From positions 1 to 64,000 of the IMG/VR virus record IMGVR_UViG_3300036816_000007: 64,000 bases of DNA, one strand, 5' to 3'. The notes under the pieces were generated by a model. That model made no database searches, was not told the DNA's origin, and worked only from the letters and a program-made list of their open reading frames with translations. A program made the position numbers and the translations under genes. Positions 1-64,000 of the stretch are shown here, in pieces. Source of the stretch: a virus. Every line of letters starts with the position of its first letter. Positions within the stretch are counted from its first letter, which is position 1.

Positions 1-3
1 CTT

Positions 4-231
4 TCAGGACACCTTATGCTCAATTCTCAGCTTGTCAGCAACCATCGCGATGAATTCCGAATTCGTCGGTTTCGATTTGCTGATGTTAATCGTATAGCCA
101 AACAGGTGGCTGATGCTGTCGATGTTGCCACGTGTCCAAGCCACTTCAATGGCATGACGGATGGCACGTTCGACGCGAGATGGCGTTGTTTTGAACTTTT
201 CGGCAATCGCTGGATACAGAAATCCGCTAGT
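4..231 (-). pseudogene. spo0A: 3' fragment of spo0A (C-terminal effector-domain end only)
   Basis: Minus-strand translation: [75 protein letters not shown]. This matches the remembered Spo0A C-terminus (...[28 protein letters not shown]...[20 protein letters not shown]). An in-frame TAA at 232..234 closes the frame, and there is no receiver domain upstream. Confidence 0.8.
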
Positions 232-284
232 TTAAACGGTCAACGTGACGCAAAGTTTAGCGTGAACATACGCGAAATAGTCTG

Positions 285-344
285 TCGCTATAGCGATAAA
301 GATTTCGCAGCTTTATCGGAACATTTAGCGTAAATTTATCGCTA
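285..344. promoter_or_regulatory. Repeated TTATCG(C/G) sites and a 12-bp palindrome upstream of int; candidate arm, operator or promoter region next to the att junction
   Basis: Perfect palindrome TCGCTATAGCGA at 285..296. TAGCGATAAA (291..300) is inverted relative to TTTATCGCTA (335..344). A third copy, TTTATCGG, lies at 312..319. Confidence 0.4.
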
Positions 345-360
345 AAGGAGGCGCTGATAA

Positions 361-1392
361 ATGGCGCAGAAAACACCGAAGTTTACGTTTGTATCGAAAG
401 AGGGTAAGCCGCTTAAGCTTGCGTTAGGAGATCGCATCGCGCAGTTTCTCGATTCTAAGCGCAGAGAACGCCGCGCAGTAAAAACAATTAGCGCATACGC
501 GCAAGTCTTGAATCAATTCGAGAAGTGGTATAACGAACGTGAGTATGACGAAATTAATACGGAGATACTTCGAGAGTATATCGAATATTTAACATTCGGA
601 AAGGTACGTTGGGACGATCATCCTACGAGCCCGAACGGCGCAAAAGGACTCTCGCCTCGGACGATAAACAACGTTATACGCAACATGCGAATTTTCTTCA
701 ACTATTTAATAGAAGAGAGAGTGATCGCATACAACCCGATGGAGGCGGTTAAGTATCAAGCGGAGGCAAAGGATACTTTCGATATTTTCACCGACGACGA
801 GGTCGTTAAGCTGTTGAGCGCGCCGAATCGGAGAGTGTACACAGGCCGCCGCGACTATTGCATGATGCTCCTTCTCTGTGATACTGGCCTGCGTATTAAA
901 GAACTAACGAGCCTGCGCGTATCAGACGTTAACTTTAAAACGCGGCAAATCATAGTCCGCGCTGAAACGTCAAAAACGAATATGACTCGCGTAGTTCCCA
1001 TCTCTCCGCTTACCACACGTGAGCTTGAAAACTTGATTTCGTACATGGACGTAAGCGAGGACGATCCACTATGGCTTACTCAATTCGGCGAACGCTATTT
1101 CGGAGATACGTTCGCGAAGATGCTTAAACTTTACGCTAAACGCGTAGGCGTAACCGGACCGCGAGTGTCACCGCATACTTTTCGGCATTACTTTGCAGTG
1201 AAGTTCTTACGCGAAGGCGGAGATGCGTTGACACTGGCGCGAATTCTAGGCCATACGTCACTTAATATGACGCAGGTATACGCGAAGTTTACGGGCACAG
1301 ATATACGCGAACAACACGATAAAGCAAGTCCAATTTCAAACTTGATTGATAAGGGAAATGAAAAAAAGCGGGGCAGGAAAGTATTTAAGTAA
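361..1392 (+). CDS. int: Tyrosine-type site-specific integrase
   Basis: 343 aa. SD AAAGGAGG lies upstream of the ATG. The C-terminal catalytic signature is SPHTFRHYFA...LGHTSLNMTQVYAKF (R..HxxR..H..Y). It has an N-terminal SAM-like domain. Confidence 0.95.
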   Translation: MAQKTPKFTFVSKEGKPLKLALGDRIAQFLDSKRRERRAVKTISAYAQVLNQFEKWYNEREYDEINTEILREYIEYLTFGKVRWDDHPTSPNGAKGLSPRTINNVIRNMRIFFNYLIEERVIAYNPMEAVKYQAEAKDTFDIFTDDEVVKLLSAPNRRVYTGRRDYCMMLLLCDTGLRIKELTSLRVSDVNFKTRQIIVRAETSKTNMTRVVPISPLTTRELENLISYMDVSEDDPLWLTQFGERYFGDTFAKMLKLYAKRVGVTGPRVSPHTFRHYFAVKFLREGGDALTLARILGHTSLNMTQVYAKFTGTDIREQHDKASPISNLIDKGNEKKRGRKVFK

Positions 1393-1397
1393 CAATT

Positions 1398-1431
1398 GAC
1401 GAGGGTTAATCCCCCTCGTTTTTGCTTTTTT
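1398..1431 (+). terminator. Rho-independent terminator after int
   Basis: Stem ACGAGGG/CCCTCGT followed by TTTTGCTTTTTT. Confidence 0.8.
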
Positions 1432-1548
1432 ATTTCTTAAAACCGACCATGTGGTCGTATTTGCTCCCGCTTGTATAATCCGCCCCTCCCGCGCTATACT
1501 AAGAACAAACGTTCCGCTCTCGCGGATTCAAACGGAGGCTCCCCGCAC

Positions 1549-1947
1549 ATGATCGACATTACGCAGGAAGACCGCGCGCTCATCAAATCGCATATTATAC
1601 TGCCGCGTGTCCTCACCGCATTCGAACGTGACATTGCGCTCATCAACGCAACGTTAAAGACGCCCGGCCCGTACGTCGACGTTATAGCGGAAGCTCAGCG
1701 CAAGATCACCGCAGACATTTACGAGATCCGCAAACAGTTCCGTCAGCGCGGTATCAAAGTCTACGAAGAGGTGGCGGATAACGACGGAGTGACGGCGCGC
1801 TATAAATGTCGCGGATATGAATCGGAGATGAGGCTGCGGTGGTCTTCTATGGCTCCGCAGGCGGGCGTAATAATGCGGAAGTATCTAGGGTTGAACACGG
1901 ATAAGTACGTGGACCCGACGTTGCCGGAACGGATGCGGAATCTATAG
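1549..1947 (+). CDS. Hypothetical protein (int-proximal cargo gene)
   Basis: The ATG at 1549 is preceded by GGAGG. The longer track ORF from 1471 starts inside a TATAAT-like box and is unlikely. No recognisable motif. Confidence 0.6.
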   Translation: MIDITQEDRALIKSHIILPRVLTAFERDIALINATLKTPGPYVDVIAEAQRKITADIYEIRKQFRQRGIKVYEEVADNDGVTARYKCRGYESEMRLRWSSMAPQAGVIMRKYLGLNTDKYVDPTLPERMRNL

Positions 1948-2007
1948 TTGTCGGAATTACGCGTCCAAGGTATAATTGGGTATATTTACCTAAGCGGAGG
2001 TGTGCGG

Positions 2008-2577
2008 TTGAATAAGAAATTATTAATACTGTTTGGTCTAGTTTTTGTTATTATTTCCGGATGTAGCGGCACGTCAAAATTTGATGAACTGAAAGCCCAA
2101 GCCGAGACTCACTATGCAAACGGAGACTACATATCGGCGCTTGCCGTTTATGATAAGGCACTCGACGAAAAAGAGGACGCGGAGGTTAGAACCGAGGCAA
2201 CCCGCATCAAAGGCGAGGTCGACCGTATTAAGGAAGTTACGCGAATGTACAACGGAATCAAGGACGCGGGCACTTCCGCCAAGAACATTTATACTCCAGC
2301 AGAAGCAGTTGAGTATGCGCAGACTATTAATAAGATACTAGCTGAGATGGAAGCCTTCGATGTCTCCTCAAACGATAATCCAGGATTCTATATAAGTCAG
2401 CTCGTTAAATCCAGCGACTTCACGAATGCAAAGATTAATACGGGGCTCCTTGAAGTAAACCAATCGCTAGGTATATCCGATAAGAACGCGTACGAAGCAA
2501 CGCAGGAATTAATAACGGAAATGGACGCGCTATTAAATAAGTACGAATTACACAAAGGATTCGCAGCGGTCCAATAA
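2008..2577 (+). CDS. Lipoprotein with TPR-like segment (candidate lysogenic-conversion or exclusion factor)
   Basis: TTG start after GCGGAGG. Signal peptide plus lipobox: NKKLLILFGLVFVIISGC. YANGDYISALAVYDKAL is TPR-like. Confidence 0.65.
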   Translation: MNKKLLILFGLVFVIISGCSGTSKFDELKAQAETHYANGDYISALAVYDKALDEKEDAEVRTEATRIKGEVDRIKEVTRMYNGIKDAGTSAKNIYTPAEAVEYAQTINKILAEMEAFDVSSNDNPGFYISQLVKSSDFTNAKINTGLLEVNQSLGISDKNAYEATQELITEMDALLNKYELHKGFAAVQ

Positions 2578-2643
2578 ACGCAAAAATGGCGCAGCCCTCT
2601 ACGGAATCACTCCCGCGAGAACTGCGCCTCCTTTCATTACGTA

Positions 2644-2820
2644 CTATTCCGTTTTCTTAAACGTAGAGTATACGCCACTGCCGATCAATGCGTATGTTAC
2701 GAGATCAACTCCGATTTGCCACGTACCGAAGTCGGGCGCGACGTTATACTTTTCGAGCACTTGATACGCAAGCCCTACTGCTGCCGCGATGAACAGCGGA
2801 TTAGTTAATCGTTTCTTCAT
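2644..2820 (-). CDS. Small two-TM holin-like protein (58 aa, below the ORF-track cutoff)
   Basis: MKKRLTNPLFIAAAVGLAYQVLEKYNVAPDFGTWQIGVDLVTYALIGSGVYSTFKKTE. Two hydrophobic helices. The start lies 1 nt after the endolysin stop. Confidence 0.6.
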   Translation of the reverse strand: MKKRLTNPLFIAAAVGLAYQVLEKYNVAPDFGTWQIGVDLVTYALIGSGVYSTFKKTE

Positions 2821-2821
2821 A

Positions 2822-3460
2822 TTATACGCCCTCCTTCGTAATCGTCACCGTTTTAGTTTTCGAATCCCACATTACCTTCGCGCCTAGTGCTTCCGCTACT
2901 GCGCGTACAGGTACGTAGGTAACGCCCTCTTCAACGTAACCCTCTCCGACTTTCTTTCCGCCAACATTGACGGTTGCTTTTACGTCCTTCTTCACTTCCG
3001 CATCTCCCTTCGCTTCATTCCCGTAATAAGTACGCAAGTACTCAGTAGGCTCGACAACTCCGGACTCTGTTGCGGTATACCCATATTGAGGCGTGCAGGC
3101 TTTCCGTACTTCGTAATGAAGGTGTGGTCCCGTCGAAACTCCCGTACTTCCTTGCTTGCCGACTTCCTGTCCACGTTTAACTCGCTGGCCGACCGTAACT
3201 GCAGCCGATGATAAATGCGCGTATACGTGTAGGAATCCTTTGTCGTCTTTGACCGCGACTGTGATCCCGTAGCCTCCAAAGCCTGATCCGGTAGCGCCCA
3301 TCTTCGCGTGGAGGACTTCCCCCGCAACAAACGCATAAATCGGCCCCGTTGCCGGACTGACTACGAGGTCTACCCCTCTGTGAAACTTCTTCGTCTTATG
3401 AACCGGATGAATACGGTATCCGAACGGACTTGTCAACCGATAACTTTCGAATGGATTCAT
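2822..3460 (-). CDS. Endolysin: M23 (LytM-type) peptidase with C-terminal copper-amine-oxidase-N-like wall-binding domain
   Basis: HRGVDL and GPHLHYEV metal-binding motifs of peptidase M23. The C-terminus GVTYVPVRAVAEALGAKVMWDSKTKTVTI is typical of the Cu-amine-oxidase N-terminal-like domain. Confidence 0.85.
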   Translation of the reverse strand: MNPFESYRLTSPFGYRIHPVHKTKKFHRGVDLVVSPATGPIYAFVAGEVLHAKMGATGSGFGGYGITVAVKDDKGFLHVYAHLSSAAVTVGQRVKRGQEVGKQGSTGVSTGPHLHYEVRKACTPQYGYTATESGVVEPTEYLRTYYGNEAKGDAEVKKDVKATVNVGGKKVGEGYVEEGVTYVPVRAVAEALGAKVMWDSKTKTVTITKEGV

Positions 3461-3461
3461 A

Positions 3462-3770
3462 TTAACGCTCCCCTTTCATTACGGATTTGATTTCCGTTAC
3501 ATCCAGCGACAGACCTTCGTACTGAGACGCCAACGTTTCGAACCTTCCCGTTAGATCCTCGGCCAATCGCATAAGACGTTCCTCTCTCCGCAGCGCGTCC
3601 GAATACATCTGATCCTCGCGCTCTTTGGCGGCGGCCAACATACGGTCTTCCCGCGCCTTACCGTCGTCCTGTATACGCGCCATCTGACGCCAAAGTAAGA
3701 ATCCGACAACGACGAATAGGACCGCAAATAGGCCCTCCTTAATCGCGCTATTAAATACCGCTTGCTCCAT
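3462..3770 (-). CDS. BhlA/UviB-type holin-like protein (N-terminal TM plus coiled coil)
   Basis: Start at the ATG at 3770, after GGAGG. GLFAVLFVVVGFLLW forms a TM helix, followed by a charged coiled coil. It lies immediately upstream of the endolysin. Confidence 0.55.
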   Translation of the reverse strand: MEQAVFNSAIKEGLFAVLFVVVGFLLWRQMARIQDDGKAREDRMLAAAKEREDQMYSDALRREERLMRLAEDLTGRFETLASQYEGLSLDVTEIKSVMKGER

Positions 3771-3951
3771 CGGCCGCCTCCGTTTCCGCCTCAATCTGCG
3801 CTAGTGCCGTTCCGATTTCGTGATCTATTGCGCGGAGTATATCCGCTTGACTGTCCGGATGGTATGCGAGGATTGCGGAGATGACTGCGGACAATTCCGG
3901 AACAGGTTGCGCCAGGTCTATCGTACATTCGAGTAACGTGCGTGATTTCAT
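3751..3951 (-). CDS. Hypothetical protein
   Basis: 66 aa with SD AGGAGG upstream. Overlaps the next gene by 20 nt. Confidence 0.55.
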   Translation of the reverse strand: MKSRTLLECTIDLAQPVPELSAVISAILAYHPDSQADILRAIDHEIGTALAQIEAETEAADGASGI

Positions 3952-4007
3952 TTACTGCGCCTCCTATCGTGTGGTAAATTTATCTAAAAACTACGAGGTG
4001 TACCCGC

Positions 4008-4337
4008 TTGAAAACGTCTGACAAAATACTCCGCCATCTCAGCGCGAATGGCCGTACGTCCCATAAAACGTTATGTGACGAATTATTTAGCGGAGATGAA
4101 ACGAAGTTCCGCGAATCACTTGCGTATCTGGAATCGAAAGGCTTCGTCAAATCGCGCCTATCAGATCAACGCACGTTACATACGTGTTTCTCTACGATTA
4201 CTGATGCCGGCCTTGCGCAGCCCCTCGTAGAGAAAGATGAGAAGTCCGCATCCAGACGGCAGTTCATCCGAGAAGTGACGATCGCCCTAATAAGCGCGGT
4301 TGCCGGAGCAGTCGTCGGTTACTTTTTAGGCTCCTAA
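4008..4337 (+). CDS. Membrane-anchored winged-helix protein (cargo gene, opposite strand)
   Basis: TTG start after GAGGTG. N-terminal wHTH-like segment (SHKTLCDELF...LAYLESKGFV) and a C-terminal TM helix, ALISAVAGAVVGYFLG. Confidence 0.5.
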   Translation: MKTSDKILRHLSANGRTSHKTLCDELFSGDETKFRESLAYLESKGFVKSRLSDQRTLHTCFSTITDAGLAQPLVEKDEKSASRRQFIREVTIALISAVAGAVVGYFLGS

Positions 4338-4426
4338 AACAACGCCGTGAGGACGTAGGTAACAACAAGTGACGCGGAGAACGATATCCCGGCAATCGTA
4401 AGCTCGCGGCGAAATCTTTTATCCAT
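4334..4426 (-). CDS. 30-aa hydrophobic peptide
   Basis: MDKRFRRELTIAGISFSASLVVTYVLTALF with SD ACGGAGGA at good spacing. Below the ORF-track cutoff. Confidence 0.4.
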   Translation of the reverse strand: MDKRFRRELTIAGISFSASLVVTYVLTALF

Positions 4427-4498
4427 ACGTTTTCCTCCGTTTCTACACAACGCAAATAAGGCCCCACCGATTGGCGAGACCCTAGCGTAATTACTCGT

Positions 4499-5059
4499 TT
4501 ATTTAAGCGCGGCGAGTGCGGCTTCTGCTTGCGCGATATCTGCGTTGGCTTTCGCAATAGCCTCTTCATACTCATTGAGCGCGTCTGTTCGATCCGAATA
4601 TGTCGAAGGTTCCATACCCATGGACTTATAATTCTCGATCTCAGCAGCGATCCGATCCCGACCTTCTGTTCGAGGTTTGAGTATGTTACTCTCAATAACG
4701 CTTATCGTTTCTTGCAGCCTTTCCTTCGACCATCCCGTGTACTTAGTATCGGAAGTCTCCGTACTTACTTCTGCCTGTTTGGTTGAGTCCTCTACGTCGC
4801 TTGTCGTAACTGTAATAGTTTTTCCGCTCACTTTGATATCCGCCCCTAACGCCTCAGATATTCCGCGAACAGGTACGTTAGCTTTCCCGTCGATAACCGC
4901 GCCTTTATCCGCGAGCTTTTTACCGTCAACAATAACGGTATATTCTCCAGTTACCTTTTTACCGACGAGTGACTTAACGCTGTCCGCAAATGCACCGGCA
5001 GTTGTCGAAAGAACGAATCCGATCAATATACCGCCGGCAATGTATGCTACTTTTTTCAT
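4499..5059 (-). CDS. Secreted protein with copper-amine-oxidase-N-like domain
   Basis: Signal peptide MKKVAYIAGGILIGFVLSTTAGAFA. GKANVPVRGISEALGADIKVSGKTITV resembles the endolysin C-terminal domain. Confidence 0.75.
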   Translation of the reverse strand: MKKVAYIAGGILIGFVLSTTAGAFADSVKSLVGKKVTGEYTVIVDGKKLADKGAVIDGKANVPVRGISEALGADIKVSGKTITVTTSDVEDSTKQAEVSTETSDTKYTGWSKERLQETISVIESNILKPRTEGRDRIAAEIENYKSMGMEPSTYSDRTDALNEYEEAIAKANADIAQAEAALAALK

Positions 5060-5109
5060 GCTTAACCCCTCCGCGAATTGGTGTATGGTTCATATTTCCT
5101 ATACTACCA

Positions 5110-7260
5110 TTACGCGGAGGTTGTTGTGAAGGTTCCGCCACCCGTTCCTGGCTGGTTCTGGGCATTTCCGTGATTATGGTGCGCGGTGGTGACTTGGTGA
5201 GTGTGTCCTGCTGGAGATTTTGAGTTGACTGCACTCCATAGAGAGTCGATCTGTGCCTGTAATCCATTAATCTGGTCAATCTGCAACCTATTCGTAAAGC
5301 TGACAGTTCCCTGCAACGTTATGGACCCACTCAACGCACCTAAACGCAAATTGCTCGTACCCATCACGTGTAATTCGTTAGACACCGCATATATCAAGCC
5401 CTGCGATTGGCTTGACGTGTTATAGTACGTATGTCCGCTAATATTCGCGGAAGGGTTCGTGCCTAACGTAACGCGGCGCGCTCCTAACGAATCGTAGAAT
5501 ACGAAACCGTCCGGATCGAGCTCGATACGCTCACCGCTTGTTGCCGTTCGAATACGCGCACCTGTAATCGTACTGCCCGACGTAATATCCCCGCGAAACT
5601 CACCGCTCTGTGCCACCATGTGACCGCTGGAATTGACGGTAAATACACCGTTGCCGACGTTAATCGACGCGCCGACGATCGCGCCATTCGTAAAGTTAGA
5701 CGAAAAGATATTCGCAGAGTTAGCGGTCAAGCGGTTCGCCGTAACGTTGCCCGCCATATCTACGCGGAACGGTGCGGAGTTAAACACCGCGTGTCCTGCC
5801 GCGATCCCGTTCGTATTTATCTGCGTGACGTTGTTGCCTGCGCCGATGAGCAACGATACGAAGCTACCGAGCTGGCCGACGATGGCAGGCGCCGCTATTC
5901 CGTTCGCATTAATCGCAGTCATTGCGGTAGCTCCGCCGTCCTTACTGAAAATGATCCCGTTGGACGTCATAATGACTTGATTGCGCGCGTCCGTCTTATC
6001 CTGGAGGACGATACCGCGCGTATCATATTTAATCTCCGTTTTCGAGTTGTGTACGTCATTGACCGCAGCCTTCGCAAACGCCTCGAATACTTCCGTCCGG
6101 ATCGTCCCGTTACTAATCAGGTTGCTGACGATATTCTTCGCTTTCTCAAGGTCCGCGATAATGTCCGTCATGTCACGCAGCATCACGTTAGCAATCGTAA
6201 CCTGCGAATGCTGTTCGTTACTGTACGGATACTCGATGAGCTCCGTAATACGCGCGGTTATTCCGTTCATGCCGAGCGCGGGGTCTACGCAAGTCACTGT
6301 ATCGCCGAGGTCGGGCGCCGGCTCCGCGCTATCTAGCTTGTGTATGTCCGCAGCCGATACGGAGATTTCCAGCGCCGGTACTTCACTCTCGCGCAGGGCC
6401 TTACGCTGTGCTTCGAGTAAATCCGAGTACGTCGTAATATTCTGATCGATGAGCTCGCCGTCGTAGAACGCGTTAACGTCGGTCGCCCAATACTGCGCGT
6501 ATGGCGATATCAAGTAGTTGACCGCGAGGTTTCCGTTAACAATCGCGCCAGGAACGGAATTGAGTAGCGTCCTCTCATCCGCAGTCAGCATCGACGCAGG
6601 CTGTCCGATTAGTGTCCGGCCGTCTTTCATTTGCGCGTGCATCCGCGTAACTAACGTATTCGTATCGTCCTTAAACGAAGAGGATACGATGTTCTTGCGG
6701 ATACGATACTGCAAGCCCTTGTCTACGCCGATCTTCTTACGCAAATGGATCACGTAATTATCCGGCTCGACCTCCGCGCCATACATCGAAATTACGGCGT
6801 TCAGCGCTTCGAGTGCGTTGCCGCGTCCGAAGTCCTTAACGTCGTGTAGCGGAAACGTATCGTCGATCGAGAACGTGTACTTACCGCCAGTGGCCGCGCT
6901 AATCGCCGTGGTAAGCTGCGAGATGTGGACGCCGTAAGCTTCGGAGATATACGACGCGTACGGATACTTATAGTCCGCGAGTTTGAACATAACGTGTGAG
7001 CACTCGATGCTTGCGGTCAACTTACGTCCATCACGCGTACGGCTCCGGCTGTTAACGATGTAGTATTGGCCGCGCTCATCTTTAACGTGTCCTTTGAGTA
7101 CGATCTTATCGAGATAGTCCGCAGACGACATCGGCACCAGGAAGGACAGCGAATAGTCCGAATTAATCCGCCTTGTCCGCTGAATATCGTATGCGTCAAC
7201 GAGAATGCCGATACGCTTGCGATTCTTATCGTACGATTCGAGATATTTCTTTTGCGCCAA
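5110..7260 (-). CDS. Tail-associated lysin / minor structural protein (Tal-like, prophage tail endopeptidase family)
   Basis: 716 aa. The N-terminus (ILVDAYDIQRTRRINSDYSLSFLVP...LKGHVKDERGQYYIVNS) is typical of the phage minor structural protein N-terminal region. Position is downstream of the Dit pieces. Confidence 0.8.
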   Translation of the reverse strand: MAQKKYLESYDKNRKRIGILVDAYDIQRTRRINSDYSLSFLVPMSSADYLDKIVLKGHVKDERGQYYIVNSRSRTRDGRKLTASIECSHVMFKLADYKYPYASYISEAYGVHISQLTTAISAATGGKYTFSIDDTFPLHDVKDFGRGNALEALNAVISMYGAEVEPDNYVIHLRKKIGVDKGLQYRIRKNIVSSSFKDDTNTLVTRMHAQMKDGRTLIGQPASMLTADERTLLNSVPGAIVNGNLAVNYLISPYAQYWATDVNAFYDGELIDQNITTYSDLLEAQRKALRESEVPALEISVSAADIHKLDSAEPAPDLGDTVTCVDPALGMNGITARITELIEYPYSNEQHSQVTIANVMLRDMTDIIADLEKAKNIVSNLISNGTIRTEVFEAFAKAAVNDVHNSKTEIKYDTRGIVLQDKTDARNQVIMTSNGIIFSKDGGATAMTAINANGIAAPAIVGQLGSFVSLLIGAGNNVTQINTNGIAAGHAVFNSAPFRVDMAGNVTANRLTANSANIFSSNFTNGAIVGASINVGNGVFTVNSSGHMVAQSGEFRGDITSGSTITGARIRTATSGERIELDPDGFVFYDSLGARRVTLGTNPSANISGHTYYNTSSQSQGLIYAVSNELHVMGTSNLRLGALSGSITLQGTVSFTNRLQIDQINGLQAQIDSLWSAVNSKSPAGHTHQVTTAHHNHGNAQNQPGTGGGTFTTTSA

Positions 7261-7280
7261 AGTTGCGCCTCCTTTCCGCG

Positions 7281-7802
7281 TTAGTAGAGATACTTGTCGC
7301 GATGCGTTACGCGAGTCCGGACAGTGCGCGCCGCTTCCGTATCACGGTACGTAATCTTATTCGCTCCATAGACGAGATCGAAGAAATCGCCGGTCATTAA
7401 GTGAAGCGCAGTATCTCCGTTAATCGTCACCGTTTGCCGCTTCGTATCAATTACGATAACGTCGCCGGGTTTGAAGTCGCCACTATACGCAATTTCGTTT
7501 ACATGCGCGTGTGTTACGTTTACTACGAAATCCGTCGCCGTAGTTATAGACGCGCCAAATAACCGCTCGCGGACTAATTGCGCAAGCAGTTCGGTTGCTG
7601 TCGATATCTCCGCGTACATCGCCATCTCGCGGGTAAATTCCGCAGATAGGTCCGTCGCGCTTTCGAACGTAACCGTAACGGGAAAGTCCACGCTGATTCG
7701 CGTAGACAAGTCCGTTGCTGATTCGACAGTTACTGTAAAGAGCGCCTCGAACGAGAGTGTCCGGTTAAAAGGAGCCCGGTTAAATGGCGCTCGATTAAAC
7801 AT
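7281..7802 (-). CDS. C-terminal half of distal tail protein (Dit) fused to a novel 4x repeat N-terminus
   Basis: FKPGDVIVIDTKRQTVTINGDTALHLMTGDFFDLVYGANKITY aligns by eye with the SPP1 gp19.1 C-terminus FNTGDTLVIDCHERSVTLNGQD...LKPQVNTYL. The N-terminal ~100 aa carry four xxATDLxx repeats and an FNRAP tandem. Confidence 0.7.
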   Translation of the reverse strand: MFNRAPFNRAPFNRTLSFEALFTVTVESATDLSTRISVDFPVTVTFESATDLSAEFTREMAMYAEISTATELLAQLVRERLFGASITTATDFVVNVTHAHVNEIAYSGDFKPGDVIVIDTKRQTVTINGDTALHLMTGDFFDLVYGANKITYRDTEAARTVRTRVTHRDKYLY

Positions 7803-8025
7803 CGGACTTGCCGCCCGCCGTCTCCGCGTATTCCTCTTCCGTGATCCAACCGTTAGTGAGAGCGCGGTCGAGGTCCACCTTGTTGTACGTGGTGGATGCG
7901 TACTCTTTAACCGGCGCGATGTAGGCGGGTATGATGTCCGGAAATGACTTCGTACCGTGGCGGAAGATTGCGGTTGAGTACGCGACTTTAAGCGAATTGA
8001 TTATCGTTGCTGACGCTGTTCCCAT
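7795..8025 (-). CDS. XkdX-like small fibre-associated protein
   Basis: The C-terminus NGWITEEEYAETAG resembles the XkdX motif (..IT.EEY..ITG). Confidence 0.5.
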   Translation of the reverse strand: MGTASATIINSLKVAYSTAIFRHGTKSFPDIIPAYIAPVKEYASTTYNKVDLDRALTNGWITEEEYAETAGGKSDV

Positions 8026-8331
8026 TTACGCAGCACCTCCGTTAGCTAACGTTTCCCACAAGTCGATGACAGCGAGATTAAGCGCGGCTGTTTCCGCTTC
8101 GGCTGCGGATAGGCGCGCTTTAATCTCCGTTAATCCTTCGGCTGGCGTACCTTGCTCTGAATCAGATTTCAACGATTCGTCCAACACCGCTTTCCCGTCT
8201 TGCCAACGATAATAACCAGCATTGATTCCAATGGGAAGGGGTGTAGGAATGTCCACTTCTTGGTATCCATTGTATTCATACTCAATAATGTCCCGGATGA
8301 TGTTTCCGTCCGATTTGATATAAAATTTCAC
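8026..8331 (-). CDS. XkdW-like protein
   Basis: 101 aa with a small N-terminal domain plus a C-terminal coiled coil. Gene order fibre / W-like / X-like matches PBSX xkdV-W-X. Confidence 0.45.
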   Translation of the reverse strand: MKFYIKSDGNIIRDIIEYEYNGYQEVDIPTPLPIGINAGYYRWQDGKAVLDESLKSDSEQGTPAEGLTEIKARLSAAEAETAALNLAVIDLWETLANGGAA

Positions 8332-8341
8332 AGGGCACCTC

Positions 8342-10195
8342 CTATTGAATTAGAGCGATAATCTTGCGGCTATCTCCGGCCGATCCTCCCTCTTTTGCGT
8401 AACCAATGACCCCAACATCTGTCTCTAACATAAGAGCAACAATGTTACCTACCTTTGCGACTTTTTCGCTGGGTATTTTGAATACATTTACAAATGGAGC
8501 GCTATTAGAAGCAAGCGCCAAGTAACTTCCGTCAGGAGTTATCGCTAATCGGTTTGCAGATTGGCTCTTTGCATCTCTTGAATCAGTAGCCCGGTACATC
8601 TGATCTCCTCGTTGGCTATATGTTAGAATGTCTGGACTGTTGTTAGACTGGACTAAAAATAATTTCATTTTGCTTGGATGATACACAGCATCCGATGATT
8701 GAACAGGAGTTTTAGTCTGAGTATCAGGAACTTTATTAAAAACGTCTCCAGCACGCTTATATGTTGTTAAAGTAGCTCCGCCGAAATGCGTAACCGTTAG
8801 ATAATTTTCGTCATATGAGAAATCAAGACCTCCACCTAGTCCAGGAGGAACTATAGAAGGGTCTGTAATCTTTGACAATACGTCACCTGAACGTTTGTAA
8901 ATCAAGATATACGGGGCTACTGTGTAAGAAATTGCTATGAATACACCCGAAGGTGAGATCGCAATATTTCTAGGTGCGCTAGAGAGCGGATTAACACTTG
9001 GGTCAGCCAGTTTTGTGAACGTATCACCAGTGCGCTTGTACACCATGAAGTAAGGTGCGACACTGAGTATCATGTAGATGTACGTCCCATCGTTAGCAGC
9101 GCGGAGGTATGCAATTGATCCGCCGGGTAACACTGTTGGGTCAGGTAACTTGGTAAACGTATCACCCGAACGCTTATAGATCATAAGGTAAGGCGCAACA
9201 CCAATCCCTACATAAAGGTAATCAGCGTTTGGAGAAAATGCTAAGGCGTTGGGTAATCCTCCAGGCAGAACGCTTGGATTTGCCAATTTAGTGAACACGT
9301 CGCCTGAGCGCTTGTATATCAACAGAAACGGAGTAGCATTCGATCCTACAACCATGTAATCGTTTGTCATAGCTATTCCGATGCTCGCCGCAGGAGGCGC
9401 TGTCGAGAGCGCGGGCAACAGTTCTATTGGCGGAGTATACATCCTCACCATATCCCCTTGTGCGATATCTTCACTGTAGGTGACGGTCACTTCCGTCTGA
9501 CCAGGTATTTTCACCTCCCCGCCGCCGCTATCTGCTAAAAAATCCGATCCTACTTTACGGAAGGTGTAGGGCTTCCCAACCAGTAGATCACCAGCTGCGT
9601 AGAAACTACCGTCCTGTTTTTTAAGTGGTGACGCACCTAATCCATTGATATTAAGCGTCGCTCCAGCGGCATTTGTTACGTGTGGCACAATCGTGATTCC
9701 AAATCCGTCCGGTAGCGCTGTAGGCGCAGGACTTAGCGTAGCGACATATGCCGATGCAGTTCCCGTAGTAACCGCGTATCCTGGCTGACGTATATAATTC
9801 GCAGTAACAGCGCTAATCTTTTCGTCGGTGTACGTGTTAGCACCGCCTAAAGCGTCGTCCGCGTATCCCTGCGCCCTGACGAGAGCATCCGCAATATTAG
9901 CGCGTCCCGCCTCGTAGTCATACGCGGTATGATTCCGCGCCGCCTGCGTTCCTGCCGCCCACCCTTTCGCTGTACCTTCGAATCCACGCGTACATCCAGT
10001 GAGCGTATTGCCCGTTTTCCCCGTATAGCGGATTGTCTCCGCAGTCTCATCGCTTCCCACCGTCACGAGGTTCGGAGCGGCCGGAAGCTTAGACGCATCC
10101 AGTACGTCAATACTCGTTGCGGATGCGTTAATATCTGCGGCGAGCTCCGTTCCCGGGGAATTAATCATCGCAGCGTACATCGGTAATTGCGCCAT
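8342..10195 (-). CDS. Tail fibre / receptor-binding protein with C-terminal 7-bladed beta-propeller
   Basis: N-terminal fibre-anchor motif (TIRYTGKTGNTLTGCTRGFEGTAKGWAAGT) and a shaft motif (LNINGLGASPLKKQDG). These are followed by seven ~48-aa repeats built around YKRSGD.F.K. Confidence 0.75.
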   Translation of the reverse strand: MAQLPMYAAMINSPGTELAADINASATSIDVLDASKLPAAPNLVTVGSDETAETIRYTGKTGNTLTGCTRGFEGTAKGWAAGTQAARNHTAYDYEAGRANIADALVRAQGYADDALGGANTYTDEKISAVTANYIRQPGYAVTTGTASAYVATLSPAPTALPDGFGITIVPHVTNAAGATLNINGLGASPLKKQDGSFYAAGDLLVGKPYTFRKVGSDFLADSGGGEVKIPGQTEVTVTYSEDIAQGDMVRMYTPPIELLPALSTAPPAASIGIAMTNDYMVVGSNATPFLLIYKRSGDVFTKLANPSVLPGGLPNALAFSPNADYLYVGIGVAPYLMIYKRSGDTFTKLPDPTVLPGGSIAYLRAANDGTYIYMILSVAPYFMVYKRTGDTFTKLADPSVNPLSSAPRNIAISPSGVFIAISYTVAPYILIYKRSGDVLSKITDPSIVPPGLGGGLDFSYDENYLTVTHFGGATLTTYKRAGDVFNKVPDTQTKTPVQSSDAVYHPSKMKLFLVQSNNSPDILTYSQRGDQMYRATDSRDAKSQSANRLAITPDGSYLALASNSAPFVNVFKIPSEKVAKVGNIVALMLETDVGVIGYAKEGGSAGDSRKIIALIQ

Positions 10196-10207
10196 CTAAT
10201 CGCCTCC

Positions 10208-10606
10208 TTAGTTCGTAAACTTAACGGATGTTCCGTCCTTGAGAAACCGCGGCTTATCGCCAGTTTGGATCGTACGCGGATTGTCTACCGCTTTGGACCA
10301 TAAAAGATCCCCGCCAGTCAACGCGCTTCTTAGCCCGATATGTGTAACGAGGCCCCAATCCGCAGTCGCCGTGGGAAACTCGATATCCGCCGCGTTTTTA
10401 ACCGTTTGATTGCCGCCTTCAAGCGTAGGGGCCGCGAAAGTAATCGGAATCCGTACGTAGCTGCCTCCGGTTACTTCCGAGCCTGTATCCGCCGGAGTGG
10501 GATCGGATTTATATAACGCGAGGTAAATCGTGGTGGGCGCGGTATATGGTACATTGCGCAACACATGGTTAAAGATAGCTGCCGATAGCTTATTCGAAAT
10601 GTTCAA
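10208..10606 (-). CDS. Conserved phage tail/fibre-associated protein of unknown function
   Basis: 132 aa, IYLALYKSDPTPADTGSEVTGGSYVRIPITF...WGLVTHIGLRSALTGGDLLW. I recall this pattern from phage tail modules but cannot name the family. Confidence 0.55.
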   Translation of the reverse strand: MNISNKLSAAIFNHVLRNVPYTAPTTIYLALYKSDPTPADTGSEVTGGSYVRIPITFAAPTLEGGNQTVKNAADIEFPTATADWGLVTHIGLRSALTGGDLLWSKAVDNPRTIQTGDKPRFLKDGTSVKFTN

Positions 10607-10617
10607 ACTAACGCCTC

Positions 10618-11160
10618 CTAAAGTGTGTATTCGTTCGTAATGCGGAACCCGCGAATCGTTGTCGTGCCCGTATTCGTCAGCGTAATAACCGGCTGTGCGT
10701 TAACATCGGCCGCCGAGTCAACCGTTATCGTTTCGGGCGATTTCGTAATCTCAACTTCCGTCACCTTTTCCGCGCCAGTCGGCCACGGATCGTTCATCTT
10801 GAGCGCGATATTAACTTCGCGACTACCGACAGCTCCGAGCGCAAGCGTCCCGTTATAAACCGCGCGGTAATACTTGCCGGGCATATCCGCAAACTCCAGC
10901 GTCAGCTCTCCGCGCTTGGCGTTAAATATCTGCGCGAGTTTCGCAAGTGTGGCGTGGAATTGCGCGCCTGGCGTCGTAATAAACAGCGTCATATCAATCG
11001 TGCGAGCTCCGTATGTGCTGCCGAAATCGAGCAATCCGTCCGTATCCGCGAGCTTCACGGTGTACTCGTCAGACTCCGGTAAAACAGGAAGACGCCGCTC
11101 AAGGAGAGCAGCGCCTATTGACGAAAGCCATACGTTATTCACTTTTACATCGTAGTTCAA
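10618..11160 (-). CDS. N-terminal part of distal tail protein (Dit)
   Basis: EFADMPGKYYRAVY and LKMNDPWPTG match SPP1 gp19.1 TFSDEPSRTYYGRY and FYCQDPLKYG. It stops after ITNEYTL, where normal Dit proteins continue. The start overlaps the TMP stop. Confidence 0.75.
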   Translation of the reverse strand: MNYDVKVNNVWLSSIGAALLERRLPVLPESDEYTVKLADTDGLLDFGSTYGARTIDMTLFITTPGAQFHATLAKLAQIFNAKRGELTLEFADMPGKYYRAVYNGTLALGAVGSREVNIALKMNDPWPTGAEKVTEVEITKSPETITVDSAADVNAQPVITLTNTGTTTIRGFRITNEYTL

Positions 11161-14100
11161 CGCGTTTTCACCCCCTGCGTTTGGAGACGTTGGGCAACGC
11201 GGGCACGCTCGTCATACATAGTCGCAACGTCCGCTTTATCCGCGAGTGTGACGTCGCTGACGGACATATCGAACTGGTTTATGACTTGCGTTGGTGCCGC
11301 CGCAGTTGTTTCGGAAGGACCGGTCGCAATCATCCGGAAGAGGTTGCCGATTTGCGCGTCATTCAGAATCATTTCACCAGCGTGCGCGATTACCGGTACA
11401 GCGGAACCCGGCGCGCCTTGAACAACTCCGCCGACTTTAAACTGCTGTAGCTTGCCGGTATCCTTGTCGATTCCGTAGAGATTACGCAATTCCTCGTTAC
11501 GGGCCGTCAGTCGCGCCATCTCTGCTGTATCGCCCGAAGCCTTAGCCGCTGCCCATGCGTCTTTGTTCGCGTTGTACTCCGTTAAGTCTCCGTTTGTACC
11601 AGCCGAAGGAACTCCGGTACTTAGCGTAGCCATCTTCGCGTTGTATTGCGTGACGAACGAGTCCAGTGACGCGAGGATCGTAGCGTTAGCTTCCGCGTTG
11701 GCATTCGTACGGAACTCCGAGATTGCCGCTTCGATAAACTTGACGTCGTCCGCGTGGTTATCGAACGCATCTTTCAGCGCATCGTACTGGCGCTGCGTCT
11801 CCGTTTTCTCATCGTCAAAGGCGGACAAACGCGTATCCTTCTCGTCCTGTAGCGCGGCCTTCTGCGATTCGAGATCCCGTTTGCGGAGTTCGCGGTCGTG
11901 CTCGAGCTCCATGCGCGCTACTTCTTTGATCAGGTCTTCGCGCTCCTGGATACCGTCCGGACCTACCGCGGAAGCCAGTAAGTCGATACGCGCCAGCTTC
12001 TCGGAACGTTGCGTCTCCCAATCCGCGTCGGAATTGAACTCGGCTTCCTTCGCAAGCAGTGCGTCAAGCGCCGCAATCTTCTCATCCTGCGCGGAGACAT
12101 ACGCCTTCTTGCGCTCCTCAATCGCAGCGAGATCGGCCTTTAGCGCGGCGTCTACGTTGGACTTCTCCGTCTTCAGGAGATTATCCGCGAGCTTCTGCGT
12201 TTCGGTAACGAGTTTCTTGCGCAGGTTATACAGTTGATCCTCCGCCTTCTCGTAATAGTCCGAATCCTTTTCGTGGCGATCACGAACACGCGTCCATGCG
12301 TCGATCTTCATCTGCGTGATTTCGAGTTCGGATTTGCCGGCGGTTTCCATACGGCGCTCTTCCTTACTGATCCACTTTTCGGAGGCAGAGTACGCGTCGG
12401 CTACCGCTTTCTCCTGCGCCTTGACGAGCTCTTTGCGCGCCTTGTAAAGCGACTCGTCCGCATCCTTATACTGATCGGAGTCCTTTTTATAGCGGTCACG
12501 TACGCGAGTGAGGGCGGCGATCTTCATTTCGGCGACGGCAACTTCGGATTTACCGGAATCTTGCATACGGCGCTCCTCTTTATCGATCCAGGTTACGGAA
12601 AAGTCATAGCGTGATTTAACGCTATCTTCCTGCAGGCGCTTGAGTTGCAAATTTAGTGTCCGCGCGTCTTCTACCGTTTCCTTGAGGTGCTGCGCGTGAG
12701 CTTTCCGCAACTTTTCGTATGCCTTAATCTGCTGATCCGCGGACCAATCGTACATGTCCGCTTGATAACGGATCGTGGCGAGGTCCGCGTTATACGCTTT
12801 TTCGCGGAGGTCTTTTGCGACTTCGGCTGCGGACTTCTCTTTCTTGGCTTTCGGGGTTTTCGCCTTCTTGCCTGCCGCTTTCTTCGTTTTGTCTTCCCGA
12901 AGGCTAATACCTGATCCGCTCTTTGCGGGAGCATAGGCAGCGCCAGAAGTTAGAGACTCTTTAGCACGCGCAATTTCCAACGCAGCTTGCTCCGCCTTAA
13001 CCTGCTTCTCGTACGCCTGATTAAGTTGCTCCTCCGCGCCCCCATTTGCGAACTTCTCAAACGATTTGTTGACACTAACTCCACCAACAGCAGTGACGTT
13101 TTTCGCAAAGGGAGCCGACTGTACGCCAGCAACTGCGCTCATAGCTTTCGCTAGACTCTCCAGGTTACTGATCTGCGCGGCAATAGACGCTTTGTTTGCG
13201 TTTGCCATCGCCTGCAGATTGTCTATATAAGCGTTAGCTGCCGCGGCAGATTGATCGATAAATGAACGTTCAGCCGCAATATGCTCTCCGATAATATCAA
13301 CGTTCTGAATGCGAATGCGGCCGGATTCATCCATTTTTGCGTTGAGATCCGGATATTGCTTACGTAACTGTTCCGTAGTATTAATGAGTTCTTGTTTCTG
13401 CGCGTCATCAAGTTTCTGCGCGGACGAGAGCTCGTTATACTTCGAAAGTAGCGCCTCCATCGATTCAACCTTACGGTACTTAGCAGCAAGGTCTGCGATC
13501 TCTGCCTCTTTCATTTGAAGTAGCGCCGGAGTAGATTCGTTTATCGCGTCGTTCATCATCGCTAACTTGCGGGTCGCATCCTCTACGCCGTCGTATCCCA
13601 TCGTCCGAAGCTTATCGTCCATGTCCGCCAACTCTTCGTTGATGTCGATCATCTCGTCGAGTAAAGCTGGAGTCCCCAGCCCTTGCTCCTGTAACGATTC
13701 AATCTCGTTTAGGCGAGACTGTAACTCGGCCCTTTCCGCAAGAACTGTATTAAGCTCCGTCGTCTGCTCCTGTAACTCCTGAACCTGTGCAACCGTTCGG
13801 TCCATTGGCGATTGAGCCAGCGTATTGTTTAACTGGCGCTGTGCCTCGTCATGTTTGCGCACGGCATCCGCAGCTTCGTTATTGCTTGAAATAAGTGCAG
13901 TAACTCCCGCTGCTACTAAGCCGAGTACGACAGATAGCGTAAGCAAAATCGGATTCGTCACCGTCAACAATTTAAACGCGAGTGATATCGCGCCAATAGC
14001 TGCGGCCAATCCCAGTCCAACAGTGGTCGCAGTCGTGAACGCTATGATTGCGTTCTGCAGGACCGGGTCCATATTGTTGAATCCGAGAAGTAGCGCGGAA

Positions 14101-15440
14101 ACACCCTCCGCAACACTCCGGATAACCGGCGCAAATTTATCACCTACCGTAATACCAACCGCCTCAAGCGCGGACTGTAACTCCTGAATCGCGCCGTTTA
14201 ACGTATCCATTTGCGTGTCTGCAATCTGCGCTGCCGTTCCTCCCGCGTTGTTCAACTCTTCCGTAAACGATTCGAGATCGGATTGCCCCGCCTTTATGAG
14301 CGTCAGGAATCCGGAAGCAGCCTCTTGGCCGGCGACGATGCTTGCGGCTTGGGCACGCTGCGCCTCCGTTAAGTTGCCGAACCCTTTTTCGAACTGTCCG
14401 ATAATATTCGCAAACGGGAGGAAGTTGCCGGCCGCATCCGTCACGCTGACTCCGAGTTGCTTCATGACATACGCGACTTCGTTCGTTGGACTTGCGAGCC
14501 TCAACATGATTGCGCGGAGTTGAGTACCGGCCATCTCGCCTTGAATACCCGCGTCGGACAATTTCGCAACGGCTGCGGATGCCTCTTCGATGCTGACACC
14601 GAGGTTTGCCGCGATCGGAGCGATGTACTTCATTCCCAGGCCCAACTGCTCAATGTTTGTGTTGGAGTTCGTCATTGTTTTAGCCATAACGTCGACTACG
14701 CTACTTGTTTCGCTGGCATCCAACTGGAAGCCCGTAAGGATATTCGATGCAATATCCGCAGTACGCGCGAGTTCCATCTGCCCCGCTGCTGCGAGGTTCA
14801 GTACGCCGGGCATCGCGGCCATAATTTCGTTTGTCTTAAATCCCGCCATTGCGAGGAAGCTCTGAGCATCAGCTGCTTGCCCCGACGTAAATACCGTTGT
14901 AGCTCCGAGGTCAATCGACTGCTGCCGTAGCTTCTCGAACTCTTCACCGGTCGCGCCTGTTATCGCCTTGACTTTCGCCATGGATTGCTCGAAAGTTGCC
15001 GCAGTTTGAACGGCCTTTGTGATAACAACAGCCATTGCTGCCCCAAGCGCACCGTACGCAAGTCCGAGCTGCTTAACTTCCGCGCTGACTCCGTTGGTTG
15101 CTTTCGCATTCCGCTCCATCTCGCCTGTTATCTTCGCAATCTCCGTACTACTTGCGCCAAGACGTTTCATCTCCGCGGATACCGCTTCGAGTTGTTTCCG
15201 CAATAGCTCCGGATTAGCCCTACGCAAGCTAGCGTTGATCTTCTCAATCTGCGCAGCGGAAGCGCCAACTTCGGATAGCCGCGTATTAAGCGCAGAAAAA
15301 GAAGAGGACGCCGATTTTCCGGCATCCCCGAGTTCCTTCGCTTTAGTTTTCGCGCGGTCAATCGCTTGATTATATCCGCTGACGTCCGCAGTAATCGTTG
15401 CGCGGATTCCTCCAACATCTACCGTACTAATCGCTATCAC
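11157..15440 (-). CDS. Tail tape measure protein
   Basis: 1427 aa. TP901-type core (FLAMAGFKTNEIMAAMPGVLNLAAAGQMELARTADIASNIL), hydrophobic central segment and long coiled coils. Confidence 0.95.
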   Translation of the reverse strand: MIAISTVDVGGIRATITADVSGYNQAIDRAKTKAKELGDAGKSASSSFSALNTRLSEVGASAAQIEKINASLRRANPELLRKQLEAVSAEMKRLGASSTEIAKITGEMERNAKATNGVSAEVKQLGLAYGALGAAMAVVITKAVQTAATFEQSMAKVKAITGATGEEFEKLRQQSIDLGATTVFTSGQAADAQSFLAMAGFKTNEIMAAMPGVLNLAAAGQMELARTADIASNILTGFQLDASETSSVVDVMAKTMTNSNTNIEQLGLGMKYIAPIAANLGVSIEEASAAVAKLSDAGIQGEMAGTQLRAIMLRLASPTNEVAYVMKQLGVSVTDAAGNFLPFANIIGQFEKGFGNLTEAQRAQAASIVAGQEAASGFLTLIKAGQSDLESFTEELNNAGGTAAQIADTQMDTLNGAIQELQSALEAVGITVGDKFAPVIRSVAEGVSALLLGFNNMDPVLQNAIIAFTTATTVGLGLAAAIGAISLAFKLLTVTNPILLTLSVVLGLVAAGVTALISSNNEAADAVRKHDEAQRQLNNTLAQSPMDRTVAQVQELQEQTTELNTVLAERAELQSRLNEIESLQEQGLGTPALLDEMIDINEELADMDDKLRTMGYDGVEDATRKLAMMNDAINESTPALLQMKEAEIADLAAKYRKVESMEALLSKYNELSSAQKLDDAQKQELINTTEQLRKQYPDLNAKMDESGRIRIQNVDIIGEHIAAERSFIDQSAAAANAYIDNLQAMANANKASIAAQISNLESLAKAMSAVAGVQSAPFAKNVTAVGGVSVNKSFEKFANGGAEEQLNQAYEKQVKAEQAALEIARAKESLTSGAAYAPAKSGSGISLREDKTKKAAGKKAKTPKAKKEKSAAEVAKDLREKAYNADLATIRYQADMYDWSADQQIKAYEKLRKAHAQHLKETVEDARTLNLQLKRLQEDSVKSRYDFSVTWIDKEERRMQDSGKSEVAVAEMKIAALTRVRDRYKKDSDQYKDADESLYKARKELVKAQEKAVADAYSASEKWISKEERRMETAGKSELEITQMKIDAWTRVRDRHEKDSDYYEKAEDQLYNLRKKLVTETQKLADNLLKTEKSNVDAALKADLAAIEERKKAYVSAQDEKIAALDALLAKEAEFNSDADWETQRSEKLARIDLLASAVGPDGIQEREDLIKEVARMELEHDRELRKRDLESQKAALQDEKDTRLSAFDDEKTETQRQYDALKDAFDNHADDVKFIEAAISEFRTNANAEANATILASLDSFVTQYNAKMATLSTGVPSAGTNGDLTEYNANKDAWAAAKASGDTAEMARLTARNEELRNLYGIDKDTGKLQQFKVGGVVQGAPGSAVPVIAHAGEMILNDAQIGNLFRMIATGPSETTAAAPTQVINQFDMSVSDVTLADKADVATMYDERARVAQRLQTQGVKTR
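12159..12590 (-). repeat. Tandem 216-nt (72-aa) duplication inside the tape measure gene
   Basis: WIDKEERRMQDSGKSEVAVAEMKIAALTRVRDRYKKDSDQYKDA... is followed by WISKEERRMETAGKSELEITQMKIDAWTRVRDRHEKDSDYYEKA... Confidence 0.8.
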
Positions 15441-15446
15441 CTCTCC

Positions 15447-15809
15447 TTATCGTCCGTGCCGTAGCTGCCTCCGCATGGCTTCGAATCCTGATTCGTCAAA
15501 CTCCGCTTTAGCTGCGGTATTAAAGCCGGCCCGTTCTCGCAAGCTGCCTACGAGTTTCTTCATGTCGTCGCCGGTCGAGTGCTGAACAGATAGTGACGTA
15601 AGCCAGTCCTCCGCATCGACTTTCCGCTTAGATTCGAGCGCGGTAAAAATGTCCATGACGAAATAGCCCGTTTCGAACTCAACTTGCGTCTTGCCGAGAC
15701 GAACCGCGCACTCTATGAAAAACTCGTCAATTGTTACTCTGCGTTCGGCGCGTCCGGAGTCTGTTTCGCTACTACTCCCGCCAGGTTCAGGACGCCTCGC
15801 CCGTTTTTT
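15447..15809 (-). CDS. -1 frameshift extension of the tail chaperone (gpGT-like fusion product)
   Basis: The -1 frame is open from the slippery heptamer to the stop at 15447: KKRARRPEPGGSSSETDSGRAERRVTIDEFFIECAVRLGKTQVEFETGYFVMDIF... Confidence 0.7.
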   Translation of the reverse strand, partial: KKRARRPEPGGSSSETDSGRAERRVTIDEFFIECAVRLGKTQVEFETGYFVMDIFTALESKRKVDAEDWLTSLSVQHSTGDDMKKLVGSLRERAGFNTAAKAEFDESGFEAMRRQLRHGR

Positions 15810-16129
15810 AACAGTTCACCGAAGTTATTCTCTTTCGCCACCGCGCCGTAGAACGCAATCAATTCGTCAATGGACGCGTTCTTTTCGATGTGCTCCTCGT
15901 CAATGCCCGTCAGGACGGCCGTCACGCGCACGATATCGTCGAAGGATTCGCGGATTGCTGCAACGAAATAAGCCGCCTTGTCTCCGGGAGCAGCGGTCAT
16001 TACACTCACGATGAGTTGCGGTACTGCGTGGATGCTATCGAATAGGTCGCGCCATTGTGCAATCGTGATCTTGCGCGGAGTTACCGTCTTGCCACCGATC
16101 TTGTATTTGTTAGCGCCGATTAATCGCAA
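15734..16129 (-). CDS. Tail assembly chaperone (gpG-like)
   Basis: 131 aa, located between the major tail protein and the TMP. Contains the slippery site near its 3' end. Confidence 0.75.
   Translation of the reverse strand: MRLIGANKYKIGGKTVTPRKITIAQWRDLFDSIHAVPQLIVSVMTAAPGDKAAYFVAAIRESFDDIVRVTAVLTGIDEEHIEKNASIDELIAFYGAVAKENNFGELLKNGRGVLNLAGVVAKQTPDAPNAE
15803..15809 (-). promoter_or_regulatory. Programmed -1 ribosomal frameshift slippery heptamer A_AAA_AAC
   Basis: Minus strand reads ctg ttA AAA AAC ggg in the chaperone zero frame (X_XXY_YYZ). Confidence 0.7.
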
Positions 16130-16194
16130 TATTATCGCCTCCGTTAAAGTAAAAAGACGACTCCGAAGAGCCGCCCCGTATATTTGTCGCGCTA

Positions 16195-16725
16195 TTAAGG
16201 TGTTGCCGTGATTGTTTCGTCGCCCAACACCGCAACTACGCCGTCCTCGTCCGGAGTCGAACGCAGAGTAACGTTAGTGATCCGTTCGTTTTCGTTGTCA
16301 TACGCGTAGCTCAGGTCCGTCTCGGAGTACGCGAGTGGCAGCGTAACCCAGAAGTTCGGATCGTTGAGCTTCGCAAGCGGTTTGATTACGGCTTTCTTCG
16401 CGGTATCGATCAAGTTCATGCCGACGCCCGTTTTAATCTCGATCTTCGAATCCGTACCGTCAGTTACGACAGAGGCGCCGGTCATGATCTTCGGAATAAC
16501 GGTCAGCTCATACTCTGCGAACGGAATAGTAACGCTGCAGTTACGGCCCGTAATCCTTTTGCCGACGATTGTCTCGCCCGTTTGGTCCGTCAGTTGATCT
16601 CGGTAAGTCGTTTCGGTTGTGAACGATACACCACCGATCGTAGTTTCAAACGTTACCTTACTGACTCCGTCGCCATATTCGACGATAGCTGGGCCGAGCT
16701 CAATCTTGGAAAAGTTTTGTGCCAT
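16195..16725 (-). CDS. Major tail protein
   Basis: Start at the ATG at 16725, after GAGGAGGA. 176 aa and beta-rich. Position is upstream of the chaperones. The track ORF extension to 16875 lacks support. Confidence 0.75.
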   Translation of the reverse strand: MAQNFSKIELGPAIVEYGDGVSKVTFETTIGGVSFTTETTYRDQLTDQTGETIVGKRITGRNCSVTIPFAEYELTVIPKIMTGASVVTDGTDSKIEIKTGVGMNLIDTAKKAVIKPLAKLNDPNFWVTLPLAYSETDLSYAYDNENERITNVTLRSTPDEDGVVAVLGDETITATP

Positions 16726-16781
16726 TAATAGAATCCTCCTCGTATTTGGACAACAAAAAAGGCCGCCCACTAAGAGCTGCC

Positions 16782-17156
16782 TTAAATCGTTGTCAATGTG
16801 AAATTTAATGAATACATCGTGCGATCGTTCGCGTCCTTGCCGAGATATATCGGAGAGGACTGATTCGCGCGACATTTAACTACGCGGACAGTCCCGAAGT
16901 AAAACTCGCCCCTACTCGCCAGATCCTCGTATATCGCGTCAGCTATTTGCGTAGCCTTGGCCGATGATTTAGCGCGCACCAACACTTGAAACGCTGGCCT
17001 TCGCTTACTCGTCCACTCACTCGGTTCGTATCCGCCACTCATACGTACATATGCGCAGTCGTCCGGATTGCCTGACGCGAACTCGTTTGCAACGTAAGTA
17101 AACGGAACAGCTACGCGCAGATACGCAGTGATATCCGGCACTCCTAAAATCGCCAC
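16782..17156 (-). CDS. Putative tail terminator / tail-completion protein
   Basis: 124 aa. Position is between the gp10-like protein and the major tail protein. Assignment is by synteny. Confidence 0.5.
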   Translation of the reverse strand: MAILGVPDITAYLRVAVPFTYVANEFASGNPDDCAYVRMSGGYEPSEWTSKRRPAFQVLVRAKSSAKATQIADAIYEDLASRGEFYFGTVRVVKCRANQSSPIYLGKDANDRTMYSLNFTLTTI

Positions 17157-17560
17157 TATTCCGCCATCCCCTTCCGTATCGCATCCGCAATCATGCGTTG
17201 ATACTGCGCGGCATGCTGCGTTAACGGATCTTCGAGGTACTTCGGCTTGGTTCCGGGCGTAGTCGGATTCTTGAACGTATCCATTTCGTGGACTATTAAC
17301 GCATAGTTAACGCGATCCCCACTACTCCCCCGCTCAGTTGCGTTAAAGTAAACTTCGCCAGTTACTCCGGTCGGGCTTACGGTCACGCGCTTACCTGACG
17401 TCTCACGAAGCGTACCCTTGTCAAGCGGAGCCTCTTCGCGTGAAATACGCAATAATTCGTCGGTCGCGTCATGCATTCCGAGAACCGCAGCAGCCTGAAC
17501 GTTATCTTTCGAAAAGTCCAGCGCTTTAAAGAATCCGCCCATATCGAACTCAAGCGACAT
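17156..17560 (-). CDS. HK97 gp10-like head-tail joining protein
   Basis: EEAPLDKGTLRETS ... VNYALIVHEM resembles the gp10-family P.DTG.L and YA..VE motifs. Confidence 0.6.
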   Translation of the reverse strand: MSLEFDMGGFFKALDFSKDNVQAAAVLGMHDATDELLRISREEAPLDKGTLRETSGKRVTVSPTGVTGEVYFNATERGSSGDRVNYALIVHEMDTFKNPTTPGTKPKYLEDPLTQHAAQYQRMIADAIRKGMAE

Positions 17561-17880
17561 TACACGTTCACCTCCGTTAATGCGGGCTTACCGCCGAACC
17601 ACCGTTTTACGCTTATCGAAATGGGTGTGTACGTTATCGTCCGCATGTTTTCGTCGGTGTACGTAAGCCTGTCGGAGATATCAATGCGCGGAAGCTTATC
17701 GAACAGGAACGCGCCGACACTGGCGACTTCTTCTCCGCGGCTATTACGTACGAGTTTAACGCCTTCGGAAAAGCGGCATTTCGCTTCGTAATCGTCTCCG
17801 TAAATTGGTTCGTTGTAATCCGGATCATTGCCGAGAAAAGGCGATATAATGACGGTCTGACGCAGCGGAATAATCGCCAT
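17560..17880 (-). CDS. Putative head closure / head-tail adaptor protein
   Basis: Start at the ATG at 17880, overlapping the upstream stop (TAATG). 106 aa. Assignment is by synteny. Confidence 0.5.
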   Translation of the reverse strand: MAIIPLRQTVIISPFLGNDPDYNEPIYGDDYEAKCRFSEGVKLVRNSRGEEVASVGAFLFDKLPRIDISDRLTYTDENMRTITYTPISISVKRWFGGKPALTEVNV

Positions 17881-18266
17881 TACAGCGTCACCCACTTCGA
17901 CGTCTTGCGTCCGATCTTAACGCCATTTTCCGCGCCAATAATATCGAGAGCTGCGTCAGGAATCCACGCTTCCTCTCCGTTTTTCGCCCAGTCCTTAAAC
18001 GTAAAGTTAGCGACGCCGGTCACGCCGAACGACGCGATGCCGTGTTGCTGCAACCGGTTCGTGTCGTTAAACGCCGTTGCCAGAGCGTTAGCAAATTCGT
18101 ATACCGCTGCGTCAGGTATTGTATACTTCGGATATTTGTTCGTCAGCACGAACGATGCGCGCGTAACAATTCGTTGTTTTTTCGCGTCTTCTGCTTCCGC
18201 CCAGTCTTCGATATCGATACAATTCGCGTTGATATATTCGTCTGCGTCCGTTACTGTAATTGCCAT
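17880..18266 (-). CDS. Putative head-tail connector (gp6/gp15-like)
   Basis: 128 aa. Second gene downstream of the capsid gene (the third is 17560..17880). Assignment is by synteny only. Confidence 0.5.
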   Translation of the reverse strand: MAITVTDADEYINANCIDIEDWAEAEDAKKQRIVTRASFVLTNKYPKYTIPDAAVYEFANALATAFNDTNRLQQHGIASFGVTGVANFTFKDWAKNGEEAWIPDAALDIIGAENGVKIGRKTSKWVTL

Positions 18267-18281
18267 ACGTTACACCTCCGT

Positions 18282-18527
18282 TTATTTTGCGGAGGACGTA
18301 GCGCTAGCTTTGCGCGGTTTGGACGGAGCTTTAGCGGGCTTTTCTTCCGCGTCTACTTCGTTCACTTGCGCAGGTTCCTCCGGTTCATCTTCTCGCGTAA
18401 TCCATAGCGGAGCCAACGAGTCTAATAGCGCGATTTTCTCCGCGTCTTCCGTTTCATACGTTCCAAATGCCGTAAATTCAATGCCGCCGGAAATTACGTA
18501 ATGCGGCGCGGCTGTATACTTCGCCAC
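18282..18527 (-). CDS. Hypothetical protein with acidic/lysine-rich tail
   Basis: 81 aa, directly downstream of the capsid gene. Confidence 0.6.
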   Translation of the reverse strand: MAKYTAAPHYVISGGIEFTAFGTYETEDAEKIALLDSLAPLWITREDEPEEPAQVNEVDAEEKPAKAPSKPRKASATSSAK

Positions 18528-18583
18528 TTTGCGATCACCTCCGTTTATTAAGGGCGACCGAAGCCGCCCACGTTCTATTGCGA

Positions 18584-19702
18584 TTAGGATACGGTTGTGC
18601 TGATGTTTTCGAGGATCGCGATTTTCTCGCCGGCATTCTTAACGGTAACCCCGTACTCACCACGGATTTGACGAGCCACGAAGTCAGCGCCCGCAATGGA
18701 GGCGTCCATATCGTGTACCGCACGGCCATTCAGCGGGTCGATCGACAGGATGCTGCGGTCGAACATCGCGATTTTGTTTTTCGGGAAGTTTGGATCAACG
18801 ATGACTGTCGCGACAGAACCGCCTACGATATCAGACACGAACGTTTGGATCTTGTGACCAGTAGTCGTATCAGTGCGCTCGGTACGGATTGTGTCGCTAG
18901 CGAATTTCGAGATTTGACGCGCACCAGCGGTATTTGTCAAGATTGTATTTACGGAGCCTCCGCGTTGATACACTTTCTCCGCTAGGTTGTTCAGGAGAGT
19001 TGGCGTAATTTCTCCGCCTGCTGCGTTCTCTTTAGCCGCGCCTTTCTTATCAGCGAAGTACAACAGACCGCCTGTCATGCGCGGAGTTCCAGGCGCGCCA
19101 TCGATACGGCGGCCGTAGATCAACCAGTCGTTAAGCTCGCGTTGCAGCTCTTTCAGACGCAATTGAACTTGATAGTTCAACTCGTCATCAACGTTGTAGG
19201 TGCGGACAGCTTGTTGCGTTTTGGAAACTGCTGCATAGCGCTCGATGATTTGTGTAACGTTGTAATCCACGTAACGGTCGTGACCTTCGTCTACGCCGGG
19301 TAGTGCCCCTTCCAGTTGCGGACGCGCTACGATACGGATTTCGTCACCTGCGGCGATGTCCGCGGCAGTAGTTCCGTCGAATCCACGAACAACTGTGATA
19401 ACGTCGCCCGCAACAGCGGTGACTTTCAAATACTCTTCACCCGCAACAGCAACCGCATTAACGCGGAATTTCAAACCGTCCCCAATAGCGACAGTAATGG
19501 ATGTGGCGGATGCGGAAGCCACTGCGGCAGCTACCGCACGGTTAGAGTTTAGAGAGTCGGACATCCATTCAAACTTCGTTTGATAGAGCGGGGAACTTCC
19601 AAGCCCGATCAAACCGAGCAACGTCGGCTCATCATCGATGATAAGAGAAATACCTGCTTCGAGCTGGCGTACTTGGTCCTGGAATGAGTAAGTTTTCAAC
19701 AT
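18584..19702 (-). CDS. Major capsid protein (HK97 fold, SU10-like family)
   Basis: 372 aa. Follows the scaffold gene. N-terminal YQTKFEWMSDSL pattern. Confidence 0.8.
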   Translation of the reverse strand: MLKTYSFQDQVRQLEAGISLIIDDEPTLLGLIGLGSSPLYQTKFEWMSDSLNSNRAVAAAVASASATSITVAIGDGLKFRVNAVAVAGEEYLKVTAVAGDVITVVRGFDGTTAADIAAGDEIRIVARPQLEGALPGVDEGHDRYVDYNVTQIIERYAAVSKTQQAVRTYNVDDELNYQVQLRLKELQRELNDWLIYGRRIDGAPGTPRMTGGLLYFADKKGAAKENAAGGEITPTLLNNLAEKVYQRGGSVNTILTNTAGARQISKFASDTIRTERTDTTTGHKIQTFVSDIVGGSVATVIVDPNFPKNKIAMFDRSILSIDPLNGRAVHDMDASIAGADFVARQIRGEYGVTVKNAGEKIAILENISTTVS

Positions 19703-19741
19703 GTGATTGTTTCCTCCTTAAATTTGGGAAAAGTGGGCATA

Positions 19742-19773
19742 GAAAAAGGGCTTGGAATTTTTCCAAAGCCCTG
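19742..19773 (-). terminator. Hairpin plus T-run between scaffold and capsid genes (attenuator or stabiliser)
   Basis: Minus strand: AGGGCTTTGGaaaaattCCAAGCCCT followed by TTTTC. Confidence 0.5.
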
Positions 19774-19775
19774 AG

Positions 19776-20447
19776 TTACTTGCTTAATTTGTTTGACAGT
19801 TCGATTACCTTCGCGAAATCCTTCGACTTCTTCGCGTCACTCAATTGTTGCTCGATTGTTCTGCGTTCGTCATCCCCCGGATTATGCTTCGTATCACCGA
19901 TTGAACTCGGCTTCTTCGGAACATCCGCGAGATACGGTTTATTCGTTAACAGCGCCTTAACTGCGTCCGCTACGCCAACAGGATTATCGTTATCGTCAAC
20001 GCTGACTGACGTCAAGTTAGCGAGTATATACGCATCCTCTAGCGCATCGGCACGCACGTTCAATTCGCGAGCTACCACTTTGAACTCCGCTTTGATAAGG
20101 CGCTGGTTAGCGGCTGATAATGCGGCCTCTTTCGCCTGCTCTGCTTTCTGTGCGCGTTCTAGCGCTTCGGCCTTCTCGGCTTCGAGGCGTTCTGTGACAG
20201 ACAACTCCGCTCTCTTTCGCTCCTCTTCGGCCTTCTCATTTTCGGTAACTTTCGCCTTCAACTCTTCGTAATCCGCGTACTTACTTCGCTCTCTTTTCAG
20301 ACGGTCCGCGATCAAACGGTCAACTTCGTCCTGGTTAAACGCCTTTGGCTGCGGATCAGCCGGTGGATCTTGCGGAGTTGGTGCCGGATTCGGATCGTCT
20401 TCTTCTGCGAAAAGTTGCAAGTTCATCGGATACTTAACGTTTGTCAT
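19776..20447 (-). CDS. Capsid scaffolding protein
   Basis: MNLQLFAEE N-terminus and a long charged coiled coil, typical of the DUF4355-type scaffold. Confidence 0.85.
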   Translation of the reverse strand: MTNVKYPMNLQLFAEEDDPNPAPTPQDPPADPQPKAFNQDEVDRLIADRLKRERSKYADYEELKAKVTENEKAEEERKRAELSVTERLEAEKAEALERAQKAEQAKEAALSAANQRLIKAEFKVVARELNVRADALEDAYILANLTSVSVDDNDNPVGVADAVKALLTNKPYLADVPKKPSSIGDTKHNPGDDERRTIEQQLSDAKKSKDFAKVIELSNKLSK

Positions 20448-20527
20448 ATCAGTTCCTCCCGCGTTTAAGCGCCGCGTAGCGCATAGTATCCGTCAGTTTA
20501 ACGACGTATCGTAGGTCGTGCCCAACG

Positions 20528-22807
20528 TTACAGATTAACGCGGACAGATTTGCGGAAAATTCCGTAGCCATACGAAAATTCGACCCAAGTGACGCCGTTT
20601 GGAGTGGCGTATTGCGCCGATAAGTAGTAATCATCGTTACTCTTTTCCGTAACCGTTAGCTTTGCGAATGGGCCAGCGCTTGTCATGACGTCTACTTGGC
20701 CAGTTTCAGCTTTGGTAGGGTCGAAGTTTAAAGCCGCACGCAAGGTTACCGTTATGGTCGATCCTGCATGTACTGCACTGATCTCTATCTCGTCGCCAGC
20801 ATGATATGCGAGAGACGAGTTCCAGGCGGTGTTAAATGCAACCCAACCTTCCGTGTAACCTGCCGGAGCTTTCGGATTATACGGATAAGCGAACTCTTTC
20901 GGAGATCCGTCGATTACACCCACAACGTCCTGCAGAACGCCTGAGCCGCCGACATAAAATGTAGGCCAACCCTTATCTACGCCTTCGATTTCTTTTGGCC
21001 CGTCGTAGCTAAAGTGCATTCCCATCGGATTCCGTCCGAATGCGTTATCCAGTTGCGCAATACCGATTTCCTTGATGCGTGCTTCTTTTGCCGGATTACT
21101 GATTACGCGAGCCGCAGCGTATGCCGCCGAAAGGAATCCCGTAAGGTTGCCCGGTTCGTTATAGCGGATCATTCCGCCGGTCCACTGATCGGCTTTATAC
21201 TTCGTACCATCGTTCGGATCAGCGTATTTGCGCAGGTCCCAAAGGTTATTAGAGCGCGCAATCATAACGTCAACCCAACGGCTAATTTTCTCGCGAGTTC
21301 CATTCGGAGCTATTTCCGGATACTTTTCGAGCATATACGCTAAGCCTTGAATGGTTACGTACTCGCTCATACGCTGACCTTTCGTCATCGCCGGATCGTC
21401 TAAGTCTACGGATTCGACCAACCACTTCGCGTTGTTTACCGCCGCGTCCTTGTACTGTTGCGGATTAGCCAAGCCGTCACGTAGAGCCACCTCGTACATA
21501 AGCAGGTTCGGACGAATTGCGTAACCGGGCGGCTTTTCGCCTTTAATACCGCCTATGCTCGGTTGCACTTCGAGCAAGTTGTTATTTGTTGTCAACGTGT
21601 GAAATGCTGCTGTCTCGTACCAATGGTAGTTAGACTGTGGCTCTGCCCACACTTCCACCGCAAAGTCCCGTATCTTGGTGTAAAATGCCGCAGTGACATG
21701 CTGCTTAATATCCGGATATAGTGACAAGAAATACGGAAGCTGTGCCTTAATTAAAGCGTGGTGCTTCTTGCCTTGGTTCTTCCAAAGATCCCAATACCGC
21801 AGGACGCCAAATTTCATGAGCCAGATAATGTCGGGCTCGGTTTGCGTTCGCAGTTCTGTATATTGACTGGTCGCGAGGTTGCTGATCCCCTTTGTCATAC
21901 GTTCGTACGCGCTCGGATTAGCTTGGTACTGTTGCGTCAAACTCTCCAATTCAAACGAGAATTGATGACTATCGCGCCAAGCAACGCCATTCTGTCCAAC
22001 CAAAAACACATCGCTTCGAGACTGATCCATGAATCGGAGCGTTGGTCCTACGGAAATTCGCTGTGTCCAATACTTTCCGATGCTGAATATATACGACTTG
22101 ATGCCTGCGCACTCCATATAAAAATCACCGGAGCTCTGAAATGGCGTAAAGTCGGCGATTTGTCCTTGGACAGTTCCGTTAAAAACGGAAGTATCGTCAG
22201 GTTTCGTTTTAATAGCGAAAGGCGTACCGTCTGGAACATTCGTAACAGTAGCCCGCTTGGACTTGCGCGCATCGAATCCGGACTGATTCAGATAGATAGC
22301 TTGAGTCTCGGTATCCGTTATGCCTGCGCCCATCGGTTCCGGTCTGTCGCTAGGACTGAACTCGAACCTGATTTGTCCAGCTCTCGTATTGCCAACGTCC
22401 GCTTTTACAGCGACCGACATTACCGTACCCGCTTCGGCTGTTATCGTAGTGAGTTTGAACCATGTCCCACCGTTAATTCTCTGGTTTACAAACTTAACCC
22501 AAGTTCCGCCCAGTGATGTAATCGTATACTCTGCCTGCTCTGTATTTAAGTTACCAGACGGATACCAGGCGTAGACATTGTAAACACCAGTTTTGTCCGC
22601 GTAACGGCTCCACTCCGCTGTGTCCCCACGCGTAGATGAATAGGAAGTGCTTCCGGAATCAAATCCGGTCAAGCTACTCACTAGCCAATTTCCTGTTTCG
22701 CGATAGTTCGAGTCACTTCTGAAAATCTTGTAATCCCAATTCAATTGTCTACCGCGCTTCATACTCCTTACCGGGACCAAGTGTCGTGATGGTTTAATTC
22801 TGCTCAT
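20528..22807 (-). CDS. Glycoside-hydrolase-like protein: golvesin/CBM-like N-domain, Ig-like domain, (alpha/alpha)6 GH9-like barrel and C-terminal beta domain
   Basis: 759 aa, SD AAGGAGGG. GVYNVYAWYPSGNLNTEQAEYTI...NQRINGGTWFKL is golvesin-C-like. IYLNQSGFDARKSKRATV...GDFYMECAGIKSYIFSIG resembles the cellulase N-terminal Ig-like domain. WRDSHQFSF and YTEGWVAFNTAWNSSLAY are degenerate GH9-like motifs. Confidence 0.5.
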   Translation of the reverse strand: MSRIKPSRHLVPVRSMKRGRQLNWDYKIFRSDSNYRETGNWLVSSLTGFDSGSTSYSSTRGDTAEWSRYADKTGVYNVYAWYPSGNLNTEQAEYTITSLGGTWVKFVNQRINGGTWFKLTTITAEAGTVMSVAVKADVGNTRAGQIRFEFSPSDRPEPMGAGITDTETQAIYLNQSGFDARKSKRATVTNVPDGTPFAIKTKPDDTSVFNGTVQGQIADFTPFQSSGDFYMECAGIKSYIFSIGKYWTQRISVGPTLRFMDQSRSDVFLVGQNGVAWRDSHQFSFELESLTQQYQANPSAYERMTKGISNLATSQYTELRTQTEPDIIWLMKFGVLRYWDLWKNQGKKHHALIKAQLPYFLSLYPDIKQHVTAAFYTKIRDFAVEVWAEPQSNYHWYETAAFHTLTTNNNLLEVQPSIGGIKGEKPPGYAIRPNLLMYEVALRDGLANPQQYKDAAVNNAKWLVESVDLDDPAMTKGQRMSEYVTIQGLAYMLEKYPEIAPNGTREKISRWVDVMIARSNNLWDLRKYADPNDGTKYKADQWTGGMIRYNEPGNLTGFLSAAYAAARVISNPAKEARIKEIGIAQLDNAFGRNPMGMHFSYDGPKEIEGVDKGWPTFYVGGSGVLQDVVGVIDGSPKEFAYPYNPKAPAGYTEGWVAFNTAWNSSLAYHAGDEIEISAVHAGSTITVTLRAALNFDPTKAETGQVDVMTSAGPFAKLTVTEKSNDDYYLSAQYATPNGVTWVEFSYGYGIFRKSVRVNL

Positions 22808-22821
22808 ACCTCACGCCCTCC

Positions 22822-23418
22822 TTAGCGTTTAACTCCGATAAATCGTATGGTAATGCTTCCAGTCGTTGGCGCGGCAGATGCTTTATACGCGAGAGAAAAG
22901 GCGCCATCAATATTGAATCGAGTTTCAAAAAGATGATCAGGTGATTTCACTTTTTTAGTTCCTGCAGCGTTTGACTTCGGGGCCATCTCGTTCAGGAAGA
23001 ATACGCCACTATTTGCGGCCGCCTTCTTAGGAACGACCCAACTATACGCATCATCTGTCGCTACCGTAGTGGAAAATATCCCGATCGTGTCGTCTTCAAA
23101 TACAGCTGGAGCAGTGTTCCAAGGCACAACTCGCAAATCCTGATCTAGTCCGTTGAAAACTTGGATCACGTAGCGTTTGTACTTAAGCAAACTAGGCAAT
23201 GCAACTGTCTTGGCATTCCCGTCTCTAACTTGCTCGCTGGTTAGTAAAGTAATAATTTCGATCGGATCAGTCTCTGTGTTGGTGCCTGTACCTGTTGTTC
23301 CTCCTGCTTGTTTAACTGGAAGCATCTCTCCTGAGTTGATAAAATCTGCGCCTTGAATATCGACGGGCACAACAACTGAGCTGCCGGCTAGGGTCACACC
23401 ATTGTCTGTAATACGCAT
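22822..23418 (-). CDS. Hypothetical beta-rich protein
   Basis: 198 aa, tightly packed in the operon. No recognisable motif. Confidence 0.65.
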   Translation of the reverse strand: MRITDNGVTLAGSSVVVPVDIQGADFINSGEMLPVKQAGGTTGTGTNTETDPIEIITLLTSEQVRDGNAKTVALPSLLKYKRYVIQVFNGLDQDLRVVPWNTAPAVFEDDTIGIFSTTVATDDAYSWVVPKKAAANSGVFFLNEMAPKSNAAGTKKVKSPDHLFETRFNIDGAFSLAYKASAAPTTGSITIRFIGVKR

Positions 23419-23421
23419 CGA

Positions 23422-23685
23422 TTACCGCGCCTCCTTGCCGGCAACGATTTGGTAGAATCCAGATGCTACGATTTCAATCCGGTCAAAGGGGGCAAGCGAC
23501 CATTCGATACTTTGTCCGTCTTTCATCACGAAATTACTTACGATGACATACCTTTGGTTTTTCACTGTAAACGTTAAATCTGCGCCACTCTTGTTGTTAA
23601 GGAACAGCGCCGTAGCTGTCGTACCCAATTCCACCGTCTTATTCGTAGTCGCCGTAGTTGCCTCTATCACGCGTTTCTCTGCCAC
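23422..23685 (-). CDS. Hypothetical small beta-rich protein
   Basis: 87 aa. GTG start 7 nt after GGAGG. Confidence 0.6.
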   Translation of the reverse strand: MAEKRVIEATTATTNKTVELGTTATALFLNNKSGADLTFTVKNQRYVIVSNFVMKDGQSIEWSLAPFDRIEIVASGFYQIVAGKEAR

Positions 23686-24528
23686 CTAAATACCTCCTCC
23701 GATATTTTCCGGACTTCTTACCGGAGACAGTACGTGACGGCAACGTGGATGGAATATTTCGCGGCGAGGTAGGAAGCCAACGTACGGATACTCTCCAGGA
23801 GCGTCCGGAATTAATTTGACGATGCGCCCCTCCCATTGAGCACACGCATCGTTTGCGCCATGACTTGATATCCTGGCGTAAAAAGCGCCTCGTCCGATCG
23901 CTTCGTTCATCGTTGCGTCTCGGTGCGCGGCGTTAAGTTTCGTTCGTGTTACGGTATCGACGTATACTTCCGGCTTCCAGCGTCGTCCTGCTGCGTCTAT
24001 AATGCCGGTGTCCGTCGCTTGGCCGAGTGTCTTACGGATGCCCGCGAGTGTGTCCGCGTTTATCGTACGGCGACCGTTAATGCCTGACGCCATGTTAGCG
24101 CGGAAAGACTCTGCGGTAGCTTGGCGAACAGCCTGACGTACACGGCGGTCGATATTTTGCGTAACCGCAAGTAAATCCGCCTGCGTATCCGCGATTGCCG
24201 ACGCTACGAGCTCGCGGTTGATCCGGTTAAATTTAACGATCTTCTCCGCATCTGCCAACGTACTAGCGACGCCTAGTTCGACGATTGCCCGCGCTATTCC
24301 ATCCGTTGCTGCTTTCGGTACATACTCCGCAACCCAGGCGGCCGACTCCGCGTTCAGATCACGCAAAATAGCCGCAATCTCAGCGAGAGCGGCCTTTGCA
24401 TGTGCGCGTGATATGTCGGATACATCAAGGCGTGATAGTTCCGTGGCTATTGCCAGGATTCCGCGTTTATATGCGTTAACGAGACGGTTGATATCGCGGT
24501 CATAGTTCGGATCAGGAATCCGCGCCAT
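23686..24528 (-). CDS. Minor head protein (SPP1 gp7 / Mu F family)
   Basis: DAAGRRWKPEVYVDTVTRTK ... ISSHGANDACAQWEG ... FHPRCRHVLSP is characteristic of Phage_Mu_F. Confidence 0.85.
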   Translation of the reverse strand: MARIPDPNYDRDINRLVNAYKRGILAIATELSRLDVSDISRAHAKAALAEIAAILRDLNAESAAWVAEYVPKAATDGIARAIVELGVASTLADAEKIVKFNRINRELVASAIADTQADLLAVTQNIDRRVRQAVRQATAESFRANMASGINGRRTINADTLAGIRKTLGQATDTGIIDAAGRRWKPEVYVDTVTRTKLNAAHRDATMNEAIGRGAFYARISSHGANDACAQWEGRIVKLIPDAPGEYPYVGFLPRREIFHPRCRHVLSPVRSPENIGGGI

Positions 24529-26087
24529 TATACGATGACCTCGTTAAATATTTCGCTATCGACCGTTCCGTTAACGCGTTTCTCATCGTCGTCAATACGG
24601 CGTAGCATTTCTTCCGCAAGCTTATCGTCAACTCCGTCGAGGTATTTAACCGCGTCGCTAACGGACATTGTCGGTTTGGCTCCGGTTCGGATGCTCGCAA
24701 CCTCAGCGGCTTCTTTCTCATCACGCGGCAGTCCATCACGCCAGTTAATCCGCGGATAAATCGGCTCGTACGGTTCGAAGTCCGGAACACCATCATTTGC
24801 GTAGTTTTCGAGCTGCATCGCGGTCCAAATCGCCTCACGAAGCGCCTTATCAACATGTGCGCGTATCCGGTTGACTTTCGCCAGGATCGGCATGAACCGC
24901 GCTTTAATTGCACCGGAATCCGTATGTGAGGTACCGGTGCCCCCTTTATCCGCGGCAAGCGTAGTACCGAACAGCCATTGCGGCGTTTCGCTCATTTGAT
25001 AGACGAGGCCGAGAAGGACATCGAGTTCCTTAAATGCGCCGTCAAGCTGCGAATTCCACGTCATATACCCCGGCACTACGTCGTCTTTGCTGACTTCGAT
25101 GTACTTACCGCCAAAACGTACGGCATTCTCGTCGCTTTCATCAACTTCCGGTCCGTATGCAGTTGGGTCACTGTGCTTCCACAGAATGTAATCGATTTGT
25201 ACGAGTCGGTCGTTAATCGCGGCCAGCACGCTCTCAAGCTTCTCTATGCCGCTGATTCCTTCCCATCGGTCATCCACGCTCTTATACGGAATGTGATGTA
25301 CAAGTAAGCGGTCAGTTCCGGTCGGTACTACGTCTACATCGCGTCCGGTATCTACGGCATCGCCAATCGTAAATGTCGCAATTGGAACGCCCCACTGGTC
25401 GTTAACGCCTTTATCTTCGAGTTTAAAACGCTCATACAGGATGTATCCCGGTACATGACGCTCGACCACGAGGTATGGCGTATAGCTTCGATCAATTCCC
25501 GAGATAAATCGTACGATGCGTCCGTTCGGCTCTTCCACCCAATCGATCCATGCGATATTGAACGCTTTGAACTTCTTACGTGATCCGTTCGATAGCTCCG
25601 GGAAGACGATGTTCGCCGGTACCGCTTCAATAATTGGCTCAAGTTCCGTTTCTGGCGCAGGTAATCCGAGTGCTTCCGTCTCACTAACGTCTGCGCGCGT
25701 ACCGAAATACGTCTTGAGATACGAGTCGCCGCGGTAACCTCCGCCGATGACGAGCTCGTGTGTAGCTTGAACCAAATCGTTCTCCTCAACGATGGAATCA
25801 AGCCGTTCCTGCTCGCGGCTGCCTGCGCCTGTTCCGCTTTCAAACGTTGGCGGCTCACCGGTTAGTAGATCCGCGGGCTTCGTCAGCAAAATATCCATCA
25901 AGTTCACCGCGATAAATAACGTTTGGAGCTGCGGCGCGTGCGGAGTGTCTTGTAAAAGTGATGCCGCTCTGTCATAGATCTCAGGATGGCGACCGTCGAA
26001 GATGATGCGTCCACGTTTATATCGGGCCAGGCGTGGAATATCCTCCTCCGGCGGGTACTGCGATCCTGTCGTAAATATTCGTGCCAT
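24528..26087 (-). CDS. Portal protein
   Basis: ~519 aa, between terL and the Mu F-like gene. The ATG at 26087 follows GAGGAGGA. Confidence 0.85.
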   Translation of the reverse strand: MARIFTTGSQYPPEEDIPRLARYKRGRIIFDGRHPEIYDRAASLLQDTPHAPQLQTLFIAVNLMDILLTKPADLLTGEPPTFESGTGAGSREQERLDSIVEENDLVQATHELVIGGGYRGDSYLKTYFGTRADVSETEALGLPAPETELEPIIEAVPANIVFPELSNGSRKKFKAFNIAWIDWVEEPNGRIVRFISGIDRSYTPYLVVERHVPGYILYERFKLEDKGVNDQWGVPIATFTIGDAVDTGRDVDVVPTGTDRLLVHHIPYKSVDDRWEGISGIEKLESVLAAINDRLVQIDYILWKHSDPTAYGPEVDESDENAVRFGGKYIEVSKDDVVPGYMTWNSQLDGAFKELDVLLGLVYQMSETPQWLFGTTLAADKGGTGTSHTDSGAIKARFMPILAKVNRIRAHVDKALREAIWTAMQLENYANDGVPDFEPYEPIYPRINWRDGLPRDEKEAAEVASIRTGAKPTMSVSDAVKYLDGVDDKLAEEMLRRIDDDEKRVNGTVDSEIFNEVIV

Positions 26088-26370
26088 CAATGTCCTCCTC
26101 TCCGCTCAGTATTGCTCGAATTATTCCAACACGTTCCAATCGTTTTGGATCGACTTCGCCACGCAAATGCGCAGCAAGCTCAGACCAGAACAAAAAGCCC
26201 AGCGCGACCATACGGTGTTGGCGAGAGCCTGCGTTTAACGTTGCTAGATGCTCTCGTAAAGCCCGATTCTTCTGTGCTGAGAATGTTGCCCACTTGTCCG
26301 AGTCAGTTCGCTTCACCTGCGTCAGGTATTCGTTCTCTATCGACATCCAGTAGCTGGTTAAGTCAAACAT
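26017..26370 (-). CDS. Hypothetical protein overlapping the portal start by ~70 nt
   Basis: The ATG at 26370 follows GGGAGGAG. 117 aa. Confidence 0.5.
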   Translation of the reverse strand: MFDLTSYWMSIENEYLTQVKRTDSDKWATFSAQKNRALREHLATLNAGSRQHRMVALGFLFWSELAAHLRGEVDPKRLERVGIIRAILSGEEDIDGTNIYDRIAVPAGGGYSTPGPI

Positions 26371-26387
26371 AGCAATCGCTCCTCCCG

Positions 26388-28088
26388 TTACATCCACTTC
26401 GGCTTATTCTTGACTCTATTCTTGCCCGTCTTTGCAATACTTACGGCTTGCTCAAGGGCATCCGGCAAGTCATCGTGCGAGCCTGTGCCGTAATATTCGA
26501 ACTGTTCAAGCAAAAGCGTATGTTTCCGTGAAAATTGAATAGCGCCACTCTCGATATCCGGGAGCAGCGCCTCTATACGGAGCTCTTTACGACTCCGTTG
26601 GTGTATTTCCTTAACGCGGGTACTAGCCGGATATCCTGCGGCTCTCAGCGCCTCTTTCAGCTTCTGTACGAAGAACTCCTGCGCCGCCTGAGCCTCCGCA
26701 GCGATTCCATTCGGCTGATAGCGCATAACCTTCTCGACGATGACGCGAATAAACTCGTCAGGCTTAACGCGCTCACCGTACGCATCGATAACGTACTTCG
26801 TTCCGGTCTTCTTGTGGCGTGCGATCGTAACAATGGCGGAATAGTCTCCGCGCTGTTTACCCATCGCAAAGTCAACGCCCATGTATACGTCAAATACGTT
26901 AGCTGGCGGAGGATATTGCGTTAGGAGTTCACGAACATCCGCGCTATCCCAATACGTAAATGACTCCGGATTGAATATCATCGATTCCTCATCGACCGGA
27001 TTGTTCATGTACTCCGTATTGAACGCCTTCGCTCCGTTATCCCATTTCCACGCCATCAACTTCCATATTGGCTGTGCTTCCGGCCATAGTACTACGGCTC
27101 CTCGGTCCATTTCCTTGCGATTAGCTTCGTAAAGGGCTCGTGCGTCCCTAGCGCGTTCATCTTTCGGTCTGTCCGGATCTTTATAGACGAGATGGCACGC
27201 TTCCCATAAGTCCATACGCGCGGGCCATTCGATAATCGCGCGGTAGACACGGCTCTTAAAATCCGAACGGTTGTATAAAACGTCAACAAGGAGCGCTTCG
27301 TGATGGACCGTTGTTCCCATGTAGATAAACGCGGTCTTCTTGCCGCGCGGATCTCCGAGAGGTACGACAGTCTGTGCGAACCAATCCTTGAGCTTCTTCC
27401 GTAGTTCCGGAGTCGCCGCGTTAGACTTGATATCTTCCAAGTCGTCACATACGATCAAATCCGGCCGCACACCGTTCCAGTTACGTCCACGGAGCGCCTG
27501 GCCCGTTGAGGCAGCCTCTACCTTCGTAAGCAGCCGTTTCGTACCATCTTCGCGCGGTTCCCATGCGATAAACTCCGATGAGTTATCTTTCGGATTCTCT
27601 TGTTGCTTCGGACTCAGTAACGGACCGAAGTCCGCACGTAACTTCGCGTTACTCTTGAGCTGCATCGCAATCCAATCGAGGTTGGCGGATGATACCGCAG
27701 GCGTCTCCGATATGATGATCTCGTATTTACGCTTTCGATACGTAATCTCCCGTATCGGCATCGCCTTGGATAAATACGTTGATTTAGCGTGAGATCGGGG
27801 CGCCGCCTCCGCTACCTTATCGTTTGTATGAACGTTGCTTACATCGTCCATAAGCGCGCAGATTTCACGGTGAAAATCAGGAGCTTCGTCGTACTCCGTA
27901 ATATCAAACCCGTCCCAGTTTCCGTCGTTGCCGGGATTCCGCGCATCTGAGAAGTATTCTAGCGCAAATTCGATAAGATTCGTTTCGCAGCGGTGTACCC
28001 GTTCTAGGCGCTCATATTCCGCAAGCTGTGCGTCAATATCCGCCGCGTCATCCGCTGAAAGGTCGGCGATATCTACGCCTTCAAGCAC
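26388..28088 (-). CDS. terL: Terminase large subunit (canonical-start model; the frame stays open upstream to 28187)
   Basis: Walker-A-like APRSHAKST and Walker B LIVCDDLED, with a nuclease half. The GTG at 28088 has no SD. An ATC at 28166 lies 8 nt after AAGGGGGG in the same frame. Confidence 0.85.
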   Translation of the reverse strand: MLEGVDIADLSADDAADIDAQLAEYERLERVHRCETNLIEFALEYFSDARNPGNDGNWDGFDITEYDEAPDFHREICALMDDVSNVHTNDKVAEAAPRSHAKSTYLSKAMPIREITYRKRKYEIIISETPAVSSANLDWIAMQLKSNAKLRADFGPLLSPKQQENPKDNSSEFIAWEPREDGTKRLLTKVEAASTGQALRGRNWNGVRPDLIVCDDLEDIKSNAATPELRKKLKDWFAQTVVPLGDPRGKKTAFIYMGTTVHHEALLVDVLYNRSDFKSRVYRAIIEWPARMDLWEACHLVYKDPDRPKDERARDARALYEANRKEMDRGAVVLWPEAQPIWKLMAWKWDNGAKAFNTEYMNNPVDEESMIFNPESFTYWDSADVRELLTQYPPPANVFDVYMGVDFAMGKQRGDYSAIVTIARHKKTGTKYVIDAYGERVKPDEFIRVIVEKVMRYQPNGIAAEAQAAQEFFVQKLKEALRAAGYPASTRVKEIHQRSRKELRIEALLPDIESGAIQFSRKHTLLLEQFEYYGTGSHDDLPDALEQAVSIAKTGKNRVKNKPKWM

Positions 28089-28279
28089 GTCAAGTAGCGC
28101 GGAAAGCTCGTTAAGCCTTGCCGCGCGTTCGTCTCTTCCGATCCATTTACCGTTAGTCCATGCGATAGATACCGCCCCCCTTCGTAGTTACGTTGAAATT
28201 GCGTAGATTTAGCGTGTTTAGGCGCTGACCCTAACGGATACACTCCGAACGGGTGAAACGCGCTAATTACACGGTGATT

Positions 28280-28381
28280 TTACGTGATTAGATAGCGTAT
28301 TAACTTTCCGATAGCCACCGCGCACGTCAATATCGCCAGTACGACGCCTAAATCCGTGATCTCGCGTTTGAATCGAGCCAT
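28280..28381 (-). CDS. 33-aa TM peptide inside the terS-terL spacer
   Basis: MARFKREITDLGVVLAILTCAVAIGKLIRYLIT. GGAGG lies 9 nt upstream. Confidence 0.35.
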   Translation of the reverse strand: MARFKREITDLGVVLAILTCAVAIGKLIRYLIT

Positions 28382-28384
28382 GCC

Positions 28385-28963
28385 GCATCGCCTCCGTAAA
28401 GTCCAAAGTTAAAATTTGATACGCGGATTGTAAATGTACCAGATGCGGCGGCCGACGAAGGGGGCCTTGGGGGGGGTCACGCCAGCACCGCCGCCCCTCT
28501 TCGCAACCACTCCGTTTATTCATCCGCAATGCATAATCGTAACGATCCCGTTTAATCACGGATATGCACGGACATGTGCACAAAATCCCGTATACGGTGC
28601 AATAGTCCGCTCCGCAAACCCGCGCCACGCCTACGTTTATTTACGCTGCATAAACGCGCCTTATACATCGCATATGCATTTCCAGTTATTAACGCGTACA
28701 ACCCGCGCCGTTATGCGGATTATGCCCGTTAGTAGCTGGAAGGTTATACGGTCATTTCCCGTACCCTTCCGCGCTGTTTATAATGCCGATATACAGCCGA
28801 AAATAGGCGTTATGCATAAACCGTCGCACTATAACGTAGTGAAGCGTTGAGGTGGCGGAAAGTTTCGGGGAGGGTGCGCGGGACGGGCGCGTTGTAGATA
28901 AAACGGAGGCTCAGTCGGACTCGGTCGCCTACCCTCGCGCATCTCCCTTCATATAATGGCGCA
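28385..28963. other. Repeat- and hairpin-rich non-coding spacer between terS and terL (candidate cos/pac region or structured RNA)
   Basis: No credible ORF. At least six TTATGC(A/G)-type boxes. G5 and G8 tracts at 28460..28476. 14-bp stem 28681..28694 / 28727..28740. Further stems CGTTTAT/ATAAACG and TGCAC/GTGCA. Confidence 0.5.
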
Positions 28964-29356
28964 CTAATCCGCCTCGTCCGACTTCACCCGTTTTATCGTA
29001 CTAATCCGCTGCATCAACGCATCCAGATCGGTTGCTCCATTATCCTTCGTTTCCACTTCGACCTTATCCGTAAGCAATCCGTTAATCTGTAGCGCAAGCT
29101 TTGCCATAGCTGCGTTACCATCCCGCATAGCAATCGTAGATAGCGAGTCGATAAGTTCCGGTAACTTGTCTTGGCTATTGCGAACCATCTGACGTTTTAA
29201 CTCCGCTTCGAATACGGGGTTCTTCTTCCACTCGAATAGCGTTGATCGGTGTACTCCGATAATCTCCGCAAGCTCATCGTATGTCTTACCACCACGCTTA
29301 GGTTGCGCCATCCACGCTATTGCATCGTGTTGTTCCTGCGTTAATTGCTTCGCCAT
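28964..29356 (-). CDS. terS: Terminase small subunit (HTH type)
   Basis: 130 aa. GGKTYDELAEIIGVHRSTLFEWKKNP forms an HTH. It sits at the head of the late operon. Confidence 0.7.
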   Translation of the reverse strand: MAKQLTQEQHDAIAWMAQPKRGGKTYDELAEIIGVHRSTLFEWKKNPVFEAELKRQMVRNSQDKLPELIDSLSTIAMRDGNAAMAKLALQINGLLTDKVEVETKDNGATDLDALMQRISTIKRVKSDEAD

Positions 29357-29438
29357 TACTACGTTCTCCTTCCGTTAAATAAGCGCTAATAACGCGCCTT
29401 CCTACGCTCAGGCAAGGCGTAAGATAGACGCGCTAATA

Positions 29439-29609
29439 TTACGTTGATTCTGCGTATTCAGCGAGTGGGTATTGAATGAGAGTGGCGCTCCCGTTACTTC
29501 CGCCCCTAACGCAGTACCAGAAAATACCGTTGTTATATTCGATGTTATCTACGTTAAGTTTACGCTCCTTTGCGATCTTCTTTCGTAGATCGTCCGTATT
29601 AAGCGCCAC
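29439..29609 (-). CDS. 56-aa hypothetical protein
   Basis: The GTG overlaps the upstream TAG (TAGTG), with GGAGG 8 nt upstream. Below the ORF-track cutoff. Confidence 0.45.
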   Translation of the reverse strand: MALNTDDLRKKIAKERKLNVDNIEYNNGIFWYCVRGGSNGSATLIQYPLAEYAEST

Positions 29610-29818
29610 TACTTACGCCTCCAATCGTTAATATCATCGATCCACATTACGATAATAAACAGCGCGTACACATACGGATTAAGCGCAGTAACCGCCAAGT
29701 CTTTCGTTACAGTTACGAGGTCATTGCGTTCTCTAATTGCAATCGGAATATAGTACGCTAATACTAGGAGCACCAACGCAATATGAACGCCTAAGATAAC
29801 GAATAGTACGGTTAACAT
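29609..29818 (-). CDS. Two-TM membrane protein
   Basis: MLTVLFVILGVHIALVLLVLAYYI ... YALFIIVMWI. Confidence 0.6.
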   Translation of the reverse strand: MLTVLFVILGVHIALVLLVLAYYIPIAIRERNDLVTVTKDLAVTALNPYVYALFIIVMWIDDINDWRRK

Positions 29819-30069
29819 ACGCTCACTCTCTCACGTTCCATAAGCGCCATTAAACCGTTGTGTAGCGAAGCAATATCGTCTACTCGCGCTACAACTTCTC
29901 CGTTCTCATATACGATGAAGATGCGGTAACCTTCGTCTCTGAGCGATGTGATTGCGCCGTGGATAGCGATTCGTGATGCGAATCCAGTTACGTCAAGTCC
30001 GTGTGCATAATCGAAACCTTCGTACTTACCGCATACTAAACGATACATATACGTTCTCCCTCCGCTCAC
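29812..30069 (-). CDS. Hypothetical protein
   Basis: 85 aa. First gene after the 400-bp non-coding hub, with SD GGAGGGAG. Confidence 0.6.
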   Translation of the reverse strand: MSGGRTYMYRLVCGKYEGFDYAHGLDVTGFASRIAIHGAITSLRDEGYRIFIVYENGEVVARVDDIASLHNGLMALMERERVSVC

Positions 30070-30263
30070 TTAGCGTTCGCTTAACGTAAGTGAACCGCGT
30101 TATTTAATCTTTGACTACATGAGGTACTTCGAAGAGTATGCTTCATGTTTCTTGCAGACAAGGGTTTTAGCTCAAAGAATGCTTCGTCACTGCGTTCCTA
30201 GCTCCATCGCCTGGCGGCTCTGGAACATATAATTGATTACGCGTTATACCTTTACCTTAATGA

Positions 30264-30297
30264 TCCCGCGAGGTTTAGTTTGCGAAGCAAAATCAAC
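30264..30297. repeat. 34-bp conserved element, copy A (partner at 63905..63938)
   Basis: TCCCGCGAGGTTTAGTTTGCGAAGCAAAATCAAC. 33/34 identical to copy B. Confidence 0.9.
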
Positions 30298-30414
30298 CGA
30301 AGCGGTGGACCTCGTTCTTTTCCGTTTCTTGTTACGTAGTTATACAAGATAAAGAGTTGTTCAAGCCCTAAAACGGCGGAATCCCGCGTCGCTCTAAGGC
30401 CGAAGCCACTTTTG

Positions 30415-30465
30415 AACTATGCAATATTTGATAGGTAAAACGCTCTAACTATGCAATATTTGATA
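30415..30465. repeat. Two 19-bp direct repeats (iteron-like), 32-bp period
   Basis: AACTATGCAATATTTGATA at 30415..30433 and 30447..30465. CGCTCTAA precedes both, directly before the second repeat and 17 nt before the first. They lie just 3' of the double-wHTH gene. Confidence 0.85.
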
Positions 30466-30471
30466 CCCCCT

Positions 30472-31350
30472 CTAGAAGGGAAGATCCGTATCGTCCAGCC
30501 CGTGACCACTTTCGGAAGCCTTACGGTGCTGTTCGAAGTCATAACGCAAAGCCTGCGTATACTCATCGTCATCGAATTTCTGACGGTACATCACGTCTGG
30601 ATTCACCTTGATTACGGTAACTCCCAACGATTCAGAACGCATAATAAAGCCGTTCTTACTCAGCTCCCGTAACCCTCTCCGCACGGTCTGGTCATCTACG
30701 CCTAGAAAGCGCGCGAGTGACGCCTGCGTGATAACGTCGAGTTTGTCCGCTTTCCGCTCGTCTGGATTCGTACATAAGTAACAAAGCCGATAGTGGAAAA
30801 ACGGAATCATGCAATATAAAAGGCCCGCCGCTTGAATCGAAAGATTCTTAACGTCAGACCTCGTTTTCATTTGATATATCTTTGTAAATGACTCGCCCTG
30901 TTTAAGTGCGCGTCCGATCGTGTGATATTCCGGATGGATTGCGTATACCTTGCGCCGTCCCTCTTTATCTTCCGTAAGGATTCCGTATTTGACCAACGAA
31001 GAAACAATCGTAGCTGTCATACGCGCTGCCTTTCCGATAACCTTCGAAATCTCTGCGGTGCCCATGCGCTTTCCGTTAAGGTAAAGGTCACCCGCGTTAT
31101 CCATGTGCATATACGGAATTAGCTTCATGACCGCGCCCAACTCGTTAAGCGAAAGCAGCGTTGTCAGGCTGCGCACAGGTTCGTGATAGGACGTAACGTA
31201 GTACTTTGTATTACGTTTGCGTGCGTCTTCTCTTGCAGCGTACTCCCGTTTCCTGGCGATGTCCTCTTCGGAGATAACGTGGAATCCTTCGAGTGGAACC
31301 TCGCTAATCCACGTACCATCTGCGTTTTTGCGCGTAACAAATTCGCTCAT
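30472..31350 (-). CDS. Double winged-helix protein (replication-initiator / replisome-organiser-like)
   Basis: 292 aa with two wHTH-like units: ...MGTAEISKVIGKAARMTATIVSSLVKYGILTED... and ...ITQASLARFLGVDDQTVRRGLRELSKNGFIMRS... Iterons are adjacent. Confidence 0.45.
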   Translation of the reverse strand: MSEFVTRKNADGTWISEVPLEGFHVISEEDIARKREYAAREDARKRNTKYYVTSYHEPVRSLTTLLSLNELGAVMKLIPYMHMDNAGDLYLNGKRMGTAEISKVIGKAARMTATIVSSLVKYGILTEDKEGRRKVYAIHPEYHTIGRALKQGESFTKIYQMKTRSDVKNLSIQAAGLLYCMIPFFHYRLCYLCTNPDERKADKLDVITQASLARFLGVDDQTVRRGLRELSKNGFIMRSESLGVTVIKVNPDVMYRQKFDDDEYTQALRYDFEQHRKASESGHGLDDTDLPF

Positions 31351-31934
31351 TAGGAAGCACCTCCGGACACCGATAGCCTACGTCTATAAAGAGCTCGCCG
31401 GCCCTCTACTCGCTGTAAATTTCGGTCGAGTTCTCGCAGCCTTCTCGTCAACTCTAGCCACTCCAACATAACGACCTGCTCATCGTATTCGTCTTCCTTG
31501 AACCTCTCAAAATCCTCTATTTCTAATATCAGCCAACGTCTCTCCTCTTCTAGCTGATGCGCAGCTTCCTCTAATTTATCGAGAGTATCGGACACTGCAC
31601 TTGTGTGTTCTTCAAAATACATCTTATCTCGGTTAAACTTCGGTCGTAACTCATTGATAAGGTACGTTTCGTAAACATCCACGTAGAACATGTTACCTGA
31701 GCAGTATAACGAAATGCTTGCAATATCCTTGTAAAAACGGATGGAGTCTTTCTTACCACTCAGATGCTCGAGCAGCCTACGACCCAGTGAAGAACTTTTA
31801 CCAACATAAAGACACAGGCCCTCGCTGTTACGTAGTACGTACACGCCGGAGATGCCTAGAAAACTTTCACGTCTATTTAAAAATTCCTCTTTGGAAAATT
31901 CTTCGCTTTTAGGTAACGTTACAATTACTCCCAT
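31350..31934 (-). CDS. GIY-YIG nuclease domain protein with C-terminal coiled coil
   Basis: GVYVLRNSEGLCLYVGKSSSLGRRLLEH ... YETYLINELRPKFN. Confidence 0.8.
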   Translation of the reverse strand: MGVIVTLPKSEEFSKEEFLNRRESFLGISGVYVLRNSEGLCLYVGKSSSLGRRLLEHLSGKKDSIRFYKDIASISLYCSGNMFYVDVYETYLINELRPKFNRDKMYFEEHTSAVSDTLDKLEEAAHQLEEERRWLILEIEDFERFKEDEYDEQVVMLEWLELTRRLRELDRNLQRVEGRRALYRRRLSVSGGAS

Positions 31935-32126
31935 ACTATCGCTCTCCTCTGCGTAATTTCCGACGTCCAGTGAAGTCAGGGAAAGCGAGTGTCGGAGTAT
32001 CTCGCGTTCGGCCCGTCAGCCTATTCCCATTTACCTTATCACCGGTATATCTATATAACCTTGAGATAGCGTAAAATGTAAGGTACTTTGCAGGAATTTC
32101 CGCCATTTTATCGAATTTATTTTCGT

Positions 32127-32306
32127 ATGAAAACGTTAATTACAGACACCGAATTGCTGGCGGCCGCCCTCGCACAAGTCCGCGTTACTATCTTCGAACC
32201 CGGCGGCCACACGATCGCAGATTACGGCGGAATCATCGAAAAGTACACGCCAGATTACGTTAAGATTGCCGACACGTATTTTAGGCGCGGCAATCTTCGT
32301 ATTTAA
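32127..32306 (+). CDS. Hypothetical 59-aa protein (weak)
   Basis: Plus-strand ORF with no clear SD. Confidence 0.3.
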   Translation: MKTLITDTELLAAALAQVRVTIFEPGGHTIADYGGIIEKYTPDYVKIADTYFRRGNLRI

Positions 32307-32320
32307 GGCGCTGGAGACAC

Positions 32321-32345
32321 GAAAAAGACCGGATTAGCTCCGGTC
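32321..32345 (-). terminator. Rho-independent terminator for leftward transcription
   Basis: Minus strand: GACCGGAgctaaTCCGGTC followed by TTTTTC. Confidence 0.7.
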
Positions 32346-32518
32346 CCTCTTGAATATTATCCGCAATATCTCCCGCCAACTACGCCTAATGCCCGCCTGC
32401 CTGACGATCTTCCGCACATCAACGTGCTTTTTCATCCGTTTTTACCTCGACCCACTCACCGCCCGCCGTCCGTACGTAATTCCGCCCACTCATCCGTTTT
32501 CCCACCGCAAATATCCGC

Positions 32519-32722
32519 TTATTCATCCGCTAATACCTCCTTACGCGCTGTATTAAGATTACGTATCTTCGCTATTTTCTGCGCGGGTGTGTAGTCCGCC
32601 TGGTTAACGATCGACTCGACTATGCCTACGAATGTTGCGTGGATCAGCGCCCGGCGTTGGTCAGGCGCATCAGCCTCCGTATAACTGTTGCGTAATAACG
32701 ACGCATATGTCTCCGTACTCAT
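32519..32722 (-). CDS. Hypothetical protein
   Basis: 67 aa, translationally coupled to the upstream gene. Confidence 0.6.
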   Translation of the reverse strand: MSTETYASLLRNSYTEADAPDQRRALIHATFVGIVESIVNQADYTPAQKIAKIRNLNTARKEVLADE

Positions 32723-32985
32723 CTACGAGGCACCTCCCGAAAGTATTCGTTAATCTGGCGCTCGAGTAACGTATGGCCGCGGATAATCCAACGTGGCTCG
32801 CCCGTATAAGCGGCCGGCGTTGTCATGCGCGCGATTGCGAAGTCACGGCGATTAAATCCGAACTTGGCGAAATGCTTGACGCAGATTACGCGTTTGGTAG
32901 GCGTATTAGCGTTGCCCGTGCCGGCGCATCCGTAGCAAGTGTACACGTCGTTATAGCGGCCAGATCCGCCGCAGCGTTCGCACAT
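32719..32985 (-). CDS. Zinc-finger (CxxCxGxG x2) protein
   Basis: MCERCGGSGRYNDVYTCYGCAGTG. Confidence 0.6.
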   Translation of the reverse strand: MCERCGGSGRYNDVYTCYGCAGTGNANTPTKRVICVKHFAKFGFNRRDFAIARMTTPAAYTGEPRWIIRGHTLLERQINEYFREVPRR

Positions 32986-33000
32986 AATACTTCCTCCTTG

Positions 33001-33213
33001 TTAACCGAGTACGTTATTAATTTTTTCTTTCGCTTTTGCAATTGTCTCGTAATTTCCATCAAATAGAGAAGAAATGTAGGGAGCAAGGATTATCCACCCA
33101 CCGTCAATTAAGTCGGACATTATTACGAAACCTCTGTGTCGATATAGTCTACTGCTTCGATTTTTCAACTCAACCATCTCCTTTGTCCCGTTTAACGTAC
33201 CACTTATAAACAC
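33001..33213 (-). CDS. Hypothetical protein (start uncertain)
   Basis: The track ORF start lies inside operator repeats. Internal TTG and ATG starts have better SDs. Confidence 0.4.
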   Translation of the reverse strand: MFISGTLNGTKEMVELKNRSSRLYRHRGFVIMSDLIDGGWIILAPYISSLFDGNYETIAKAKEKINNVLG

Positions 33214-33290
33214 AGTATATTATGTCCCGTTTAACGTGTCAATACATTTTGGCACTTTTAACGTGACGAATTTTACGCTATACTAAACGT
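33185..33290. promoter_or_regulatory. Operator/promoter region with repeated (GTCCCG)TTTAACGT boxes upstream of an XRE gene
   Basis: GTCCCGTTTAACGT at 33185..33198 and 33224..33237. Partial copies: CTTTTAACGT at 33255..33264 and CTAAACGT at 33283..33290. TATACT at 33279..33284. Confidence 0.55.
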
Positions 33291-33306
33291 AGGAGGTGGC
33301 AATTCA

Positions 33307-33531
33307 ATGTCCACGTATAAAGTCCGCCTCAAGCTCGATGAGTTATTGAAAGAGCGCAACATAGGCGATCGCGAATTCGGCCGCTTAACCGGAATACGCC
33401 GCACGTCTGTCGGAGAGATGCGCGCTAACAAGACGTTGCGGCTTCCGCTTGACAATCTCGCTAAAATATGCGAAGTCCTCAGCGTAGAGATAACGGATGT
33501 ACTCGAGCTAGAAAAAGAGCCGCGCGATTAA
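33307..33531 (+). CDS. XRE-family HTH regulator (Cro/CI-like)
   Basis: 74 aa, SD AGGAGGTG. ERNIGDREFGRLTGIRRTSVGEMRANK forms the HTH. Confidence 0.85.
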   Translation: MSTYKVRLKLDELLKERNIGDREFGRLTGIRRTSVGEMRANKTLRLPLDNLAKICEVLSVEITDVLELEKEPRD

Positions 33532-34262
33532 GCTGCGGCCTTTTCTTCGTATAGGGGCGGAGTAACTTCCGTAACTACTTCGATTTCATTGACCGCACCC
33601 ATCTCGTTAATCCAACGCTTGCCAATACCGACGCAGTTAACGAAAGGCTCCGTAAGTTCGCCGCCGTTTTCGTAGAGGTTATACGTTTTGACTGCGCTAG
33701 GCTCCGTATCACGTATATACTGCGCCTGTCGTGCCTCATTGCGGATCTTAGCGCCTTGATCTACGCGCCAATGTTCGTAACTACTACGCTTACGTTTCGT
33801 CGGCCTACGGTAGTCCTTACCGTCCACTCCGGTTGATTGTGCGGCTGACTCAGACGTCTCACGGTCACGGCGGAGGCCTAGCTGCCGTTCGGACATAAAC
33901 GGATATTCCGTATGTGACACTTTGTACGGATTCGGGTCCGTAATCTCTTCATATAGCGCGAGATCCGTTAAGCGATCCATTAGCGCGGAATCTGCAGGCG
34001 TCATGGCCGGACGATCACCGGGGCATCCTTTCGCTTCCCATTCGCTGATCTTACGATGGTTAAACTCGCCATGCTCCGCGTAATAATCGCGTTGAATCGC
34101 CGCAATGACGTACATACGCGTTTCTCTGTCGCGTAGGTCGTGCGTCTTGCCTCCGAAATCAAACGGAATAGGCGGCGCGCCTTCCGCCTTAAACTGCGTC
34201 TCCATCGCGCTCTCCAACGTAGTAACCAATTGCTCCGTAATCTCGCGGTAAGTTGTCGTCAT
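33528..34262 (-). CDS. Hypothetical protein
   Basis: 244 aa, coupled to the sigma-r4-like gene upstream. Confidence 0.7.
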   Translation of the reverse strand: MTTTYREITEQLVTTLESAMETQFKAEGAPPIPFDFGGKTHDLRDRETRMYVIAAIQRDYYAEHGEFNHRKISEWEAKGCPGDRPAMTPADSALMDRLTDLALYEEITDPNPYKVSHTEYPFMSERQLGLRRDRETSESAAQSTGVDGKDYRRPTKRKRSSYEHWRVDQGAKIRNEARQAQYIRDTEPSAVKTYNLYENGGELTEPFVNCVGIGKRWINEMGAVNEIEVVTEVTPPLYEEKAAA

Positions 34263-34666
34263 TAAGCCGCCTCCAATTCGATATTTTCCGTATACTCAAC
34301 GCTAACCTCTCCGTATTCCCAGCGCTTATAGACCTCCGCCATTTTCTCCGCTGCTGCTTCGATTAATTGCGTAACGGCTTCGCGAGATACGCCCATCTGA
34401 CGCGCTGCCTCCGCCTGTGTAACGTCAAATCCGTATACGAACGCAATGGCTTCCGTTTGCCTATCGGTGAGGGAGGCGGAGCTTATTGCGCTATGCAGAT
34501 CAACGAGGATGTCACACGCGGCATAATCCCCGCGGAATCGTGCCGAGCTAATCCGGTGGCGGTCGCGTAATAGCGCCTTAACTCCGGCCGCGTCATTGAG
34601 CGAGTATTTAACGGAATAGCTGCGCGAACCCTTTTCGATATCCACTTTAACGTGTCCCATACGCAA
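34262..34666 (-). CDS. Sigma-70 region-4-like transcription regulator (ArpU/RinA-like late activator candidate)
   Basis: LTDRQTEAIAFVYGFDVTQAEAARQMGVSREAVTQLIEAAAEKM. Confidence 0.6.
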   Translation of the reverse strand: MRMGHVKVDIEKGSRSYSVKYSLNDAAGVKALLRDRHRISSARFRGDYAACDILVDLHSAISSASLTDRQTEAIAFVYGFDVTQAEAARQMGVSREAVTQLIEAAAEKMAEVYKRWEYGEVSVEYTENIELEAA

Positions 34667-34748
34667 ATCCGCTCCCTTTTACGATGAGAAGGCGCAGGCC
34701 CGAAAGCCCGCCGCTCCTCTATCGTGAATTTTTCAAATACTTACGTTT

Positions 34749-34946
34749 TCATACGGTGATGCGCGTAATCCCCAACTCGTTCTCTACGTACTGTTCCTCG
34801 CAAAATCCGCCGTGTGTCTTCGCACCGCTTGCGTAAGATGTAACGGAATGCCCGCGTTCAATCGATTCGCCGCAATAGGCGCAATAACCGACGATATCCA
34901 AGCGTTCATCTGGCGGCTGGAAACGGTCAAAACTTGCGCTCATCAT
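34749..34946 (-). CDS. Small Cys-containing protein
   Basis: Start ATGATG after GGGGAGG. GYCAYCGESI...HGGFCEE. Confidence 0.5.
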   Translation of the reverse strand: MMSASFDRFQPPDERLDIVGYCAYCGESIERGHSVTSYASGAKTHGGFCEEQYVENELGITRITV

Positions 34947-35100
34947 CCGCAGCCGCCTCCCCGCTGTCCTCCCACTTCTGCAGCGGAGTCCGATCGTCAT
35001 ATTTGCGTCCTTCTAACGTGTCAATCCGTCCAGCGTAATAGCCGGCCTCGTAGCCTTTGCGCCACTCTTCCGCGATGTTAAGCGTAGTTTCCGTGCTCAT
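34927..35100 (-). CDS. Hypothetical 57-aa protein
   Basis: ATGA overlap with the upstream stop. Confidence 0.5.
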   Translation of the reverse strand: MSTETTLNIAEEWRKGYEAGYYAGRIDTLEGRKYDDRTPLQKWEDSGEAAADDERKF

Positions 35101-35678
35101 TCCGGCCAATCACCGCCTAGGAACGCCAGTATTTCGTCAATCTGGCGGTAGAGGTGCGGAAGGTCACCGTCGTTCGTAATCGTAAAGTCCGCGCTGTATC
35201 CGTCAAGCGCCGTCTCCGTGCCGTGCGTAAGGTCGCAGAGGTTAAAGCGGTCGCCGGACTTAATGGCGCGGTCAATGCGGAGGGCTTCCGGTGCTTCTAC
35301 GCGGATGAGGACGTAGCCGGCCGCCTTTAGTGCGTCATATTCGTTAGGCTGGCGAACGTCAGTTATTACTGAACGAAAGGCCGCGTGAGGACCGTGCATG
35401 TAGAAATCTGCGACGTGCCACGAGGCCACTTCTCCGACTCTATCGAGACATTTCCGCACCCAGACGTCAGGATCACGTTCGCGCATCGCCTGGCCGAACC
35501 ACTGGTATCCTTCGCGCGGCTTCGCGTCAGTCTCGCCGAACAATTCGTGATAGTAGCGTTTGAGTTCGTCGCCGAATGCGAACGCGGTGTAGCCGTATTT
35601 TGACGCGAGATAACGGGCAACTTCGTCCTTGCCGGCGCGCAGCTTTCCGATCAATCCGATGTTAGGTAACGTAGTCAT
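35097..35678 (-). CDS. Deoxynucleoside monophosphate kinase-like P-loop kinase
   Basis: IGLIGKLRAGKDEVARYL P-loop. Phage dNMP-kinase-like length and layout. Confidence 0.65.
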   Translation of the reverse strand: MTTLPNIGLIGKLRAGKDEVARYLASKYGYTAFAFGDELKRYYHELFGETDAKPREGYQWFGQAMRERDPDVWVRKCLDRVGEVASWHVADFYMHGPHAAFRSVITDVRQPNEYDALKAAGYVLIRVEAPEALRIDRAIKSGDRFNLCDLTHGTETALDGYSADFTITNDGDLPHLYRQIDEILAFLGGDWPE

Positions 35679-35887
35679 TCCGCAGTCACCTCCGCCCAGT
35701 TATCGCTATCATCAACGTACCACGCGAGTTTGGCGCTTCTCTCTACGATACCGATTCCGTAAAGATGCGTTTGGCCGCGAAAGTGATATCGGACAGCGCT
35801 CTTTGCGTGGCGAACGTCCGTGTACGTCTTATCACGCACAATCTCGCCCGTTTCGCGGTTAATAATTGCGTAGAGTGGTCCGACCAT
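35675..35887 (-). CDS. Hypothetical 70-aa protein
   Basis: The ATG at 35887 follows AAGGAGGTG. The longer track ORF would overlap the upstream gene. Confidence 0.55.
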   Translation of the reverse strand: MVGPLYAIINRETGEIVRDKTYTDVRHAKSAVRYHFRGQTHLYGIGIVERSAKLAWYVDDSDNWAEVTAE

Positions 35888-35888
35888 A

Positions 35889-37220
35889 TTACGCCACCTC
35901 CTTCCGCGGCTCTGCGCTGTCTGATTCGCGGGAATCATCGCTGAGTGTCAGTTTACCGCCTATTAGCTTATTTACGTAGCCAATCGACAGTACGTCCGGG
36001 TCCGGTTCAACTTCGGGAACAACGGTGAAGTAAATTTCGTCATCATCTGTACTCTTAACGATATCTTCGACACGAACCTCCGTAGGACTCGGCGCTTCGA
36101 AATACTCCGCAGGAACCGCGAGCCCTAACGCACGTCTCAGCGCAATCGCGCGGCCAATATGCGAGTTGAATACGTCGCCTGGCGCACATACAGCGCGTCC
36201 TGTGAACTCCGGAGTCTTGCCATTGGATGCGTATCGTAAAAAGGCGAGGGCGGCTACCTTACGTTTCTGACGGTCAACCGCGAACTTAATCGTCACATGG
36301 CCGATATCCTCCAGCGCAGGAATCGACTCCCATGCGCCTGAATTGTCGCCGCGTGCATCCGCAATAAGCTTCGCCACGTCCTCCTTCGCACGCTTAACGA
36401 TGTCATCACGCTTTCTCTGACGCGCTTCCTTCGCCCGTTGCGCCAGGTTGGCGGTAACTTCCGCAACTGTGACGGATGTCTTTTGCGCAACTTTAGCGAA
36501 TGCGTCCGTAGCTACCTGCGCCGTAACGCCTAGGTCAGAGGAGCGCGGGTTAACAGGCGCAGTCTCCAACGCTGCCACACGTTTCTCAAGCGAAGCCACT
36601 CGCGTCGTCAACTTCGCGATAAGCTCGGCCGCTTGGTCAGACGCGGGCTTGGCGGAGAGAGGTTCGGATACTGGCGCCGGTTGTTGTGCGAATTCTATCG
36701 GTTCGAGTACGCGGAAGTCCACGTCATCAATGTACCATTGTCCATCAGCGTAATAATCCGCGTTCTCCGTAAGATCAGCGAATACCGTGCGATTTTTAAC
36801 TCGTTTTACTTTCGCAATATCTCCGGTTTTGTAATAGTAACCGTTAGAAGAATTGCGACCGTTCACACTTACGACAATCACGCGATCGCCCACCGCAGCT
36901 TTCCGATCGACCATACGGAACCTTTCGGCTTCTCCGTCGCCGTTAGGCGTTTTGATGCGGACGATATCGGTAGGTTCAAGAACATAACAGTTTGCGCGAA
37001 CATGGTTCTGCCAGCGTCTGGTACCGTCGTTGTCAAAAAACTCAGCGCCGTCGAGATCGCCACCTCTTACGTTATAAGGTTTGCCTTCGGTAATACCCGG
37101 ACGATCCGAGTCAAACACGATCCGATCACCAACGCGCGCCTTCCGCTTAACCTCGCGATATTCACGTTTGATTCCGCCCAAGCTTTCGTCTTTCAATACG
37201 GTAATGTTCGTCATATACAA
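35889..37220 (-). CDS. Repeat-domain protein, paralog family member 1 (2 N-terminal YR.V.RKA.VGD modules, coiled coil, CAP.DVFN C-domain)
   Basis: YREVKRKARVGDRIVF, FRMVDRKAAVGDRVIVV, and the C-terminal KRKVAALAFL...GRAVCAPGDVFNSHIGRAIALRRALGL. Confidence 0.8.
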   Translation of the reverse strand: MYMTNITVLKDESLGGIKREYREVKRKARVGDRIVFDSDRPGITEGKPYNVRGGDLDGAEFFDNDGTRRWQNHVRANCYVLEPTDIVRIKTPNGDGEAERFRMVDRKAAVGDRVIVVSVNGRNSSNGYYYKTGDIAKVKRVKNRTVFADLTENADYYADGQWYIDDVDFRVLEPIEFAQQPAPVSEPLSAKPASDQAAELIAKLTTRVASLEKRVAALETAPVNPRSSDLGVTAQVATDAFAKVAQKTSVTVAEVTANLAQRAKEARQRKRDDIVKRAKEDVAKLIADARGDNSGAWESIPALEDIGHVTIKFAVDRQKRKVAALAFLRYASNGKTPEFTGRAVCAPGDVFNSHIGRAIALRRALGLAVPAEYFEAPSPTEVRVEDIVKSTDDDEIYFTVVPEVEPDPDVLSIGYVNKLIGGKLTLSDDSRESDSAEPRKEVA

Positions 37221-37237
37221 ATCCGCTCCCTTATCGT

Positions 37238-37657
37238 TTAGTTTTCGATTTTAACGCGTACTTTCTGGCGGCCGAACTGGCGCGCTTCTTTCTCTGACGC
37301 AACTAATACGTCAAGCTTGCGGCCTTTAATCAAACCTCCGGTGTCTTCCGCAATCGCTGCGATCTCCGTTCCGTCTGCCAAACGGATCGTGAGCGGAGTA
37401 TGCAGCGGGATCACGCGCTTATCAACGGCCACAACGCGGCGCCCTTCGTGTGTGATCGTGTTGCGTACGTCGAGTTCCGTGTAAGTAAATCCGCTGCAAC
37501 CTTCGGAACACATCGCGATATAAGCGGTAGCTTCGTACGTTTGCCAAACGTGTTCCTTCGCAAGTTTGCCTGTTACCTGCGAAGTTTTAGCGGACGGTTG
37601 CGGCGGTTCTGGCTCGTTCGGTGGGACTCCGTTAACAGCGCTGATTCCGATAGACAT
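37238..37657 (-). CDS. 3D-domain (MltA/RlpA-like DPBB) protein
   Basis: ATAY..C..C.G ... VAVDKRVIPLHTPLTIRL.DG...AIAEDTGGLIKGRKLDV is the 3D-domain pattern. The hydrophobic in-frame extension to 37693 has no canonical start. Confidence 0.75.
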   Translation of the reverse strand: MSIGISAVNGVPPNEPEPPQPSAKTSQVTGKLAKEHVWQTYEATAYIAMCSEGCSGFTYTELDVRNTITHEGRRVVAVDKRVIPLHTPLTIRLADGTEIAAIAEDTGGLIKGRKLDVLVASEKEARQFGRQKVRVKIEN

Positions 37658-37692
37658 TGCGATGATGATTTGCGCGATTATACTTAGCGAGA

Positions 37693-38283
37693 TTACTTCG
37701 CCTCCTGTCCGCCGAAATGTGCGTCAATTTTAGCGATGAGGGATGCTCGGGCTTCGGCTGGCGTGATTTTCGTTAACGCGGCTGGCGAGAACCATTCGTA
37801 GTCTTCCGACATGACACTTTCTCCTCGCAGACCGTAAATATCACGCGAATCGTCGGCACGAGTAATGAGTACGATATCCCCTTCGTCGAAGTCATCGACT
37901 GACGTAATATCCGTAACCCGCGCATAATCTCCGACTTTCAGACGCGATTCCTCGGCGAGCTGCGCTTCGAGTTGCGCGATTTCAGCGGTGAGAATTGCGA
38001 GTTGGGTGCGTTTAAGAGCGATAAGCTCCTCCGGTAGCTTGACTTTGCGGAATAATGTGTCGTCATCGCTATCGTATTTCCAGTAGTCACCGTCGGTATC
38101 TTCGTACTCCAAATCCGCGTCTAAAATATCGTAAGTACCAAGAGGAGTATACGAGTAACCGTGATCGTGACGAACAATATCTCCCGCAGACGCCGCAACA
38201 CTCTCGTGCTGAGCTTCATAATACTCACCGTTGTACTCGATGAATCCTTCGCCTCTGTCTTTTACTCCGATTAATCGCGCCAT
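37693..38283 (-). CDS. Repeat-domain protein, paralog family member 2
   Basis: LKVGDYARVTDI...GDIVLITRAD resembles modules in 51983..53476. Confidence 0.7.
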   Translation of the reverse strand: MARLIGVKDRGEGFIEYNGEYYEAQHESVAASAGDIVRHDHGYSYTPLGTYDILDADLEYEDTDGDYWKYDSDDDTLFRKVKLPEELIALKRTQLAILTAEIAQLEAQLAEESRLKVGDYARVTDITSVDDFDEGDIVLITRADDSRDIYGLRGESVMSEDYEWFSPAALTKITPAEARASLIAKIDAHFGGQEAK

Positions 38284-38315
38284 CTAATCCGCTCCCTTAT
38301 CGTTAATTTTCGTTG

Positions 38316-38603
38316 TTAAACGTCGTATTCGTAAAAGTTAGCTATCCGCAACTCCTCGATCAATAACGTAGCCTCGCGAAGATTAACGCCAGCGCTTTCC
38401 GCCATGATTTCGCCGGTCAATACGTCATCCTCCGTTTTGGCCGCGATGATAACGCCGGTAACTTCGCCAGCTCGCGCCAGTTCCGCATAGCGTTCGAGCA
38501 ATGCGATGACGGCGGCCTGCGCCTCTTGTTCCGGAGTTGGGCGCGGTACGAACGGGAGGACTTCGGCGAGCTTGCGTTGGTCATCCGTTTTGACTTCGCT
38601 CAT
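38316..38603 (-). CDS. Hypothetical protein
   Basis: 95 aa. Confidence 0.6.
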   Translation of the reverse strand: MSEVKTDDQRKLAEVLPFVPRPTPEQEAQAAVIALLERYAELARAGEVTGVIIAAKTEDDVLTGEIMAESAGVNLREATLLIEELRIANFYEYDV

Positions 38604-38748
38604 CTGCGATCACCTCCGCCGCAATTTGTTTCGCGAGAATCCATCCGAGAGTATACGCGATAAATCCCTCAGCCGGCGTCGCGTCAAACATGTGTAGCGC
38701 TAGCTGTTGCGCAATTAGTCCGCCAATCAACTCTCCGATCAGTCTCAT
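38581..38748 (-). CDS. 55-aa hydrophobic protein
   Basis: ATGA overlap with the upstream stop. MRLIGELIGGLIAQQLALHMF... Confidence 0.4.
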   Translation of the reverse strand: MRLIGELIGGLIAQQLALHMFDATPAEGFIAYTLGWILAKQIAAEVIADERSQNG

Positions 38749-38930
38749 TCGGCGCCCTCCTCTTCGGTAACTTCTGTATCACTTACCGCGGTAAATTCCC
38801 ATTCGACCGGAAAGTCTTCGTTAAACAGCAGGCTCTCAATGCGGCAGCACACTTCCATTCCTCCGATATCCGGATTGCGTACTTCGTTCGGGTCATATAC
38901 GACATAGCCGCGGATTTCAACTCGTTTCAT
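38745..38930 (-). CDS. Hypothetical acidic protein
   Basis: 61 aa, immediately downstream of thyX in the same operon. Confidence 0.55.
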   Translation of the reverse strand: MKRVEIRGYVVYDPNEVRNPDIGGMEVCCRIESLLFNEDFPVEWEFTAVSDTEVTEEEGAE

Positions 38931-39707
38931 TTACGCACTCTCCTTCGTATCAAAATACGGAGCCAGCCACGGATCAACCTTTACGATCTCATCGCGCAAT
39001 CTCACAGTTAAATCCGCGATCTCCCATTGAGCACCTCGCCCCGGCCGTCTCTTCGCGTAGAAATCGAGCAGCGTGCGCAAGTTTCCGGTCATTACTAGAT
39101 TGCACGCGGCAGCATTCGGTAGGACCATGCGTGCGTCTTCCGGCGGGACTCCGGCTTCGCGCAGACAGTCGTATGCGCCCTGAGCGTCGGCCATAGCTTG
39201 CGTGAAGATAGAAAGCGCGTCGTCTTCGAAAAGAGTTCCTACATCCGTTTTCTTGTCCGCGGTTACTTTCGGAGGCGTTACGAAACTAAAACCGCCAATC
39301 TTATCCGCGGTACCCATCCGGACATAACGTTGACTCTGCACGCTGAACGATAAGTGACGGTGGCGCGTGAGCTGTGCGAGGAGTGCGCGGCTTACGCCTT
39401 CGATCGCGAATGTATACGTGATGTGCTCCAGCGTGGATTGGTGTCCGCTTCGTGTTATGTGACGGAACAAACGGTCAGCCTCCGTGCCGCCTTCGCCATC
39501 TGACGCCGCGTTTCCGAAGTACTTTTCGCCTTCCTGCGCGACAATCTCCGTAGGCTTGAGCGGTGAGTAACACGTGCGGATTGCGGTAAGTGCGACTGCG
39601 CCACGCTCGTTATATCCGTCGAGATCGTTGACGACAATACCAGCGCCAAGCAACTCCGATTCATACGCAGAATTAATACGTGTATGTGCGATTAATTTAA
39701 CGTTCAA
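38931..39707 (-). CDS. thyX: FAD-dependent thymidylate synthase ThyX
   Basis: ThyX signature RHRHLSFSVQSQRYV. 258 aa with a TTG start. Confidence 0.95.
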   Translation of the reverse strand: MNVKLIAHTRINSAYESELLGAGIVVNDLDGYNERGAVALTAIRTCYSPLKPTEIVAQEGEKYFGNAASDGEGGTEADRLFRHITRSGHQSTLEHITYTFAIEGVSRALLAQLTRHRHLSFSVQSQRYVRMGTADKIGGFSFVTPPKVTADKKTDVGTLFEDDALSIFTQAMADAQGAYDCLREAGVPPEDARMVLPNAAACNLVMTGNLRTLLDFYAKRRPGRGAQWEIADLTVRLRDEIVKVDPWLAPYFDTKESA

Positions 39708-39829
39708 TTAGCGTCATCCTTTCGGTCGTAATGTTTGTGAATTGTAACGAAATTAAATCCGTAACAAGCAAGCGCAATAGCGATACCGAACGAGATAACA
39801 AGCGCAGGAAGCGCTAAAAATGGGCTCAT
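39704..39829 (-). CDS. 41-aa TM peptide
   Basis: MSPFLALPALVISFGIAIALACYGFNF... Its stop overlaps the thyX start. Confidence 0.35.
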   Translation of the reverse strand: MSPFLALPALVISFGIAIALACYGFNFVTIHKHYDRKDDAN

Positions 39830-39844
39830 ACTTACGTCAACTCC

Positions 39845-39931
39845 TTATCGTATAATCGTCCGGACTAAGAGCCCGATCCAAACCGTCGTACAGTATGCGG
39901 TGATGATTGCGTAGGTGTAGCGTTTAGTCAT
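39845..39931 (-). CDS. 28-aa TM peptide
   Basis: MTKRYTYAIITAYCTTVWIGLLVRTIIR. The ATG overlaps the upstream stop region. Confidence 0.3.
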   Translation of the reverse strand: MTKRYTYAIITAYCTTVWIGLLVRTIIR

Positions 39932-40151
39932 TCGTCCACTCCTTGCGTTTCGGCTTACCGTCGTGGACCATCCGCTGGAACATAAACTCGCGGAACAGTT
40001 CGCGCAATTTCTTGGCGGTGAGGTAACGTTCTAGGAACCATACGTATAAATGTACGATCCCTGCGCCAGCGAGTAGTAATAGCGCGATTAATCCGGCGAC
40101 GCCTAGTGCAATAATTGCGTGATATGCGAAGCCTTGAGTTAGTGGGTTCAT
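39924..40151 (-). CDS. Membrane protein
   Basis: 75 aa. HAIIALGVAGLIALLLLAGAGIVHLYVWF. Confidence 0.6.
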   Translation of the reverse strand: MNPLTQGFAYHAIIALGVAGLIALLLLAGAGIVHLYVWFLERYLTAKKLRELFREFMFQRMVHDGKPKRKEWTND

Positions 40152-40549
40152 CCCGCGGCCACCTCACACCTCTGACGTTCAATCTCCGCCTGCAGTAACG
40201 GTTCCGGACGGATGAACGTCGGCGGCTTAACGACCTTATTCGTAATCGGATCGTAATGGACCGTACCGTCCGGCCATACTTTCGACATGTTCGCGTCATG
40301 TACGATATCGAATAGCGCAGCAGGTTTGACGCCGATTTCTACGAGAGTGCCGAGCGCCAGGTAAATAAGATCGATCATCGCGTCAGCCTGGTCGACGACC
40401 GTTTCCGCTTCGTCAAACTCGTTTAACTCTTCGGACATGTATAGATAACGCTCCGTGCGGCGTTTCTCCGACATAACCGCGGGCCTATCCGCATGTGGTA
40501 CGCCGAACTTATCGTGAAACTCGCGAACCATTTCGTATTGCTCGTTCAA
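40148..40549 (-). CDS. All-alpha NTP pyrophosphohydrolase (MazG-like)
   Basis: FHDKFG...RTERYLYMSEELNEFDEA...QADAMIDLIYLALGT...HDANMSK. Confidence 0.7.
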   Translation of the reverse strand: MNEQYEMVREFHDKFGVPHADRPAVMSEKRRTERYLYMSEELNEFDEAETVVDQADAMIDLIYLALGTLVEIGVKPAALFDIVHDANMSKVWPDGTVHYDPITNKVVKPPTFIRPEPLLQAEIERQRCEVAAG

Positions 40550-40555
40550 ATACGA

Positions 40556-40687
40556 TCACTCCTTCGTTAATTTCTTCGCGAGCCAATCCGCTACTTTATC
40601 GAGCTTGAGCGAATGGGCGAACGCTAGTATAAACGTCTTCCACGCGGCATTTAATTCAGCGGCAGCTTCCTCGAATGTCTGTTTCAT
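40556..40687 (-). CDS. 43-aa hypothetical protein
   Basis: ATGA coupling to the upstream micro-ORF. Confidence 0.4.
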   Translation of the reverse strand: MKQTFEEAAAELNAAWKTFILAFAHSLKLDKVADWLAKKLTKE

Positions 40688-40830
40688 ATCAGCGTCCACA
40701 CTGCGACCAGCCCCGTAACCACTATCGCAATCGCCGTCCAATCACGCGCAGCCTGTTCGCGTTCGATACGTTCGGCTGGCGCGGTTCTGACGGTGAATCC
40801 GGTCGGCGTGCGTTCGAATTTATACGCCAT
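40684..40830 (-). CDS. 48-aa C-terminally anchored peptide
   Basis: SD ACGGAGG. ...WTAIAIVVTGLVAVWTLI. Confidence 0.4.
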   Translation of the reverse strand: MAYKFERTPTGFTVRTAPAERIEREQAARDWTAIAIVVTGLVAVWTLI

Positions 40831-40835
40831 ACCGA

Positions 40836-40961
40836 TCAACCTCCGTTATATTCGCACCAGCATTGCGGGCACATACCGTTTTCTTCCGCCCAGGTACCGA
40901 CTTCAACTTCGACCCACTCGTAGCAGCCTTCGCATTCAAATTCGCGTACATCTTCGTCCAT
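40836..40961 (-). CDS. 41-aa zinc-ribbon-like peptide
   Basis: SD AAAGGAGG. MDEDVREFECEGCYEWVEVEVGTWAEENGMCPQCWCEYNGG. Confidence 0.45.
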   Translation of the reverse strand: MDEDVREFECEGCYEWVEVEVGTWAEENGMCPQCWCEYNGG

Positions 40962-40975
40962 GTTTTGCGCCTCCT

Positions 40976-41125
40976 TTAGCGGTCATATTCGTAGCAGATC
41001 GCTACTCTGTCTCCGGACATTACCGCGTATACATTTCGGTGAGATTCTCCGTCAACGTCTCTTACGCAAACCTCCGCGTCATCCGGAAAGCGTTCGATAA
41101 GTTCGATTAGCTCCGCTTTAGTCAC
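40976..41125 (-). CDS. 49-aa hypothetical protein
   Basis: GTG start after GAGGAG. The Arg-rich N-terminal part of the 103-aa track ORF is unlikely to be coding. Confidence 0.45.
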   Translation of the reverse strand: MTKAELIELIERFPDDAEVCVRDVDGESHRNVYAVMSGDRVAICYEYDR

Positions 41126-41258
41126 GCGCTCAGCTCCTCGATTACGATCTGCCCGCCAATCTCGCGTAGTTGTATATCCGTTGTTAAACGCTGTCCTTGC
41201 GGCCGCCATACGAGGATTTGCGCATCGCCAGGCATTTCTGAACGTATGAGTGCGGTAA

Positions 41259-42170
41259 CTAGTTCGTCTTTGGCCACGCGGCTTCACCGTCCTTAGCGCC
41301 TTCTTGCGCGTAGATTGCGTCAGTGTCGTCGATGATACTGAAGGTACTTGCGAAGTCCCAACATCCGTTACTGAACCAATAACCCGCTGAGTCTGAGCGC
41401 TTCTTCGTGATCGTCCGGATACCGTTATCGTACGGATGCGATTTACGTTGAACTATCATTCCTACCGTCGGTTCTGCGGGCTTCGGCGCATTCACGAACG
41501 CATCCGTCAACGTCAAGCCGAGCGCACGTTCAGCCGCGATTACTTTGCCGATGTCTGCGTTAAATACGTCGTCGGGCGCGCACTTTGCGATGCCTACTGC
41601 GTCGGGCTTATCCCCGCTCCGTCTCCGTCCCATACGAACTAACGCTGTAACCATACGTTTATCGCGGTTAACGTGAAACTCTACGTTATAAAACTTCGTT
41701 TTGAACGGACCTTGCGGTAATTCCGCGTTAGGATTCGATCCGATCCGCCCCAACTCCGTAACCCTTTCGCGAGCCATTTCGATAACCTTGGCGCGTGTTA
41801 ACGGAGGTTCGCTAACGCTCTCCTCTACGGTAACCTCCGCGCTCTTAACCGGTTCGATCTCCGCCAAGTAGCTGCGTACGGCCGGCGCATTGTCGCGGAT
41901 GAATTGCGCGAAGAGGTCCGGGAGGTTGGCGGTAGATGACGCAGGAGTTGCGGTTGGTTCGAGAACTACGTATTCCGAGTGAAAGATGCCTGCGCGACCG
42001 TATGCGTTACCTTCCGGATGCTTAACGAATACTCCGTGAGTTATGTCCGCGCTTTCCACTACGAATTCATCTCCGTTTACATAGCGGCTGTCACAAGCGG
42101 CTACGATCTTAACGCGTTCACCTGCGTTGGCTTTGCGTTGGACTTCGCGGTACTGTTTTACGTTTGACAT
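41259..42170 (-). CDS. Repeat-domain protein, paralog family member 3 (1 N-module plus CAP.DVFN C-domain)
   Basis: YREVQRKANAGERVKIVA, and the C-terminal DKRMVTALVRM...GIAKCAPDDVFNADIGKVIAAERALGL. Confidence 0.8.
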   Translation of the reverse strand: MSNVKQYREVQRKANAGERVKIVAACDSRYVNGDEFVVESADITHGVFVKHPEGNAYGRAGIFHSEYVVLEPTATPASSTANLPDLFAQFIRDNAPAVRSYLAEIEPVKSAEVTVEESVSEPPLTRAKVIEMARERVTELGRIGSNPNAELPQGPFKTKFYNVEFHVNRDKRMVTALVRMGRRRSGDKPDAVGIAKCAPDDVFNADIGKVIAAERALGLTLTDAFVNAPKPAEPTVGMIVQRKSHPYDNGIRTITKKRSDSAGYWFSNGCWDFASTFSIIDDTDAIYAQEGAKDGEAAWPKTN

Positions 42171-42193
42171 CGTATCATCTCCGTTTCGTTTAG

Positions 42194-42226
42194 TGGGCGG
42201 TGCGTGGGCGGTGCGTGGGCGCTGTG
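42194..42226. repeat. Three tandem 11-nt GC-rich repeats in the 5' leader of 41259..42170
   Basis: GTGGGCGGTGC GTGGGCGGTGC GTGGGCGCTGT. Confidence 0.85.
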
Positions 42227-42251
42227 ATGCCTTAGTTAGCGTGTTGTTTGC

Positions 42252-42298
42252 GCCTTATACTTAGATTGACAATCTCCTACCTCCATTCGCACACTTTT
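42252..42298 (-). promoter_or_regulatory. 47-bp conserved bipartite element, copy 1 (partner at 56505..56551)
   Basis: Plus strand: GCCTTATACTTAGATTGACAAtctcctacctccaTTCGCACACTTTT. 40/47 identical to copy 2. The mismatches are confined to the central 13 nt plus one further site. Confidence 0.6.
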
Positions 42299-42311
42299 CC
42301 GTAAATAAATT

Positions 42312-42346
42312 TAAAAAAAAACGGAGCAGCCCGCAGGCCCTCCGTT
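42312..42346 (-). terminator. Rho-independent terminator after nrdF
   Basis: Minus strand: AACGGAGggcctgcgggctgCTCCGTT followed by TTTTTTTT. Confidence 0.85.
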
Positions 42347-42356
42347 AGTGTCCGTT

Positions 42357-43322
42357 TTATACCGCGAAATCCGCGTCAGTAAGCGGTACTATATTGACCG
42401 CCTTCTGATAACCGTTACCCTTTTTCGAAAAGAAATCATGTATCTTCGTCGCGGTATTAATTCCGTTAAGTACGATTGGATTGATATCCTCGTCAGGAAA
42501 ATGCGTAGGCCGTCCGAGGTTCATAAGCGCACGGTTAAAGTTGTAGCGCAGGAATGGCAACACGTCCTCCTCAAGTCCGATCGGAGCGTATAACTCAACG
42601 GTATAGCCCGCCTCATTATCGTAGAGTCTACGCAATAACGACGCCACCTCACGGTCGAGCTCCGCTTGTGTTTCCGAAGGTAATTCCGCATATAGTTCGC
42701 GCGCCAACGTTCCGACGTACTGTCCGTGTACCGCCTCATCGCGCATAATCAAGTCGATAATCTCGCCGCTGGCCGTCATCTTACCGCGTCCTGCGAGTAA
42801 TAGCGGATAGTAAAAGCCGGAATAGAACAGCGCGGATTCCAAGAATACGGACGCAACCATCGCCATGTATAAGCGCTCGGGTGACGTGATTGAGCGGTAA
42901 TATCCGCTGATGATTTCGCCTTTGCGTCGTAAGAACGGATTAGATGCGGTCCACTCGAATACGCGGTCGGATTCTTCCGTTGATACGAGCGTTGCGAAGA
43001 TTGCGCTATAGGACTTGGCGTGGATATGCTCCATCATACCCATAAACGCGAGGACCGCCTTTTTCTGCGCGGATTCTACGTGTTGCATAATGAGCGGCAT
43101 TCCTTCTGCTCCCTGCACTGTGTCTAGGAACGTAAGCCCTCCGAGCACCATCTTATATACGTCGCGCTCAACGTCGCTTAACGCCAACCACGCCATCTTA
43201 TCGTCATCTAGCGGGATTTCATGTTCGCGCCAAATCTGCATAAAGTTTTGATCAAGGAACTCCTCGGAATAGTCATCATCTGGGCGGTTCCAGTTTACGG
43301 ATTTAAGTACGGTTGTTGTCAT
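42357..43322 (-). CDS. nrdF: Ribonucleotide reductase class Ib beta subunit
   Basis: 321 aa, immediately downstream of nrdE. Ferritin-like di-iron layout is recognisable (e.g. MEHIHAKSY, VFLESALFYSGF). Confidence 0.9.
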   Translation of the reverse strand: MTTTVLKSVNWNRPDDDYSEEFLDQNFMQIWREHEIPLDDDKMAWLALSDVERDVYKMVLGGLTFLDTVQGAEGMPLIMQHVESAQKKAVLAFMGMMEHIHAKSYSAIFATLVSTEESDRVFEWTASNPFLRRKGEIISGYYRSITSPERLYMAMVASVFLESALFYSGFYYPLLLAGRGKMTASGEIIDLIMRDEAVHGQYVGTLARELYAELPSETQAELDREVASLLRRLYDNEAGYTVELYAPIGLEEDVLPFLRYNFNRALMNLGRPTHFPDEDINPIVLNGINTATKIHDFFSKKGNGYQKAVNIVPLTDADFAV

Positions 43323-43341
43323 ATATTCGTCTCCCTTCGAT

Positions 43342-45438
43342 TTAGACAGCGCAAGATGTGCATTCGGCTACGGACAGCAGTTTGTTACGTGTATAGTACA
43401 GCGACTTTAGTCCGAGTTTGTGTGCGTACAGATAATGGCGGACAAGTTCGTTTGTTGGCGTTTTGCTGTCTACGTAAAGGATCGTCGATATCCCTTGGTC
43501 AACGTGGCGCTGAATTGTCGCAACCATTTCGAGAATCTTACGCTGATCCATATTGAACGCGCTGGTATACGAAATCATGTTATCACGCGCCAGGAACGGA
43601 GCCGGATAATACGTCGTAGAGTTTCCGTACGTGCGCGTCTCCATTACGTCAGAGATCGGAAGCACCGAGCTCGTTGCGTTCTGTACGTACGAAATGCTTT
43701 GCGTAGGTGCGATCGCAAGTCTATACGCGTGCCACAATCCGTACTGTTTGACGGCTGCGGCCAAACGTTCCCAATCGTCAGGTCCCGGCAGTTCGATATC
43801 CGCGGCTGCGAACAAATCCGCTACCTTTTCGAATTTAGGACGGAAGTCATTTTCGATATATTGCGTAAAGTACGAGCCATCCGCGTAATCCGAACGGTCA
43901 AATCCGTAGAACGTGCCTCCGCGCTCCTGAGCGATCTGCATCGAACGCTCAATCGAGTAATAGTTAATCGCGGCGAAGAATGCGTCGGCAAACTCGCGGC
44001 CAACTTCGGACTGATACGATATGCGATTCTTCATCAGATACCCGTGCAGGTTCATTGCGCCGAGTCCTACGCTATGCATCAAATCGTTAGCCTTACGGAC
44101 GCCGGGCGCATTGGCAATCGCTGTCATATCGGAAACGGCGGTAAGCGAATCCATTGCGGAATGAACGGCGCGGCGAAGGTCTCCGGATTCCATTGCGGTA
44201 ACGATGTTGAGTGATGCGAGATTACACGAGATATCGAGGCCGATTTCGTCCGGTTGTCCGTAGTCGTTGATAATATTAGTTTCCATCAACTGGAAAATTT
44301 CAGTGCAGAGGTTTGACATCTTCACCTGACCGACGCCTTTCAGCGCATGACCTTCGTTCGCGTTCTCCTTGAACATGAGATACGGATATCCCGATTCGAG
44401 CTGCGTTGTCGCAATCTTCGTCAGCATGTCACGCGCACTTAACTCACGTTTCTTAACAGTCGGATTCGAGACCAACTCGTCATACATTACGCTAATATCC
44501 ATATCGTCGAGGTGCGTTCCGTACGCTTTGTACACGGTGTATGGTGCGAATACGTAGTACGGTTCGTTAGTCTCCGCTAGCTCAATAAACTTCGCCGGTA
44601 CGATAAGTCCGATCGATAACGTTTTGAGGCGCGACCGTTCATCCGCATTAATCTTCTTCGCGTCGAGTAGTTCCATCACATCCCATCCGAAGATGTTGTA
44701 ATAGACAGCGCCGCTACCTTTCCGTTGCCCCATTTGATCCGCGTATGAGAACGCCATTTCGAGTTGTTTGGCGACCGGAAGAATACCTTTCGCTACGCCT
44801 TCCTCTTCCTTAATCGCTTCGCCCCGTCCGCGCAGCTTCGATAAGTTCAGCGCAACGCCTCCGCCAATCTTCGAAAGCTGCATCGCGGTATTATGTGCGT
44901 GTCCGATCGCGTTAAGACTGTCGTCAAGCTCCGTTAGGAAGCACGATACCATTTCGCCGCGACGCGCTTTACCAGCGTTGAGAAACGTAGGCGTAGCAGG
45001 CTGAACTCCGTTAACATAGCCCCATAGTAGCTCGCGCGCCATCTCGTAATTACCCTGCGCCAGATATAACGCAGTGATTGCGTATCGCTCTTCCGGAGAT
45101 TCCAGATACGTTTTCTTATCGCGAGTCTTAAGCGCATAGTCTGTATAGTATTTGAACGCGGCCATATACGAAGCGAATCGCAGGCCAGCATCGTTAGCCA
45201 TTCGGTGGATCTCCGTTATCTGCTCCGGTGTATATTGCGCCAATACTTCCGGATAGTAATATCCGTTATCGACCATGTATTGAACGCGAGCCATTGCGGA
45301 GTCAAAACGCATCTTGTTATCGCGGATGAAGCGCATGAACTCCTCGACGGCCTCCGTATCCTTTTCGAGCTGGTAGAATCCGTCCTTCATTACGGTAACT
45401 TCGTTATTGAGTTCGATGTAGTTATAAGTACTAGACAA
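43342..45438 (-). CDS. nrdE: Ribonucleotide reductase class Ib alpha subunit
   Basis: 698 aa. YIELNN N-terminus, NLCTEI active-site motif and a C-terminal Cys pair (ECTSCAV). Confidence 0.95.
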   Translation of the reverse strand: MSSTYNYIELNNEVTVMKDGFYQLEKDTEAVEEFMRFIRDNKMRFDSAMARVQYMVDNGYYYPEVLAQYTPEQITEIHRMANDAGLRFASYMAAFKYYTDYALKTRDKKTYLESPEERYAITALYLAQGNYEMARELLWGYVNGVQPATPTFLNAGKARRGEMVSCFLTELDDSLNAIGHAHNTAMQLSKIGGGVALNLSKLRGRGEAIKEEEGVAKGILPVAKQLEMAFSYADQMGQRKGSGAVYYNIFGWDVMELLDAKKINADERSRLKTLSIGLIVPAKFIELAETNEPYYVFAPYTVYKAYGTHLDDMDISVMYDELVSNPTVKKRELSARDMLTKIATTQLESGYPYLMFKENANEGHALKGVGQVKMSNLCTEIFQLMETNIINDYGQPDEIGLDISCNLASLNIVTAMESGDLRRAVHSAMDSLTAVSDMTAIANAPGVRKANDLMHSVGLGAMNLHGYLMKNRISYQSEVGREFADAFFAAINYYSIERSMQIAQERGGTFYGFDRSDYADGSYFTQYIENDFRPKFEKVADLFAAADIELPGPDDWERLAAAVKQYGLWHAYRLAIAPTQSISYVQNATSSVLPISDVMETRTYGNSTTYYPAPFLARDNMISYTSAFNMDQRKILEMVATIQRHVDQGISTILYVDSKTPTNELVRHYLYAHKLGLKSLYYTRNKLLSVAECTSCAV

Positions 45439-45784
45439 GCGCGTCCACTCCTTCGGTGAATTTTTGTATGTCGGTAGGCGTGCCCGCCAGTTCGAATTTG
45501 CAAACGATCGGCACTCCGTATTGATTCGCTATTTGATCCGCGGCGAGTGCATAAGCCGGACCGAAATTACGGTTGCCGGACGCAGCCACGCCACGTAAAT
45601 ATTCGTTGTTATGTGCGATAAAAGCGCGTGTCTTGGCCGGTACCTCTCCGATCTTATCCGTATATGTTACGAGGATAAACGGTTCAGTTACGCGTAGATC
45701 CTCCGTTAGCTTTTGCGTAGGATACGGGAGACGCCGCGCGAATAGGCCGACATTTCCCGTACGTGATGCGTAGACAATTAGCAT
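45431..45784 (-). CDS. nrdI: Flavodoxin-like NrdI
   Basis: MLIVYASRTGNV... 117 aa. Overlaps the nrdE start. Confidence 0.9.
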   Translation of the reverse strand: MLIVYASRTGNVGLFARRLPYPTQKLTEDLRVTEPFILVTYTDKIGEVPAKTRAFIAHNNEYLRGVAASGNRNFGPAYALAADQIANQYGVPIVCKFELAGTPTDIQKFTEGVDALV

Positions 45785-45936
45785 TATTCGCGCTCGCTCC
45801 TCTCGTATATTGCGCGTGCCTCGGCGAGTCTCCGCTCGTACTTATCCGCAAGCCCTCGGTAGATCACGACGGACCGTTCGAGAGCTGCGATTTCCTGGCG
45901 TTGGTGGGCGGCGAGGCGTGCGGCTAGTTCGCTCAT
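45784..45936 (-). CDS. 50-aa coiled-coil protein
   Basis: ATGA coupling. MSELAARLAAHQRQEIAALERS... Confidence 0.45.
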   Translation of the reverse strand: MSELAARLAAHQRQEIAALERSVVIYRGLADKYERRLAEARAIYERSERE

Positions 45937-46139
45937 TTCGTCGCTAGGGCGATTAACGTTATGATTGCGATAATCACGAGAAGGAGCGCAATTCCGCCCC
46001 AGAATGGCAACGTTACCCACCACCAGGACCACGCGATAACTCCCGTCAGTTTCAGCGTTACAAACACTACGCCAAGCAATCCGAATATTCCGATACCACC
46101 GTTGTTATTTACGCTTCCGTTGTTGTTCGTCTTTCTCAT
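45933..46139 (-). CDS. Trp-rich membrane protein
   Basis: GIFGLLGVVFVTLKLTGVIAWSWWWVTLPFWGGIALLLVIIAIITLIAL. Confidence 0.6.
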   Translation of the reverse strand: MRKTNNNGSVNNNGGIGIFGLLGVVFVTLKLTGVIAWSWWWVTLPFWGGIALLLVIIAIITLIALATK

Positions 46140-46678
46140 GCCACATCAGCCTCCGTATCAATTAGATTTTCGCGTATCAAGTACGCCAGAATTACCGCAC
46201 ATGCATCCGCGTCGTCATAACCTGACCGCCATTTGTACTCGGAAGGAAGGCGCAGATATTTCCGCACGCCCTCCGCTACGTCCTTCTTCTCCGCTTTCCC
46301 GTTGCCCGCTACGAGTTTCTTAACCGTCGTCGGCGCAAGTACCGGCTTGACTTCGTGGACTTTGTAACCGAACGAATGGAGTGCGCGATCAGCCGCCGCC
46401 CATGCGTTAAATATCGTTTGTGTAGCGCGTTTATTTCGGCCCGCCGTAAAGTCCTCGCGTAATATAATGTCGAACGGCCGATGTGCGTAAACTTGGTGCG
46501 CGATAAACGATTCGACGACGACCGAGCGCGTTGCATCGTTGATATCCGTATCCGTTGCGACTGAGCCTGCGTAAACGAGCGTTGGGATGCGTTCTTTAAC
46601 GTCGATGACGGCGAGACCGGGCGATAACGACAAGTCGAGTCCGAGATACCGTTTAGTCTGCGCTTTTGGCTTCGCCAG
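46136..46678 (-). CDS. RuvC-like Holliday junction resolvase (model extended to a CTG; canonical TTG model is 46136..46633)
   Basis: The conserved N-terminus ...RYLGLDLSLSPGLAVIDV (cf. RuvC ILGIDPGS..G.GVI), including the first catalytic Asp, lies upstream of the TTG. AAGGAGG is 9 nt before the CTG at 46678. Confidence 0.65.
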   Translation of the reverse strand: MAKPKAQTKRYLGLDLSLSPGLAVIDVKERIPTLVYAGSVATDTDINDATRSVVVESFIAHQVYAHRPFDIILREDFTAGRNKRATQTIFNAWAAADRALHSFGYKVHEVKPVLAPTTVKKLVAGNGKAEKKDVAEGVRKYLRLPSEYKWRSGYDDADACAVILAYLIRENLIDTEADVA

Positions 46679-46889
46679 GACTACGCACCTCCTTGAGTAA
46701 CAAATCGAGATGAGCGCGGAGGATTACGCGCAAAGCATCGTCCACTTCCTCGTCTGTATACCCGTCAAGCAACTCTACCGCAATGTCGCGTTCTTCTTCC
46801 GTCATGAAATCATCGTACGTATGGCCCGCCTCACTAAGCGCGGCAAATACCGAGGAGAATACGGTCACGTTCCGTAATTTACTATCCAT
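46653..46889 (-). CDS. Hypothetical acidic protein
   Basis: 78 aa. Confidence 0.6.
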   Translation of the reverse strand: MDSKLRNVTVFSSVFAALSEAGHTYDDFMTEEERDIAVELLDGYTDEEVDDALRVILRAHLDLLLKEVRSPGEAKSAD

Positions 46890-47933
46890 CTACGCAGCCT
46901 CCTTCGTTTGGCTCTCCGCTTCCTCTTCTCTTATCCGTTCAATATCCGCAAGCGCCTCCGCCGGTCCACGCTTCTGCCACTCCGATAATCCAGACCGCTG
47001 AACCGCCGCCACTTTACGTCTGAGCGCGTCAATCTCTTCGTCAGATAAGGACAGCGCAATCGTCCGTTTAAAATCGTTGAATCGCCACTTACCGAGATCC
47101 GTCTCAGGCGGCTCGCCTTTGTCTGCGGCGTCTAAGATTCCCGCAAAGTGTCCGAGCAAGTCTTCGCGCATCTCATCCGTAATGTACAAGCCGAACGCGG
47201 CGATATCCGGATTCTTTTCGAACTCTGCCGGCGTCATATCCCACGCTTTCCGTGCGCCATTAACGTAGAGGATTACGTAGAAATCAACGTCGTACATAAC
47301 TGAGTAGCTGACGCATTGTTTAACGTGGCCTTCTTCCGGACCATTTCGCATACTGTAGCCGGAGGTTTTAGCGTACGTAGTTTGTTTACTCTTAACTTCG
47401 AGACCGACGCGTACTTCACGTCCGAGCTCCGGAATCCATACGCGCATAACTCCGTCTGAGGTTCCGAAGAGAGCGAACGTCCGACCCGCGTGCTCAACGA
47501 TCTTAGACATCTTCGCGAAGTCCTCAAACATCGGCTCGCCGCGCTCATTGCGATCGAATACAAACGGAGGGTTTTCGCCAGCATACCGCGCATAATGTTT
47601 CTCCGCGAAGAGAATATCGCGTTGAATAATATCCCCGATGGCCGTTCCTATCCGAGTCTGGCGCCCCTGATTCGGTTGCCGTCCGCGGGATTCCTTCTTA
47701 GCTCCGCGTGCCTTTTCGTAGAGACCACGTGGATCTGAATCTGCGGCTGACGGAGAGAAATACGGAATGTTCCGCGGCGGCCATACCTTGCGCGATTTGT
47801 CCGTGAGGATGTCGCTGTACCAACGGTGAATCTGCGCATCCAGCGCGTCGTCATACACTTCTGGCGCGGAATGCCACTCGTTGAGGAATACCGTTAATTG
47901 CTCCGCGATTCTATTTGCGATTGTCTGTGTCAA
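46890..47933 (-). CDS. PD-(D/E)XK-type exonuclease (Cas4/RecB-like fold)
   Basis: GTSDGVMRV ... VGLEVKSK (D...E.K). 347 aa. TTG start after GAGGGGA. Confidence 0.55.
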   Translation of the reverse strand: MTQTIANRIAEQLTVFLNEWHSAPEVYDDALDAQIHRWYSDILTDKSRKVWPPRNIPYFSPSAADSDPRGLYEKARGAKKESRGRQPNQGRQTRIGTAIGDIIQRDILFAEKHYARYAGENPPFVFDRNERGEPMFEDFAKMSKIVEHAGRTFALFGTSDGVMRVWIPELGREVRVGLEVKSKQTTYAKTSGYSMRNGPEEGHVKQCVSYSVMYDVDFYVILYVNGARKAWDMTPAEFEKNPDIAAFGLYITDEMREDLLGHFAGILDAADKGEPPETDLGKWRFNDFKRTIALSLSDEEIDALRRKVAAVQRSGLSEWQKRGPAEALADIERIREEEAESQTKEAA

Positions 47934-48127
47934 TTAATCGTCCCCTCTACTCGAATAGTCTCAACCTTAGAAAGCTGCGTATAGAACATATGCCCATCGA
48001 TTTCGTACGCTAACCATCCGTCATCAACATCCGTAACACAGGCGTCTTCAAGTACCCGTTCGTCGTTGTCCCTACCAATCAAGAAAATAGTTACTATCTG
48101 TCCGACTAGCTCATCTAAAATATGCAT
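47930..48127 (-). CDS. Hypothetical protein
   Basis: 65 aa. Confidence 0.55.
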   Translation of the reverse strand: MHILDELVGQIVTIFLIGRDNDERVLEDACVTDVDDGWLAYEIDGHMFYTQLSKVETIRVEGTIN

Positions 48128-48772
48128 CTACGCAACCTCCTTCGGTTGTTTCCGCTCAATCGTCCGCACAATTGCGCCAGGCGGCGTATAAGTCAGCGGC
48201 CTCTCCGCGCTATCAACGACGACATTGCGGTATGTGATTCCTTTAATTATCGCTTTTGCCTTGAGTACCGCGTATAGCTGCAGCGTAGCCTCCACGTCAT
48301 TCATAGCGCGATGATGTCCGTTAAGTGCGATTCCATAACGTTCGCATGTAGGCGCAAGGCTTGCGTTCTCGTCCGGATCGATTAGGCGGGACATGGCGCG
48401 AGTGCAGGCGAACCAGCCCGAAGGAAGACCGTCATATATCCGGTCGATAAACGCAAAGTCAAACGGGACATTGTGCGCAATCAGGTTCGAATCTCTGGCG
48501 AAGTCCATAACCGAGTCGACCGCGAACCAGTGCCTAGGAGCACCGCGTAAATCCTCCGTCTTAATTCCGGTCAGGTCCGTGATGAACTCCGGGATTTCGA
48601 TAACTTCGCCGGCAATCGACGGCAACGCAACGTACGTCTGGAACCGCCCAATCTCGCGGATGTAACCGCCCGGCCCAACTTCCGCACGGATGGCGGCGAT
48701 TTCCGTAATGTGGTCGGCGAGCGGATCAAGTCCGGTTGTTTCGATGTCAAGTACGGTGACGATTTCGTTCAT
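48128..48772 (-). CDS. DnaQ-like DEDDh 3'-5' exonuclease
   Basis: LDIETTGLDP (Exo I), HNVPFDFAFI (Exo II) and HHRAMNDVEAT (Exo III). Confidence 0.9.
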   Translation of the reverse strand: MNEIVTVLDIETTGLDPLADHITEIAAIRAEVGPGGYIREIGRFQTYVALPSIAGEVIEIPEFITDLTGIKTEDLRGAPRHWFAVDSVMDFARDSNLIAHNVPFDFAFIDRIYDGLPSGWFACTRAMSRLIDPDENASLAPTCERYGIALNGHHRAMNDVEATLQLYAVLKAKAIIKGITYRNVVVDSAERPLTYTPPGAIVRTIERKQPKEVA

Positions 48773-48774
48773 AG

Positions 48775-49119
48775 TTACGCGCTCCTTCCGTAGACGTATT
48801 CGACTCTTACGACTTCCTTCGGCACAACTTCGTCAATGGTAACGGAGAAGTCCATGCCGTCCTGCATCTCAGTTGCGGGAACCTCGCGGCCGATTTGGAA
48901 ATACGCAACTTCACCGCCATCTTGCGTAACGCGGTATACGTCCGTTTTATAATTCGTCCAGCGACCACCGTCCTCAAACGTTGACTCTACGTTTTCTGAC
49001 GTGTATCCCTTGCGTCTGATGTCCAGGAGCGCGTCAACTTCTTCATGCGTCTCATCCCACGCTTCACCTTCGTAACCTTCTCCGATCAATTCGCGTAGCT
49101 TCTCAATAACGTTCTCCAT
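48775..49119 (-). CDS. Hypothetical protein
   Basis: 114 aa. Confidence 0.6.
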   Translation of the reverse strand: MENVIEKLRELIGEGYEGEAWDETHEEVDALLDIRRKGYTSENVESTFEDGGRWTNYKTDVYRVTQDGGEVAYFQIGREVPATEMQDGMDFSVTIDEVVPKEVVRVEYVYGRSA

Positions 49120-51951
49120 TTACGCAGCCTCCTTCGATTTTGGACGTCCGTTTTCGAAATCCCATGCATCCGGACGAATCTCTTCCATCCAGCGTGGTTC
49201 GATTACTGTATCGCAGTCAAGCGGGCAGGCAAACGTTGCGGTATTCGTCATGATATCGGTATACAACGCGACCGTCTCTTCCGTAATCTGATCGGTAGGA
49301 GCCGCGTGTTTCTGCTCATCGTGAAGGGTCAGCGTAAATTCCCACCCGCGAGCTACTGTCAGTTCGTAATAGCTTCGGATCATACATAGCTTGAGTACGT
49401 TCGCGCCGCTACCTTGAATTTCGTGATTGAACGCTGCTCTTTCGTCGCGTCCTGTTAATCTGATGAGTTGCCAGAACTCGTCGCGCAATCTTTTTAACCT
49501 ACCGGCTTTTTTAGCGAGATATGGGTCGTCCTTGCCCGTAATGCCCACAAGTTGCATCAACGATTTAAGACGCTGCCAGTTCTTGCGATATTCCGGAAAC
49601 CTCCGTTTCTGTCCCCACAACGTCGCCGTCCATCCGTACTTGCGGAGATGTTCGAATGACGCGTTGACCATCGTACTGAAACCCGGAAGGATCTCGTCGA
49701 ATTTCCCGTACGCACTCTTCGCCTGTTCCGGCGTTACCCCGCGCTTGACCGCAGTCTTAACGAACTGATCCTCAGCTTGACCGTAACCTTTCGCAAGGAA
49801 CATATCTTTCGTTAGCTTACGGTATGGAACCGCCGTCAACCCGTTCTTATACGCCTTTTCGAAACATAGATCGCGGTCGACTTCGAACATGATTGACGCG
49901 AACTCTACGTAAGGGTCGAGTCCTCTACGGTACATGTCCGCGAATATCTCATCGCCATGTTCGACGGCCATTTTATGCGCTTGGAGGCGCGGCTCGATCG
50001 AGGATAAGTCGCTGCCGAGAAACGTATGTCCTGGCGGCGGCTTAAACGTCATACGGACACGTTCGCCTTCCTTTGTTCGAGCTGGTATATTTTGTAAGTT
50101 GGTCCCCTTTGCTACGGATTTCTCCGCGCATTCAACGAGCTTCCGCATCGTATCGAGATAGTTTTCGTCGGTTACCGGACCTGACCGGATGTCATTCGGC
50201 TTCCCGCTATATCCTTTCGAGGAGTAACGTCCGGTCGAAACCATATCGAGCTGCGTATGCAATCGCCCGTCTACGTCGAGAGCCTTCGGTATTTTGTCTA
50301 CGTAAGTGTTCAGCAGCTTTTCGTACGCGGACACGTTTGCCAACGGTTTGAGCGCTTCCTCTTCCTCGTAGTAACGTTCGAGAACGTCCTTGGATACCGC
50401 GCGCTCTTTCTTCTTGTCCTTAACGATTTGCTTCGTACGGTCTTCAATTCCGAGATGATCGTAAATTAAATACCGCAGATGATTATCGTTTGTGAACGAG
50501 AACTCCGTTACGTTTAATGGCGCGTGCTCATCGTCGGCTGGCGCTAAATCCTCCGCCTGTAGTTGCGCAAGTCTCTCGACGGCGCTCGTATATTTCTTGA
50601 GCGACGTTTTACCGGCGGATTCACATTCCGCGATTATTACGCGTTGCTTTGCCTGCGCTTCTTCATTCCGCGCAATTCTACGGCGCTGTTTATCGATCCA
50701 ATCCGTTACCTTCGCGGAGTATAATGCGCGGTCCATCTTGCGTAAGAACTCCGAATCAGTTACGCCATAAGCTTCGATAACATCCGCCTGGGCTTGCGCT
50801 AGTTTCGGACGGAGTTCATCGCCAAGCGCCTGCAGATCGTCGAGATCAATTACGAAGCCCGTGCGCTCGATATTAACGTTGACCTCCGATAAATATTGCG
50901 TAATCTCGAAGAAGGACATCGCCAAGTTATCCGTTGCGACAATGTTATCGATCTGCCAGCGCGTCAACCACCAGCCTTTGAGTACGTCCCATATCGCGTA
51001 GATTCCGACGACTTCGATCGGATGAAGCATCGGTGACTCCTTCGAGAAAAGATCCTCAAAGGTTGTATCCGGAGCCTCTACGCCGATAATCGATTTATAC
51101 TTCGTTATGAGCGGCTTCAAAGCGTAAGTGTCTTCGTTGTCATTAAGCGTTCTTTGCGCAGCTACGGAGTCATATCGAATACCCTGCGGCTCTAGCCCGT
51201 CATTAAGCAACATCGCTAAGTCAAACTCCGCGTTATGAAACGATTTAATTTGCGACGGCAACGACATGAACTTTGCGATAGCTCCGAGCGCCTTTGACCG
51301 CGTGCATTGCTTCTCGCCCGTCAGATGTCCGTATGCTACGTAATATCCTTCGTTGAGTAGCGGAAGCCATACGGAGTAGCCGCCGGTCAAGTCGAGCATC
51401 TTGTCGAGTCCGGATGTTTCCGTATCCCATACGGTAAGTGATTCCGCGTCTGGAATATCGATACCACGTTCGGCTAGCTTCCGTTTAATCAACGTGTCAT
51501 TGAAGAGCACGAAGACATTACGGAACCACTCGTCATCCTTCTGCAGACGCACTTCCTCACGTAATCTCGCGATCATCTTCGGTAACTCCGCGTCATCCGT
51601 AATAATGTGGAAGTTATCCGGCTTGGACCGCAGTGTCTCCGCTACCTTATCCGCGCGCTCATCCGTCTGCTTTTGCCGTTGTAGTTGTTCAGCAGCGCGG
51701 ATTACGTCTTCCTTCGTTACTTGGCCGCCGGAGGTACGGAGATTCGGACGATTTCCTGTTTCGCCCGATAATCCTTCGACTAGCTCACGTTGCTTATCCG
51801 ATAGCGACATCCGCAGTACGCGTTCGATCGCCTCTTCGTCCGTCTCCTGCGCAGCCTTCTTGCGTTTAGCCGCGTCTGCCACACGTTCCGCCGCTCCGTC
51901 ATCCGCTGGCGGCCGCAAGTTTAACGTTAATTTTGGCGCGATATGCGTCAC
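49120..51951 (-). CDS. Family A DNA polymerase with 3'-5' exonuclease domain
   Basis: Exo motifs VWDTETSGLD and FHNAEFDLAML. Polymerase motif A GSDLSSIEPRL, motif B YRKLTKDMFLAKGYG and motif C LTLHDEQ. Confidence 0.9.
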   Translation of the reverse strand: MTHIAPKLTLNLRPPADDGAAERVADAAKRKKAAQETDEEAIERVLRMSLSDKQRELVEGLSGETGNRPNLRTSGGQVTKEDVIRAAEQLQRQKQTDERADKVAETLRSKPDNFHIITDDAELPKMIARLREEVRLQKDDEWFRNVFVLFNDTLIKRKLAERGIDIPDAESLTVWDTETSGLDKMLDLTGGYSVWLPLLNEGYYVAYGHLTGEKQCTRSKALGAIAKFMSLPSQIKSFHNAEFDLAMLLNDGLEPQGIRYDSVAAQRTLNDNEDTYALKPLITKYKSIIGVEAPDTTFEDLFSKESPMLHPIEVVGIYAIWDVLKGWWLTRWQIDNIVATDNLAMSFFEITQYLSEVNVNIERTGFVIDLDDLQALGDELRPKLAQAQADVIEAYGVTDSEFLRKMDRALYSAKVTDWIDKQRRRIARNEEAQAKQRVIIAECESAGKTSLKKYTSAVERLAQLQAEDLAPADDEHAPLNVTEFSFTNDNHLRYLIYDHLGIEDRTKQIVKDKKKERAVSKDVLERYYEEEEALKPLANVSAYEKLLNTYVDKIPKALDVDGRLHTQLDMVSTGRYSSKGYSGKPNDIRSGPVTDENYLDTMRKLVECAEKSVAKGTNLQNIPARTKEGERVRMTFKPPPGHTFLGSDLSSIEPRLQAHKMAVEHGDEIFADMYRRGLDPYVEFASIMFEVDRDLCFEKAYKNGLTAVPYRKLTKDMFLAKGYGQAEDQFVKTAVKRGVTPEQAKSAYGKFDEILPGFSTMVNASFEHLRKYGWTATLWGQKRRFPEYRKNWQRLKSLMQLVGITGKDDPYLAKKAGRLKRLRDEFWQLIRLTGRDERAAFNHEIQGSGANVLKLCMIRSYYELTVARGWEFTLTLHDEQKHAAPTDQITEETVALYTDIMTNTATFACPLDCDTVIEPRWMEEIRPDAWDFENGRPKSKEAA

Positions 51952-51982
51952 TCCCTTCGCTCAGTTTACGTGAAGCTTGCGG

Positions 51983-53476
51983 TTACGCGGCGTCCACCTC
52001 CTCTACAACATCGTCCGCAGATCGGTCGAAGCGTTGTTCTACTGGCACAACTAGTCGATGGCTCGTCGCACGGTCACTACATGCGTTCCATTGCGGTTTG
52101 CTCGGCCACTTAACGACAATCCGGTCGCCTTCTACGCTCGCAACTTCCGCGAATCCGAGGTGCTCGCTTCCGATGAACGACGTTAAGTCTCCGCGTTTAT
52201 ACTCATTCACCTTACGCCCGATCGCGGCCCATTTCGCTTCTTCCGCTTGCTTGCGTTCGATCTCCGCGATTTCGGCTGCGGTGAGTTTTACGATCTGTTC
52301 TGGTTGGGCATAACCTCGATGTCCGTTCTCGGTGCGCTTAATCCGAAAGTCCCCGTCAGAATCCACAGGCTCATCAACGGTGCATACATCTCCGTTACTG
52401 AATCCGTTGCGCAAATACTCGCCTGCTCCGCTAATAAGTTTTACGTAATCACCTACGCTGAATTGCGCGTTGAGAGCTGCGCGTTTAGCGGCAGCCACTT
52501 CTTCGTCAGTTGCGCGGACTACGTGTTGCGGCAGAGCTAAACGCAGGTCTCCGCTTTTAACGAACTTAATGCCATAAGGAGCTGCGAAGTCGTGTTCGTT
52601 AACTTCCGTAATCTCAACGATTTCTCCAGTCATTCCGTTGTTCATCGCAAACGTAACGTTAACGACTCGCGCATAATCCCCGACGGCCAGGCGCTCAGGT
52701 TTCGCAGGCTCCGCGGACTTCGTTACCGGTTCGAGTACGACGTATTCGCGAACTCCTTCAAAGTCCGGCGAGATAAGCCCGTTAAATACTCGCTCATCTA
52801 CTGACCAGATATCTCCGACCGAGTCTACCGTTTTCACCGTAAACTCTTCGCCGACGAAGACGCTACCCTTCTTTCTCGATTGCGGATGGATAGCGACAAC
52901 TTTAATCCGCTCACCTACGTTAGCTTTCCGTTTAACCTCGCGATATTGTGGCGTTTTCTCCTCCGCAACCTTCTCGTAGACTTCGAAATCGTCTCCGCAA
53001 GTGTCATATTCCTCGCCAGCTTCGTCAAAAATCTGCGCGTCCCCGCTCGTATCGACTCTACTGACAATATACATCTCGCCCAATGTCGCATTTTCCGAGT
53101 ATTCTTCGTCATCAAAGCGTGTAAACTTAATCGCATCACCTTCGCGGGCATCGCGGTCGACTTTGCGCCAGGTTGCGCCTTCGAACGTGATAGTGTCGGA
53201 CGCGTTTACGCTAACTTGTTCGGAGATGGGCGCGTAGACTTCGAAATCATCTCCGGCGGTTCCGTATCTGTCTCCGTCTTCATCGGTAATGTACGGATAA
53301 CCACCGTCGCTTACGCCTTCTACCACGTAGAACGCTCCATCACGTACGTAGCTCGGAAGATGCGCGTCGTCGAACCGGATAATATCGCCTACCTGCGCCT
53401 TGCGGTCAACTTTGCGATAAGTTACGTCGCCCACCGTTACTTCTACTGCCGGAATTACCACGTTAAGTTTCGCCAT
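51983..53476 (-). CDS. Repeat-domain protein, paralog family member 4 (six tandem ~80-aa modules)
   Basis: TYRKVDRKAQVGDIIRF, TWRKVDRDAREGDAIKF, QYREVKRKANVGERIKVV, LAVGDYARVVNV, FSVGDYVKLISG and YKRGDLTSFIG. Confidence 0.8.
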   Translation of the reverse strand: MAKLNVVIPAVEVTVGDVTYRKVDRKAQVGDIIRFDDAHLPSYVRDGAFYVVEGVSDGGYPYITDEDGDRYGTAGDDFEVYAPISEQVSVNASDTITFEGATWRKVDRDAREGDAIKFTRFDDEEYSENATLGEMYIVSRVDTSGDAQIFDEAGEEYDTCGDDFEVYEKVAEEKTPQYREVKRKANVGERIKVVAIHPQSRKKGSVFVGEEFTVKTVDSVGDIWSVDERVFNGLISPDFEGVREYVVLEPVTKSAEPAKPERLAVGDYARVVNVTFAMNNGMTGEIVEITEVNEHDFAAPYGIKFVKSGDLRLALPQHVVRATDEEVAAAKRAALNAQFSVGDYVKLISGAGEYLRNGFSNGDVCTVDEPVDSDGDFRIKRTENGHRGYAQPEQIVKLTAAEIAEIERKQAEEAKWAAIGRKVNEYKRGDLTSFIGSEHLGFAEVASVEGDRIVVKWPSKPQWNACSDRATSHRLVVPVEQRFDRSADDVVEEVDAA

Positions 53477-53551
53477 TAATGAGTTTCCCCTTTTCGTGGG
53501 CTGTCCGTTGGGACCTCCGCCCGGTCTTGCGTAAACCTTCGCTCACTTACG

Positions 53552-53971
53552 TTATGCCGCCGCAACCAGTCCGCGATTCAACGCCAACGATAGCTCTACC
53601 CAGCGCTCACTAGCGGTTGCTTCCCGCGCCCAGTATTCGCCGAGCATGCGGTTCTCGAACATGAACACGCGCGGCATTTCGCCATCGACCGCCCAAACGC
53701 CAATTACGTAATCAGCATCGGATAAATCGTACGTTGTTCCGTTACCTTTCCGTGCATAGACTACGAGGTCGCCGCCGCGATCCATCCGTTGGCGCACCGT
53801 CTTCACCTGAATCTTAGCGTATTCTCCGTTAATCGGATCACGCGCCAGGATATCGTAAGCTTCGTCCGTCTCCGCCTTGTGTACGGTCCATCCGTTAGCT
53901 AACAGCGCAAGACGCGCCGCCAGCTCCGAATACTTTCCGGTGATTTCCGTTACATGTGCGATATAAACCAC
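53552..53971 (-). CDS. PD-(D/E)XK nuclease-fold protein (resolvase/endonuclease-like)
   Basis: ELAARLALLANGW ... YDILARD ... KIQVKT (E..D..Q.K layout). Confidence 0.5.
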   Translation of the reverse strand: MVYIAHVTEITGKYSELAARLALLANGWTVHKAETDEAYDILARDPINGEYAKIQVKTVRQRMDRGGDLVVYARKGNGTTYDLSDADYVIGVWAVDGEMPRVFMFENRMLGEYWAREATASERWVELSLALNRGLVAAA

Positions 53972-54007
53972 TCCTCTTCGTTATTTTGCGGGCTTGTAAG
54001 TTGCGTT

Positions 54008-54796
54008 TTAGAACGGAAATTCTTCTTCGAGAATTTCAGGCGCGTCGCTATCCGAAGGAGCTGGCGCGGTGTTAGCGTTCGCGCCGATCGAGAGTCCGAG
54101 GCGTCCGATATCAAAGCCCGCGATTACGAGATTCTTAACCTGTTCATCTTCCTTCGCGACATAGAGGCACGTTTCGAACGTTTCGAAATCGAACGGAGTC
54201 TCGCCAGCCTTATCGAAATTGGCGCGTTCTTTTTCCGTCAGGTCTTCGTCCATATCGAGGATCGGCGACAGGCTTACGACAGTGTTCGTAGATGATCCGG
54301 TCTTAGAAATCTCAAACGCGAGACGATCGAGTTTCTTCTCGTACTTCTTGATTGCCGCGAATACTCCGGCTGCCTGCTTCGGTGTCAAGTCGATAACAAT
54401 ATCCGCGCCATCTTCAAGGTTGCCGAAGGCCACGAGATACTTCGGTTTTCCTTTGTACAAGTACGCTTGCTTACGGATTTCCTCCGCTCCAGACTCATCT
54501 CCGCCATCCTTCGCTTTCTTCGCGTCGGCATACAAAAGGTCAGCCGCACGGTCCCATACGGAAGGATTCGCTGTTACGTAACCTTTGTCGTTACGAGTCG
54601 CGGGATTCTCCGGTACGAACGTATTGACCTTACCGAACATTCCGAAGCCGAAGTACTCAACGGAATCCTCAACGGATTTTACGCGGACTTTGTAAGTTGT
54701 GCCAGAAGTGAACGGTACAAGCGCGGAGCTTGGCGTATCCTTATCGGCTTGAGCATTGGCAACAGCGGCGGCACCTTTTTTCGTAAACATCGACAT
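54008..54796 (-). CDS. ssDNA-binding protein candidate (gp2.5-like, acidic aromatic C-terminal tip)
   Basis: 262 aa ending ...DSDAPEILEEEFPF, like SSB C-terminal tips. Position is in the replication module. Confidence 0.5.
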   Translation of the reverse strand: MSMFTKKGAAAVANAQADKDTPSSALVPFTSGTTYKVRVKSVEDSVEYFGFGMFGKVNTFVPENPATRNDKGYVTANPSVWDRAADLLYADAKKAKDGGDESGAEEIRKQAYLYKGKPKYLVAFGNLEDGADIVIDLTPKQAAGVFAAIKKYEKKLDRLAFEISKTGSSTNTVVSLSPILDMDEDLTEKERANFDKAGETPFDFETFETCLYVAKEDEQVKNLVIAGFDIGRLGLSIGANANTAPAPSDSDAPEILEEEFPF

Positions 54797-54941
54797 TCGA
54801 TCACGTTCCTTTTCGGTTTATTTTCGGGTCGCAATTCCTACGCCCGCTGCACGGCACTAACCGGATGTTTACACAGTTAATACCGCGCAGCCGACGAAGG
54901 TGTCGGCAATCATGCGCTATTTAAATAGGAAATGATACGGT

Positions 54942-55478
54942 TCAAATTACAGCGGCATAACTTTCGGCCGCCTTCAACACATCGCGTCTAACGCGGTTTA
55001 TATCGCGTTCAACCTCTGTTATCCGCATAGTCAGCGCGTTAACTCTCGCATGGCACGCGTTACGCTTCGCCTCCGATCGCGCACCTAATGCCGATGCTCG
55101 TAATTCGCAGACTTCCGTTTCCATCCGCGTACGTAATTCGAGGAGCTTGCGTTCTTCCTGTAGGGCGCGCCGCTTGTGCTTGCGCAGCTCCTTATCCGCC
55201 AGCCTTTCGATGACCCCGCGCCACTCTTTTTGGACGCTCGCTTCCCGCACGGTGATTACCGCGTTATCCGCAATGGCTACGAAGATAACGACTTTGCCTG
55301 ACGTATATGCGCGGCGCATCTTGCCGGAGTCATCCGGGATACATCCGATAAATGACGCGGCATCGAGTTTCTGCGCAAGCCATTCGGTGATTTGTACGTC
55401 GCTGCCGCGGACATTAAACCGTTCACGGGCGCGCTTAATTGCGTGCGAAGTTGCGGACCATCTCAGCGGAGTTTTCAC
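54942..55478 (-). CDS. Hypothetical coiled-coil protein
   Basis: 178 aa. Confidence 0.65.
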   Translation of the reverse strand: MKTPLRWSATSHAIKRARERFNVRGSDVQITEWLAQKLDAASFIGCIPDDSGKMRRAYTSGKVVIFVAIADNAVITVREASVQKEWRGVIERLADKELRKHKRRALQEERKLLELRTRMETEVCELRASALGARSEAKRNACHARVNALTMRITEVERDINRVRRDVLKAAESYAAVI

Positions 55479-55660
55479 GCAATCACCCGTCCTCTCCGCA
55501 AAGTGCGCGCATCAATATAATCCGCGGAGTCTTCGTACTCTGCGGCTGCACCGTTGTACCAAACGTCAGGGTAGCGGCGAGATTGCGGGAGAGAAATATT
55601 AAGAAAACGTGAAACTTCCGTGTTAGACGAACGTAAATTATTAGCAAGGGCGCGTTTCAA
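55475..55660 (-). CDS. Hypothetical 61-aa protein
   Basis: The TTG at 55660 is 8 nt after GGAGG. The track GTG start abuts the SD. Confidence 0.5.
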   Translation of the reverse strand: MKRALANNLRSSNTEVSRFLNISLPQSRRYPDVWYNGAAAEYEDSADYIDARTLRRGRVIA

Positions 55661-55696
55661 GGCGGCCACCTCCGGGTATAATATAGTTAGATAGCG

Positions 55697-55725
55697 TTGA
55701 CAAGCGTTATCAACCGTGGTAACAT
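55697..55725 (+). promoter_or_regulatory. SigmaA-like promoter TTGACA-N17-TAACAT embedded in the palindrome GTTGACAAGCGTTATCAAC
   Basis: -35 at 55697..55702 and -10 at 55720..55725. The imperfect palindrome spans 55696..55714. Confidence 0.5.
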
Positions 55726-55731
55726 GCTAAT

Positions 55732-55868
55732 TGTGAGTTATACAAGTTACCAATGATTTACAACATACATAATGTATCTGGATTGTTTAATTGTTAAGAA
55801 AGTATGATATACTCTTTTTGAGCAAAGGTCGGGCTTCATGCCTGAAACTCCGACCGTGCTTTTAAAGG
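55732..55868 (+). ncRNA. Candidate ~135-nt plus-strand small RNA in the intergenic gap
   Basis: Promoter upstream, no SD-led ORF, an internal ATACAtaaTGTAT stem, and a 3' hairpin GGTCGG(17 nt)CCGACC followed by GTGCTTTT. Confidence 0.3.
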
Positions 55869-56489
55869 TTAAACAGCTAGGTATTCGTTAACATCTCCGA
55901 AACGATTAGCGTCGTATCCGCGAGATAATTTTCGAAGCTTGCGTTTAACAAACTCGTGATGCATTCCTAGCGCTTTAGCGAGCGCCGTGATGGAATCGTG
56001 TTGCGGAAACTGCGATACAATTAGCGTTGTATCGTTGTCGACCTTAGCTGGGTCAATCAGGGAGACGATCAGTTGGCGCTGGTCGTCTTCTTTTTTGCGT
56101 AATTGGCTTAAGACATCTTCTTCTAAGTTGTAGTTATCCACGACGTCGGATGTTGGCGCATCCTCGTCATGATTTGTAATATCTATAGTTAGCGCGTTCC
56201 TTTTCCGGTATGACTTAGCACTTTTTATAAAATTTATTGTGGCGTTTTTTAATGCAGTGGACATCGCTTTTGTGAAGTCCAGCACGTCGGGCTCCCTACT
56301 TAGCTTAAGTATGACTGCGTTGAAAACTCCATCCGCATCACTCTCATCTCCCCAACCACTTCGGACTAACCTTCCCCGATTAACTTTGTCGAAGATGTGC
56401 TTTGCCTCGTGGTACAGTTCGCTGAAGGAATCATCACTGGGATTTAGTTTGTAAGCAATCGCCAGTCTATTTAGTTTCGTTATGTTCAT
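55869..56489 (-). CDS. Phage-encoded sigma-70-family (ECF-like) factor candidate
   Basis: Start at the second ATG, 7 nt after GGAG. Region-2-like DADGVFNAVILKL and FIKSAKSYRKRN. Region-4-like HTH DSITALAKALGMHHEFVKRKLRKL. Confidence 0.5.
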   Translation of the reverse strand: MNITKLNRLAIAYKLNPSDDSFSELYHEAKHIFDKVNRGRLVRSGWGDESDADGVFNAVILKLSREPDVLDFTKAMSTALKNATINFIKSAKSYRKRNALTIDITNHDEDAPTSDVVDNYNLEEDVLSQLRKKEDDQRQLIVSLIDPAKVDNDTTLIVSQFPQHDSITALAKALGMHHEFVKRKLRKLSRGYDANRFGDVNEYLAV

Positions 56490-56504
56490 TCTCATTCTCC
56501 TCTC

Positions 56505-56551
56505 GGGCCTTATACTTAAATTGACAACCTGCTATCCTCGTTCGCACACTT
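56505..56551 (-). promoter_or_regulatory. 47-bp conserved bipartite element, copy 2, immediately upstream of the sigma-like gene
   Basis: Plus strand: GCCTTATACTTAAATTGACAAcctgctatcctcgTTCGCACACTTTT. Confidence 0.6.
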
Positions 56552-56562
56552 TTTGAAGAAAA

Positions 56563-56591
56563 ATATGTTAAAATGTTTTTGTACCATCTGT
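56563..56591 (-). promoter_or_regulatory. SigmaA-like promoter TTACAG-N17-TAACAT (leftward); its -10 overlaps a rightward extended -10, TGtTAAAAT
   Basis: Minus strand -35 at 56586..56591 and -10 at 56563..56568. Plus-strand TGtTAAAAT at 56564..56572. Confidence 0.5.
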
Positions 56592-56614
56592 AACACGTTG
56601 GAGGCATAGTAGTT

Positions 56615-56848
56615 ATGGGACTCTACCCCGGAGATTGCCGCCTCCAATACTTACTCGATCGTGCAGGTATGTCTCAAGCTGAACTGTCACGGCGTACAGG
56701 TCTTAGTCCTCAGTATATAAACGGACTAATTAATGAACGCTGGAAAAAAGGAATAATGAAGTTAGACAAGGCCAGGCTTATTTGTGCTGTCCTAAAGATT
56801 GATAATCCCTTTGACCTTTATGAGTGGAGAGCTGAGAAGCCTGACTGA
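56615..56848 (+). CDS. XRE-family HTH regulator
   Basis: AGMSQAELSRRTGLSPQYINGLINER forms the HTH. Divergent from the sigma-like gene. Confidence 0.85.
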   Translation: MGLYPGDCRLQYLLDRAGMSQAELSRRTGLSPQYINGLINERWKKGIMKLDKARLICAVLKIDNPFDLYEWRAEKPD

Positions 56849-56931
56849 TTGAGATTGTATTATGTAGCGGCGTACGTCGGACTAACCTCCGCGTACCCGC
56901 AAATATACGCACTATTGCGTACTTCCTGATA

Positions 56932-57933
56932 TTACATTATTTGACGATACGTGTCGATACTATGTTGCGCCTTTACGAATATATTTCGTCTAACAGCGCC
57001 AGCAACCGTATTCCTCACCGACTCCTCATCGCCGACCTCGTTCGCATCCTTCGCGCCATTCGACCACCTCACGTCATACAACTCGCAGTATCCACGCATC
57101 TTAGCCGCAATCTCTTCGCGTAGCTTCTCGCCGGCCGCGTCATTATCCGTTCCCAGAACGAGCTCACTTACGGGAGACATCCGCAGCATCTCCGCCTGGT
57201 TATCCGTAAACGTAGATCCGCCGACCGCAACCGCAGGTATTCCGCAGCTCCACAGATATAACGCGTCCGTTTCGGATTCAACGATAACAACTCGTTCGAT
57301 TTTCCGCGCATAAACGAGGTGTATCCCGTATATCATGTTACGGACAGGTGCGCCGCCCTTCGCATACCAGAACGCCTTACTCCATGTCGCCCGCCACTTT
57401 GCGTTGATTATCGTACCGTCTGGCGCGTGCCATGGCATTACTACCGCGTTCTTGTCGTTATCGTAACCGCAGTTAAATGCGCGCTGCACTTCCGGATCGA
57501 TTCCGCGTCCAGTTAGATACGGGACCGCTACGGACTTATACGCGCTCACATCGATCGGTTGCGGCTTAGGTGGCGGACCCGGCGGTACGAGTTTAATCCG
57601 GAGTTTAGGCGGACCATCTTCGCTCACATCGCCGGTCGTCAACTCTTCGCGCGCCTCTTCGTATGTTATGTTGCGAAGGAACGCGTAAAGCTTAACGGGA
57701 CCTCCGCGAGCCCATTCCGGGTCATTAGCGCCCGAGTCACGCCAGCAACCAAAGTCGGCCGAATCTGGATCGATAATTACGCTGAATGATGGCGTCTTAT
57801 CTGCTCGGTTGCCAAACGGTGATGAAGCGTTTAACCGACCGCGAGTATTCGGTTGGACATTGCGCCAGTCGTACGCGCCGATTGCGGCTAAGAACATGTC
57901 AACGTTTATAACATTAGTCAAGGTTCTGTTCAC
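56932..57933 (-). CDS. DnaG-like primase (Toprim domain)
   Basis: VIVESETDALYL (Toprim Glu) and LVLGTDNDAAGEK (DxD). 333 aa. Confidence 0.8.
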   Translation of the reverse strand: MNRTLTNVINVDMFLAAIGAYDWRNVQPNTRGRLNASSPFGNRADKTPSFSVIIDPDSADFGCWRDSGANDPEWARGGPVKLYAFLRNITYEEAREELTTGDVSEDGPPKLRIKLVPPGPPPKPQPIDVSAYKSVAVPYLTGRGIDPEVQRAFNCGYDNDKNAVVMPWHAPDGTIINAKWRATWSKAFWYAKGGAPVRNMIYGIHLVYARKIERVVIVESETDALYLWSCGIPAVAVGGSTFTDNQAEMLRMSPVSELVLGTDNDAAGEKLREEIAAKMRGYCELYDVRWSNGAKDANEVGDEESVRNTVAGAVRRNIFVKAQHSIDTYRQIM

Positions 57934-57941
57934 CCTTCCTA

Positions 57942-57970
57942 TTGCTCACTTATGCAAAACGTGGTATAGT
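57942..57970 (+). promoter_or_regulatory. SigmaA-like promoter TTGCTC-N17-TATAGT with TG extension
   Basis: -35 at 57942..57947 and TGgTATAGT at 57962..57970. Upstream of the XRE gene at 58057. Confidence 0.55.
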
Positions 57971-57984
57971 TCTATTTATCAACC

Positions 57985-58044
57985 AATATTCAAAATGAAT
58001 ATCGGCCTGAAACCTATACTAATCTTCGATTTGAATATTGTCAA
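57985..58044. promoter_or_regulatory. Operator set: AATATTCA / TGAATAT inverted repeat plus a third TGAATATT copy; leftward TTGACA-N17-TAGTAT promoter
   Basis: AATATTCAaaaTGAATAT at 57985..58002. TGAATATT at 58032..58039. Minus-strand -35 at 58039..58044 and -10 at 58016..58021. Confidence 0.5.
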
Positions 58045-58056
58045 GGAGGAAAAACG

Positions 58057-58272
58057 GTGACGTCAGAAATCATTTCTCAGCGAATTACATCCCTACTAGA
58101 GCGTGATAACATCCAACAAAAGCAGCTTGCTGAGTTCTTGGAAATGCATCCTGCAACACTGAATGGATACATGAAAGGTCGCCGCGATTTTCCTGTTACT
58201 GTTATACTTAACATCGCTAACTACTTCACGGTATCAACTGACTACATATTGGGAAGAACTGACAAAGCATAA
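58057..58272 (+). CDS. XRE-family HTH regulator
   Basis: GTG start after AAGGAGGA. IQQKQLAEFLEMHPATLNGYMKGRR forms the HTH. Confidence 0.85.
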   Translation: MTSEIISQRITSLLERDNIQQKQLAEFLEMHPATLNGYMKGRRDFPVTVILNIANYFTVSTDYILGRTDKA

Positions 58273-58279
58273 GCGGTAA

Positions 58280-59638
58280 TCAAAAACCGCTCACGCTCGC
58301 AAACTGTTCCGCCTGCACCTGCGTATCCAACTCGCGCACCACTCCGTAATTCGGCAGGTATACGATTTCAACGCGGGTGTCTTCGCCGCCATTACGTCCC
58401 TTCTTGATCCATACCGCTCCGCGCCCTTCCTTATTCAACGTATCTACGCCGAGTAGGTTCGTAGCGTCTTCGAGTATGGCCTTCGTCTTCTTAACTTCCG
58501 CACGCTTAGGCGCAACTAATTCGCGCTCACCTTCCGCGTTCTCTTCGTCTTTAACCTCGTCCGCCTGCGTAACAACGTGTACAACGCTCTTTAACCGTCC
58601 GGCCATCCGCCGCAGCTTCTTCGATGTTTCCGCAACGTCACCGCCAGCAGTCCGCGAGGTGTTCGCTTCGAAATCCATCAAGTATATCGGATCGACTACG
58701 ACAACGTCCGCATCCACTTCGATAATGTCCGATTCCAGATTCGTTATGCCGCGGTTGATAAATCCTTCGCTATCTGTTGCGCGGAGTAGTATCTTGCCCG
58801 GAATGATTTCGTTAAGCGCCGCGACAAACTGTTCAAGTCCGCGTTCGTACGCGTCATCCAATTTCCCCATCAGCATCCGCTTGTTGTCGAATCCGACCGT
58901 ATAATCCACGCCGTCAATTCGCTCAACTGTACCGCTGACTCTCGCGGAGATAGACGAGTAAGCACGCGCCATCCATTCGAACGTGCTCATTTCGAGTATC
59001 CACAGTAGAACGACCGCGCCTTGGAACGCAGATTCAAGCGCCTCCTCCATTACGATAACGGATTTACCGCGGCCTGACCGCCCGTACCATGCGTACATGT
59101 TTCCGGAAAGGTAGCCGCCGATCGCTTCGTTAACAGTTTCGAATTTGCTCCGCCAAATCTTAAACGAGGTGCCGGACTTACGTGCGCGGTACTCTATAAG
59201 AAACTGTTCGCCCGATGTGGAAATATCCGTAATCTTCGGAACGCTTGTTCGTGTTTTAATCTTAATCTCATTGGTCCGCTCCGTCAACCTATTAATGAAA
59301 GATTCTGTCGACATTTCGCCGAATTCTCGTTCCAGGTCCGGACTATTTAATAATGCGGCCAATTCGCGCTTACCTGTTGCATCCTTTAGCTCGCCCGCTA
59401 AGTACTCGAACGAATCCGTAACCTCTGGTATATGTGTTATGTTTCTCACGTTTGCGGAGAACGTTGCGTAAGATGGCGCAGCTCCGCCATTTTCTGACGC
59501 GTATTTAACAATGAAATCGTAAGCCTCGCGTTCGGCCGGCGTTGGGAAGTCCGATCGCTTTACGTTATACTTCGCGAGGGCCTGCGTTGAGCCTTCGTCA
59601 ATTAACTTAGATAGCAACTGTTGACCTGTAACCGCCAT
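58280..59638 (-). CDS. DnaB-like replicative helicase
   Basis: Walker A GRSGRGKS, Walker B VVVVDPIYLM. 452 aa. Confidence 0.85.
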   Translation of the reverse strand: MAVTGQQLLSKLIDEGSTQALAKYNVKRSDFPTPAEREAYDFIVKYASENGGAAPSYATFSANVRNITHIPEVTDSFEYLAGELKDATGKRELAALLNSPDLEREFGEMSTESFINRLTERTNEIKIKTRTSVPKITDISTSGEQFLIEYRARKSGTSFKIWRSKFETVNEAIGGYLSGNMYAWYGRSGRGKSVIVMEEALESAFQGAVVLLWILEMSTFEWMARAYSSISARVSGTVERIDGVDYTVGFDNKRMLMGKLDDAYERGLEQFVAALNEIIPGKILLRATDSEGFINRGITNLESDIIEVDADVVVVDPIYLMDFEANTSRTAGGDVAETSKKLRRMAGRLKSVVHVVTQADEVKDEENAEGERELVAPKRAEVKKTKAILEDATNLLGVDTLNKEGRGAVWIKKGRNGGEDTRVEIVYLPNYGVVRELDTQVQAEQFASVSGF

Positions 59639-59793
59639 GTATATACACCTCCAGTTTTACACCGCCATGATAGATATCGTCAAATCCCGTTTTAGGACGA
59701 TTTTCCCTCTTGACAAGGAAAATATAGTTCGACACCAATTCCAATTTACGTAATTAATTGGACAGATTTAGGTAAAAAGTGGTCCGAAATATG

Positions 59794-59864
59794 ATTGTCA
59801 ATCAGATTGTCAAGTCGCATTTTGTCGAAGTCCGTGTCGATTGCGTTAACAGCGTAATTGTCCA
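59794..59864. repeat. Five same-orientation TTGTC(A/G/C)A boxes (iteron/operator cluster)
   Basis: ATTGTCAA at 59794 and 59806, TTTGTCGA at 59821, GTGTCGA at 59834 and ATTGTCCA at 59857. An inverted copy CTTGACAAG lies at 59709, and an AT-rich palindrome CCAATTtacgtaattAATTGG nearby. Confidence 0.75.
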
Positions 59865-59900
59865 ACTCCCGAATGCTCCCGTTTTCGCCGTTTTTCGTTT

Positions 59901-60677
59901 TCACGCTCTTTTTAACCCGCGATGACTAATTCCGACAAACTCTCGTTCGATACAGCGGTCCCGAATCCGGTCTATTAATCGCGGCGTAGTTTCGCGTAAC
60001 ACCGTGCCGAGGTCTTTCAGCTCGACGTTGCTCGTATATACCGTAACTAAGTCATTTGTTACACGGTAATTAATAACGCTGTGTAAATCGCTGCGGAATC
60101 CCTCGGTATCGTCACGCACACCTATATCGTCAAGCACCGCAAATGGGGCGGATTTAGCGTGCTGCATTTGGGCGTAATATTGGCGCGCTGCTGGCTCCGC
60201 AATGTCGTCCGGTACTTTGGGTCGGTTGAACTCCGTATAGAGCGTTTGCCACGCGTTTACATCGAGAAAATATGCTGGCCGATCCAACGCTTGCCTGTTG
60301 CGCTGGATTGATCCGATATAATGTCGCGTAATGTATTCGCCGATGAGTGCGGCCGCCGTCGTAGTCTTACCGGTGCCGGGCCCCGCGCTATAAAAGTACA
60401 GCGATTTGATCGGTTCCTCCGGATTATCTTCGAATTGGCGTGCGAATGTCTTGACGTACGCATCCAAAGCGCGGTATATCGACGCCTGGTCCGTCCGTGC
60501 GGGCGAATTGGCGAGTGTTAAGCCGAGATATCCCGACGGTAAGTTTGCCGCGCCTACACGTCCACCTGCGCCATTTAATCCGTGCGTTGCGATATACGAT
60601 CCGCAGAGCTTCGTACATTGCGCGGAGTCGGCTAGCGAACAGTGCTGCGCGAGTATGCAGTTTTTAGCGTTGGACAT
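59901..60677 (-). CDS. AAA+ helicase loader (DnaC/DnaI-like) with Cys-rich N-terminus
   Basis: GPGTGKTTTAAAL Walker A and FAVLDDIG Walker B. N-terminal C..C..C...C cluster. Confidence 0.75.
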   Translation of the reverse strand: MSNAKNCILAQHCSLADSAQCTKLCGSYIATHGLNGAGGRVGAANLPSGYLGLTLANSPARTDQASIYRALDAYVKTFARQFEDNPEEPIKSLYFYSAGPGTGKTTTAAALIGEYITRHYIGSIQRNRQALDRPAYFLDVNAWQTLYTEFNRPKVPDDIAEPAARQYYAQMQHAKSAPFAVLDDIGVRDDTEGFRSDLHSVINYRVTNDLVTVYTSNVELKDLGTVLRETTPRLIDRIRDRCIEREFVGISHRGLKRA

Positions 60678-60771
60678 TTGCGTTCCTCCTAACTGTAGCG
60701 TATTTGAATCGGATTAACGCACACTCTACGCCTGATTTACGGATGATTTTCGTACGTTTATAGTGGGCGCG

Positions 60772-61206
60772 TTAAAATAAATCGATAATCTCATCGTCTG
60801 TAAATACGTTGTTATCCGCACTATCACCGCAATACTCCGCCTGTTTCGATGCACGCGCCTGTTCCGCTAAAACTTGCGGCATTATACGTGGGAGAAGATA
60901 CGCAATTAGAAATCCCGCCGTCAATTGCGGATACTGCGGCGTAGGTTTATACTCACGGAATGCTCGCGTTATTGTCTCGCGTAGGGCTGACGGACCATAT
61001 TGCGTTAGTGCCCGCTTGATTACGCCTTGTTCGAATGCCCAGCCGCGCAATGGAATATACGTCTCCACTCCGAATTGCTCGCGGTTGATATCGGTAACCA
61101 TTGCGTGGACAGTCGGCGTTTTCCATTCGTCTAGCGGAAGGTTGCGCCAGTCCTTGCGCATTTCGGACGTGATCTGCGGCTTCGGCGGTTTCTTAGCGCG
61201 TGGCAT
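60772..61206 (-). CDS. Hypothetical protein (replication module)
   Basis: The ATG at 61206 is 7 nt after ACGGAGGTG. 144 aa. Confidence 0.6.
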   Translation of the reverse strand: MPRAKKPPKPQITSEMRKDWRNLPLDEWKTPTVHAMVTDINREQFGVETYIPLRGWAFEQGVIKRALTQYGPSALRETITRAFREYKPTPQYPQLTAGFLIAYLLPRIMPQVLAEQARASKQAEYCGDSADNNVFTDDEIIDLF

Positions 61207-61669
61207 CGGCGGACACCTCCGTATTAAGTTTCCGTACATGTTCCCGCGCTCCTTGGATAACGTAATCCGTCCCGCTAGACAGCCCCGTTTGTTGAATCCT
61301 TCCGTCATCCGGCGCGGAGACTAGCGCCCTGAGCCAGCGGTGAGACTCCGTTACGTCATCGTATACGGGCGGCGTCGAATCCAGCGCGTCCTTTGCCGTC
61401 TGTGCGCAAGTGGACCCACGCATGTCAATTCCGCCGTATGTCGCGATCTGAGCGAGTACCGCGCGTAACCGTTCAACCTCCGCCTCAGCCGCGATCGCCC
61501 TGCGCAATGCTTCCGACCAACCCTCATCAGCCTCCTCGAAATAATGCCGCGGACATCCCTCGTCTGGATAATCTGCTCGATAACCTCCGCCCTCATCGTA
61601 GTACACTCCGCGGACAGATTCGCATAGCGCAAGATCCGCGTGTAAATCCCGCTTAATTTCCGTTGTCAT
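61193..61669 (-). CDS. Hypothetical protein
   Basis: The ATG at 61669 follows GGAGGTG. 158 aa. Confidence 0.6.
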   Translation of the reverse strand: MTTEIKRDLHADLALCESVRGVYYDEGGGYRADYPDEGCPRHYFEEADEGWSEALRRAIAAEAEVERLRAVLAQIATYGGIDMRGSTCAQTAKDALDSTPPVYDDVTESHRWLRALVSAPDDGRIQQTGLSSGTDYVIQGAREHVRKLNTEVSADATR

Positions 61670-61826
61670 CTCGTTGACACCTCCGTAGTATAAGTGGACT
61701 AGCGTATTTTGGTAAAACGTCATATTCGGGCATATTCAACCGTATCTGGTCCTATTCCGTCATTTCTTTTCCGGATCTGAGCATATGGACCTTAGTATTG
61801 CTCGATATTGCTCCGGATTCCGCATT

Positions 61827-62204
61827 TTAAGCGTTCACTCCTTCGATTTTGACGCCGGCCATATCAAGCGCGTACTCAATCCCGTCAGCAAACGCGTCAT
61901 CCTCCTCGTGGGTATTATAGTGTCCGATTCCGCCTCGATGTTTGAGATAAGCGTCCGTAAGTTCCCGTTCCAACTCCGCCCGCTTCTCTTCCTCCGACAT
62001 CTCCCGCGTATACCCGTTAACCAGCGCGGCCAGTAACGTGTCGAACGGAATGGAACATAGCGCCTTTACTGTCGGGTCCGTAGTTAGACCGTTACCAAGT
62101 AAGTCCAATATGTTCTCGTTCGTATATTTAAACGTATCACTGCGCAACGCCTCGATCGCATCCGCAACCTCTGCGGGAATAGTCGGTCTCACTACGTTAC
62201 TCAT
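61827..62204 (-). CDS. Hypothetical protein
   Basis: The ATG at 62204 is 9 nt after GGAGGAG. Confidence 0.6.
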   Translation of the reverse strand: MSNVVRPTIPAEVADAIEALRSDTFKYTNENILDLLGNGLTTDPTVKALCSIPFDTLLAALVNGYTREMSEEEKRAELERELTDAYLKHRGGIGHYNTHEEDDAFADGIEYALDMAGVKIEGVNA

Positions 62205-62278
62205 TCGCGTCATCTCCTCCGTTTTGTTTGCGATAATATTCGATGATATCGTCGATTGTTTCGAATGTTGGTGCGTTG

Positions 62279-62566
62279 TTAGATTGGTTCATTTGCGTTA
62301 ATCCTCCGTGTTATATCGTTCCTTACGTCACCTACCGTAATTATTCCGCTTCTAATTAGATCGGTCCGACTCGAATACGATTGGAATCCGCATAGGTGCT
62401 GCGTTTCTTCCGATTCGATTGCGCGGATAATTTCGATGTCAGTATCGTTGAATCCGAGGCTGCGGAGATACTCGGTTTCCTCACGTTCGATCCTCGTGAT
62501 GATATCCTGTGCGCGTTTAATTTCTTCCGGTGTCGGCGCGAATGCTTTGCGGAAATCTGCGAACAT
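62279..62566 (-). CDS. Hypothetical protein
   Basis: 95 aa. Confidence 0.6.
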   Translation of the reverse strand: MFADFRKAFAPTPEEIKRAQDIITRIEREETEYLRSLGFNDTDIEIIRAIESEETQHLCGFQSYSSRTDLIRSGIITVGDVRNDITRRINANEPI

Positions 62567-62570
62567 GGCG

Positions 62571-62915
62571 TCACTCCTCCGTTGCTAATTTCGCGATGAT
62601 GGCCGCGAGTCCGATCGCTTCTGGAAACGTAGATTTCTGTACTATTACGCGCGCGCTACCGTCAATTCCATTTATGCGAACACCGTACGTAGTCTTTCGC
62701 CCGGGGATACGCGCAACTTCAATGTAAGGATGGCGTTCGAATATAGGCCAAGCGTCGGGGATTACGGTCGTATAGTACGGTATCAAAACGCGCACTTCGT
62801 TAACCTCTCGAAAGTTGCCGAACGCAACTCCGCCAAAGATTTCCCGCTCGATCCACGCGTCCCTCTCACGTGCTGACATTCCGTCCCACTTTGCGATGAT
62901 TTCTTCTCGTTTCAT
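62571..62915 (-). CDS. Hypothetical protein (possibly phage ABA-sandwich-domain type)
   Basis: 114 aa. ERDAWIEREIFG ... DAWPIFERH loosely recalls that family. Confidence 0.45.
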   Translation of the reverse strand: MKREEIIAKWDGMSARERDAWIEREIFGGVAFGNFREVNEVRVLIPYYTTVIPDAWPIFERHPYIEVARIPGRKTTYGVRINGIDGSARVIVQKSTFPEAIGLAAIIAKLATEE

Positions 62916-62992
62916 ATAGCCATCCCTCCCGTAATTTAACCGTGATATTAGCGCCTTTCCTCCGCACTCTACCGAATACCCTCCGCCTACCC

Positions 62993-63343
62993 CTACGCGC
63001 CTAATTTAACGGTAAACTCAGGCGATAAGCCAGCGTTAACAGCCGTAAGTATCACCGCCGTCGTTTCGCGGATCGCTGCGCCAAGTTCCGTCAGGTTCGT
63101 TACGTCAAACTCCGCGGCCGTTCGTATCCTCACGCTATCGATAAGCGCAGTCAGGCCGGCGGTTGTCAGCGGGTAATACCCGATCTCATCCCAACGTTCG
63201 CGTATCGGCGGGGGCTCCGCGCCTTCAACCGCTTTATATCCGGGCGCCTTCGTAGGGTCTACTAGTTTGCGCTGCAGGACGATGAAGTTGTGCGCGTCCG
63301 TTTTGAGTGCGTAATTTTGCGTGATTTTAACGTTGTTTAACAT
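62993..63343 (-). CDS. Hypothetical protein
   Basis: 116 aa. Confidence 0.6.
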   Translation of the reverse strand: MLNNVKITQNYALKTDAHNFIVLQRKLVDPTKAPGYKAVEGAEPPPIRERWDEIGYYPLTTAGLTALIDSVRIRTAAEFDVTNLTELGAAIRETTAVILTAVNAGLSPEFTVKLGA

Positions 63344-63470
63344 GTGGAAACACCTCCGGCATATTTGTGACGAGCGACGCGTAATCGACGTAAATCCACG
63401 CGATTATTACGGTGATAGCAAGGAGATAAGCGATGAGGATTGCGGTGAGTCTGCGGTCTGAGCGCGTCAT
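63327..63470 (-). CDS. 47-aa TM peptide
   Basis: ATGA coupling. LTAILIAYLLAITVIIAWIYV. Confidence 0.45.
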   Translation of the reverse strand: MTRSDRRLTAILIAYLLAITVIIAWIYVDYASLVTNMPEVFPHVKQR

Positions 63471-63781
63471 AGGCGACCGTCCCACGCTCGGAATGCGTCG
63501 ATGGCGGCGGACTTGCGTTCTATCCGCGGCAGAATGTCGTTCGTATAGTCTCCGCACACTCTCCGCGAAATTGAGATGTAGTCCGGATTGTCGGCGTCAT
63601 ATACTCCGTAGCCATCGTAAAATTTACCGTAAGCTACCGAAGCAAATCCGAAAAGCCTACGTCGTACGAACAGTCTGACGAAAACGTGCTTACCGCCGTC
63701 CTCGCAACGTTTAATCATAACGCGATACCTCGTGCCGTCTTCGGCAATGACAGGAAATTTCGTGAGTTTGCGGTTTGACAT
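63467..63781 (-). CDS. Hypothetical protein
   Basis: 104 aa, SD GGAGGAA. First gene downstream of 34-bp element copy B. Confidence 0.65.
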   Translation of the reverse strand: MSNRKLTKFPVIAEDGTRYRVMIKRCEDGGKHVFVRLFVRRRLFGFASVAYGKFYDGYGVYDADNPDYISISRRVCGDYTNDILPRIERKSAAIDAFRAWDGRL

Positions 63782-63904
63782 AACGTGATTCCTCCGATTC
63801 TTTTATAAGTGCGTATATGCTCGCGATTCACTTCGTTCATACTCGCCGTCGCCTTTGGCTCCGTATCATCTACCGCGCGGATAAATATGTTCTTATCTAA
63901 TTCG

Positions 63905-63938
63905 TCCCGCGAAGTTTAGTTTGCGAAGCAAAATCAAC
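63905..63938. repeat. 34-bp conserved element, copy B
   Basis: TCCCGCGAAGTTTAGTTTGCGAAGCAAAATCAAC. Confidence 0.9.
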
Positions 63939-64000
63939 TGAGTGGTAATGTTATATCTAGTTCTTAGTGGCTCTTGTTAAAGGTGGTTATAGTTAGTGTG

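Follow-up and report, generated by a model that had tools for sequence, protein, structure and literature searches.

Why a phage genome should begin with the tail of spo0A, the gene for the sporulation master regulator, directly beside an integrase gene is the question raised by the left end of the 64,000-nucleotide stretch of IMG/VR record IMGVR_UViG_3300036816_000007 analysed here (positions 1–64,000, hereafter the window). The first-pass annotation regarded this end as a prophage junction at which only the remains of the host gene were left, and offered two readings: a lysogen with a disrupted spo0A that excision would restore, or a phage whose opposite end provides a substitute for the Spo0A C-terminus. 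Our analysis indicates that window positions 1..1392 very probably constitute the integration module of a temperate phage of ~65.7 kb that targets the 3′ end of spo0A and is of the 3′-end-replacing type. The features of the module and of the phage body are listed in Table 1.

Table 1 Features of the window that bear on integration at spo0A, with positions on the 64,000-nt stretch.
Feature	Position	Strand	Description
Block R of the att site	1..219	−	71 spo0A codons (7..219), stop codon (4..6) and three further bases (1..3)
Boundary between R and the integrase-side arm	220..234	−	Four non-Spo0A codons, TSGF (220..231), and an in-frame TAA (232..234)
Integrase-side arm (P′)	235..360		Repeated TTAGCGTAAAYTTATCG / CGATAAA-type motifs, presumed arm-type integrase sites
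Tyrosine integrase	361..1392	+	343 aa; oriented away from the spo0A fragment; ORF intact
ORF directly after the integrase	1549..1947	+	phrog_34234 (E = 8e-38); function not assigned by PHROGs
Phage body	2822..64000	−	Lysis, tail, head and packaging genes, then replication and early genes (PHROGs/Pfam)
Early-gene stretch	31350–31934, 35097–35678, 38931–39707, 46136–46633, 48128–48772	−	GIY-YIG nuclease, dNMP kinase, ThyX, RuvC-like resolvase, RNase T-like exonuclease

The 75-residue translation reported for the minus strand of 4..231 was reproduced exactly, together with its stop codon and the in-frame TAA that closes the frame upstream. Its assignment to the C-terminus of Spo0A was borne out by a profile search, in which the peptide matched Pfam Spo0A_C with an E-value of 4.3e-28 (score 97.8 bits, cut-off 25) and aligned to positions 41–104 of the 104 in the profile. 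The fragment is 97% identical to residues 202–272 of P. dendritiformis Spo0A and 82% identical to residues 197–267 of B. subtilis Spo0A (tblastn E = 2e-35). The original count of ~75 remaining spo0A codons has to be lowered to 71, since the homology to Spo0A begins at the leucine codon at 217..219 and the residues TSGF in front of it are not part of Spo0A. The homology boundary therefore lies at 219/220, where the DNA reads …ATCACGAAAACC/CTGTATCC in the host and …AGCGGATTT/CTGTATCC in the window. Other parts of spo0A were found nowhere else in the 64-kb window, and the copy present, which has no receiver domain and covers only Spo0A_C positions 41–104, is a gene fragment and not a functional response regulator gene.

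The outer edge of R (TGAAAG) coincides exactly with the start of the window, suggesting that the source record was cut or broken at the R repeat. Two origins of the copy in the window are possible, an orphan left where the integrase side of a lysogen meets the host or the one copy of an attP, and these look alike locally. A prophage junction holding the only remains of a host gene was thus not established, because the phage’s own attP has an identical local layout; as the window begins at the outer edge of the repeated block, the copy seen may be borne by the phage.

As the first-pass annotation had observed, what lies upstream of the fragment is not a receiver domain; it is a repeat-rich stretch of ~130 bp followed by a tyrosine integrase. 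The integrase matched the Phage_integrase profile (PF00589, E = 3.7e-33) and SAM-like N-terminal domains (PF13102, PF13495 and PF02899), and its catalytic R, K, HxxR, H/W and Y positions are kept across nine relatives; an exact look-up of the product returned no record. Relatives of the integrase at 65–97% identity all adjoin a spo0A 3′ fragment. The integrase-side arm contains direct repeats at 249–266/317–334 and inverted repeats at 288–300/335–347. The TTAGCGTAAAYTTATCG motif and its variants are repeated in both arms (in the opposite arm at 239–255 and 328–344 of the related contig end L017) and are kept between phages, and they are presumed integrase-binding sites; a simple count of CBGATAAAB showed no enrichment window-wide. 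The ORF directly after the integrase has homologues in the same position in locus L028 and, in locus L022, ~3 kb from the lineage-A integrase and near other integrase-like ORFs, and its product could be a candidate accessory or directionality factor.

Conservation is concentrated in this part of the phage. The integrase-side arm is 100% conserved with a relative (L010) that is ~86% identical over the rest of the phage, and the module from −204 to +515, which extends from 204 nt past the stop codon to 150 nt into the integrase gene, is 93–100% conserved between two phages that are otherwise 80–88% identical and whose first early genes adjoining the module are unrelated. The arms, R and the part encoding the integrase N-terminus are the best-conserved ~700 nt of the phage. 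This conservation, the arm motifs and a terminator in the far arm (see below) fit a working module.

The rest of the window, from ~1.4 kb to 64 kb, is all phage, and position 64000 still is. It encodes an endolysin, tail proteins, tape measure, major head protein, portal and large terminase, along with a DNA polymerase, a Toprim primase and a DnaB-like helicase, and nearly all of these body genes are co-directional with spo0A. Taken as part of the explanation as a whole, the element is in all likelihood a temperate, siphovirus-like Paenibacillus phage of that ~65.7-kb size. The sigma-like factors that the phage had been credited with came down to one 134-aa protein (34262–34666, minus strand), probably the one meant, which contains a Sigma-70 region 4 domain alone (Pfam E = 1.7e-9). 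By its looks it is a small phage regulator of transcription rather than a sigma factor of sporulation, and it was all that the search for a phage-encoded sporulation sigma factor produced.

Window positions 1–25000 gave no megablast match among GenBank phages, no cultured phage resembling it was present in the INPHARED set, and the exact junction 40-mer had 0 matches in IMG/VR. A tblastn search of GenBank phages with the fragment retrieved 14 ‘Bacteriophage sp.’ virome records, of which the three inspected (L002, L003 and L004, corresponding to MT835504, MT835718 and MT835737) contain complete host spo0A and are thus bacterial DNA filed as phage, not examples of a phage-borne fragment. Upstream of spo0A there is an ORF of spoIVB size in L002 and L004 and one of recN size in L002, both names being assigned from ORF size and position only.

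An extension past the right-hand end of the window had been proposed as a check. A 104-aa protein from the right end of the window is also encoded on a 3.4-kb Logan contig (L001). The 1641 nt from 1742 to 3382 of this contig are 100% identical to window 62360..64000, and a further 1741 nt extend past the window. This extension contains two early genes, followed by a non-coding arm that is conserved, and its last bases are CTGAGAATTGAGCATAAGGTGTCCTGAAAG. This end (L001 1..30) is the reverse complement of window 1..30, comprising the last eight spo0A codons, the stop codon and AAG. L001 therefore links window 64000 to window 1..30, which implies a circle of 65,711 bp and places a spo0A 3′ end, through its stop codon, at the far end of the phage.

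For the exact phage the far-end contig holds only 30 nt of R, and for a relative the corresponding length is 197 nt: the P-arm end of its 65-kb contig matches window 1..197 at 100% identity. This IMG/VR contig, 3300012153_000001 (65,189 bp), encodes an integrase 97% identical to that of the window, and its ends share an exact 123-nt terminal overlap inside the spo0A fragment. One end has the order integrase, arm and fragment, with the contig starting within the fragment, while the other (L017 1..194) has 194 nt of the fragment through the stop codon, then the non-coding arm and the early genes. The contig may be a true circle or an assembly cycle arising from two identical R copies in a lysogen; both origins require a copy of R attached to the far end of the phage. 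Taken together, the closures in L001 and 3300012153_000001 show that a copy of the spo0A 3′ end, running through the stop codon, lies between the two arms of the phage. The far arm, next to the stop codon, contains a 12-bp terminator hairpin with a T-run in the orientation of spo0A, and spo0A would thus receive a phage-made terminator. At 200–262 of L001, a perfect TATAAT lies ~12 nt before the strong terminator hairpin, which precedes the first early gene, an arrangement reminiscent of antitermination control.

The host side of the join was found on a metagenomic contig. A 38-mer from the fragment matched two contigs of one JGI metagenome, one being 3300012153_000001 and the other a 95.7-kb host contig (L035) that carries the 5′ part of spo0A and ORFs with the size and position of recN and spoIVB, assigned by analogy with the P. 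dendritiformis locus L005. The host contig reads …GGTGCTATCACGAAAACC/CTGTATCCAGCG… in DNA and …GAITKT/LYPAIA… in protein and ends within the fragment. Its last 106 nt are 100% identical to window 114..219 and follow in frame from the spo0A 5′ part; the fragment in the window, which is free of frameshifts, is therefore identical in DNA to a host gene over this overlap. Joining the 5′ part of L035 to the R block of the window yields an uninterrupted Spo0A of 272 aa. Three further sequences (L030, L037 and L038) were rejected as the native attB: they encode the same protein with many synonymous DNA differences (~7–15% by eye), indicating that they come from other species and not from the host. 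The spo0A 5′ part of the host was not found together with R and the phage arm on any contig of the exact phage, and for the window phage we thus infer the intact-gene state.

That state was observed directly in related integrated elements. A search for the integrase that covered one genome per species identified eight loci in seven Paenibacillus and Cohnella genomes, with integrases 65–87% identical to that of the window, and a spo0A 3′ fragment divergently oriented from the integrase was present in all eight. Host genes of the bkd operon and DUF2627 lie on the far side of the fragment in L025, L027 and L028. In L028 (P. terrigena) the tail genes are collinear with those of the window, identifying it as a true lysogen of a related phage; a search of IMG/VR with the R block of this lysogen for its far junction gave 0 matches, as did a search of GTDB genomes with a degenerate 25-mer for both arms. 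A whole 5-kb element was found in P. paridis (L025), with the order orphan, integrase, 3.6 kb, full-length spo0A, spoIVB and recN, in which the orphan and the end of spo0A form direct repeats of 183 nt that are 100% identical and end at the stop codon. The orphans are not always preserved, being frameshifted in L029 and shortened in L022 and L027. The fragment beside the integrase comprises 18, 20, 41, 45, 56, 60 or 71 codons (L022–L029, at ~9680–9880, upstream of the integrase). Its edges are sharp and lie at the end of the integrase-side arm, and the fragments of integrases that are 87% identical differ by 53 codons.

A second lineage of integrases, ~29% identical to that of the window, uses the same gene end, its members being located directly after the restored spo0A. 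In P. dendritiformis (L005) a full spo0A is followed by an integrase, which is frameshifted in this case, a 6-kb island and a 91-aa orphan, with repeats of 231 nt at 86% identity. In metagenome-assembled genomes of human-gut Clostridia (L031) the order is full spo0A, integrase, an island of ~8.7 kb and a 79-aa orphan, and the 217-nt repeats are 100% identical. In all, full-length spo0A was present beside the element in L005, L025 and L031–L034. The picture that emerges is of a spo0A 3′ end at which elements of at least two integrase lineages land repeatedly, in Paenibacillaceae and also in gut Clostridia, each with a copy of the spo0A tail of its own.

Several observations concern the content of these elements. 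The island of L031–L034 (human-gut scaffolds, Clostridia-like) encodes a 985-aa protein, a DUF5986 protein and an HTH/Peptidase_M78 protein, the island genes of L033 are in an inverted duplication, and the 79-aa orphan protein of this group is indexed in 129 blocks of the sequence collection. P. macquariensis carries a tandem array at the end of spo0A, at 268–316 kb of NZ_FTNK01000001.1 (L023 and L029) with both lineages and at least three orphans, one of them frameshifted. An element of P. amylolyticus (L008) that ends in a Spo0A orphan contains a SEFIR/TIR-domain protein (5488–6915) and a HicAB pair (4751–5390), which are cargo of the defence type. The proteins listed by a homology search with the 75-aa peptide were all ≤132 aa and included no full-length Spo0A; the candidate step of that search seems length-biased, and its counts are therefore not counts of orphan fragments.

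These arrangements can be accounted for by recombination between a phage-borne and a host-borne copy of R. The phage circle would have the order integrase, motif-bearing arm of ~130 bp, R (219 bp), a second arm of ~200–260 bp with motifs and hairpin, and early genes. Recombination of phage R with host R would fuse the host 5′ part to one copy of R with the reading frame kept, producing a lysogen with the order recN, spoIVB, intact spo0A with the phage terminator, early genes, the rest of the phage, integrase, arm and orphan R. The orphan copy of 71 codons would thus lie at the integrase side, with the host downstream genes beyond it. In such a lysogen spo0A would not be interrupted and its protein sequence would be unchanged; the gene thus most probably remains intact after integration. 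The window phage itself probably integrates in this way.

The reading in which the prophage splits spo0A and its excision restores the gene, as for skin in sigK, SPβ in spsM or the Listeria comK prophage, draws on the view from within the window, where only the last 71 codons, closed off by the TAA, stand beside the integrase; sporulation genes are moreover known targets of such elements (PMC10747680, PMC5025042). It is not supported by the other junctions. The spo0A 3′ end, stop codon included, is present again at the far end of the phage, the host 5′ part continues in frame into R, and every complete integrated relative examined has a full spo0A with both Response_reg and Spo0A_C. The genes interrupted by the known switches, furthermore, are those of the mother cell, where excision is terminal; spo0A, by contrast, is active before the cell divides. 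We consider a gene-disrupting switch extremely unlikely; control of the whole sporulation cascade by a prophage is an appealing idea, but it is not supported. The other reading in the first-pass annotation, that the phage supplies a Spo0A C-terminus at its opposite end, is supported by the far-end copy and by the full spo0A plus orphan of the complete relatives, and is in essence correct. It is also very improbable that the fragment is a decaying leftover beside the inactive integrase of a grounded prophage, with no current att function. Such decay does occur elsewhere, as in the frameshifted and shortened orphans and the frameshifted lineage-B integrase described above, but the integrase of the window is an intact ORF with its catalytic residues, the arms and R belong to the most conserved ~700 nt, the fragment has neither a frameshift nor a difference from host DNA, and the gene set of the phage is full, while one of its relatives assembles as a circle.

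The length of R raises the possibility that the Spo0A tail has a job of its own, either as an expressed peptide or decoy (it contains the recognition helix and the sigma-A contact) or as a 219-bp homology arm through which RecA could mediate insertion and excision. R is far above a minimal core, related integrases manage with 18–20 codons, its complete identity with host DNA would fit homogenisation by homologous recombination, and an internal GTG would open an ORF of 46 aa. Against this, the frame is closed by the TAA, that GTG is the sole start and no ribosome-binding site precedes it by eye, and the peptide lacks Spo0A_C positions 1–40, which we take to be the first three helices of the C-terminal domain. 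Long 3′ duplications are also normal at att sites of this kind, as in e14 and icdC (PMC13626634). A separate function of the tail is very improbable, and we return to 3′-end replacement as the preferred explanation.

Within 3′-end replacement, strand exchange may take place at TGTATCC, the 5′ edge of R, or in the last ~18 codons, the part common to all members of the family. Put differently, each variant could exchange at its own 5′ edge, or all could exchange within the last ~18 codons, with the codons before them as a passenger of variable length. The crossover that had been placed ~225 bp before the spo0A stop codon holds as the boundary of homology, at 219 nt, which may or may not be the actual point of strand exchange. 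The variation between 18 and 71 codons among close relatives fits poorly with one fixed crossover at the 5′ edge of R. Single-nucleotide differences between two P. macquariensis orphans cluster after ~codon 250, which hints at exchange in the last ~18 codons. In an alignment of the related integrases the differences are spread, with no cluster specific to core binding, and the comparison of arm ends between relatives gives a hint at most.

The proposed mechanism has well-known counterparts. In integrators of the lambda-Int family that enter the 3′ ends of tRNA and tmRNA genes, such as mycobacteriophage L5, P4 and HP1, attP carries the 3′ segment of the target, reaching from the crossover to where the gene ends, flanked by arms with repeated integrase sites, and the gene is regenerated on integration. 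The spo0A elements differ in having a protein-coding target and a common block of 219 bp instead of 15–60 bp. They share with the type a carried 3′ segment between two arms, an intact gene with a displaced repeat (in the relatives L025, L005 and L031) and an in-frame join. A protein-coding precedent is provided by e14 and phage 21 at icd of E. coli, where icd is described as continuing into the prophage, with a C-terminal pseudogene, icdC, at the other end (PMC13626634, citing Hill, Gray & Brody 1989, PMC210168), and excision recombines both icd copies. In both systems an element with a tyrosine integrase enters the 3′ part of a protein gene of essential function and brings a substitute 3′ end. 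Here, by comparison, the target is spo0A of spore-forming Firmicutes, the repeat copies are identical in DNA in the cases seen (100% over 183–219 nt) and not diverged, the integrase lies beside the displaced copy, and a single family of integrases goes with carried fragments of anything from 18 to 71 codons.

The elements of endospore formers known from sigK (skin), spsM (SPβ), yabG, gerE and spoVFB disrupt the reading frame, and the gene is rebuilt only when they excise in the mother cell (PMC5025042, PMC10747680, PMC10745906). The spo0A elements resemble them as mobile elements that sit in a sporulation gene beside a recombinase, but here the gene is rebuilt on integration, and spo0A acts before asymmetric division. 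The spo0A system falls outside this class of switches, since the interruption of the ORF that defines the class was not found. In the ‘active lysogeny’ of Listeria monocytogenes, comK is truly split by its prophage and is restored only by excision. The phage described here likewise resides in a developmental or regulatory master gene; in contrast to comK, no split is indicated.

While integration of the classic 3′-end-replacing kind is known, we could not find spo0A described as its target, or as an attachment or integration site at all, in the literature searched, which was limited. The points of note are the identity of the target as the sporulation master regulator, the use of its end as a hotspot by several lineages, and the co-orientation of the phage early genes just behind it. 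Transcription of spo0A rises sharply at the onset of sporulation. Because the early operon is co-oriented directly behind spo0A, with only the phage hairpin between them and a TATAAT before the hairpin, the early genes may take spo0A transcription as an input through regulated read-through or antitermination, a suggestion that we regard as speculative and unlikely. If it is true, early-gene expression, be it for induction or for entry of the genome into the spore, would be coupled to the sporulation decision of the host, and spo0A would be a chosen listening post and not just a conserved landing pad. It would also explain why integrases of Bacilli and Clostridia, from two or more lineages that are unrelated, converge on one gene end.

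Independently of this possibility, the short genes annotated as ‘Spo0A C-terminal domain-containing protein’ that were examined (P0003, P0005, P0008 and P0071) are insertion footprints, and such orphan Spo0A footprints mark the edges of phages and islands, some with defence cargo. In lysogens, the last 18–71 codons of spo0A and its terminator are phage DNA. This phage-derived end of spo0A could matter for spo0A-based typing, for regulation at the 3′ end of the gene and for the interplay between phages and sporulation.
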